A stretch of 56,983 nucleotides of DNA, filler included, from Platydemus manokwari (taxonomy: Eukaryota): assembly GCA_037951405.1 (NCBI GenBank). It is 5 parts of 5 records of this genome, joined end to end, with 100 filler letters (N's around TTAATTAATTAA, not from the genome) between each part and the next. Parts side by side here need not be neighbours in the genome. Positions count along the whole stretch, not along the records: positions 35,842 to 45,583 come from JBBMOY011211209.1; 4 more parts are not named here. One strand, written 5' to 3'. Both the position numbers and the translations under genes were made by a program. A model generated the notes under the pieces. The model was not told where the DNA came from, ran no database searches, and saw only the letters and a list, made by a program, of their open reading frames with translations. Below, one piece after another: positions 1-56,983 of the stretch. Position 1 is the first letter of the stretch. Every line of letters starts with the position of its first letter.

Positions 1-128
1 TCATTTTATTATCACAATATTTAAATTCCTTTATTAAGTAACTCTATTTTATTAGAGTATACAAAGAAATGATTTATCTTGTTTTATCGTAAATATAAAT
101 ATTTTATCAATCATATATAAGGTCTTAC

Positions 129-3100
129 CAGAAATTTTCTATTATTAACTGGTGGTGTGTTTGTAATTGTCGAAACAAGAATGTTTTTTATTTGCTCTCG
201 ACATTTGGTTGGATTTGGTGCCGCAATTTTTTTCACTTGTTTCTTCAAAATTATAAATTTAAAGATAAACTACAATTTGTTTTCCAGCTTACGAAATCAA
301 GTGATTGGGTGCCATTAGCTCGACAAGTTTTGGAATCATCTGGAGGAATAATTGGACCATTTTTCAACAAGCAATTGAATTCAGGTTCGTTTTTCTAAAC
401 ATGTTTTATTTATAGAATAAATACCAGTGTCAATTGTAAGTAGTTATTGACATGAAAATTAAATATCGTCCTTACATTGCCTGCAACTGAAGATATATAA
501 CGCACGAAAAACATGTTTGTTCCATAACAGAGATAGCTTACAGCATAGAGTGAATGTTTTTTGTCATACAAATCGATACTAATTTTGGTTTGAGGACTTT
601 CAAAAGCAATTTGAGTACTGGCACCTCCTAAATCTAAAGCTCCAAAGGTATTGATTTGTAAGTTTTCTTTTTTCTGAATTCAAGGAAGAAATTTGAAATG
701 GGTAATTCAATTTAAAATGTTATTGTAAGTATTCTTTGCAATATATAATTAAGTAAATATACTGTTGTAGAAAGATATTAATTTACTAATCATATCTTAT
801 AATTGAATACATACATATGTTAATAAGAAGTATATCACTTGAATAAAGCTTTATGAATGCCAGAGAAGCATGATAATAGGCAGTTACACGATAATTGAGT
901 GATGAATTATTAAATAATTAATTTTATAAGGTAATAATTTTAAATATTTTTATAAATTGCATATTGATATTTATTTGTGTTAACATTTATATTTCGGTGC
1001 ACGATATACATTATAAAAACATCTCTTAGAAATTTTTTAATTTTTATAAAAAATATGCATTTTAGAAATATATTCTCCTGAATTTCAAAAATTTTTTAGT
1101 GATTGATTTTAATTATTTCGCGATATTTAAAGTTTGTAATTATTATAAATGCAAGCATTTGAAATTGAATTAAAATTGTTAAAAAATATAATTTTCTTTA
1201 TAAACTTTACTTCTGTATAATTTTTTTAGTATAAAATCCAACCAATTTGTTAAAATAATTGTATTTAAATATAATTTGAAGTTGTTACATTTAAGTTTGT
1301 TTTCAATGTGTGGTTTTTAAAATAGTAGCGGCTTACAATGAACATATTTTTAATAGATCAGATGGATACACTAGAAGAAAATGTTTGTCGTTAAAAAGAT
1401 TTATGTTCTCTACCATGTTTTAAATTTCATTTATTTCTACACTCCATAACACATTTACCGAAATTACGATCATTATTATTACTACTATTATAATAATTAT
1501 TATTATTTTCTATTTTTCCGAAAATGAAGCTTTCATTTTTGTGTCTCTAAATTTTTATTTTATATCAACTGATATCAGGCTAATCTGATCTGAACAACGG
1601 ATTGAAGCTTGAATTAATAATGAAGTAATAATTATAATTCACAATTACAAAATCATATTAATCAATTGATAAATAAGAAAACAACGTAAATAAAAGCTGA
1701 TGAACTACATGAAATAATGTGTTGATGTAGATTTTCAATAATTTTTTGGTCAAATTATCCATCATTTTTAAAAATTATGTTTTTATTAATCATTATACTT
1801 ATTATCAAAAACCTTTAAAACTATAAACAAACCTTTTTGTGTCAAATGAAATTTGAAGGTATAAAAAACTGAATGTTTTTCGATATTCTTCTATTAAATA
1901 TTAATAGATATCTCATATTTATAACATGTAGCAAAAATATATAAGCGTCATATCAAGAAAAAATAGATGAAGAACATTAATACATTAATATTACTGCATT
2001 TCATAATAATAATAATTATTAATAACAATATTACTGTAGCTATTAACTATTATAATTAATATTATTACTATCTACTTAATTATTGTGGCCAATATTATTA
2101 ATACAGTATTCCTCCTCCTAACAGCCACTTTTGGGAAATTGGAAAGAGGAGATTTTATAAGAAAAATATTAAAGAACAATCAAATGAACTTTTAGTTTTT
2201 GGAAAAATATGGCGGTTATGAAGAAGAATACTGTATTATAATCGGTTCTATTATCAATTAGAATGATTGTTTTCTATTATCATCATGAACTATTTTTATT
2301 TAAATTTAGCACAAGTTTTTTAAGTGAAGCAAATTTAAAATCAATGATAATTTTAGAAGGATTTAAATCACTCATTAAATGTAAGTAGATGAATGATTGT
2401 TATAAAAATATACAATTTCGAATAGTGTAAAATAAATCTTATGGTTTTTAGCTTAATATCGTGGTAATAATGTTATATTAATTAATTAATTATTGTTGTA
2501 TAGCATGATGATAATATCTTAATGGAAACTAGTTCTAAACATTGGAAACCTTTTACCAAACTTACAACAATATTCTTCTACATTTATGTTTCAGCTTTAC
2601 TGAAATGTTCGACAAAATCAGTTTCATTAACCATATCAGAACCTTTATCACTCCAATGAAATTAATAATCCTTGTTTTGATCATTTGAAAAGACGAGATT
2701 GGTTAGCAGTTGTCCAAATTTACATTAATTCTCATACCAGTGAATATTATTCTCCATTTTTCATATCATAATTTTCATATTTATATAATTTTGAATTTCC
2801 ACATCAGTTTTTTTCATTTTCAAGATGAATGCTGTTATTTAATTTGGTATGAATTTTTTCTCGGAGAAACAAAGTGTAAACGATAAGTCCAGTACAAAAT
2901 TTTGTCGTTAAAATCAATGATATCGCCTGTAAACCAATCTTATTCGTGACCAATGAATCATGTATAAATCTCACAATTTTCTTACTATAAAATTTTTCCT
3001 GAAATCCTGATTTACTTTACATTGGAGTTTATTCTAAAACATTTTGACAGCATAAATGATTTTTAAATAATATTGAATTAACTTAAGATAAGTTGAAAGT

Positions 3101-6100
3101 GCATTCCATTCCCTTTCGATATAATAAAATTTCGAATTTATTCTATCTTAATTTTCAGATTTGTCTGTTGCTTTATTTATAGAATCATAAATGCAATCAC
3201 AATAGGCACGAACTATCACGGTTTACATAAAAATGAGGGAGAATCAATTAACAGTGGGTTTGAATAAGTAAATAAGCGAAATATAAAGTATTAATTTCGA
3301 GATACAATTACATACCGAAAGACATACGAAACCAATCTATACCCATATTAACAGTTAGAATTATTAATGGGTGAATCAGTAAACCTTCGTAGTTCTTATA
3401 ATTCACACCATAAGTTTATTTCATTTTCATTAAAATTATGCTTTCTGGACCTAATCTTCTATACCTACTTTCTTTATTCCTTTGTAAACGACCCAGAAAC
3501 ATTTTTGTAAGGTAATACATTTTATGAAAAATCCCAATAACTTATAAATATTAGACTATAAAGATCAATCATTTTTCATTCATAAGTATTTTCAATAATT
3601 TACAAAGTGCATTATATTGAGGCGATAGTCACTTGTCATTTGACTTTCTATTTATTATATTTTGTTCTTTTATATTATATTACATCATATTTGATAAGAA
3701 TTATACTTTCATTTATTAGATTAAAAATTCGGAAATCAGTGATGAAATTGATCTCTTAATTTCCGTTAAGATAAAACAAATTGGAAAATTATATACTCGA
3801 ATGAATTGTTGAAAATTTATAATTTTAATATATTATTATTAAAATTTTCACAATAAAATTTTGCTGTTGATTCAAAAAATGTTTAAAAGTTTAATTTTTC
3901 TTTGTGTTTTTTTTAAACATCGCAGTTGCATTAATCGACACATTATTAATACAAAAATGTTTAGAACTCATGATCAGTTATCAAAACCAATTCTTAATAA
4001 AATCTTAATAACAATAGAAATTATTAGATAGAGTTATTAACATAAATATTATCTATTTCATAATTTATTTCCTACTTAAATATCTAATTATAAATTTTAA
4101 ATTTGATAACTAATTTCTTCAGATAAAATCCTAAATTAATTTAATAAACATTTCAAATAAAACAATGCCAAATAAAAGTATTTAAAAAGTTTTTAAAATT
4201 CTGAATTTACCTTGTAGATAAATTAGTGGCAGTATTAAAAAAATATATATTTAAAATCGAATATACTTGTCCAATTGTTTTTTTGAGAAAATTTGAAGTT
4301 ATCCATGCAGAAATAGCTTCAGTTTCACCATCGATGATTCCAACAAACTTAGAATTCCAACCTTTCATTTCGAATAATTTTTGAATACCTTTGAACAAAT
4401 TGTCAGTTTCCGTTGGATATTCAATTCTAAATAGAGTTGACAATAATATCAAACCAAATCATTTATCATTATAAAATTATAACTTATCAACATGAACCCC
4501 ATTGTTGACAAATATGCATTGGAGCTTGTGATAATTTATGAATTTATTTAATGATTAGAAAACTAATGATTAAGATTCTAAATAATGATTTCATATTAGC
4601 TAGCTGTAATTGAAGTTGACCCAATCATATGAGTTGTATTGAACGAAAATATCACTATACGAATTGAAAAATTAAAAATAAAGGATATTGAAAAAGAAAG
4701 AAATGTCGAAATCACTGATGCACTAAATTCAATATCAATAATTAAAGAAATAATGAAAGTCGTTTAGTAAATTTATCAATAGGTCAGAGTCCGAGCTGAG
4801 TCTGCTTCATGAAAATAATATGTACCTTATCCGGGATCAAATTACCGATATAAATATTTTGAAGTACGAACTAATATTTTTTTAGTCTAGTTCTCCAGCC
4901 CTGACTACAAGATCCGTATTGCAAAAGAACAGAAAACATATTGAATCATTTATCATTACGGTAATGATAAAATATCAGTTATTCGTCGAAAAAAAAACAA
5001 TCCATATTCAAATTATGGTAGAAATATTTCATGTCACCATGTCAACATCATAAAATTCCTGATCAATAAATATCTGAAACATTATACCAAATTAAGTTAC
5101 AGATTTTTTAGCTCACAATTTCAATGAATACATCGCCCATGGTTATGAGATATTTGATTGCTATTTTTAAAAATGAAACTTAAAGGGCTTTCTCAATATT
5201 TCATCTACTAAATTATTTTATTTTATTTCCAAGAAATTGTTTGGAAAATCCAAGCAAATTATTTGAGAAATTATTAAATCAAGATTTGTAATAAATTCCA
5301 TTTTTAATATGTATTATTACAGTTGATCTTTCTCTATATATCTCCATTTAATTAAGCGAAGGAATTATAAATATTATTTATTGAATTATAATATTTATGT
5401 TGAAACACGTCTGAAGCGGTTTTGTTAGAGATTTAAAATATCTTAAACACAAAACAAATCTTCTAATAAATAATCTAGTATAGTAACATATGTTTGGTAA
5501 TAAATACATGTCATGTACATTTATTTTGTATCTTGGCAAATTTATTGCTTGACAAATGAAGAGTTGGTATAATTATATTCTCATGGTCGTATTGAATTGT
5601 GGATCACTGAATAAGTAATTGAAACATTACAAGAAGAATTTGTATTTTGAAAACTACTTTCAATGCAACACTTTAATATTTAACTCCATTATAGAAGTAT
5701 TCAACAAATTCAGCTGTTTGTTTGGAAAAGTTTGAAAGTGTTTTGGAATCATTTTTAAAAATTTAAAATATCTTTTATAGAAAACAAATATTTTTGTCAA
5801 TTTTATAGAATAATAATTTTTAAGTGCTAATATAGTAATTCCTTTGATAGCTCAGAAAATTGCTAGACATATTTGGAGTATTATGTTCTTTTGATCTCAT
5901 TTAAAAGATTTCATTCAATAAGTATTTTTATAGCTTTTTACTTTCAGGTTTGATTAATTACAACTAAATTTTTGATATTGAAATTTCTATATTGTTGGAA
6001 TTTTCCAATTAAAGTGACTAGAAAATGTTGATTTAAATATATAAGTACAAAAAATTTTGTCCTTTTGAAATTCTTATTTTCGTTGACTTTCCCAAACACC

Positions 6101-7690
6101 TGCTTCGATATTGAACCGAAAACCGCAGCAAAACCAATTATTTCGATGGTTTATTGTTGACAAGGATATGGATAAGTGTAAGATTTGATAACAATGGAGA
6201 TATTAATGAAATAAACATGGTTGGAGATGATTTGTCTGTTAATAAAAATTGATGAAAAGTACAAAATTGTTTCAATTATTATTAACGAAACTTCATCTAT
6301 CTGCAATGAAACTATGAGAAAAATTAAAATGTTATAATAACAATATCATTGATCACTTGTGTTTGTAAGAAATATCTACTACTCATTAGTGTTTCGTTTA
6401 TATTATCTTTTAAAACTAAATACAGAGATCATGGAATCTGATTAAAGATATATATATATTTAAATCTGTGGGAAATTTTAAATTACAGTCTGGAATTATT
6501 TTAAATAATATGAGATAATGTTTATCAATAAACAATTGATAAAGATCTTCCCTTTTGTGTCATTAGAATGTCAAACTCGGTTAATATTCACTTTTATGAA
6601 CTGTGTTATGAATTTTGTAATTGAAAACGATTGTCTACGATTGTATTACAATAACTTGAAAATATTACTAGACAATGGATGTGATGATGTTTTATGACAT
6701 GATATCATGAATTATTTTTTTCTTTTAATGACAATGATTTCTTATTCTTATCCGAAATATTCATTTGATTGTGATTTTAACTCGAATAAATACAACATGT
6801 TACATTTGATTAATGTTTCCGTGGTTTAATTTCCGTTATCTTATTATATTTTTTTAAAAATTGTCTTTCTTATATAGCAAGTAATAATTAGCGATTAATT
6901 TTTATAATTTATTAGGCATATTCTTTAGATTATTCATTATAATGCTTCAATTATGCCATAATCAATTTACTGTACCATTTTCAGTCTAGTTTGCTTTAGA
7001 AGTGTGATAAAAGTGCTTTCGCGAATTCAACCAATGCCAAAAGATGTGCTTTGAATAATTTTAAACTCCATATATTTATTATTGAAAAATTAAAGACCTT
7101 AAAGTACAATCAGTTATTTAAAGATTAAACTAGTTAAGGTCTTATTTAACTATTGAACTCTTAAATTTTTTTTGCTTGATACTACTTTTTAAACTACAGA
7201 CTAACTTTCTTATTTTGTTAACATAATGAATTGTTTTCTGTCAAGTTAAAATTTTTCTCCTTTAATTCGATTATATTGTTGCATCATTATGCCAATTTAA
7301 GCAATTATTAAAATTGTAATTCCATACCATTACAATAAACACAGAGTTAAAGATAACTGAAATATGAATATTACACCAAGGTCACTTATTTAAACACGTG
7401 CCATTTAATATTAATTATAAAGAATAAAATCATAATCTGGACATGATTTCTTTAATGAATTAATAAAAGAAAATTGTAAATTATTTTAATTTAAAATTTA
7501 TAAATAAATATAGAAAATATTAACAATAATAATTTTTATAAAACTTACTGAAACAGTCTCATTCCGGCAGTTGATGCTAAATAGATTGATGGTTTGATTA
7601 TATAAGATGTTGGAATATTTGTCATGAGAGAAGATATACAATCCAATAATCCATTGTTTGTTAGATTAAGAGGAACTTCTTGAATTTTAC
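129..7690 (-). CDS. Ectonucleoside triphosphate diphosphohydrolase (GDA1/CD39 family apyrase), partial; 5 exons recovered, 5' exon(s) with ACR1 not found and 3' exons run off the window
   Basis: Minus-strand exons with GT/AG boundaries and consistent phases: 7549-7690 ([16 protein letters not shown]2), 4267-4426 ([22 protein letters not shown]3 with catalytic Glu), 476-673 ([15 protein letters not shown]...[13 protein letters not shown]4), 293-394 and 129-242 (Cys-containing region ending PPVNNRKFL). Confidence 0.93.
2104..2233. mobile_element. 130-bp MITE, Tc1/pogo-type (CAGT termini, TA target duplication), in an NTPDase intron
   Basis: The left end TA|CAGTATTCCTCCTCCTAACAGCCA matches the reverse complement of the right end, TA|CAGTATTCTTCTTCATAACCGCCA. 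This gives an imperfect TIR of about 24 bp flanked by TA on both sides. Confidence 0.8.
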
Positions 7691-9859
7691 CTAAAATAAT
7701 GAATCGATAACAACATGATTTATTAATTTTTCCTTTACATTCACATGTATTTATCTATGAACTAAATAACCGATAATAGAATTGTTCAGGCTCAATAACT
7801 AAAGCCTAGGCGATGGTAGTAAAAATTTATTTATTTATAACTTCATACAGATAAAAATTCCAAAAAAAGTAAAAATAAAATAATGATCATTAAATTCAAG
7901 CTAAATATTTTTATAACAATTATACTGAGATTCAATTTTTGCTCCAATTCTTTATATAAATAATAATAAATAATCTCGATATTTATTTCGACTCATAAAT
8001 GAAAATTATTTTTCATTGCTATATTGTTTTTGTAATCAAATATTTGATATTCGTTTTAATATGTATAATGTGCGTTATAGATTTTATTTCTTAAAATGTA
8101 GTTAATGTCTTAATCGGAAAGTGTGCTGATAGACACAATTATTTATCAAATCCCCACTTAATCAACGAACAATAACAAAATAGCCTAACCATATTTGATA
8201 TTACAAATCTTTGTCGAACACTTTTATTTGTAAATATTTTAGCATTATGTTATTCTCTAATAAAGCAGGAAAAATAAACGAAACTACTGAACAAATAGGT
8301 AATTATTCCTGTTAAATTGAAAAATCTAAAATATTATAATCGTTTGATCCCAATTCTCCAATTCAATAATAATGATTTACATAATCGTTAAAATATTAAA
8401 TATTTCTTTCATGCTGCAAATAGCATATTGGTGATTACAAGTTATGTTAAACAAGAAATATTGATAATTCTAGTGTGACTAACAATAACCGGTGACAAAA
8501 ACCATTCATAGTTATTACATATATTATATATTTTAAATTAATTAATTAATAATCAATTAATTTATTCTAAACTAATTATATGATATCAACTCAGTTCCTC
8601 TGCAGATATATGATAATCATAAATTTATACGGTAATTGTTGAATAAAGGGTCAGTCTTGATCTAAAATAAATTCAAACTAAACGAACGAAAAAAAAATAT
8701 AATCTATATAAATAAAAATGTAAATATTCGTTTTATCAAAAACTAAAAACTCTAAAGATTTTTAACACAAAGCTTTGAAAGTTTTACACAACATTGCACA
8801 CGAATCCAGGCATGTTTTCAATTATCACAGGTTAGACATCTATATAATGTTGATATAATTATTTCATGTTTTCTTAATTAATCTGGTTTTGAATTTAAAT
8901 ATTTTCTTAATCTATATTTGAAAAATAATGAACTAAAACACTATTTAATTAAACCAGTTAATAATAACGTAATGTATACCTTTAATTTTATTTAATTTAT
9001 AAATGTTAATAGATATTTTCTAGAAGAAATATCAGGAAAAATTCACTTAATTCACTGATTTAGTTCATGATTCAAATGATTTCTAAACCACAAACATAAT
9101 ATTGTAATCTTTAATTTTATAATCATTTATGTTCACGTAAACACTTTAAGGATAAAAAACCTCAAATTGACTAGTAGCTATATTAAAATTTTAAGATTTT
9201 TAAAAATATTATATAAATACTACACATACCTTGTTCCATTAAATTCAGATGTATTTTAAATATCATTTATGTATAATTTTGTCTACAAAGATCTTTATTT
9301 CCACCCCTTTATATTTATCGAAATAACATGAAGAGATTATAAAACATTCACTTTACAGCAATTATTTTTGCAATTATTTGGAATTTTTTATGGAATTTGT
9401 AATTCGACTAAAAAAACCCACAATTTTATTTTTCACAAATTGGATTTTTTGGATTTTTAAATAACTAAAATGTATAAAAAATAACAATTTTGTAGTTTTA
9501 TTGTAATAAAAAAAATGATAATGGAAACATTATCATAATGTATAACATAATGAATTCCAAATTGAAATTAATGATTTTTAGAAAAATGTAACTCAGCTCT
9601 TACAGTCTATCCTTGGTCTGGCAGAAAATAGACTCCTATTATGATTGTAAGACGAAACTTATTTATTAAAAGTTTATAAATTTAAAATTATCTAATAAAT
9701 AATCATCAGGATTTTAACCAATTAATTATCTATTAATAATACAAAATAAATTATTTTGGCAAAGGTATCTCATACCAGCTCTCATAATATATTAGAGCAC
9801 TCGAATAAAATGTGAGTGATCTCAAAATATACATCTACAAATAATAGTCATTATGCGAA

Positions 9860-10200
9860 CGTTTATTTGCTTTAATTAGACGACAAATCAAGGTAAAGTT
9901 GACATTGGCAATATGTTTATTGTCAGTATAAAAAAATATAAATAAAAGAAACCGTTGGTATATTTTCGGAGATTTGTTTATTGAGAATAAGTGTTATAAT
10001 TGAAGAATATATTTTATCATTTCAAAAATGTTATAATACCGATGTTAAATTGAAAACAAACAATGAAAGATCATTGTTTGAGTATGATCTTTTCAAACAG
10101 TACATTTACAATACCGATATCATTCTCAAACACATTTCTTCGGTGTACTCGTTTAATAAAAATAAAATAATCAAGTATGTCATTACAAAATAATAAAACT
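9860..10200 (+). mobile_element. Degraded LTR-retrotransposon integrase core remnant
   Basis: YLL*LDDKSR resembles the first catalytic Asp region. It is followed by KLKTNNERSLFEYDLFKQYIYNTDIILKHISSVYSFNKN, which follows the rve pattern tDNg..F...f..f....I.h..s.y.p..NG. Stops are present. Confidence 0.4.
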
Positions 10201-10747
10201 ATATTTTTCATAAATCCTTTTGCAATTATTGTAACGTTATAAGTTTGATAGATTAATTGTTAAATGATAGTGTTCTACAACACAAATCATTGTTCTATTA
10301 TAATAACGGAGATTGTTTTGGCAAGATATAATTCCTTATATGTCGCATATTAATTAGAGCAACAAAAGATAAATAGCTATTCTTGAATATTACAATAAAG
10401 CAGCACTCTTATAGTAGAATATTTATAGTAGCGAAAATCAAGTTTAATAGATACATTTTGGGAAACTTGTGATTTTCTTAAATGCAAAATAAACTACATT
10501 TTCCTTTAGATTTTCTTAATTACAGGGACAATCCAGTACGACATATGTATTATTAAAACATCTTACAACTAAATACTGAAACTGACCAAATTCATTAGAA
10601 GACAAAATATACTTAACTAATAATTAATTTGAATTCATCTCAAACTCATTGGTAGAAAAATAATATCTCGATATATAAATAATTTGATCAAGTCTGTCAT
10701 ATTAATCAATAAGATACTTTTTACCTCATTGATGCTTTGACAACATA

Positions 10748-10847
10748 NNNNNNNNNNNNNNNNNNNNNNNNNNNNNNNNNNNNNNNNNNNNTTAATTAAT
10801 TAANNNNNNNNNNNNNNNNNNNNNNNNNNNNNNNNNNNNNNNNNNNN
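10748..10847. other. Artificial contig spacer N44-TTAATTAATTAA-N44
   Basis: Identical 100-nt structure to the other three gaps. The linker carries stop codons in all six frames. Confidence 0.97.
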
Positions 10848-10903
10848 CAGCATTTAATATGATTGTAAAATTTATTACCATTTTTAAATGGAAATTTGGT
10901 TTT
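10848..10903 (+). repeat. Dispersed 56-bp repeat, inverted copy at 56841-56896
   Basis: CAGCATTTAATATGATTGTAAAATTTATTACCATTTTTAAATGGAAATTTGGTTTT matches the reverse complement of 56841-56896 at 53/56 positions. Confidence 0.85.
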
Positions 10904-12099
10904 GAAAGGTTGAAATGACTTATACCACTTTCATTATCAAGGGCTCAATTAAATCTATGTTAATAATAATGACACTGATAAATATATACTATAGCTGGAG
11001 ATAAATTCGATAAGAAACAAAATCGTTGAATGAAAGCATTATTGAAACTATCTGACTATTAAGTATATTTGATGATCCCATATGGACTACGTAAATATAC
11101 AATAATAATTAAAAATATACAATAACAATTTAAATTCAACACAATCAAAAAGCAATTATTTCATAGGGAGCCAAGTGTTCCCATTCGACAAAGGAAATTA
11201 TTAAAATAATCAAATCAGCATTATCAGTCATTTGTCGATAACAACACGAAACATAGCACTTAATAATTATTTTAACCATGTTAACGCACGTAAAGAATAA
11301 CCACCATAAAATATTATTATGATAATGGTGTTATGATGAAGTTTATCATTTCACCAAGCATAGCAACTGACCTAACCTATCATGTTGTTCTTATCGCATC
11401 TCTTGTAAAAACCTTGAGTTCTGACGTAAAGAACAACAATGAATAACACCGTGTATTATAAATAGCGTACAGTAATCAGATATCGTATCTGTTACGAATT
11501 ATTTGCAATAACGGCCAGGAAGAGTTTCTGAGTCTTGATATTATTTTTTAGTTGATAATCGTAAAAGATTAACTGGGGGAGGTATAACCCTGTGTGCAAT
11601 TAGCGGGGTATTAAATGATTAAAAACTGATGTTATCCATCTCCCGGTGGAAGCTTTAATTAATTGAATGTCATGAAAGGACCTATAATAACTAATTTCCG
11701 ATAAATATTGAACCTGATAAGTGATCAAGATTACCATATGATTGAAATTTTATGATTGGAATAATTTTAATTTTAATTTAAATCCATTTTCATCAGTTTT
11801 GGCGGCACACTTATTTTCAAATAATCAAATTTAAGATATTTTCTTTCAAATAAACAGCAGAAAATTGGAAGTCCTTAAATGTTTTTAGATGTAAGTTGTT
11901 AAACGATTTTTATTCGCGTTATAGGATCCAGTTTGCACCTATTTTGTTCTGGCTATTCAGGGTTGATTATATTAATAATATTAATCTACAATATTCATAA
12001 TCTTTTTGAATACTATTATTAGATTATAAATTATAATATAATAATAGTAATTTTATTGGTTGTAATTGGAGTTATAATTATTTGATATTTAAAGTATTT

Positions 12100-12356
12100 A
12101 ATAATAATAACAATAGTAATAATAATAGTAATAATAATAATAGTAATAATAATGATGATAATAATAATAGTGATAATAATAAATAATATTAATAAAGGTA
12201 ATAATGATAGTAATAATAATAGTAATAATAATGGTAATAATTATATCAAATAAAATAATAGTAATAATAGTGATAATAATAATAATGATAATAATAGTAA
12301 TAATAATGATAATAATTATATTAAATATAATAATAGTAATAATAATGATAATAATG
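12100..12356. repeat. Degenerate (AAT/AGT/GAT)n microsatellite
   Basis: Continuous aataatagtaataatgat-type triplet runs. Confidence 0.9.
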
Positions 12357-14545
12357 AATTATTTATGAAATCCTATGAAGATTTATGTTACAGACACATT
12401 AAACGCCGATAAACTATTGCCAGTGAAATATCTCTTTATCCCAGACTTATTAACCGATAAGTACCAACTTCAATGAAGAAATTCTTTTTCCGTAGCGATT
12501 CACTCATTAATAATCAATCATCGGATCAGTTGTGATAAAAATTTTAATTCGTTCAGTTATTTGAATAGCTTTATTTCTGACAACCCAAAATGTCATGAGG
12601 AATATATTCAACACTCGGTTTTATCCTCTTTTACGTTCATTGTGACATTTATTGTTCAACACTTCGTTTTTTACGATTATTTTATGATTTCATTTTTTGT
12701 TCATTTTTGAACGGATATCATCTATAATAATAATAATCTCTCAATTCATAATCTGTTGTATTTTTTTATTTGATAATCGTTGATAAAAAAATACTTTTAT
12801 CAATTTAAAATCTTTTCATGAATTTATAAAAATAATACTGCTAGAAAGCGATGTACATATTTCTTCAATATCTCGTATTTTTACATATAAATATCTTTTG
12901 TATTTTCGTTGTATTTTACTGGTAATTTTAACGATTTATTGTGACAAACATATCTCTCAGATGACAGCAATTTCCGGAGTTCTTCAATTAAATCCTGTTT
13001 TTGGTAATTTGAAGATTTATGCTTTGTTTATAGATCTAGAAAAACGGATACCAGGAATAAATTTGTTATCGACTGATTTGCAGTTGGAGTGATTGATTCC
13101 CATAAGATAAATCTGTAGTTCTGTTATTCTATATCGAATAAGAGTTTTCATTTATATTTTGGTTTAATTCTTGGCAATTTTCGGAAGCTCAAGTGTGTTT
13201 CCTAATGTATAAATGTTTCGAAATATGTGAAGTTCTTATCAATGTCCTACATGTGAATTCCTTAATTTTTTAAAAGAATGAGTTGTGAATCCATCAACTT
13301 TACATCGATTAGCGTCGAATTTATACCCGAGATATAAATTGATTGATAAATTTTGTAGTTCTTTCTAGAATTGGTTAGGAACCATGGATTGGAACACACG
13401 AGTTCTTTACTCGATTTCATTTTCACAAATCTTATATTAATTCCATTTTTCGTTTCATATCTACATAATTCTCACAGTAATTTTATACACCATTGATACA
13501 CACATCTCAGTGTGCAGTATTTAACTCTATCAGGTAACGAATTACAAATGAGCCTTATTATAAATCGATATAACATTTGAAACTATGTAACTGCTGACCT
13601 TATTGTATATTGATAATGGACGGAAAATTTTTATTTTGTCATGAACTTTACAATTGATATATAACCACAAAATTTTCCAATTCTAAAAATCGTTCTTAGT
13701 TAAGCAATTACTACAAACCAATTAGAGTGTGTGAAATATAAATAAACTGTCTCACCGTCCTTAAGATGAGATATGAAACAATACATTGATGACATCAAAA
13801 TTCATTGGAGTGTATGAAATCTCTTTGTGTTGTTATATTTTATATATATTATCAAATTATAAGTTCTATGAGTTTCGATTCTGTTAACTTGACGAATTGC
13901 TTAATATGACAATTTTTTTCTTTATATTTATATATTTTTTGTGGATTTACCGGTGTTCATTTCGGATCTTGATTGTTGAAAGAATTATTTTTTTTTCTTA
14001 TGGATGTAATATTTCAGAATGTAATATCGAGCGGAAATCGTTATTCGTTGAATTTAATGGCCAATGTGTCGATTTATTTTTGTTTGGAATGTCTGTTGAA
14101 AATTATTTTTAGAATGAATTCAGCATGTTGTGTTTTCCAGTTGATTCGTGCCAGTGTTGATGTGGCTTATGTTGAATAGTTTCGATAGTTTAATCTCAGT
14201 GACTATAAATGATAAATCGTATGGATAAATTTTTTATATTATTTATTGATTATTAGGACTGAAAATTTTTATCGTTTTATCTTCTGGAGAAAAGAAACTC
14301 AGAAGCTGTGTGATTTGTTTCCTTAACTGGAAATATTTTATCATGAAATGTATTTGCCGTATTGATTAAAGATTTTGTCTTTAAATATTAAAATATTGTT
14401 AAAAGAATTAATTTTAAAATATATTAAAGAATGATAATTTTTTGTTTTAATCGACAAAAATATTATTCTAATGAATAATTTCTTCTATGCTTGCTATTTA
14501 AAATTCACCGGTTTATCGATTCGGAAAAAAAATTGTTATTGTTGG

Positions 14546-14913
14546 TACGACTATGACATCAAATATCAAATTTCATATCAATATCTTCCTGAGTTTAAAA
14601 AAAATTACGCTCGTCTTAATGAAGCTAAAGTGTTTTTTTCGATTTTTACAATGTCTGATTTTTTGTTGAGTAAAGAAATTTCCAAATACATGCTGAAGAT
14701 CTTTTAGCAAGCCTTCGGTGATCAGTCTATGTCGAAAAGAAAGAATATGTGAGTGGTATAAAATATATCCGAGACGAGCACAAACATCAGCTGGCATAAA
14801 TGTATTGTGTCGGATTGTGATTACATTAAAGGCGATGAAATTCATTTAGAAGAATAAATAAAGATTTTTCATTTTATTACACAATCACCGGTCATACTTG
14901 ATCAGAGTAGTAT
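14546..14913 (+). mobile_element. Internally deleted mariner element remnant
   Basis: MLKIF*QAFGDQSMSK.../EWYK resembles the mariner N-terminal HTH (MLxxAFGDxxMSxxxVxEWYK). It is fused to a C-terminal DYIKGDEIHLEE* and a TIR-like end (CCGGTCATACTTGATCAGAGTAG|TA). The left TIR is only weakly recognisable. Confidence 0.65.
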
Positions 14914-15661
14914 ATTAGATTTTTGTGATCATATAATTATTATTATCACTGAACGGTTTATTTTTTTCTGTTCTATATTTTCTCATAATTTCTACCGGGT
15001 TGACATTGATTTGATAATTTGAAATCAATGATTAAAAACAATAAAATATTATCGATACCTTTTTGTTTTAAATATTGAGCAATTCTTTAATAAATTTATC
15101 ATCAGAGTATTTTAATTTTGCTATCTGTAGAAATTATTTTTAAAATAACTGTGTCGATTTATGGAAGATTTTTCAATGTTGAAATAATAATATGATAAAT
15201 ATATTTGATTTCGGGATTTTAGTTTTGACCTTAAAAATTTTATTACACGGTCATATTTTGGTAAAGAAAGTCTATTAGCGAACAAAATATATGAATCTGA
15301 AATTAAATGATTTATGTATGATTGGATAGATTGGGTGTGTTATTTGAATAACATTTCATTTCATTTCTAGCAATTTGCAATGCACGATTCTTCTGTATTG
15401 AGTGGCAAATCTGAGCAAACAACTGACTCTAAGAAGATCGGAAAAGTATTTTTAATGATATTGAAATTTATTTTGTGAGCTTTAATGAGCCATATTTACT
15501 TAATGATACAATCGAAAACAAACTGAGATAAAATGGATTCGTTTTCATGCGATTTATAGATGATAATGTACATCAATATAATATATGAATGGCAGATTTA
15601 TTTTATTATTAAAATTTATTTTATTATTAAAACACTCAATTTGTGTCTACAGTGATATATA

Positions 15662-16179
15662 CCGTGCGATTCATAAGTCTCTGTCTCCAAAAATGAAATA
15701 AAACAACGGTAAGAACAAACCATGAGATATCTGTGATCAGACGTTTGTGATGTCACACACACTCGTGCAGTTTCTCGTTGATTTGGGCCATCATTCTCTT
15801 TTTCAAAATTTACCACATTTTTCTTCATGATTTCATCAGACGGTCTTCCTGATCGCAACGTGGTGGATAAGTTTCCAGTTTCTTCGAATTTCTGTTTCCA
15901 GTATTGCACTGTTATCCTAGCTGGTGATGCACGATTGAAATGTTATTGAAATTCTTGACAAGCTTTGACACTACTTGCATGGCTAACTATAAGCACTATC
16001 GCCTAGCGAAAATTTAAAATCACCAGCTGCTTCCGCCATATTGTAATAATGCAACTGATTAATAAGAAAAAAGAAATAATGTACATTAATCAGTGAATAA
16101 TAATTAATATCAATGAGTATAAATAATATTGTTTTGTTGTTTTATTTTAGTTTTAGACAGAGACTTATGAATCACACGG
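15662..16179 (-). mobile_element. Non-autonomous Tc1/mariner-superfamily element (518 bp) retaining the N-terminal HTH DNA-binding region
   Basis: TIRs CCGTGCGATTCATAAGTCTCTGTC (15662) and CCGTGTGATTCATAAGTCTCTGTC (reverse complement, ending 16179), each flanked by TA. The internal minus frame reads QEFQ*HFNRASPARITVQYWKQKFEETGNLSTTLRSGRP, the typical W..KF.ETG.....RSGRP motif. No DDE domain is present. Confidence 0.88.
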
Positions 16180-19079
16180 TATATTACAATATATATTGTA
16201 CATTCAAGAAAATAACGATTATCTGAACACAGTAAACAAACCCAATTGATCTTCTTTAGAGCTTCTATTATTTCATAAACGAGGATGTTGTAGAAAACAA
16301 ATTCAAGCCACGACACACATTAAAGTGTTTGTCACCAAATTATTTAAATTAATCTTTTAAATTTTAAATCATTTTAAAACCCCCACGTAGTTGATAAATA
16401 AAATCACCACTGATGGATTAAGGTGGTTTAAAGTTAAAAGTTCTACCAGCTTCGGAATTGCTGGTTTATTTGCGATTTATCAGCTTTAGAGTGCTAAATA
16501 TCAGATAGTTAAATACTACTCTTTCTCATCAGAATTGCCTGGCTATTTTTTCAATAATTTTAAAGCGACCAGTTTTAGAATCTAGATGCCAACATTGTTG
16601 ACATGATATTTTGACTTAAACCAAGGAAATTCCTCTAATATTTTACATTGTAAGATGGAATAATCAGAATTCGTTTCATCTACTCTACTAAAATTTTTGA
16701 AACAAAGAAAATTCATCCAAATTGAAGATCGACTCTACAGTCCTAATGTCTGCTAGATAAAATATGCTCTGTTTGTCTATTGTCTGAGAATTCGTTGGCA
16801 ATTCTCCACAATTTCTATAGGAATAAATGTAACTCAATAGATTCTATTATTGTTCCGTATTATAAATGGCAAATAGATTTTCTATGCGAAACTGTTTGAC
16901 GAATGTTCTATATGGACAAATGTTATCTCCTATACTACTTGCAAATGAGGAAAATATATCATTTTTTGTATTATTGAATTCCCTTGTATCGGAATTGTTA
17001 ATTATATTTCACTATATTTCAATAAATATTGTTGAGGTATTTTGTGTATATATATCGATGAATTTGTCAACAATGGTTACTGTTGTTTTATTCATAAAAT
17101 GTTTTGTGGGTAATATTAATTAAAACTGAAAGACTATAATATTAATAATGTATATATAACAAAAACAAAAGACATAATCATTGAATTCGAAAGTTAAATT
17201 TGTTGGTTGGTTTGTGTGTTAATATGATGATTTAGGACAAAATTGGTCAATAGCAAATATAATCAAAAAGATTTCATTACAGATTATTCACACTTAAAAT
17301 GGACGGTATGAATGACAAGTGTGCACCTAAAGGTGAGAGTTGTGTGTGCTTGAGTGAAGCCTATAAGAGATTCCCAGTAATATTTAACTATAATTAAAGC
17401 TTTTTATTTTTTCGAATGTATCATTCTCATTATATTTTTTAAAAATGTTTGAGGAAATCACACTGTAATAACAGATATCTACTTGTTAAGGAGTATTTGA
17501 TAAATTGCATATTTTGATTTGCGTACTCGAATATATTGAGGCTAATGATAACATTTTGAAAAAGGATTTGAATAAAAATTTATTTATAAAGTTGCCACGG
17601 ATTCTGTCAGATATAATATAAAAATGTCTTAAACTGTGGGAATTTCATCTCGAAAAGGTGAGCACAGTGGGTAATGGTTTTGATACTAGAACTGATATAG
17701 ACAATGAAAATGATAACTCCAATAGATTCGATATAGATAATGGATAATTAACGAATACTCTAAGTGCCAAACTAGAATCATCAGATGAGTAAAGGACATA
17801 CGCAGCGTGGATTTAATACTCATCAAACCTGGTATTAGCTTATCGATCTTAATAAAACTTTTCTAATCGGAAAAGAATTACCTAACTTAGAATGTTACTA
17901 AAATAAAAGCGCATAGCGATTCGAATTAATCTTAACCATCAACTGAGACAACAATGATCGTATGACCAATCCTTCGGAGAGTGTCTCACATTTTGACAGG
18001 ACAAGTTTGCCAAATTTATCTTAAAATCATATATTTCTGAAGTAAATATTTATTATAACTGGTTATCTACAAATTCATTTAATGAAATTATCTTGTCCAA
18101 CTTCTCAAATTGAATCATATTATATGTCTAAACCCAGTCTGATGTGTGCCATTTATTTAATATTTTCGTAACCGATATTAAAGTAGTTTTAATAAAAGAA
18201 TCCGCAATTATAATTATATCAATCAATAAATCCTTGATAAAATTTAGAGAATTCTTTATAATAAACCAGACATACGCTGAGATCCAAATGAAAAAAAATA
18301 TTATATTTATTACAAAAGTAGATAAAAACGACAAATGAATATTTTTTTGCATTCATCTTTGTAGTTTCTCATCCTTGATTGAATCAATGAATTTTGTCTT
18401 TCACTACCATCAATCAATCAACCATTTGTTTTTCTGTCATTTGAAGAGTTTTTCACTGGACGCGTTCTTTTAATTTTCATGACGCCTCTATTGACATTTC
18501 CATCACTAAATTATTGTTGTTTTTTATGCGTTTACACTCGCATATGATTATGTTTTGAATTCGGACTTTTTTCGGTCAGTTCTCCGTGAGACCGACTCGT
18601 AGATTGGCATATTTCCATTGCATAACCAGTTTTTCTTTCCATTTAACTCTATATTGGATTTAAAATAGGGGAAAAAATGAAGAAACGAGCGAAAATATAT
18701 GAATTCACGTTTGTTATTTTATCGATTTATGATAAGATAAAAAATGTCTGACTTGTTTAGTTGGTGCGTTATGTAATAGTTGAGTGTGCTTTTGAATAGA
18801 TCTGTGATAGGTCTATTTATTATTGCGTAAGTCCTCCGATGAGAAAGGGATTGATAAAAATAAAGTACTTTAATATCCAGACTAAGAATATTCGCAATTA
18901 CTGGATAAATTTATTATCGGTTTAATTATCATTTACTTCCTTTTCTTTTACACTACACGAATAATTGAGAAACCCACGTTGAAATTATTTTTCCTAGTAC
19001 CTTGAAACCCAACATTACATTATTAGCTCTGGAAATATGAAAGTTATCTTATTAAAATGGAAGATATTAAATCAAAACA

Positions 19080-19300
19080 CAATCACATCGGTTGCTTATA
19101 TTCGATTGTGTAATCCGCCGACAAACAGGTTTCCTAGTCTATGCTTCTCATCAGTATCTAATAGGAATCCGAATCCGCCATCTTATAATTTACTGATGTA
19201 TCGATTGGAATTGATAGCTATACAGCGTGATAATATTATCGTTTGGATGCCAGGATTTTGTTTCACATCAGCACTTTCCTTAGATTCAGCTTATCATCAC
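19080..19300 (-). mobile_element. Possible Gypsy gag remnant
   Basis: The minus frame RYISKL*DGGFGFLLDTDEKHRLGNLFVGGLHNRI loosely follows the gag y...l........e.....fv.Gl...i pattern. It is short and degraded. Confidence 0.25.
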
Positions 19301-20559
19301 AATATTTCTTTGACTCAAAAAATAAAATAATTAATTGATAATATTAATATTTTCTTTTCATCAGGTTCCATTTTGTTGATATGAATTGATTATTTATGCT
19401 TTTCAATATTGTATCGGTTAATTTAAGAATCATTTTTATCACGATAATTTGTTGATGTGTCAAATCCAATAATTAATTTCTCATCATTTCTAGTATTCTA
19501 TTGTTGTCTCTAAGTTTTATTGACAATTTTCTTTTGACAGGTCTCATCACCGGCAGCATCTCAACTGACCGTGACCAGTATGAATGCGTCATCGACAATA
19601 ATAGTAAGCTATGAAATATCATTAATATATATTATGATTGATGTCACTTTCACGGTGTTGATTGGAAGAACGATTTGTGTTTTTATCACAATATTTTTTT
19701 CTGTAATAAAAAGCAAAATTTTAACAAATTCGCTCAATTACCACAGCCGACTGATCAGTGATCAAGAAAATTAGGAACATGTCCGTTTATCGTGTTTGAT
19801 GTTGATATTCGTTTGTGTGTTAATTCTGGTGTGAAGTGGTGATTACAAGTACATTACAATACATTAAATGATTTGCAGGAAAAATAAATAATGTCCTCAT
19901 ATCTATTTCATTGACTAGCATTTATAATTCTCTTTAATTTGATTGGTTGAAATTTTCAATCAAAAATCCATGATTATTGACAGTACAATAATATATGGAC
20001 AACGTTAATTTTTGCACTGATTAAAGTGACAATTATTTTGAGAAAGACTAAAGCTAAGATTATTAAAGAAGTTTTTGTTTTAAAATCGATTTTCAAAGGA
20101 ATGAATTGTAACCCATGACTAGAAATGAGAGTGTGTTCCATTAGTGTGTATGAGGGTGTGTGCGTTGGCATGTATTGGTGAAGATAAGAATAGGTTGAGA
20201 AATAATGTGAATAATAGTACAAGCAGTATAATATTGTGTAAAATTACAAGAATATAACAAGTAACAACAGCGGTACAACTTAAAACTATATTAGTAATAA
20301 TTGTTAACGGTTATGGATAATCCATCCACCATGTGTGTCGCATCAGCCAGTCTCTAATCTCAAAACTATGGCTATTTTAATAAATTTCATTAAATCAGTT
20401 AATACTTGATCGTTTCGGTTCCATATCACCATATGTCTCATTAATAATAATAATACAAAAATACTATAATAAGGACATGGGAAAAGAGGAATAATGATTA
20501 TTATTATATATTATTAGAGGTTATGTTCAGTGATTATTATGCGATTATCGTTGATAATA

Positions 20560-20900
20560 TTAAAAATAATAATTACGACAATAATATAATTATAATAATA
20601 TGGGAAATAACAATTTTTACTATAAATATCATACAGCAAAAAAGAGAATATTGATAATAATGGTTGATAATAATAAGAAAAATATGTATGGCAATGATAA
20701 TAATGGTTTTAATATTATTAAAAATCAACATATGATCAAGAAAAATATGAATGGCAATAATAATAATATAATTGTTATAAAAAAAGTGTAAACTATTATA
20801 AAATAATCTAATAATAATAGCATCTAAATGACAAGACGATAACTATACTAATGTCAATAATAGATGATGTTTATAATAAAATAATTTTCCTAATTATAAT
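20560..20900. repeat. AAT-rich low-complexity tract
   Basis: Degenerate aataat runs, which explain the Asn-rich spurious ORF 20600-20791. Confidence 0.7.
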
Positions 20901-22098
20901 AATAAAATGATAATTTTATAATTATATTGCAACGAAACCTTTGGTCATTTTTGGTTGCTACTATGAATTTCCTAACAATCTTTGCACCACAATAATTATT
21001 AAGCGATGTTTTTATAAGTGATTATAAAGATAGTTTTATATATTATTTATATATTCTCTAAATTTTCTTATCGATTTCTCTATATTTCTAATATTTATTC
21101 TTCCCACAGTACACATCTAAATAACTAGAGTTACATCGATTATTATTATTTCGTTATATTCTTATTTTATAAATACTAATATGACTACTTTAAATCAAAC
21201 TATATTGATCAAAATCAATATTATTGCTTAATGTGTTCCTTCAATCCACTCTCTCACAGTCGAACCGAACTCCCCAACCAATCGATTTGTCACAATTTCA
21301 ATAAAATTATGAAAAGATGCCATCGATAAATAGTTTTTTGTAAAAAATTATTAACGTTTATCGATCATAATTTTATAATTCTCTCAGTCGTCATGACAAC
21401 AATTATTATAATTAAAATAACAATATTATTGTTATTATTATTAAAGAAAAATAAAAATGGTTAAAATGTTAATCACATTATAAAATGGTTTCCTCTTTAT
21501 CATATTTCCTTAAAGGATCTCTGCAATTTGAGAAAAAAAATTCCTCAAAATCAATAACTGTCGACAAATTGTACTTTTATTTGAAAATATGAGAATGTTT
21601 ATTGTTTTTTCATCTTAAATATTTGATTTTTTATTCATCTTTTTATCATCAACAAATCGTTTTGTATTACTATTTGTTTGACAATAATAATTATTATTAT
21701 GATGTTATATGATCAAACAGTTCTGTAAACAAATTTTCATCATTATCGTTCAATTCTTTTTTATCATTTATTATCGAATTTATACAGCATTATTTTTGTA
21801 AGAATTTGCTGGACATATTTTCGATCAAGCGATCATAAACTGTCAAGTAATTTTCAAACAATATTAATAAATAATCCAATAATGTGAAAAGTATTGTGAT
21901 AAAATAAACATTCTTTAACGAACAGTGTCTCGATCATATTGCTAACATGGATTTTTCTCGATCATAATCGCTAATTTTTATTTTTCTCTTGGGGTGTATA
22001 TGCTTATGGGTTCTGTAACGAGAGGTATTTTAAGTTTTCGAATATGTTAATGACGTCATCATTATTTGCAGATCTAGAAAAATAAAATAACTAAGTAC

Positions 22099-22102
<4 letters not shown>

Positions 22103-22130
<28 letters not shown>
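22103..22130. repeat. (AT)14 microsatellite
   Basis: Perfect dinucleotide run. Confidence 0.95.
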
Positions 22131-22133
<3 letters not shown>

Positions 22134-24629
22134 TTAATAAAGCTTTTTGATAATCATCATGTTCAGGTAATAATGTGTGATATAATTAAGCTGATGAAAA
22201 ATTCAGGATAGATCTGTGATTGACAGACAATACTGGCTGGCGATTGTCATCCCCTCACTGACACGAGAGGATATATAGTTTTGTGATTTATTTTCTAGCA
22301 ATAAATGCTTTAGGTTAATGATATCGTTTATTTGATGGTTACATGAAAACTATCTGTAAATACAGATGTTGTAATAGATCAGATATAATTCTCTGTGAAA
22401 AAAAACATCGACAATTCTAAACGTATCTTATATCATTCTTTGGTGTGGTTGGATTTGTTGAAATTTGTGATAGTTAAAAAAGAGGTTGTAATTCCATCAG
22501 ATCTCCCAACATATAGGTATTTTTAATTAACTTGTGGAACAAATGACCTATTTTGAATTATTGTACTGCAAAACTAGACATATTCAATTGCAAAGTAATG
22601 ACCCTGTCTGACGATATATTAATTTGTATTTTTTGTGTTTTTCATCACTATATGAACGATTGACGGATTTGTTTGGTGCTAAAATAAATTACAAATTATC
22701 ATCCAAAGTACAACATTTATCGAGTACATTTTACAATTAAAATATTTAATGGAATTCTCAAAAAACCCTAGTATTTATCGTCATTAAATCCAGTTGTATT
22801 TGTGGTGATATTAGAATCAATTAATACTTAAATGATCGTTTTAAATTTCAAATATATTGATATGAAAAATATGTAAATGATCATATTGATTTGTATGCAT
22901 ATTTGAATTAAATATACTTTTGTGGCTTGAAGTTATTAAATTCGTGTTCAATTATTATGCAATAAAATAGTAGCAGCTCATACGGTGATCACGCAATTGG
23001 ATTCGATTCTGATAAGATAAATATGCTCGAAAAATACAGCAGAGAATATAAAGAAGATAGAAACTACAGAAAAAGTAGAAGACATGGAGAATAAATACGT
23101 ACTTATATATAGACAAATATATGGAGAGCCAGATACAGATGATATAAAGAATATATAGATAAATCCTCAGATAGATGGAGAAAAATAAATAGAATTCGAA
23201 ACCAATAAATGAGAAGATCAATATTGGAAAGAAAGGGGATTTGAGGATTTCAAAATCAATTAATATTTCAATGGTCATTTTAAATAGAAAATATATTTGT
23301 TTTAAAAATATAATCTGCTTGAATAATTTCATTAAATATACTTGCGTGGATTGAAGTTCTCATATTCGTTTTCGATTCGTATTTGTTGAAACAGCATCAG
23401 CTAATAGCTTACACGAGGGTTTCATTTTAATATAATTATCTATGGTTTTATTTGAAATTATTTTTCAAAACTCATTGCACCTCGAACGATTCACCTAGAC
23501 CAGTTAGCGAATCGAACATTTATGTGTATTTATATTAGAGATTGTTGTGACAAAAAACCGAATGAGTGTGAGATAGAGAATTTTACTAATTGACAACCTA
23601 CGTAAATTTTTTTTTCGTTTTGTTGACATGTGATAAATAGCCAGTCATCACACTGTATTTGGCCAATAATTGTAAATAATTGGTTTTGAAAATGCGTATT
23701 AAATTATTTTTGCTCTATGATATGTTAACACCAAATCCGACGGCTTGGCTGAAATTCCCCATTTTTTTTATTATTTTGACAAGAATATCACTGTCTAAGA
23801 TTACTGTTTTATCATCGATTGACTTTCTGTGGAATGTCTACTATATATATCGAAGCGGTGAAGTATAAAAAATCAAATATTAAACACGTTTCATTTATTG
23901 TTATAGCAATTTTGGATATAATTTATTCTATTGTTCTCTGATTTTTTTAGATTTTAAAAACGTATCATAATTTTCACCTTATGTTTCATATTTTTAGTAC
24001 GTTTCGATGAGTACAAACTTGATATAAGTTCATACGAGTTTATAATTAATTGATCTTTGATCTTTTTTCTGGTTGTTATCTCATTATATATCGTATATAT
24101 CGTATCTCATACGCAACCATAATGATGTTCTCGTCACTTTATCGATTATTAATAGTTGAAACAATAAATCAGATGGGTTTTGTGGTTCTGGAATTCGGTT
24201 GAATAACGAGGAGGATATTTTCTTTATGTTGTTGATGAGAGTTGTTTTCGAAATGTTTCACACTGCACCAATTAGTGATTAAATCCGTTGAAAAACTTTT
24301 TGATTAGTTTATTCAATGTTTGATGGCCGAGTCATTCTGCACATTTCTTTCACCATTAACACTGTTAACGATATTTAAATTAAGGGAATGACTGTATTTA
24401 TGAGAAATGTTTTTTTTTCTTTTTTCGATTTTTTATTTTGATTTTTTCTTTTGTAAGGTCGTTAAAATTCTCCACTCCGAGTTATTTCGTAATTAGATGT
24501 TGAATTGTTTTTATTATTGATATCTTGGTAAATAATATATTCGATAAGATATATATTTTTGGTTATTTTTTATGTTTTTTCAGGTTTTTTCTTTTCTTAG
24601 TTGTAAGGCGTCTTTTGATTTTTGTGGAC

Positions 24630-26150
24630 TTTTTTTTAATAAATTTTGAGTTTCCTGCTTACCATTGAATTCATTTCAAAGGCGATACATAGCAGCGTTT
24701 ATTTATTTTAAAATATAAAAAATTAATCAAAAATATTCTTATCAATTTAAAAACATCTTTGACCTCGATTTAAGTAGAGCAAATTCTTATTTTATTTCCA
24801 ATCCTACCCACGAATATTCTCTACTAACACACTCAAGATTTTTTCATCGATTTAAATTATTGTTGAAGACGACTCCTCTTCAGAGTGTATGGTTGAATTC
24901 AATGATGTTTTATGTAATTATGGTAATTCAAGTTCAATTATGTTTTCTGATTTTGTTGAAATGAACGAAATGATGATGAATTAGTAAAAATCATCGGACA
25001 CAGTATTGAAGCATTGAGAAAATCTGTGATTGTTATGAACAATAAAACAAGTAGGAGGAAATTATTCGTTAGGTTTTTTTTGAAAGCGAGTTTTATTTCT
25101 CGAAAATACAATTATAATTTTCCGATATTTTTTCCATTGTGAAGAATTCTGACAAATCCATTGAAATGAGAGATTTGTAAATATTAATTGACATTAATCG
25201 TTTAGTTCAACATTGGTCTCGTCGATGTGTTTGATGAGCAGCTCTTCTATTCTAGGAGCAAAGATCTTTTATTATTCTTTGCTAGATCAATTTTTTGTTT
25301 ATGTAGGAATCGGGAAAATTTTACATCGATATTTTATTGTTGTTGAGTTGAATTAGAATCTTATTGATTGTCTTTATACAAAACGAGAATTTATAATCTG
25401 GATTTCTCACAGATCCGTACTTGGAAAATGATAAGATTCGAAAAAATGTATTTATTTATTGAAATAAAAGTAAATAGTACACCAATTGGTTCGATAAATG
25501 GTTATTTTTTAGACATTTCCTTTTCGACCACTCCAAAATGTGCACAACTGGTTTATACCGACCGCTACTGTGTGCCATTCAGCATTATATCTTACTATTT
25601 CATGAGTAACTGCTCTAATTGCTATTCTGAGGAAAAATCTTTTGAAATATCCTTCAATCAATTATTTTATTGAATTTTTATCGATCAACATTAAAATAAT
25701 TGATAATTACAATGAAATTATCCGAACTTTCAACATCACAACCCCATACATATACTATTTCTCGAAAATCTTATGGAAGCTAATAGCTAACATTACAATC
25801 GTTGAATTGCACATCGATATTTGTTCTCGGATTTATCATTGAAAATTGAGATATGGAATAAACATTATGCCATTCATTCACAGAAATACGATTATTGCAT
25901 GCATATATCAATGTTGTCGAACAATAATTATGTGTGGAATAATTGTCTATGGAAATGGTGGCAAATATTCATCGATATCAATGAAAATAAAATTGTGCAA
26001 GGCAAAATGAATAAAATAGTTATCGTAGACTTGACGAATTAACACAATTCATTATCAGAGTGGCCATTTCATGACTTTTGGAAGTGGCATTAAATATTGA
26101 AATCCATTAGGTCAATGTTTACCTTTCATCATCACTATCAACTGTGTAGA
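24630..26150 (-). mobile_element. Heavily degraded Ulp1-protease/RT non-LTR (NeSL-like) retrotransposon relic
   Basis: Minus-strand fragments occur in the expected order: TIIPHIIIVRQH*YMHAII (Ulp1 HW motif with W changed to stop), TQ*RSV*TSCAHF (Q..C motif), KDLCS*NRRAAH, ENIRG*DWK and QW*AGNSKFIKK (RT N-terminal motifs). There are many stops and frameshifts. Confidence 0.4.
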
Positions 26151-26500
26151 TATGTGTATTGAATATGTTATTATTATATTATCAATATGATTTTCAAAAT
26201 GTGGTATTAAATATTTCACAGATCTCAAATATCGAGTAGAATTTCAATTCATTTTTAGAAATATCTATAAGATTTTTCTTTGTTAGCGATATATTTATAA
26301 TCTTGTATAACAAGTAATAAAACAGGCTTATAATGATGGAAATATAATATAAACATTGTTCTATAGCGATAATCATTATGTAGGTCATATTCTAAAATAT
26401 TTTTCAGTGAATTATTATGGTTTAAATCGATTCATTAATAGTAGAGTGCAATTCCCATAATATATGCTTCATATTATAATATGGTTTTGAATTTATAGAT

Positions 26501-26600
26501 NNNNNNNNNNNNNNNNNNNNNNNNNNNNNNNNNNNNNNNNNNNNTTAATTAATTAANNNNNNNNNNNNNNNNNNNNNNNNNNNNNNNNNNNNNNNNNNNN
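26501..26600. other. Artificial contig spacer
   Basis: N44-TTAATTAATTAA-N44. Confidence 0.97.
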
Positions 26601-26850
26601 TCCAATCCCGGTACCCATTCATCTGTCCATCCTGTATATTTATATTTCCATCTCTGCTCCATTAATAATTCCAATTCCGGTACTGTTTCTTTTCCCTTGG
26701 TGGTTATCCACTCATAATGACTATCCTCTTCTTCACTTATCATTTGAAACTCTATTATAGCTTTTCCTTCTGCTCTTCTTAGATTTTCTCTTCCTCTTTC
26801 TATGTCGTCAAACGCTACTCCTCCTCTAACTGTAGATCTTTTATATTGAT
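26601..26850 (-). mobile_element. Second copy (contig-end fragment) of the purine-rich multi-UBL element
   Basis: The reverse complement GAAATATAAATATACAGGATGGACAGATGAATGGGTACCGGGATTGGA nearly matches 40681-40728. The frame is open for about 80 codons (...KAIIEFQMISEEEDSHYEWITTKGKETVPELELLMEQRWKYKYTGWTDEWVPGL) and is cut by the gap. Confidence 0.85.
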
Positions 26851-28072
26851 AGAAATATTTTTTTTCGTGTTGTCGTTAATGAGAAGCAAAGATCTATTTT
26901 CATTTTCTAATGAATTGTAGTAGCTAAAAATATAATTTTACGTTTTTCATTTATTCTTAAGGATTACATTACATATATTAGTAATTGAAACAATGATAAA
27001 AACTTCAACCACAGGAATACACAATCTCTTTTTATTTCATTATATATAACTGATCTTTAATATGAGTTGTTTATATTTACTTTTGGGCATTTTAAACATG
27101 ATGATACGAGTCTTGAATTGTAAAATGGCTACGTTTTTATTAAACTAAGTCTCATAAATGTCTTATCGGTTGGGGGATGTAATAAAATATATTAGTTCCC
27201 GTTAAGATTATATTTTTCCAATTCCAAAATTTATATTACATTTTCGACATTATGTGTTCTTTTATTAATAAATCATTTGAAAATAATCGAATCCTCTAAC
27301 AATATTAAAATTACTTTTGAAAATGAGTTCAGATTTAAAACAAAACAACAAACAGTAAAAGAATTTTTGGATCATTTGAGGTCATCTCAATTGTTCAGAA
27401 ATATCTATTTGTTAGTTGAATTGATGATAATGTAAATTGTTTGATAATTATTGTAAGAGTTGATGCTATTGTTAATGAATGGAACATTCAGTATAATTCA
27501 GACAAATCTTTTGATCTTATTTTAGTAGCAGACATCTGAATTGTGTTCATGAAGATTACATTTTATTTTCAGCATTTTCATTAAATATTATGGTGAAAAT
27601 TAATTTTCATTGTTTGATTATAAAAATCATTCGAAATTTCATGTTTTCATTTCTATAAATCTGATGATTTTAATATTTAATTTAGTTTGTTGTGAAGTAA
27701 TTTTTCGATCAAATTAATCCATATTAACAATAAATACAAGATAAATAGTAACTAAAATCAAATCAATATATTGATTAATTTCAGCAATATTAAGTCTGTT
27801 CAGATAACCTATTGAAGAAATAATGAATTCGGAATATTGATAAAAAATTGAATTTTAGCATTTTACCTTAAAAATTTATTTCTAAAAATATAAAAAGATA
27901 ATTGGTGACATTGAATTGATTTCGAGCTTTAGAAAATAATGTGCTTCATTTAATATTTTTTTGATATCTGTGTAAGAATAAATTGGCACAATGCATGTTA
28001 CTTATTAAAATAACGAAAATTACATTATTATTGTTATTATGAGCAAAATAATATTTTGCTTTTTAATGCTAG

Positions 28073-31000
28073 ATGAAAGCACTTTCTCCCAAATCGATCG
28101 ATGGGTACAAGAAGTCCAATCTGAACGCAAAGGAAAAGCTGTAATTGTTTTAGTCGGCAATAAGACTGATTTAATAGAAAAGAGGTATAAAAATTGGATA
28201 ATACAAATATTATCCGATTATCATTCACTTATTTCAGATGCATTACTGAAGAAGTTGCTGCCAAGAAAGCAGAAGAATTAGGTATATTATTTATGGAAAC
28301 TAGTGCCAAATCCGGCCATAATATTAAACAGGTATCTATTTATCCATTAATTATTATTAATTATAATAGTTTATAATTATGTTTGGTTTGAAAAATGAAT
28401 TAATGAATTTTTTAAAATGATTTCTTTCTGTTTATAACAACATAACCCATAATAATAATAATAATGTTATTATTACCAATTTATAGCTATTTTTATTTGT
28501 TAAATATTTGTATTTTTATTAAATGACTTTCATTTTAAAAATAACATTATTAATTGTTCCTCAAATTTCCTGTTGACTTAATGGTTTAAGTTACTTTATC
28601 AATTTAACTAGAAAAATATTTTGAATTATATTTTATATTTATTTTGAAAATTTGATGATGTTTTGTAAATGAAGTTGATTGAAATTCTCTTTTCCAATTG
28701 TTTATATGATTAAATATCAATAATATTTCCTCTGTTATAGATTGCATTGAATCTGTAGCTCAATATGGTTTTTTTTGCGATATTTTGGTGGCACAATAAT
28801 TTTATATCAAATCTTATAAAATCATCAAGTCTCAACTATAATTGCTATGGAGGATATGCTGATATGAAATCAAAATGCAAAACCAATATGTGTAACTGAT
28901 ATCGAATATTAGTCAAATGTCTCCCGTCTCTGATAGAGTAACTATATAATAAATATTTCGAGATACCGACGTCCAGAAAATTATTTCGAAATCGCTTTAT
29001 CGATGGTCTGCTTTTTGCAATTTGAAAATGTTTAATCAGTAATCCTTCATATCCATTAAAATGTATTTATTTCGCTGTTAATGTTAATTTATTAATTAAT
29101 ATCCTTTTCCCAATGAACGTGAGGTTACAAGCTGATCTCCAAAGTGTGTATCTGTTTATAAAAATGAAATACTCATATTGGTTTAGGTAGTGATATTTGA
29201 ATAAATAGAATTCATTATTTTTTATTCCAACCACTATCAGATGGAACTTTCATTCAATCATTTATTGTCTATTCACTGATATTCATAATCAACTTATTTC
29301 AATTGATGAAACATTTATCATTTTGTTTGACCAAAATCAATAAAAACCCTGCCTTGAATATCATTGTTATCGCTTTCGCGGCATTATTACGAATGCATGA
29401 GCGCAATCTGTGTGCGTGAAATTAGCAAAACTGTGAAAAGTATATTATATGTTTTGAATTGCTTTTAAATATGTACCTATTGGTTTATTTAATCAAACAA
29501 GGAAATATATTTTGACAAAACATGTATTTAATTGTCTACAAATGAGAAGAGGTCACTATAATTGATAATGTATATCAGAGCATCGGAATGAATTGAGTTA
29601 TATTTTTATATTACAAAAGTCGTAAATAAATTCTAATAGTAAGTTAAGAAAATATTCATTTCTTAAAATTTCTGGTATCCTAAAACCTTCATATTTTTAC
29701 TCAATTGCTATCAACTTTAACTTATTAAAAGAAATCTTAAAGTTTTTAATACTCGTTTTACAAATATTCCCTCGACGTTGTTTTGGTTTCTTGATTCAAA
29801 GAAGATAAGCTTCTTTTAAAATATTATTATTTATCATAAATGATTTATGGTTAGTGAGTACTTATTAAATTGTAATTATGACAGAAACAGATGCACGATA
29901 AATAGCAGACTAATTTGTCCGTTTAATGCAATAATGCGCATATGATGATCTCATTGTAAGGTTCTGATGTTCGTTTATCACAATGAACTCTATGTGGAAC
30001 AATGGAGAACAATTTTTTAATTACTACTTTATATATCTATTAAAAGGAAAGTTATTGGTTTCGAAATAACTTCTTGTAGAAAAATTTATTTATAATAAAT
30101 GTATTTAGGCTCCTGGAAAAAATTGTATTATATGTATACAAATAAACATTGATAATCGAGATCTCCATATATTAAAATATGGATGTTCATGGTTCTTTCT
30201 TTCGATTGTTCCATGAATCACAACAACCTTTGTTGCTGTCCTCATTATCGGGTGAAACCTCGATTGTAGATACCTCACATTTATATTTGACTTTGTACAA
30301 GCAAGAGATGTTTTATTTATCATTTTCTTATCTATCCCTAATTTCTTTAATACTTTACCCTTGGTCTGTGTTTGCCAAGTTTCGAGAACCCTTACATCGA
30401 AAGGGAATAGATCAGTCTGGCCGCTTTTTTGATATTCTTTCTTTCTATATTATTTTGGGCTGTTTCTGTCGCTAACACAGGTTCGTTCATGGGGCATTTT
30501 ACATATATTAGGACGATCGCGAATTTTTTGAACATCCACCTTTTATTTGAATTGGCATTCTTTCTCTACAAAGACTCTATAATCAATATTTTTAACAATT
30601 TCCTTGGACAATATACCATGATTCTTTTGTGACAATAGAGTACAAAAGAGTGGGATAGTTTGCAGCAGGTAAAAATGTGTGTTCGCCATTCCACCTCATA
30701 TCAGCACTTTCTGTATGCCATCCCTCATGTTCTTTTTTTCAGAGTGGAAAGGTTTGAGCGTTATGAATAAATTTTAATTCAGCAATAATGAGGTGCCCAC
30801 TAAAAATACTTTTGTTATAGACCCCATTTCTAATTTGATTAGTTCAGTCTAATTGGTAGCAATTTTGGTATTTTTTTTGATTTTCTTTGGTTCCACTATA
30901 GGGCTTCTTTCGTAATTGGAACCATTGATTATAAGGCTTTGTTGAACTTTTAACATTATCTCACTGTTGATAAGAATAAAAGTAACCGTGGCATATATTT

Positions 31001-34000
31001 TCTTGGAGGCATATTTAATGCTCTCTCTCATTTTGCCTCACCACGTTTTGCTCCTTTCATTTGGTAGAAGGCTTCTTCGATGTCGAAAAATCCGATGTGA
31101 ACGTAATCCATATTTTTTACTGATTTTAAAATGGTTCAAAGTAAAAGGTTTTGTTCGGAAGACACGTCATTTGGACCTAGACTCTTGAGTGAATGTATTA
31201 AGTTTTTTCATCAATACAATTCTGCAGTTGTTTGCACAATCTAGTTATGAAAATTTTATAGCTGTATTAGGTTCCTTATCATATTGAGTTACATAAATTG
31301 TTTCCGTTTCTATTTCGCTAAAGTCGATATTTTAGTAACTTTCTTAACTGAGCAATAATTTTTACGTGGTCTCGTACATGATCTTTGAAATTCTGGAAGA
31401 TTTGTTTTTTGTTTCTGTTTTTCCTCGAAAAGTTGAAGTATTTTTAAGTAATTATAGTTGGCTTTTATGTATTGCGTGGTTAATTCAAAGGCGGCGAATC
31501 TTGTGTGATTAAACAATATCCTTAGTTTCAAGTCAGGTTCATTTTTTTCGTCATTGTCTCTAACCAAGTATGTGTTACTTGGCGATTTAATTGTGCAGAC
31601 AGAGGGAATGGATTCACAGTATTTGCTAAACATTTCATCCAATGTTTCAATTGTTGGCCAGTGTTTCTGTTAATGATTTCCTGATTTCAAATGTATCTTT
31701 ATTGCCTTGATGTTTATTCTTATCAGTTGAAAATCACGGCTAATGTTCAGCATATATCCAAATGCCAGAGGGGTATTTTCCACAAAATTGCATTGTAATA
31801 ATCTGGTCTTTGAAGGCTCGATTTCTTTGAGTAGCTTTTTGATCCATATTATTTTGGAAATATTTCTATTTACGTTATTTTTTTTATCATCTAGATTATC
31901 ACCTCTAGGATCCAGTAATAAAATCGATTTTTTGTTACAAATAATATGACTAGAATCCAGTGTTCAGGTTTTATCAGAAATTGGCAAAAGATAATTTCCC
32001 TATTTTTGAAGTACTGGAACAACTAGAATTCTAGAATGTCTTCTACTTCATCGTGTTTGAATGATTTGCCAATAAAAGGATTGAATACTAGAAATTTTCG
32101 ACACAAGGCTATCATGTGTCTTCCTGTAAAGGGAATATGGCCATTCTGATTTTCTGCATTGTCTGGTTCCATCGCAGTTAAATGGAACGTTTTGTTTATA
32201 TTTTCTTCTAGTGGTTCTGACGTCTACGCCTATGCAAAATTGGTTACTGGCGATGCAATCAATGTAGCCGCATATTAATGGGATGCAGAAAAAGTTATTT
32301 GTTTGTAATAGTCGCTGTTTCTTAGCGTAGAAGTTTATTTTTATCTTTGAATTTTTCCAAATTGCGATTTCTTACTTGAGTGTGTTGCATATCCTCTTAG
32401 CTTCAGTTTCATATATTAATTCGATAATACTCAGTGGGTCAAGTACATCTCCCTCGAATAGGTAAGCGATTAGTAGCGTCCAATGTTGATTTCGTATATT
32501 AATTGAAGCAAGGACCCTTTTACATGATATGAGCCTTGTGATACCTATTTCGTTGAGGCTGGCTCTGTTTGTAAATAATTCTTCAGCATAGCTACTGATG
32601 AGTAGGCAATCATTCAACTTAACGTGTGTGGATACATATTTATCAATCTGGTCTCTGGAGAACCATCAAAAGTCAGATTCTGTGTAGCTCACGGTGCAAG
32701 ACAAGGAGTTCTCAATATTTAACAGCCTTGAACTTGGGATGGTTGACAGGGATCATTTCTTGTTTAAGATTTTCGTTGACGACGTTATGGCTTGTTTATC
32801 CATTAAGTTCAGTATTTTTTCTTGACTTGAAATGCTTTTTTGATTTTTCGAGAATAATCATTAGGCTTAGCATTTCTTCTTAATTTGCATAGCTTTGTTG
32901 AGTTATCTTTCTTATATACTCTGCTATAAGGTCGCATTTCATCTTTTATTTTCCTAATTCAAATCTTTTGATGAAATGGAGAAGGTCGGACCTATATTTG
33001 CTGGGAAAGGATCATAGAACTTATCCAATTACTTCGCATTATCGATTTGCCATGACAACAGAGATGATGCTGCCGTATTAATTTTAATGGGTGTTTCATT
33101 GAAATGTAAGTGTGGTTCACTGATCGAACTCTCCAGAACTATGGTAGGCATCTCTGTTTGAGTAGATAAGCTAACCATTCAGAAGTTTCTCTCTTTAGTT
33201 TGTATTCTATTCTTGGTTTTATTTGGTTTGAGGATATCCGGGCTTATGGTTGTAGTTTATATATTTTTCAGTTGTTTGACTTGAGAATTCGTGTTGTTTT
33301 GTATGCTATTGTCTAGATCAAGCATATTGTATGAGTTTTGATTATCCAGGTTACGTCTTTTATCATTATTCAATGTACTAGTTGGCTGAAATATATCTTT
33401 TAGGGTTTCCATAAGTTTTCGTTAACCTCATCTTCTATTCCATAATCACGAAGATTATTTTTGAATTTTATTAGTGTATCTTTATTATTTGATGCTTGAA
33501 TATTAGTAGAATTACAGTTGATACAATTGGTACTTGTTATCATGTTTGTTTCCTTCACTCTCTTTCTTTTTCCCCAAGAATTTTTCTGAATTTATCTTAA
33601 GTTGTTTTGCAATGTGGTACAACTTTTAGCGATCATATCTCAGTGTTAAGAGACCATGATTTGTCGGAGTTAATGGTATTAGAGATAATGTGTCTCCCTT
33701 TTTACTTGGAACGCATCTCATTTTTTCTACCATTTTTCTTGTATGGTCAGTAGGTGATGAGTTTATATTAGTTTTTTTGATTTTCTGCGAGATTCCCTTT
33801 GGAGTTTCGTCATTATTTCCTCTTTATCATTTGGAAACCTTCATCTTCGAGTGTAATTGGATCTGGTTTCTTACCTGTGCCTGTTATTACTTTGTCACCG
33901 TATGCTTTCAGTTCACAAATTACACAACATTTTCAAAGGGCGGTCTTGCATTGGTTTTGTATTGTCTCTTCTCTATGTGGGAGTATTGGTATTTTCAATA

Positions 34001-34984
34001 GGGTATTTCGATAAGTATTTCTCCAAAACATCTGGCCAATGGGTCAATTTGTTTGTAACCATTTAGCGTACCATGTCTTGTAACTCCGGCATTACTTGAA
34101 CGAGTGGATTGTGATCCCTACTAGCCTTTATCTTTGGACTAGAGCTTTGTAAGGCTTGACAACGTCCTGGAAGTACTCGTCATAATTGTCTAACTACTCG
34201 GATTGTCTTTCCTGAGTAATTTTAGGTTTTTCTTGCGTGATTAGTTTAGAAGTTTTTGAATACTTCTTGTTAGAGTTTGTCCTGTGACTGTATTAATAAT
34301 TAGTCCTGTCATCCTTGTAGGAATACTCATCAAAGTCATCTTAATCGTTAGAGGACAAAAGATTTTTCTTATACATTGGCCAATTGCAAAAGCATTATAA
34401 ATTAAATTTTAATTAGCTTCGCGGAAGATCGTAATTGAAACGGTTTCTAAGTTTAAGTTTTTCTAATTATTAGTAATTTCCAAGTTTTATGTAATATTCG
34501 GTAAGTTAAAACATTTCGTAGTTTCACGTGAGGGATTCGATTCAAACAACGAAATATTTTGAAAGTTGTATAAGATAAAAGAAATAAATTTCTTAATGTA
34601 AGATAATTAGGGATCATTTTATGTGTATCTTTTCGAGAAGTGTTCTTATCAGTTTTGATCATGATTATCCATTATATATAACTATTTGTAATGAGTTTAT
34701 TTTTATAATTTAATTTTATTTTCCCTTTCATATAGTTGTTCAAGAAAATTGCAACAGAATTATTAAGCAAGGAGCAACCAAATCCAAGACCCAGCGACTG
34801 TAATTTTTAAATTTTCAATTCATTTCTTAATTGTGCTTTATTGATTTGCTATTTATTAATGTACTTAAACAATTTAAATAATAGTCGATATGGAATTTAT
34901 GAAACCATTTTATTAGATATTGAAGTCAAGTTGAATGACAATCAAGGCGAATCAAAACCAGAAGGTAGTCGATGTTGGTGTTGA
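28073..34984 (+). CDS. RAB6: Rab6-like small GTPase, 3' four exons (5' exons not in this contig)
   Basis: Exons 28073-28184 (ESTFSQIDRWVQEVQSERKGKAVIVLVGNKTDLIEKR, G4 NKxD), 28238-28331 (ELGILFMETSAKSGHNIKQ, G5), 34736-34799 (LFKKIATELL...) and 34917-34984 (IEVKLNDNQGESKPEGSRCWC*, CXC prenylation motif). All introns are GT-AG with consistent phases, and their positions correspond to the Rab6 pattern (KR|, KQ|LF, before I.vKL). Confidence 0.9.
30105..34400 (-). mobile_element. Decayed retroelement with two tandem Ulp1/C48-like cysteine protease domains (NeSL-clade-like), inside the 6.4-kb Rab6 intron
   Basis: Higher-GC block with long minus-strand frames. Domain 1 (about 32250-32660): WFSRDQIDKYV...RVLASINIRNQHWTLLIAYLFEGDVLDPLS...RLLQTNNFFCIPLICGY. 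Domain 2 (about 31740-32100): FLVFNPF...IIFCQFLIKPEHWILVIL/NKKSILLLDPRG...RLLQCNFVENTPLAFGY. Downstream frames only faintly resemble an RT N-terminus. Boundaries are approximate. Confidence 0.7.
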
Positions 34985-35741
34985 TCTGAATTTAGTGCCT
35001 TTATTTTGTGATACATTTGTGCCGATATGGGTTGAGATGCATTGGTCTCTATCGCTATATACAATAAATCATATCAAAACTCCTTTCTTATCACAAACAT
35101 TAGATCAATTATTTTATCCCCGTAGAGTTTATTTTCTTTACGTAAAAATGAATATTATCTTGATGAGTTTAAATGTGTATTATGTTATTCGAAATTTGGT
35201 ATTCTATGTTTCAATGTTGAGATTTTTGTGTGTTTAATGTTCTGATTTATTTTTATTTGATTATTTGTAGATCTGAATTGATTATTTATTGCTTAAAATA
35301 TAATTGGCCTCGTTTAAAACTTTTCTATTTTTGAAGTTTAATGTTGCATTGAAGAAAACGTAAACTTATTTAACTACACAATTTAGTGTAATTAAGTCGA
35401 TGTAGTATTATGCGGGAAGTTATACAGCTATTAATTTATTAGTTCTTTCTATTGATTAATTGGAAATTTTTCGTTTAATGAAGAAAAACAACATTTATAT
35501 ACAGGTTACATTATAAAGTTTAGAAATGATAAATTACACATTTTTAAAAATTTCTTTTTATGATATTGATACATGAATAACGACTTGGTATTATTTCAAA
35601 TTAATTATTACCACCAATAAATTTACGAAAACTACTTCATATCAGAAATCCTAATTATATATGATAATAATATAACAGGAGATAAGCATCTCGAATAACC
35701 AACTAAATATATTAAATAAAAATAATAGTTTAAAATACATA

Positions 35742-35841
35742 NNNNNNNNNNNNNNNNNNNNNNNNNNNNNNNNNNNNNNNNNNNNTTAATTAATTAANNN
35801 NNNNNNNNNNNNNNNNNNNNNNNNNNNNNNNNNNNNNNNNN
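35742..35841. other. Artificial contig spacer
   Basis: N44-TTAATTAATTAA-N44. Confidence 0.97.
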
Positions 35842-35857
35842 CTGCAGATATCTTTTA

Positions 35858-38424
35858 ATGGTTATTTTTATTTTTATAATCTTTTCGTTGTATAAACTTA
35901 TTTGAAAATGTTTAAATGATGATACAATATTAGGTAAATTTAAAACTTCTTCTTGTAAGTGGTAAAAGTTGCACAATAGAGTTTACTTCTTCAACGACTG
36001 TCTCAGAAATTTGTGATTATATTTTTCTCAATTGGCCTGATGGTTATTTTTTATTTGAAATTTTTCAAGTATTTCATCCGAATTTGCAGATTGGGATGAA
36101 AAACCAGATGATAATATTTTAAGATTAATCTACCATGGTAGATTTCTTAATTTTGACACGAAACTGAAAGGTAAAATGAAATAAATTAGTGATAAAATGG
36201 TTATGATTGTTTCAGATCTCAATTTACCAGTTGGTATTGTAGTGATGCATTTAATATTCAGGAAAAACATTCCACAACCTGGTACACAAGGTAAATGATT
36301 TAACAATAAATTTAAGATGATGTTGATTCATGTTTATTTGATGAATGAATGAATCATTGAATATTGGGATTGGTATTGAAGTATTGTTGGATGATGTGTG
36401 TGTGACGTGATATTGATGTGCATGATATTTATCATTGATATTTGTGAAATAATTTATCATTATTTGTCTCATTTCATCATATTGATCATTTAATAATATG
36501 TCTGTTATCATTTCATGCTGATATTCATCGATTTTGACATGAAATTGGTATTGTGACGATATCGGGCCGGTATTTTCGCTTGTTTTTGAAACGATATCAC
36601 ATATGACAACTTAACGATAATATTTGAACGAATTAATTTTGGTATCAAGCTAATGGTTTATAATGGTATTTATGATATCCTGTCTTTAGTTTTAATTGAT
36701 TTCATATTTGCGACGATATTTTGATCGTCTGTAATGTTTTCATAGAGATATCGAATCAATATCTGCTGTCTTTATGTTTAGAAAGTATTTCGTATAAATA
36801 TTGACATCGTTTTTCCTTATTTGGTGTGATTTTACACACAATTTGTTGCGAAATAATTCGATATCATCGGTATTGCGGTATTGCGGGGCAATATCACACT
36901 CTTTTGATATCAGTTTATCTGGTTATCGACGGCATATTTTGTATTCCTCTCTAGCTTTTATATCGGGTTTTCTTTTGAAAATTATTTGATCCATCAGTAT
37001 TTTGGCGATATTTTGTCTCTGAACAAGAATTGATATCGATACCGTGACATTATTGGATATTATCGTGACGATATTTATTCTTTTCATTTTATCCTTTATT
37101 GACCTAGTTTTCATCCGTTAAATCCAGTATCGCGCATGGCTACATAATATCGTGATATAAGGAAAGGAAAATACCATGTTATCTCGATACTGAAATATAT
37201 TTGGTGGTGGCGATATTTTTTCTTTGATTTTTGATATAATTTTCATTGATTGTGTTGGAAATGATTTGGTTACAATAATATCACTATGGTATCGGCAATA
37301 ATGCTTCTTTTTAAGATAAATCGATAATATTACAACATCTTTGTGATATTATTGGATAATATATATATTTGTTAGCAATACCTATAGATATGATTATGAT
37401 TATTGAATCATGTGATCATCTCAATCCATATCAAAGTATCACATGACCAATTACATCATCGATAATAATCATTAGTAGGAGTGATATGTTCAAGCAATAT
37501 ATCGTTACAATATCAAATTGGTCGGAATGAATTTATTTTTTATGATAACCAAATAGATAGGTCAATGAAACCAATTATTAAAAATGTCACCACTATCATG
37601 CTTCATTAATGAATGACATTTGACTGGATGCTATAGGTTTCAATTGATAATTTTATCCATTCCCATTCACATGATTAATATTGTCATTCTATCGAGTTGA
37701 TTCTGAAATGATTAATAATAGCGCTTTTGATAAAATCTCTTTTAACACAGTATTGAATTTTCGTTGTGGATTTCAAATCGTATTTCAATTGGTTGATAAA
37801 AATAGCAAATGGCTTGATATCATTAATTATATGTTAGGATTAGAGGATGGTTAATACAGCAAATATAAATATATATATCAGCAGAGATCATCAGTAAAAC
37901 AGCACTAATTCATAGGATTGATTCCATTAATCAATGTTGCGCTGAGTTTCACATTATTTATAGAATTGTATTGACTATGATTTATTGATGATCCTATTTT
38001 GGAAATGTTATGATGATCACAATAATCAATAAATCTCAATTAATAAAGCTGATTCATATCAGATGGAAATGAGTTCATAAATGAGTTCATAAATATTTCC
38101 AATGAATGAGTCTGGATAAAATTATCAATAAATATTTCCAATGAATTATTTTCATTGAATTTATTGTGTTGTATTTTCATCAATCAGGTTCAACGATATC
38201 CGAAATTGGGAATGTCATTTGATATGATTTTTTGTTGGAATTAATTATTATTGTTGCTATTGGCATGTTGTCTGAGATATGAATTAAAATCTATTCATCT
38301 CACTTCATTCAAACAACCAACATTAATCATAAATATTGAATTAATAACATTCGATTCAGAAGATGTTAAGAAGAGCAAGTCTCCCAGCCATTCTTGCTTC
38401 AGGTCGTGCTGTTGTATTTGCTAG
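35858..38424 (+). CDS. UBL3: Ubiquitin-like protein 3 (UBL3 / membrane-anchored ubiquitin-fold protein, MUB)
   Basis: Exons 35934-36042 (VNLKLLLVSGKSCTIEFTSSTTVSEICDYIFLNWPD), 36090-36170 (DWDEKPDDNILRLIYHGRFLNFDTKLK), 36216-36290 (DLNLPVGIVVMHLIFRKNIPQPGTQ) and 38360-38424 (EDVKKSKSPSHSCFRSCCCIC*, CaaX-type end). These match UBL3 motifs INLRLILVSGK, NWPMDW, ILRLIYQGRFL and VMHLV. The likely start is the ATG at 35858-35860 just before a GT donor (less certain). Confidence 0.93.
36535..37526. mobile_element. About 1-kb non-autonomous foldback DNA element with imperfect TIRs and many GATATC/ATATCG subterminal motifs (CMC/EnSpm-like), in the last UBL3 intron
   Basis: The left end AAATTGGTATTGTGACGATAT matches the reverse complement of the right end, AATTTGATATTGTAACGATAT. 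The interior is unusually CpG-rich, with many (C)GATAT(C)/ATATCG motifs in both orientations. Confidence 0.6.
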
Positions 38425-38713
38425 ATCGCATAATAATGATGTCGATCAAAAGATATCTGTGATGAACCCGATCATAATTTTATCATATTGTAAACTGCAC
38501 AATGCATTTTTCACTGTGTACATACATATAAACAAAACTATTTGATGATGGTTGATCCAACACATTGTGTTACTGCCATAGTTTTTCGACTTTACCACGT
38601 ACACTACAATTTGTACATTACAATTTTATTTTCTTAATTCTTTTATTCAATCTATTTGCTGATAGCTTTGATATACAAAATGGTTCATTTAGCACGCTCA
38701 CAGGCACCAGGAC

Positions 38714-38714
<1 letters not shown>

Positions 38715-38756
<42 letters not shown>
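38715..38756. repeat. (ATT)14 microsatellite
   Basis: Perfect triplet run, the source of the poly-Ile in ORF 38565-38837. Confidence 0.95.
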
Positions 38757-40680
38757 GTCAACAATATTCGTTATGACGTAACAATATTGTATAAATATCA
38801 GATCCTTCATCGATATGCTTCAGAACTCAACAAGTGAAAACCGTTGTTGAAGTGTATTCTGTGATGGATTTTATTTTAAATGACTTCTCATTGGTGCTTT
38901 GTTCCGATTGGTCATATTAATTTATTGATTGATTTCGTCTGTATATTCTATAGATAATCCATTATTGTTGCCAATCATTTTGTTGTCATTATATTAACAA
39001 TGCTTTGGCATTAATATCAATTGTTTTTCTATTTCATTAATCAAACGAGCTTTATATAAACGACCAGTTTCGGAGTCTTTACCTATCAGATAGTGGATAT
39101 TAAATTAATCATATCATAATTCGCTCGCAATTGGATTCGACCTCTTGCCCATTTCATACATATTCATTATTTAATATCACTTGATCGTCCAAATCATTAT
39201 ATGATTCACTGAAGTAAATGATGATAATAGATTAACTAAAGGACATTTTAGTGATATTTGTTGAAAGGTTAGAAGGTAGAATATTGAGTTCAGGATTTTA
39301 GTAAAATCACTGATCCTGATTCTAATCCAATATGATCTATTGCTAGATAGTTTCAATCATATCGGATCTTGAAGCATTAAGTTAAAATAAATTGTGAAAT
39401 ATGCTTGAATGGGATGGGAAAATGAAGAGATATTATTATTTGACATGTTGTATAGTCATAAAAATAATTATTTTCATTATTTATTTATACATTCCTAAAT
39501 TTTAATAATCTGTTCCAAAGAACCAAATCAAAAGGCGTCAGTAAATGAATGAATAGTTTGTTTTTTTTGTTTTATTTCACAATAGCAGTGATGAGAGTTT
39601 AAACAAGAAAACAAATCATAGTCATTATACAAGTATAAAAAGGAAAGCTGATTAATGATGTATTGGTGTGAGAGTAAAAATTAGCCTATTTTCTAACATT
39701 TCTTGACTATTAATTGCATTTATAATGATGCTTGATGGTGTGTCATCGGAACAAGTGTTTTCTCTTTCATTTGTATGATTTAATTTATAATTATTTAATT
39801 TTTCTAGTTTAACTTTGAAATATTTCCTAAACACGCGCAAAGGGTTGATTTTTACTTTAATGTTAGGTTTGTATAGTTATAAAGGCGGCTTTATACTTTG
39901 CACTATTTTGATGATAATAATAATTTAATCAATACGGTCTATACTGTCTGTGTCCATATAGGACTTCTAATTTAGAATGTTGATCATAGTGCAAATGATG
40001 ATGGTATAGGAATTGATCCGAATGGAAATATTGATGATATGAAATCGCATCGATTCCTGGCATACATTAAAGTCAAGATTAGTGCTATTAGTGATATTTA
40101 TATCCTTTTAGTTTTTTATGCTCTATTAAGATGTTCTGACGAAGCAATAAAATAGTTTACTTCATCCTAAATATGTAATCAGACAGGCAATTCTAAAAAT
40201 TAAATTTTTATTTTAATGAATTTCATTAAAAAAAATAGTTCGTCAGCATTAATTAGTCCATATCGCATTAAATCACCTCCAACTATAAATTAATAATCAA
40301 ACAAAACTGTATGTATTCCTATGTCAATATTTTGGTGCCCTGTTTCGTCAATAAACCAGTAAATTATTTTCGCCAATGATTAAATTTAATAATTGATTTT
40401 AATTAGTGTATTGATTTATTCACCAATACCAAATAAAGTCGAAATATTAGGAACCCAAATGATCAAACCTTGAAACTCAATTTAATCTAACAACATATTT
40501 CAATGAGCAAATGAATATTTCGATAAAATGAGGACCAGTTCAAATTGAATCGAAACATTTTCGATTTTTACTAAATGGATTATATCGGTGAATCAATATC
40601 ATTTGAAAAATGAAGTGTTTTGCAGAAATTGTTGATGGACTTTGGACTTTTACATACAATATATATAAATATAAATATAA

Positions 40681-43600
40681 GAAATATAAATATACAGGAT
40701 GGACAGACGAATGGGTACCGTGTTTAGATGAAATAATAATGTTCATGCAAGGAAGACAACTCATGATGACCAGAGATTTAAGGCTCAGACGGGGACAGAT
40801 AAACAGAATAGTAGCAATAAAAAATCTGAAGAGATATCCAAATGGAATAATAGAAAATGGAATTGTCAAATTATATCCAGGAAGCCATTGCGAGGAGCTA
40901 ACGCACGAAGAAATAAAGTTAACGGTGCAAATAGATTTAAAAAATAAAAAAAGGGGGAACAACAATAAAGTCACTCACAATAGATGATGATACAAGCATA
41001 AGCGAAATATTGCAATGGATATTAGGATTTTGGCCAAACGAGGAAGATCCAGAATACTGAGTAGAGGCATGGCAAAGGGATCACCAGTCACAGAAGAAGT
41101 AATATTAAGTGATTTAGGGATGACGCAAAAAACGAATAATGAGCTGACTATGATCGCGCATTATAGTGCATATTATTATCAAAAGAAGAAGCGAATGGCG
41201 GAAGGAAGGAAAAAGGAGATTAAGGAAGTAAATATGATGAGTTGTGTCAGGAAGCCGGATGCAAGAGATGAAATGGAAAGGTTGCAGGCAATAATATCAA
41301 TATTAGGTGAAAAAAAATCACGATAGGAACACAGGAAAAGATACAAGCGGTATTGAGACGGAAAGACAAAAATAAATCAAGCCTAGAAAAAGAGACGACA
41401 ACGTTATGACTTTTGGATGAGGCCGGATGACACGTGATTGGATAGGTTTAACAAAATAGAGAACAAATTAATTAAAAAGGACTTACCAGGACAGATATTA
41501 TTGAGATGAGTCAATAAGTGATAGCGTTCAAATATCCACAGCTTAAGGAGAGAAAATACTACCCAAACCCTTATTATGTAGAAGGATAAGCATACAGAAT
41601 ACGAGAAAAGTTAAGAAGGATAAGTATGCCAGAAGAAATCATACATGAGTTAAGCAAAGTAATAATGCGGTATGAGCAAGGAAAACAAGTTGAGTTATGG
41701 AGACAAGTTGAAAGAGAACAACTGAAAGAAAGGGAAAGAGAATTCCCTCAAGGAGATACCAATATATATGACGGGATTAAGAGGAAATTCACATTAATAA
41801 TACAGGACAGTGAGGGAAAGCAAGTGCAATAGGACATGGAGTTAGATATGTTCACATCAGTCCAACTAATTAGGAAGTTAATAATATTGGACTGGCCAGA
41901 GGAATTGGAGAAAATAAAAGGAAAGGTGAAAATGAGGTTTAAGGACAGAAGGATGACAGAATTGAAATGTATAGGGGAATACATAAAGAATGACAAAGGA
42001 GACACATGTCTAGCCATTGATATAATACCAGAAGAGGCCAAGAAAATTTTGCAGATTAATATGATAAATAAAGAAGGTTCAGAAGAAGATAGCAGTGGAG
42101 ATGACCAGCAAGAAAGAGAATGGAAATCAGTAGAACAAAAAACAGAAGAACAAATAGAAAAAGCAACAACGAGTCAGATTCCAACAGATAATAATACAAC
42201 TGAACAAAAAGGATGAGTTGGCGTAAGTAGTAATGAATATGACTAGCGCATTACAGGAGCATCAGTTTGAGAGTGGTAGTAGTAAGTAAATCAGAGAGTA
42301 TACGAAGATTACGACAGATGGCAACGGCGATGTGGCCATTTGTAACTTTCAAACCATTCTTGGTAGAGCTAATACATCATGGTATGTTTATGGAAGATGA
42401 TAAAACATGCAGACATTATTTAATAAAAAGAAAAAGACGAAATGTGGTGGAGGTCATGATCCATCAAGGAAAAGGATCAACATGAGAGACACGAAAAGCT
42501 AGAACGTTTTTTAAATGGAGGTCTTTGAGATTTCATAGGACAAACATTCCAGAACTACCATTCACGCATGATGTAAAATGGGGAGAATTACCGGCAACAA
42601 TAAACAATCAGCAAATAATAGACTTGCATCTAGTGGCAAGACAGCATGGACATCCAGATGTGGAAAAATTAAGAATGTTGGAAACGGCAGAAATACGATT
42701 CATACTATATTGGGCAGACGAATTATGGCCATATAGGAATGAGAATGGATATCTTATGTATCATTATAAAACAAGAGAAAGTAGGGAAGAATTATCTGTG
42801 GAAGGGAGTCAATTAACAGATTACGAATTATCAGGAAAGCGAGTAAATTATGTCTATTTAAGACATAGGGGTAGAATGGATTATAACTGTTACCCGTTTA
42901 TATTGAAGATATGGGAAAGCCCCTGGACAGAGGAGAAAGACCACATAATGAATTGGCCAGGAGATGTGGTAGTGGAAGCAATGAAGGAATACATTAGACA
43001 AAATTTCCTAATGAGAGAGCATGTCGACAAACTAAGCATTACACTTTATAACAAAGGGGTAAGACTGAGAAGTAGAGATTTGTTAGAACAATATCATTTA
43101 AACCGTATAATTCTAAACAATTTTGGAGTTCTGATCAAGTATAAGGAACCGGTTGAAAAAGAAATAAGGGAATTATATATAAATGCCAATCGAATAATAG
43201 GAGTAAATTTGGACGAAGAAGAAGTCACTCCAATAACGAAAAGTAGTGAGGAAAAATCTCCAAAATCAGCAAACTCTAAATCAAGTGAATTAAATTCCGA
43301 TGAGGACTTTTTGAAGGCATTAGGATTGAGAACGAAGAAAATAGATAGTACAATGGATATGGTGGAAAGAATGCCAAAAATTCAGCTACAAAAAGAAATA
43401 GAAAAGAAATATTTATGTTTAGGATGTATAGGAAAGCAAGAACATAAGTGTCCAAATAAGGAAAGGATAGAGGAGAAAGCAGAACCACAAGAAGAAATAA
43501 TCAAACAAATACAAGAGGAGCGAAAAGAGGCACTGGCGCTATAAAATAGTACTACCAGGGAGCAAGAAAGTGTGCCAAGGAAGAAAATAGTAACCCGTAT

Positions 43601-43745
43601 AGAGAAGGAGAGTGTAGTAAAACAAGGGAAGAAGACGAGGACGTCATATTAGAAGAGATAAGTGATGAAGATAAAGATCTAATAGAGCCACCAAGGGAAG
43701 AATTAAGAGAGGGGGAATTTAGGCTCAGAGAATCAACAGAATCTC
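40681..43745 (+). mobile_element. Intronless purine-rich multicopy element fragment encoding a decayed polyprotein (about 1000 codons) with tandem UBL3-like ubiquitin-fold domains
   Basis: Abrupt shift to A/G-rich coding-like sequence. ORFs 40610-43544 join through single stops or frameshifts. Repeated units of about 80-85 aa follow a beta-grasp pattern (e.g. LIHHGMFMEDDKTCRHY; DDTSISEILQWILGFWP; LYNKGVRLRSRDLLEQYHL). A homologous copy lies at 26601-26850. No RT, integrase or transposase is visible in the fragment. Confidence 0.65.
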
Positions 43746-45583
43746 TGTGCTTCAGTTAAATATATCAAACTCATCTGCCGACATCTTGGTCCTCAATACC
43801 AGGTGTTGAAGCCCCATAGAGTCAGTACCTTTAGATCAAAGCGCCAACTAATTAACTAAATCAATACCATTATCTAAAATCATTTAAACAAAAACCCCAA
43901 AGACCAACATATTTTTCAATAACATGGTTAATATTATTTTCACAAATATAAGCCTCACTAAGCTTAAATATTTATAATATATGAATGACTGATTACCTTG
44001 TCACAGGGGTATGAAACACCTATTGGTCACGACGATATTACTAAACCTTCACGATGTGTCACCTTATTTCCCGAGCAAGGTGGATAAATAATTTCTTTTC
44101 TTAACTATAACCATTATTATTATCGTCAATATTATTTATATTATTTATATTATTAATATTTTTTATAATAATATTATTAACATTGAATTTACTATTAATA
44201 ATATTATAAAGCATAGTGACATAGTGATATGACTTATTATTTTCGTTAACATTAAAACAAGAAATAATGAGCGAACAATTAAAACAAACTGGCTGGTGAA
44301 TCAATATAAATAATGCAGCGAAATTTTTTGGCTCTCAATTGTGAAGGTTTGAAGTTGTTTTAAATATGTCGATAGCTGTTTAATTCTCTTTCACATATTT
44401 CCCGATGAATTTTCTACTCGCCCAATACATATTTTAATGTTTATAATTGATTTTTAACAATTCTTTATTGATTAATAATTTGTTTTTCATTTTCAATATG
44501 TGTATTTAACCAATAATCATATTTAAAGTCATTTTGCGTTTACAATTCTTTCTCTATGTCTTTCTCCTTTACATTTCCTACTTATCCGGGCAAACAGACA
44601 GACATTAACATGATAAAAACGAAGTTTGTTTTACTGCAATAAACTGATAGTCAGAAAGTTAAAACTAATGAGAAATATTCTGTAATAATGCTCGTGAGTA
44701 TTATGGAGATGTTTGATTGGATATTTGTTATTTCGCACTTGTGGAACATTTATTGATCGATTTCATAGTATTTTCTTGTTTCGGGTAGGAACTCAAATAC
44801 ACAATCCTTTAATTATCTCATACGTGATATTTTTTCTCATATTCACATGCCTAATACACATTGTAATGCCATTTGTGCTTCAAATATTCTGAAATGCCAA
44901 TTATAAGTTATAATAATTAGAAGAAAATTGTGGCAAAAGAGACGGTAAATTTGTATCTGTAATTCAAACAAAATCGTTAAACTGAACTCCAAAATTTTTC
45001 ATTTAGTAAATATTTCAATTCCATTATCGGGTTAGAATCCAATCAAAACCATAGTCAATTATAATTCCAATCTCAATTTAAAAGTCATTTGAATAATAGT
45101 TTAATTTGAATTTGCGTTTAGATTCATCCTATTTTTCGTGTGATTAGTGAGCTTGGTACACTTTCAGCAATATTGTATGGGCTTTAATCTTTATTCATAC
45201 AACAATGATTTTTATTCGATAATAATTACAACTGTTTTGATTCTGATCATCCTTAGTGATTCTGATTATAATTATCTGTATGTAAAATGTTAAAGTCATT
45301 GGAAAGTAATTTATATGAATAGCGACGATAAAGATGTTGGGTTTTGGGGCGTATGACAATTTTTAACATTATTTGCATGAAAAAATTTTATTTTTGCATG
45401 AAACAACATTTTTTATGAAAATTCAGGGGAATTTTGTAATATAATATAATACATAATTTAAACCTCAATTTATAATCCCTATAAATAACGATAAAAACCG
45501 GCAATAATATAATAAAATTAAATACATTAAAATTACCTTATAATAAATTCACTGATTAAAACAAAACACATAGTGAATTTATC

Positions 45584-45683
45584 NNNNNNNNNNNNNNNNN
45601 NNNNNNNNNNNNNNNNNNNNNNNNNNNTTAATTAATTAANNNNNNNNNNNNNNNNNNNNNNNNNNNNNNNNNNNNNNNNNNNN
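45584..45683. other. Artificial contig spacer
   Basis: N44-TTAATTAATTAA-N44. Confidence 0.97.
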
Positions 45684-45890
45684 TTTCTTTAACGTCTTTG
45701 ATTTTTTGATTTTATCAATTGTTTTTGTTTAGAATACTCTAATGTTTCAATCTTCTTCATAACTTTTTATATCTCCTTTATATATTCTACAATTTTTCGA
45801 TATCCTAATCCTTCTCCTTCATAATTTTCAGGTATTATTCCCACAATAGTGTCCTGATGCGTACTCACCATGTAACCCGATATCATTTAA
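45684..45890 (-). mobile_element. Purine-rich coding-like repeat fragment at a contig end (possibly the same element family as 40681-43745)
   Basis: The minus frame MISGYMVSTHQDTIVGIIPENYEGEGLGYRKIVEYIKEI*KVMKKIE has similar A/G-rich codon style and is truncated by the gap. No direct alignment to the other copies was found. Confidence 0.3.
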
Positions 45891-46483
45891 TTAAGCAGCC
45901 ATTGGAAAAGAACCAAAAATTCAGGGCACTAAATTAAGTATAATAAATACAATTTTGTAAACAAACTAATAAAATATTTTACAATAATTGAAGTAAATCT
46001 TGCTGTTCGCTTAAAAGTTCTGACTAATACTTCTAATGATCTTTTTATTCTTTAATTAATGTTAATGATTGTGTTTATCACTTTATTATATGTTTGTAGT
46101 TAATGACTATGAATACTAATATTTTGCCCGATATGGAAGAGCGTAGATAATAAAATGAGTTTAATTTACTTAACTTAATTTTAATTTTAATTTAATGTAA
46201 ATAACGTAAATATTACTTTAAATTTCTTTTTAATTTCAAAATATATCTAATGATTTTTCCAATTTTTATTTTTTTAATTTCATATATTTAATATATTCAC
46301 ATCATTATTCTAGATAGTCTTTATTTTTTGACATGGCTTTATCAGTTCATATCGAATGTCACTTCATATTTCTGTACATGTATTCCGTAGTTTCTTAGAA
46401 TCGCAGAATTCTGTCTTCCTAATGATTTCAAATTATTTTATTATTACTGTAATATCTTTCAGTACAATTTATACAGAGAGAAA

Positions 46484-46690
46484 TTATTCTTCATAATCAG
46501 GATAAGTGTTTAAAAAATCTCAAATTTAAATCTCAAATCTAAAATTAATAGATTCATTCACAGTGATATCATTCCACAGATTACCATCGTTATAATGGGC
46601 ATAAAATTGTTTTTTCCATCTATCTTTTAGAAAAGAAGTACATCGTTGATAAAAAAATAAATAAAATAACAAGTGTGTCGTTTAAACGGT
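46484..46690 (-). pseudogene. Duplicated 3' end (last intron and last exon) of a CRAL-TRIO gene, disrupted
   Basis: DRWKKQFYAHYNDGNLWNDITVNESI...YPDYEE* aligns to 47936-48066. It has an internal insertion with a stop. The upstream exon end PFKRHT followed by gttatt is conserved, but earlier exons are absent. Confidence 0.85.
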
Positions 46691-47935
46691 GTGTTGTTTT
46701 AATATACAAAAGTATTACAACTAATTGTAGAAACAATTTTTGATGGTTATGTAATCACTATAATTCCCGATACTTTAATAAATAACAGTAAAAATATTAG
46801 TTTAAATTTAGTTAAATTTAATAAAGTTTCATTATGATTCTTTTATATTTTAAATAAAAGGCAATATAAAATATTGAATTATCATCTGTCATGTGTATTT
46901 GATTTGATTTTCTCAATGTTAATATTTATCTTTATCACTTTATCAATGCACACCGGACAAGCCATTTCACGAACAACTTATTTTGTCTTTTGAGTTCATA
47001 AATAAATTCATTTTATATATGAAGTCATAGGAATGAAAAGTTATTAATAATGTATTGTTGAATATTATTGTAAATTTTAAAATTTTATAATGCATACTTA
47101 AATATGGTTTATAATATAATATTCCATTATATGTGATTTTAATATATTTTACCACACATAAAACATTATATCCGAAACTTTATCAGTAGTAAAGATTGTC
47201 GATAATAAAATATTTATTTACAATGCTTTCCAGATATTAATTTTTGGAGTATGATAACGGCTAAAAAGAAAATATATTTAAATATAATGATAATAATTAT
47301 TAACTTTCTTTTGAGAAAGTATGGTATGAGATGAAAATATTATCAAGATCTTATTATGAATTGTTTAAACGGAAGATTTATGATTTGGTAAGTTAGATCT
47401 CTTGAGAACAGGCAAAGTGCTGATCAATATGTTTGTAAATTTAATTTAAGATAAATATTATTGATAATATATTAAAATAATAACTATAATTATTAATTTT
47501 AAAGTCATCTTTTAAATATTCCCCAATCTTGATGTTAAGAATGTAAATTGTTATCAATGTGACATGATCATTCATTTAAAATATTTTCATTCAAATCACT
47601 TAATATATTTGTCAAAAATGGTTTCGTATTTTGAATAATAGCAGTTATTTAAATGAAGGTTTATTTATTTTCAATTGTTTTTCAACAATAATTATGAATC
47701 TATAACGTTACTTTCTTATAATACTTAAAAATATTTCATATGAATCCATTAAAGTTTCAAAATGGAGAGATAAGGACTGAACTGGTGATAAAACAAAAAA
47801 ATAATAGTAATTGAAATAAACTCTTTATATTATGTCAAGTGAACTGATGTAATCAATACTGAATTTTATTTTAATAATACAAGCACCATTAATTCTTAGA
47901 CCAATGAAAGTTTTAAAGTATATGCAAACAAATAA

Positions 47936-49289
47936 TTATTCTTCATAATCAGGATAATCCTCTATATAATCCAATGTTTCCTCATGACGAATAGATTCAT
48001 CGACAGTGATATCATTCCAAGGATAACCATCTTTATAATAGTTTTAAAATTGTTTTTTCCATCTTTCTGTTAAAAATCAAGGTGATCGTTGACAAAAATT
48101 AAAAGGAAAAAATAACCAGTATGTTGTTTGAAAGGTCCCCCACATCCACCATGTTCGACTGGTAATAGATCTTTCAATCCAGGAATATGTTTGTATGTCT
48201 CTTCTAGGTTATCAGTTCGAATAACCTTAAATTATTTAGGTAAAATAAAATAACCACGATAAATATTTAAAATAATTTTATTCCTAATATTGGCTTAATA
48301 TTCGAAATTTAATATAAAATTACCGAAAACTAAAATGATAAAATATATGAAAGCAAAATAACTAGCTCCGTACTTTACCAGCAAATAGTTTACTCGTATG
48401 GAATGACCACATCTTGAAAAATCTATCAAAAGTGGATGGTAAATTAAGAAAAACGTGGACTTCGAATCGCCACTGGAAAATATCCTAATAATAGTGCAGT
48501 TAAATTTAAAAATAATAATAATTTAAAAAATCACTTGATAGCATCTTGCGATACGGGATAAAAATTTATTATCAGTCCACAAGTCCACTAATCCTTGAAA
48601 AGCGTCTGCCATATCAAATAATACTCTAACTCCATGAATTTGAGTCTCTTCTTCAGACAAAATTACATCGTATCCCATAAAAACCAGTGCAACGAATTGA
48701 TCTCTAGAAATTCTTTCCGGACAATAGTTTCCTTAAATTTAAATTACGTTGATTAAAATAGCACTATTTCAGCTTCCATATTTATGTCATTATAAATATT
48801 GATAAATAACATTACTTAAAGCAAGAAAAAGAATCATTTCTCCATTTTCATTCCTGCCCAAAGGTGTAAAACATCTAAATATATCAAGATTTATTTAAAT
48901 ATTAGAATTAAGAAACGACTGTGAGTCCAGAAATTCATCAATAATCGCTTCATCGATATGGGCATAATCAAAAAATTCTGGAGATCCTCGATTAGTACTT
49001 CTAACTGTACAAAATGAATCCAAGCGTTTTTGGGCTGCTTTCATATCAAATTTAGCTACTCGTAGAAATCGAAGCAAGAAATCAGTATCTATTCAATTCA
49101 TTTATGATATAACGATAGACATTATCTTAATATATTACCTGTTGGACATTTGAAATGTGGCATTGCTATCGCCCATTTTCTCAATTGTTCAATTAATTCG
49201 TTTATCTGTGATGGGTCCTCATTCAAAATATCGATAGCTAACTGTTTTGTTGAGTCGCTGATTTTTTCATAATCATATTTAGCAGTCAT
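47936..49289 (-). CDS. CRAL-TRIO lipid-binding protein (alpha-tocopherol transfer protein/clavesin-like), 7 exons; in-frame TAA at 48044-48046 in the last exon
   Basis: Exons 49139-49289 (MTAKYDY...LNED...LRKWAIAMPHFKCPT), 48920-49088 (DTDFLLRFLRVAKFD), 48816-48874 (PLGRNENGE), 48535-48731 (EEETQIHGVRVLFDM), 48374-48484 (NLPSTFDRFF), 48117-48225 (LLPVEHGG) and 47936-48066. All introns are GT-AG with consistent phases. Confidence 0.92.
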
Positions 49290-49889
49290 TGTCACTGTGT
49301 CGGTTTTCTTGAATCAAAAAATTGCTCACAAAATTAATCCTGCTAATATTTTATAGAAATAATTTAATTTAACTCTACTTTTATAAATTATAGGAGTAAG
49401 ATAACACACATGCACACTATTCGACAAGAATATCTGAAATATGTACTACTGTAATTATTGATTGATTAATCCGTACGGCTTTGTGAACATTTTAAAATCA
49501 ATATTATCGATATCTTAAAATGAAAAGTTTTATTTTACTTGTAATACAAGTTAAAATGTATAGTTTTGTTAAAATATTTATTATTTTGGTTCAATGATCT
49601 CAAACGTAAAAATTCATGACCTTCGATTTCGTGCGTTGAAATTTGTCAACACGGTTTGTAAACAAGTTCTAATTGATTGTAATTTTTGAATTTAGATATA
49701 GAGAAAACAGGGACGATTTGAAAAGTTAAAATATTCATTTGGGTTAATATTGGGAGAAATTTATACACAAATAATTAGAAAAACATTAAATATCACACAT
49801 TAATCAATAAAAGCAATATTAAAAGATGTTAATGTGACATTTTAATCTGTTGTTTAATCTATTGCTTAATCTGTTTTATATAATCAATA

Positions 49890-50620
49890 ATGACATAACC
49901 AAAGAAATCGCTATAACCAGAAGTACTAGGCAGGACTGCTACAAATCAATGATCCTTTTCAGCATTTCAATAAACACCATACGGTGTCAAATGGATGACG
50001 AATGAAGTTTTGGAATTATTTCATCTAGGCAAAAATCCACGATTCTGGTCTGTGTAGATAACAGGCAATCATTTGTCCCAATCCAAGAACTTTTGAACCA
50101 TTTTAAAGTGCTTGAAAAACAGTTAGGTATTATCTTAGGTATTACATACAAAATATGTTCAAGCTAGAACATGAATTCAAAAAAAAGATTATATTAAAAA
50201 AATATTATCCTACAAATTACCATGTGAGAAAAATATAAATACTATGGGTTCAATTTCTCCATCAAGTGACACATGTCATTTAAAAACCTCAGTGTCGACT
50301 TGCAAAAGATTGATAAAACTTACAATATGTATTCTACTACCTATGCAGAAAATTGATCTCGGCATTGCCTTGTTTCTAAGCAAGTTCAATTTCGTCGTGA
50401 GATAATATTTTTTAACCAATACAGAGCTTAAAGATCCTGATGTTGCTTTGCGAAAGATACTTGAAAGTCTTGATCAAACTCATAACTATACTCAACTTAA
50501 TCGAACATGGGCTGCAGACTTAGGATCATTTCAGCAGTCAATTTTGTTTGATACTTGCAAATCTTACCACGCTACAAGACTTTATAAGATTCATTGTAAT
50601 CAAAGGCAAAAATCAAACAC
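49890..50620 (+). mobile_element. Non-LTR retrotransposon reverse-transcriptase fragment (RLE-type, NeSL/R2-like), degraded
   Basis: TKEIAITRSTRQDCYKSMILFSISINTI (degenerate GvrQGCplS.LF), STILVCVDN (degenerate YADD), EKYKYYGFNF (YkYLG) and LPMQKIDL...LKDPDVALRKIL (post-RT region typical of RLE LINEs). Confidence 0.7.
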
Positions 50621-51099
50621 AAACTGATGCTATAAAACAGCTTTCCTCTATTATATCTAGATTCAAAAGTGCTCATTAAACCATTAATAATTATTACTTC
50701 TATGTTTTCGAGGTTCCTACCAGTTATTCGTACAATTTTACATATAAATTCGAGTGATTAGAGGGGTAGATTATTCGCTGTAATTAATATTGGTTTGTTA
50801 TTTTATTTTCAAAATAACTATTAAATTTGGTTTGGCCATGTGTAGAACTCAACATATAAATGTAAAATATAAATTGATAAATTATTATTTGTTAAAATAA
50901 ATTGATAACGTTTGATGTCTTTTTTTAATTAATTAGAAAATAAATAGATAATGTTAAAATAAGAAAAAATATTAATTAAATAAAATATTAAATAAAGTAT
51001 TTTTATAATGAAATACTAAAATAAAATAAGTAATTAAATCGAAATTAGTTTGTTTGAATTACTTTTTCATTACATGTCATCAGATTAATCTAATGCAAG

Positions 51100-52300
51100 C
51101 AACCTTTCTACAGTGTTTCAACACAAATTCGTACATTATCCATACTAGCAAGACAAAGACTGTCGATATAAAGAGAAATAAACACCGCTTTCGTTGAAGT
51201 GACAAATTCTGATTTAAATTTTTGCAAATGAATATTGCAAATATTATTTAGTGATCAAAGTATTGTCCTTTGGACTGAAATATATAAGATAATGTCTATG
51301 CAATCTAGAAACCAACAGACAGAGATCTAGAATTATAAGAATTTTATTCTAGTATAAAATATTAGTTAAAAAGGTATTTTTTGCATATCCAAATTCATTA
51401 GTTTCTATTGAAGGAATTAATTCGAAGGAGTACTACTGATTTAAGACAAATTAAAGAAAAGCAAAGAATGCTTGATACACAATGAAGATACTAAGTTAAA
51501 CATGATTATTAGTAATAAAAATGTATCTTTTGTAGATCATTGGAATAAAGGCTGGACAAAATAGCATCATGATGAAGAGCTGCTTATAATAGAATATTTA
51601 ACTTGTTTGATTTGTTAGAAAGAAAAACAAGGTATAACAATATGTCTTTACACAGATTAAATTTAATAATAAAAATACAACCTTTTCTTATGATGAATTT
51701 CAAATCAATTCTAGATACATGATATAGTTACAATAATTTACATTTATTTTAAAAGATAATGAGTACTATCATATATAGTTAAAGAAGAATCTCAAGAATT
51801 ACATTATTATCAACAAATTCAAACAATATTGTTTTACAAGGACCTATTGAGGATTACAGGAGAAACTCGCACTTTCACAAACTAGTTACTAAAGTATCGA
51901 TAAATATCAAACTAAAAATTAGAGAAATTGACAAATACAAGCTTATCATAATGAAACTCAAGATAACACTATAAAATATTAAAATTCGTGGTAATCGAAC
52001 TAATGTATCATGCTAATTTTGAAAAATATTCTTTATTTTAGGTAGAAATTGATGCAAAAAAAATAATATGGGTTGGTGCCTTGATAGTTTAGATAACAAA
52101 TTTTGTTTAATATTACAAACGTACATTGGCACAGAAATCGTGTCGCAATCTACTTGGATTGAAATAAAAAGATATAAATATAATACATTTTCTGATCATC
52201 AAAATAAAATATTTAGACGAAATCTCGTTTTTATAATATTTTATATACAAGCAAATATTGATAATTCTACACCAACAATAATGAACATTTGTGTATGGAA
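51100..52300 (+). mobile_element. Possible degraded Gypsy pol remnant (RNase H / integrase zinc-binding region)
   Basis: Fragments ICLYTD and YGLVP**FR*QILFNITNVHWH resemble RNase H and integrase HHCC motifs. Many stops are present. Confidence 0.3.
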
Positions 52301-55149
52301 TTTCATTTTATCTGAATTTTTCAATAATTCTTTTAAATGATAACTATTCTACATTACCGTATTTCACAAACTGAATCATATTTTTATGATATTTTTATTA
52401 AATGTTTAAAAAATATAATAAATATTAAGTTTTTAGAGTTATAATGTCTCGTATATGTATTCTATTAAATTGTGATTGAATGTTTAAGGTTTGTTTTAAA
52501 GGAAATCAATTTAGGCAATTTACAGACATTGCCAAAGCACTTGTTATTTTAAATAGCTTTTCTTAGATAGCGCCTTGGACTTAAAACACTTTATTCATTT
52601 CAACGCAAATTTTATAATTGTCTCACACAAATGTAATTTAGTTGATGAATTTTTTTTAGTGTTGTTCTTTCGTATGAAACTTGAATATAAAAAAAACTTA
52701 ATTATCACCAGCCGAAGATGATATATCTCATACCTAGAGAAACTACGCAGAAATGTCATCAAACTCATTTAGGGTTGCTTTTACATGCTGTCGATAAAGT
52801 ATAGATTCAGAGTTCATATGAAAATTAAGACACAGAGAAAGTAATTAGAGGAAAACGATATAAGTCAAAAAATCTATGAATAAAATTTGAATTCCAAAGA
52901 TAAGATTAACATAACTTTCATTTGATTTACTAATTTTTTTTAATATATTTTAAATATTTATATTTTTATTTATGTTATGTGATCAAGATATAATAATAAT
53001 AATAAAAGGTAAAAAAGAAAATGAAATTTAATATTTCTATCAGGACCAATCGCGAATAAATAATACAATTTCATTGATCAATCCAATTTATATTGGATTA
53101 CTGATTGACATGTGACTTAATAAAATAATTAACTAAAATTTCTAAGTAAATTATCATTAGGCAAATTTATTATATAAAGAACTTATTGTCAACTCGTATA
53201 AATAATTGATAAATATTACAGAAGATTTTACGAATTCATTACTAATCAAAAATATTTTATGTTAGCTTGTTTTTATGATTCCATGACAAAGTTCGCAGGC
53301 TAGGTTTTAAATAGATTTTGTGCTAATCGAGCATTACATTATTCAAATAAGCATTGTACTTTAATTTCGTTCTTATTCAGTACCCAATTAGTTATATTTG
53401 ACATGTATAACATTATAGAAAAGTTTTAAAAATAAATCTTGATTATCATTACATTTTGAGTATTTAAGTAGAAATTTCATTTATTCATAATTATTATACT
53501 CATCATATTTTTTAAAATAGTCTTGTTTTTTATGTTACCTCTTATAGGACCTCTTATTCGATAAGTTTTGTTTCATTTCAGAACACATTTTCGAAGTATG
53601 TTTGACTTTATTGATCGTGTTTATGTTGATTTCGTTTAATCACTCAACAAATCACTTACAATGATATCGTTAATGTATTCTCTTAATTTATACTGTATTT
53701 TACAATAATTGAAATGTCAACGAAGGTCATTTTGATGAAATAATTTGGGTATTGTGATTCAATCAAATTTATAATGTGTTTCTATTATTGTGAATGAGAT
53801 TCGAAATATATATATATTTATTTATTTCATTATATTCAATTTTATGAATGATGTATGTTTGACACTTAAGTGTTTTAAACAAAAATGCTATCATGATCTT
53901 AAGAATTGGATTTATTGTGAATGGTAGTGTTTTTGATATAACTAATTGACCATATTATTATCTTAAGTGGAGAATAAATCAGATTTTTTCTGATTTTTGA
54001 ATCTTTTAAATGTTTTTTGATTGCCAAAAATAGGTGTCAATAAATATTGTCTTCAAAGAATCTGAATCCGTTGAGACACCATTTTTGTTAGTTTTATCCA
54101 TTAAATATCTGATTTGTGTAAACAATGAAACTTTTGAAAAAATACTTTGAAACTTTTTTCAATTTGTTCGTTAACAAACATGTGCATCTAAGATGATATT
54201 AATTGGGAATACCAATAGTTTTTTCCAAATTTTCATGTAACTAATCATAAAAACAATTTACTAATTGTGAGATTTAATTCAAAAAATTAAAAAACAACTT
54301 TTAAATTACGAATTAAAAGAATTTAAAAAAGTAAATAATTTAATATCTTAATATATAAAATGTTTTTAAATTTTATAGTTAAAAAATTTAATTTATACTT
54401 GACTTTCTAAAGTAAATATTTATTTAGATAATCCTGATAAAGATAAAAAATAAAAGAAAAAGCTCTCCAAAATTTGTTTGAAAAATGTTTTATTTGTTTT
54501 TTAAATAAATTTGAGAAAATCCTCTAGCACCAGTAACAAGCGAAATAGCGGCTACTAAAACCATGTCGACCTAGATGTCTTAAAATCAGAAAAGATAATC
54601 TTGAAAAGATAATTTGATTAGTTTTTTAAAATATTTTTGAAAAACAATCTTAATAATGAAATTTTGATTGCGTTTTACAAGATCAAATTTAGTAAATAAA
54701 GTCATCAAAATTGTTAATCAAAATCAAAAAAGATAAGATAAAGCCACCATCACTTAGTAATTGTTGACAATTTTGTAAATATTGTTTAAATTTAAAATCG
54801 GTTTTCATATTTCAAAGCTTATTTTATTCGACGTCTAGATAGTAAATATTGTGAAATCTTGGAAAGGACTACTGATATTGGAGTTAATGTAGTTTATTAT
54901 TAGAAGATATATTGTGCACGATATTTTCATTTCAAGATTACTAGTATAATGGCACTATGAAAAACGTAACACCGTTAAGGTTCTTACAATATAAAACAAT
55001 AATTAAATGAAATGTTATTTACAAGACTCGAGAATAAGACCCCTTTCTTGTTAATTGATGTTTAATTATGTGTTTGGTCTTTCCTTTATTATATTTAATA
55101 CAATTTTCAAGCTTAAAAATATTATTCCTATGGCAACAGTATCTCAATG

Positions 55150-55592
55150 TTTCTTTTATTGTTTAAAAGGACCTTCACATCACCCATGTTCTTTTGGTAA
55201 GAGATCTTTCAATCCAGGAATACGTTCGAATGCCTCTTCGAGGTTATTAGTTCGAATAGTCTTTAAATTATTAATAGTAGTTAATGAAAATAATTTGAAG
55301 TGGTTTTCTAAATGCATAGCTTAATAAACTTATTTAATTAAATATGACACAATCAATAATATTTCTGTAACAAAATTTCATATCTTGGATTTTTTACTTA
55401 AATGAAAAGACCGAATCTTAAAGAAGTCACCAAAAGTATATGGTATGTAATAAAACATGCAATCGCCAAAGGAAAATATCCTAAAAATATTGCATTATAT
55501 TTACATTTTAAAATCATTCTAAATATTACTTGATAGTACCTTGACCATACTAACAAAAATTTATTATCAGCCCATTGGTTTCTATATTTCAT
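55150..55592 (-). pseudogene. CRAL-TRIO paralog pseudogene fragment (end of exon 4, exons 5-6)
   Basis: QWADNKFLLVWSRYYQ|DIFLWR.../YIPYTFGDFFKIRSFH...|TIRTNNLEEAFERIPGLKDLLPKEHG*CEGPFKQ* aligns to 48117-48600, with a frameshift and stops. Confidence 0.85.
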
Positions 55593-56840
55593 GTTAGATC
55601 ATTTTTTTCGATCAACCAAGTCGACCAAAACATTTATAGAAATAAAATTAAAATCTATGACATTTAAAATATTAATAAATGAAATTAAAAAATTTGAGAA
55701 AGCTTTTTTAAATAAATATTTATGGAATTAAATGAACTGACTTCACAAAAGACTATAAAAAACAGAAAAAAAATTAGTAAATATTGCTCATCCATGTTTA
55801 TAATTTACAGAAGGATTTGTATTTATTTTTAAGCTGTTATTTATCACAAGATATGTTAGTGTATTCGTTAGAAGGAACTGTAAATGGGTTTTGTGAATTA
55901 TTTTGGCAATACCGATTTATATTTGATTTGATAAAGAAACTGGAATTAGAAGTAGTTTTTTTCAAAATTTTGATAATAATATTATATTATAACATATTGA
56001 AATCGAAAACAAAGCTGCTTTTCTTGATTTTTTTTTAAAACGACACACCTGTTGGAAATGGGTTCTGAGATATCAAAATACAATTGATAATAACTAAAAA
56101 AGCCAATAACACTCTGAATTCTGATATGGTTCAATTCTTTAAGAAAAATAAAAAAACTATTTCAATGCTGCAGTAGAAGAAATTTAGCACACGTATTGGG
56201 TTTAAAAAATATCGGATATTGAATATACAGTGAATGCTAGGATACGTAAACGTTGGATGTCAGTCTGACAGACGTTATTCCTAGAAGGAATATTGACAGA
56301 TCACCAATGAACGTCAATAGTAGAGTATATGTAAATAATATAAATAAATAAGTATTGAGAAAACGCAAAAGGTATTAAGAAGTACATAAATATAGTACAA
56401 AGACCAAGATTTAATATTACATATAATAGTTAAGAGCGATTTAAGAAGTTAACACTTGAAAAAATAAAAATGGTAAAGTGATGAAAAGGACATTAAAGAA
56501 AAATAAAATATTTAATAAATAATTTGAAATTTGATATAAAGTAATTTTAAAATTATAGATGTACCCTTAAGAACGAACGTCTCATTGTCATTGTATTGGC
56601 AAGGATGGACATTTATTGTATATCCACTTTTACTGTTAAGAAAACTCAATCAAATCAAAATACTTGTCATTTATCAGAATTTAAAAATCACTTTAATTTT
56701 ACCATATATAGTAAATAAAAAATTGTGAAAGAAAGATATATGAAAGAATTATTAATTTTAGGAAGAATTATTAAAAGTGCATTGTTAAAGTAAAATTGTG
56801 GTGAACTGAAAGGCAATCTTGTGATTTCGTTATTATCCAT

Positions 56841-56896
56841 AAAACCAAATTTCCATTTAAAAATGGTAATAAATTTCACAATTATATTAAATGTTG
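56841..56896 (-). repeat. Inverted copy of the 56-bp repeat at 10848-10903
   Basis: 53/56 identity to 10848-10903 on the opposite strand. Confidence 0.85.
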
Positions 56897-56983
56897 ATTT
56901 ACCGGAGCTAATTAATTGTCAAAATATTTCATTCCATAATACACAAATATTTTTTCATTCTTTAACATGCAAATCCCTTAATA

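Follow-up and report, generated by a model that had tools for sequence, protein, structure and literature searches.

A repeat on the plus strand of the analysed Platydemus manokwari DNA is part of a high-copy mobile element, likely of LTR type, with a probable array of at least four UBL3-derived domains. The window, by which we mean the whole 56,983-nucleotide stretch of DNA that was analysed, is AT-rich (22-35% GC) and contains four spacer-type gaps. Our fuller reading, to which we give an even chance, sees in it a decayed copy of this repeat that has lost its 5' part and likely represents the 3' end of an LTR retrotransposon; the final ORF would carry four to six UBL3-derived domains serving as decoy or scaffold. 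The parts of the element, and the host genes around it, are as follows:

40682-40828 (+): unit A, C-terminal half; 5'-truncated at ~40681 within an AT-rich, microsatellite-like stretch
40910-41167 (+): unit B, UBL3-like; two frameshifts and one stop
41168-41781 (+): charged linker region, heavily broken
41782-42030 (+): unit C, UBL3-like; one in-frame stop
42227-42470 (+): unit D, resembling UBL3 and ubiquitin; a single frameshift close to the start
42612-42869 (+): unit E, UBL3-like by sequence; open frame
42885-43148 (+): unit F, UBL or ASH2L-like domain; open frame
43149-43759 (+): acidic/serine low-complexity tail; after a break, the open frame runs on into the terminal segment
43705-43717 (+): polypurine-tract-like run of 13 bases, G-rich; directly abuts a cluster of loose ends at 43718
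43718-44110 (+): LTR-like terminal segment; 3' end approximate, with an ATT-rich tract behind it
26601-26875 (-): second element fragment; open frame, A-rich on the coding strand, running into a gap
35934-38424 (+): host UBL3 gene, separate from the element; exons 35934-36042, 36090-36170, 36216-36290 and 38360-38424, the first exon not being among these
413-679 and 4210-4458 (-): exons of a host GDA1/CD39 phosphatase, an intron-containing gene (Pfam)
28009-28373 (+): exon of a host Ras-family (Rab-like) GTPase, an intron-containing gene (Pfam)
48526-49092 (-): host CRAL-TRIO exon, from an intron-containing gene (Pfam)

The ORF region of the element is purine-rich on its coding strand (A 43%, G 24%), and its longest open frame spans 42486-43544 (352 aa). 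Each of the peptides quoted in a preliminary description of this DNA was recovered from the plus-strand translation at its reported position. That description had reckoned with a few stops and frameshifts, which was too low a count: a path traced by eye through 40682-43759 changes frame about eight times and runs through five in-frame stops, and for this reason we infer a single polyprotein rather than read one directly. Self-BLAST of the element found no DNA-level repeat between units. Within the charged linker, approximately 41338-41598 may from its sequence be a further degenerate unit; the post-hoc, X-joined path through this candidate was reached by 22/3000 shuffles and is a lead only. 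The tail (43149-43759) had no Pfam match. A C-x2-C-x5-H-x-C motif, a possible zinc site, lies in the ORF tail at ~43412-43450 (+).

A second copy had also been reported, and it proved real: 26601-26648 (-) matches 40681-40728 at 44/48 bases (92%; blastn E 2e-13). This fragment extends ~230 bases further 5' and covers the first half of unit A. The two fragments have opposite orientations, lie 14 kb apart in window coordinates and overlap by at least 48 bases; a gap covers the junction at the 26601-26875 fragment. They could be two insertions, or one insertion split by an inversion containing the UBL3 and GTPase genes.

The element is preceded on the same strand, at a distance of 2.3 kb, by the end of the host UBL3 gene, which the preliminary description leaves out; the spliced core of this gene served as an internal yardstick for scoring the units. 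GT-AG splicing across introns of 47, 45 and ~2070 bases gives an open 109-aa frame with the C-terminus CCCIC and a Pfam Rad60-SLD_2 match. The host gene belongs to the animal type, as a close relative, P0001, matches the human UBL3 structure 2gow (E 6e-23). At the lap-bar position the host protein has PVG, not PFG.

Units were read with X at breaks and aligned globally to the host core, with 3000 shuffles each. Since the unit borders were hand-chosen, the shuffle and background counts are optimistic. The real score was reached by 3 (B), 18 (C), 3 (D), 12 (E) and 1186 (F) of 3000 shuffles, and by 1394-2642/3000 for six linker and tail controls. For unit A, the tail against the host UBL3 tail gave 0/3000 and the head, taken from the 26601 copy, 65/3000. 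In the window's own six-frame background of 5436 windows, 1 scored above B, 13 above C, 10 above D, 47 above E and 1507 above F. An HMM of host UBL3 and P0001 scored B at 11.5 bits and C at 7.1 bits, with 0 (B), 1 (C), 5 (A tail), 6 (D), 97 (F) and 176 (E) shuffles per 1000 reaching the real score; leave-one-out HMMs among the units gave 0 (B), 2 (E), 80 (F), 84 (C) and 112 (D) per 1000. An HMM of B-E alone scored host UBL3 at 13.1 bits (0/1000 shuffles) and ranked a host UBL3 exon tile first among the non-element tiles (1896 tiles in all).

When the element-only profile of B-E (A4) was searched against 177,635 PDB sequences, the best of seven matches was 1se9, 'ubiquitin family' (E 0.051), which we take to be Arabidopsis MUB1; the alignment spans the helix, the WP and G..L.D.KT..Y. 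With F included (A2), polyubiquitin chains were the top PDB matches, and RAD23B stood lower in the list. Unit D had two Pfam matches at E<=10, ubiquitin (0.0073) and Rad60-SLD_2 (PF13881; 0.13), both below the curated cut-off. Unit F reached the PF11976 (Rad60-SLD) cluster in an ESM feature search (score 0.83, rank 19 of 30), which is a lead only; by phmmer it matched the N-terminal region of ASH2L over residues 2-48 (E 0.0025), numerically better than any UBL match. MAFFT misaligned F and short fragments. Protein identity is 19-26% between units (to the first alignment row) and 23-28% between units and the host UBL3 core.

As had been described, the WP after the predicted helix is kept in B-E and none of units B-F ends in GG; F has a WP at a different place. 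The CaaX box is absent from the units and the ORF end, and neither PFG nor PVG, as in the lap-bar loop (K/R)xPFG, occurs in units A-F. Judged by these defining motifs of their sequence, the units fall outside UBL3/MUB. A polyubiquitin precursor was considered and rejected, because polyubiquitin places near-identical, di-Gly-ended units in one chain and the present units are 19-26% identical without GG ends. Of the roughly six UBL3-like units first proposed, the shuffles uphold B, C, D, E and half of A, but not F (1186/3000). Collectively, these tests are weak but concordant, and support a UBL3/MUB-like ancestry for B-E and A.

The AlphaFold check of unit E went against the proposed beta-grasp, giving a Smr/Alba-like model, and fold searches with that model had no beta-grasp entry among the matches listed. 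Single-sequence AlphaFold of E and F together reached a pLDDT of 36, and fold searches with this model were uninformative; hhalign probability was low. Across the array, we consider it likely that at least four units would adopt a beta-grasp fold. No protein homologue was found among proteins of near or greater length, across 1.84 billion protein representatives, viral contigs and metagenome contigs, and an ESM Atlas search with the 352-aa ORF returned a single unnamed match (0.75).

Contigs of one public sequencing run, which may be the source sample, were aligned to 35900-45500; contig depth is taken as a rough measure and not as a copy number. Depth was 10-34 up to 40714, jumped from 34 to 952 at ~40715, and stayed at 563-1112 over 40715-43603. 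The terminal segment was far deeper than this internal region, with 6633 in the bin where it starts and 2094 in the next. Depth was 13-23 over 44246-45208, with 22.7 just after 44246. Among the 1386 aligned records, 126 were at least 99% alike and 583 under 90%, and the joints in aligned contigs were mostly internal deletions (among 15 of 30 listed). The description of the region as mobile-looking is thus borne out by high copy, as judged from contig depth, and by many diverged and internally deleted copies.

Loose ends cluster at 43718, with foreign letters before that point in nine contigs. Purine runs of at least 12 bases containing GGGGG occur twice in the whole window, counting both strands, and 43705-43717 is one of them. 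Base composition switches at the start of the terminal segment from C12/G24 to C21/G13. This segment, from an old copy and with approximate borders, begins with TT and is without a clear CA end; AATAAA was not found in it. RT, integrase and a 5' LTR were not found in the window, and gag, protease, RT, RNase H and integrase were absent from 144 + 11 open and 21 read-through frames, this copy being 5'-truncated. Nor were Pfam domains of the BIR, MATH, BCL2 or env type present in the part of the element within the window. At gathering score Rfam gave no match, hammerheads included. Relaxing the threshold to E<=5 brought up no hammerhead either, though minimal variants can escape such a search, and the single match at E<=5 in 43400-44500 was a chance snoRNA. 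A hammerhead-like motif at ~43990-44030 was rejected, its core being non-canonical and stem I unpaired, with no Rfam match. A hairpin lies at ~44059-44082, near the element 3' end. Depth is roughly flat over the ORF and far higher in the terminal segment, the pattern expected where internal copies coexist with solo LTRs and not where copies are truncated progressively from the 5' end. We read the terminal architecture as the final ORF followed by a polypurine tract and a 3' LTR, solo LTRs being in excess, and an LTR retroelement is, in our judgement, the likely class. The TT start, the want of a clear CA end or AATAAA and the missing gag-pol count against this. The original 'transposon or endogenous virus' stands as to mobile origin, given the high copy and the diverged or deleted copies, and is narrowed to a likely LTR-type retroelement.

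The window holds other repeats. At ~30000-34500 (-), a decayed stretch of higher GC shows, by eye, one motif of integrase type and a pair of H-W...D-P-L motifs resembling Ulp1, which may point to a Ginger1-like DNA transposon; 12 read-through frames from this stretch had no match in Pfam. A Tc1/mariner-like fragment at 15616-16184 (-) has a helix-turn-helix DUF4817 match (E 0.0017), and within it 15657-15707 and 16136-16184 form a 51-base inverted match. Another high-copy repeat starts at ~45209-45500 (contig depth 2098), and repeat pairs occur elsewhere at 46482-46690/47934-48136 and 48124-48579/55159-55574. ATT/AAT-type microsatellite tracts lie at 11966-12365, 38712-38774 and 44102-44210, the last directly behind the LTR-like segment.

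The same UBL3-like array might sit on another carrier, such as a Penelope-like or other non-LTR retroelement, DIRS/Ngaro, a Helitron or a Polinton, the terminal segment then being either the 3' end of that carrier, present in many copies, or a short element associated with it. The 5' truncation of both window copies within ~230 bases of each other, the AT-rich, microsatellite-like flanks at both ends, the non-canonical LTR termini and the hairpin near the 3' end would all fit such a carrier. However, depth shows no steady increase along the ORF in the 3' direction, the loose ends fall at one point directly behind the purine run, and Rfam detected no hammerhead at gathering score, only the chance snoRNA; we regard another carrier as unlikely. 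It is also improbable, though the Smr/Alba-like model of E with its fold searches, the ASH2L match of F and the low hhalign probability speak for it, that the repeats are small nucleic-acid-binding alpha/beta domains (Smr/Alba/IF3-C-like, with F ASH2L-like) whose likeness to UBL3 comes from the WP and hand-picked borders.

Two further readings concern how the domains came to be there. They might be passengers, captured and duplicated cargo of no present use to the element, as the heavily broken window copy, the loss of the MUB/UBL3 functional motifs and the internal deletions in other copies would allow. Yet identity between units has fallen to 19-26% and DNA similarity is gone while the hydrophobic pattern and WP are kept, a combination that takes prolonged selection on the protein. 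At several break sites, moreover, most aligned contigs differ from the window copy, so that several breaks look private to it, and we give passengers only a slender chance. The host UBL3 gene, so close upstream and on the same strand, invites the idea that the array arose from it by local duplication or as processed pseudogenes. The best match between the host CDS and the element DNA is 19 bases (E 0.012), and protein identity to the host core is 23-28%. This lack of a meaningful DNA match, together with the high-copy dispersal of the family to which the stretch belongs, largely refutes a local origin, which is very improbable indeed.

For the preferred reading, an LTR-type element with a UBL3-derived array, the capture has a precedent, because a Ubi2/SUMO-like (PF11976) motif is already described, in the available text, for the planarian Burro/GYPSM1 elements, which are LTR retrotransposons of giant size and gypsy-like type; the authors suggest that they meddle with ubiquitination (PMC6431247). 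Both elements are of LTR type (likely so here), with a captured host regulatory domain of ubiquitin-like kind and an AT-rich host. In the accessible part of that paper the Burro motif is listed once, within the gag-pol polyprotein between MATH and BCL2, whereas here four to six UBL3-type units lie in the final ORF, ahead of the purine run, a comparison made by description only; BIR, MATH, BCL2, env, RT and integrase, for their part, are not seen in the element part present. The preliminary statement that the architecture was not recognised must accordingly be qualified by Burro, and holds for the tandem array, which is apparently without precedent.

The units share with UBL3/MUB the helix-WP pattern, the G..L/F strand motif and the lack of di-Gly, and a MUB/UBL3-type protein is their best PDB profile match. 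MUBs, as described in the portions available, are single domains of ~120 aa with a CaaX anchor, and their inhibition of UBE2D-type E2s combines binding to the E2 backside with a (K/R)xPFG lap-bar loop, which keeps the E2 from being charged (PMC4996978); the units, in contrast, are tandem and have neither motif. Like the present element, Ginger1, Mutator and Helitron transposons carry captured ubiquitin/SUMO-pathway domains, but theirs, according to the available text, are Ulp1 or OTU proteases (PMC2836005), modifier-removing enzymes fused to transposase, and here it is the tandem fold itself. Crinkler/CR proteins likewise place a ubiquitin-like domain in transposon-linked multicopy genes, there, in the text at hand, as a single N-terminal Ubl header with toxin or nuclease domains (PMC5289972). 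Neither an LxLFLAK-type header nor a toxin domain was seen in the element.

Host tandem-UBL scaffolds such as USP7 UBL1-5, Rad60/NIP45 and OASL have several ubiquitin folds per chain, and the non-cleavable ones are binding platforms. These, and polyubiquitin, differ from the array in being host genes and not mobile. In the literature, none of the matches listed described a mobile element with UBL3-like units in tandem, a search that would miss a family annotated only in the original Burro paper, Repbase or supplements; the available text of PMC11410931, PMC6338049, PMC8532177 and PMC10799480 has nothing on such arrays. For retrotransposon, SUMO-like, polyprotein and captured combined, the Burro review was the sole paper among the matches listed. 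The cargo probably resembles captured regulatory cargo of the Burro kind, the tandem UBL3-like array itself being apparently new.

The UBL3 coding sequence would have been captured through spliced RNA, since host UBL3 introns fall inside the domain and the units are without such interruptions. Tandem amplification would have followed, and would be ancient because DNA-level similarity between units is gone. Tandem, uncleavable folds would then bind E2 backsides or ubiquitin/SUMO readers as a soluble multivalent platform, and through this binding the products of the element would be silenced or degraded less. The absence of lap-bar loop, anchor and di-Gly indicates that the units are non-conjugatable and unlikely to be MUB-type E2 inhibitors. 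The earlier idea of an E2 decoy is weakened, the PFG loop and CaaX on which MUB inhibition rests in the available text (PMC4996978) being absent from the units. We propose tentatively, and at somewhat less than an even chance, that the array would act on the host ubiquitin/SUMO pathway as a decoy or scaffold, multivalent and unable to be conjugated. Drosophila piRNA silencing requires SUMO, according to the accessible text of 10.1101/533091. More speculative, and rather doubtful, is an invertebrate retroelement lineage that captured the UBL3 coding sequence, stripped its lipid anchor and expanded it at the env position into an array of six or seven domains, where a polyubiquitin/SUMO mimic would disarm SUMO-dependent piRNA silencing or, instead of an envelope gene, recruit vesicle-budding ubiquitin readers.

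If the reading is right, the anchor-less, UBL3-derived tandem array would represent cargo of a new kind and a way to ask directly if retroelements imitate the ubiquitin code, be it to avoid silencing or for budding. The single-domain UBL3/MUB family would also gain a multi-domain form, unmatched among 1.84 billion protein representatives.
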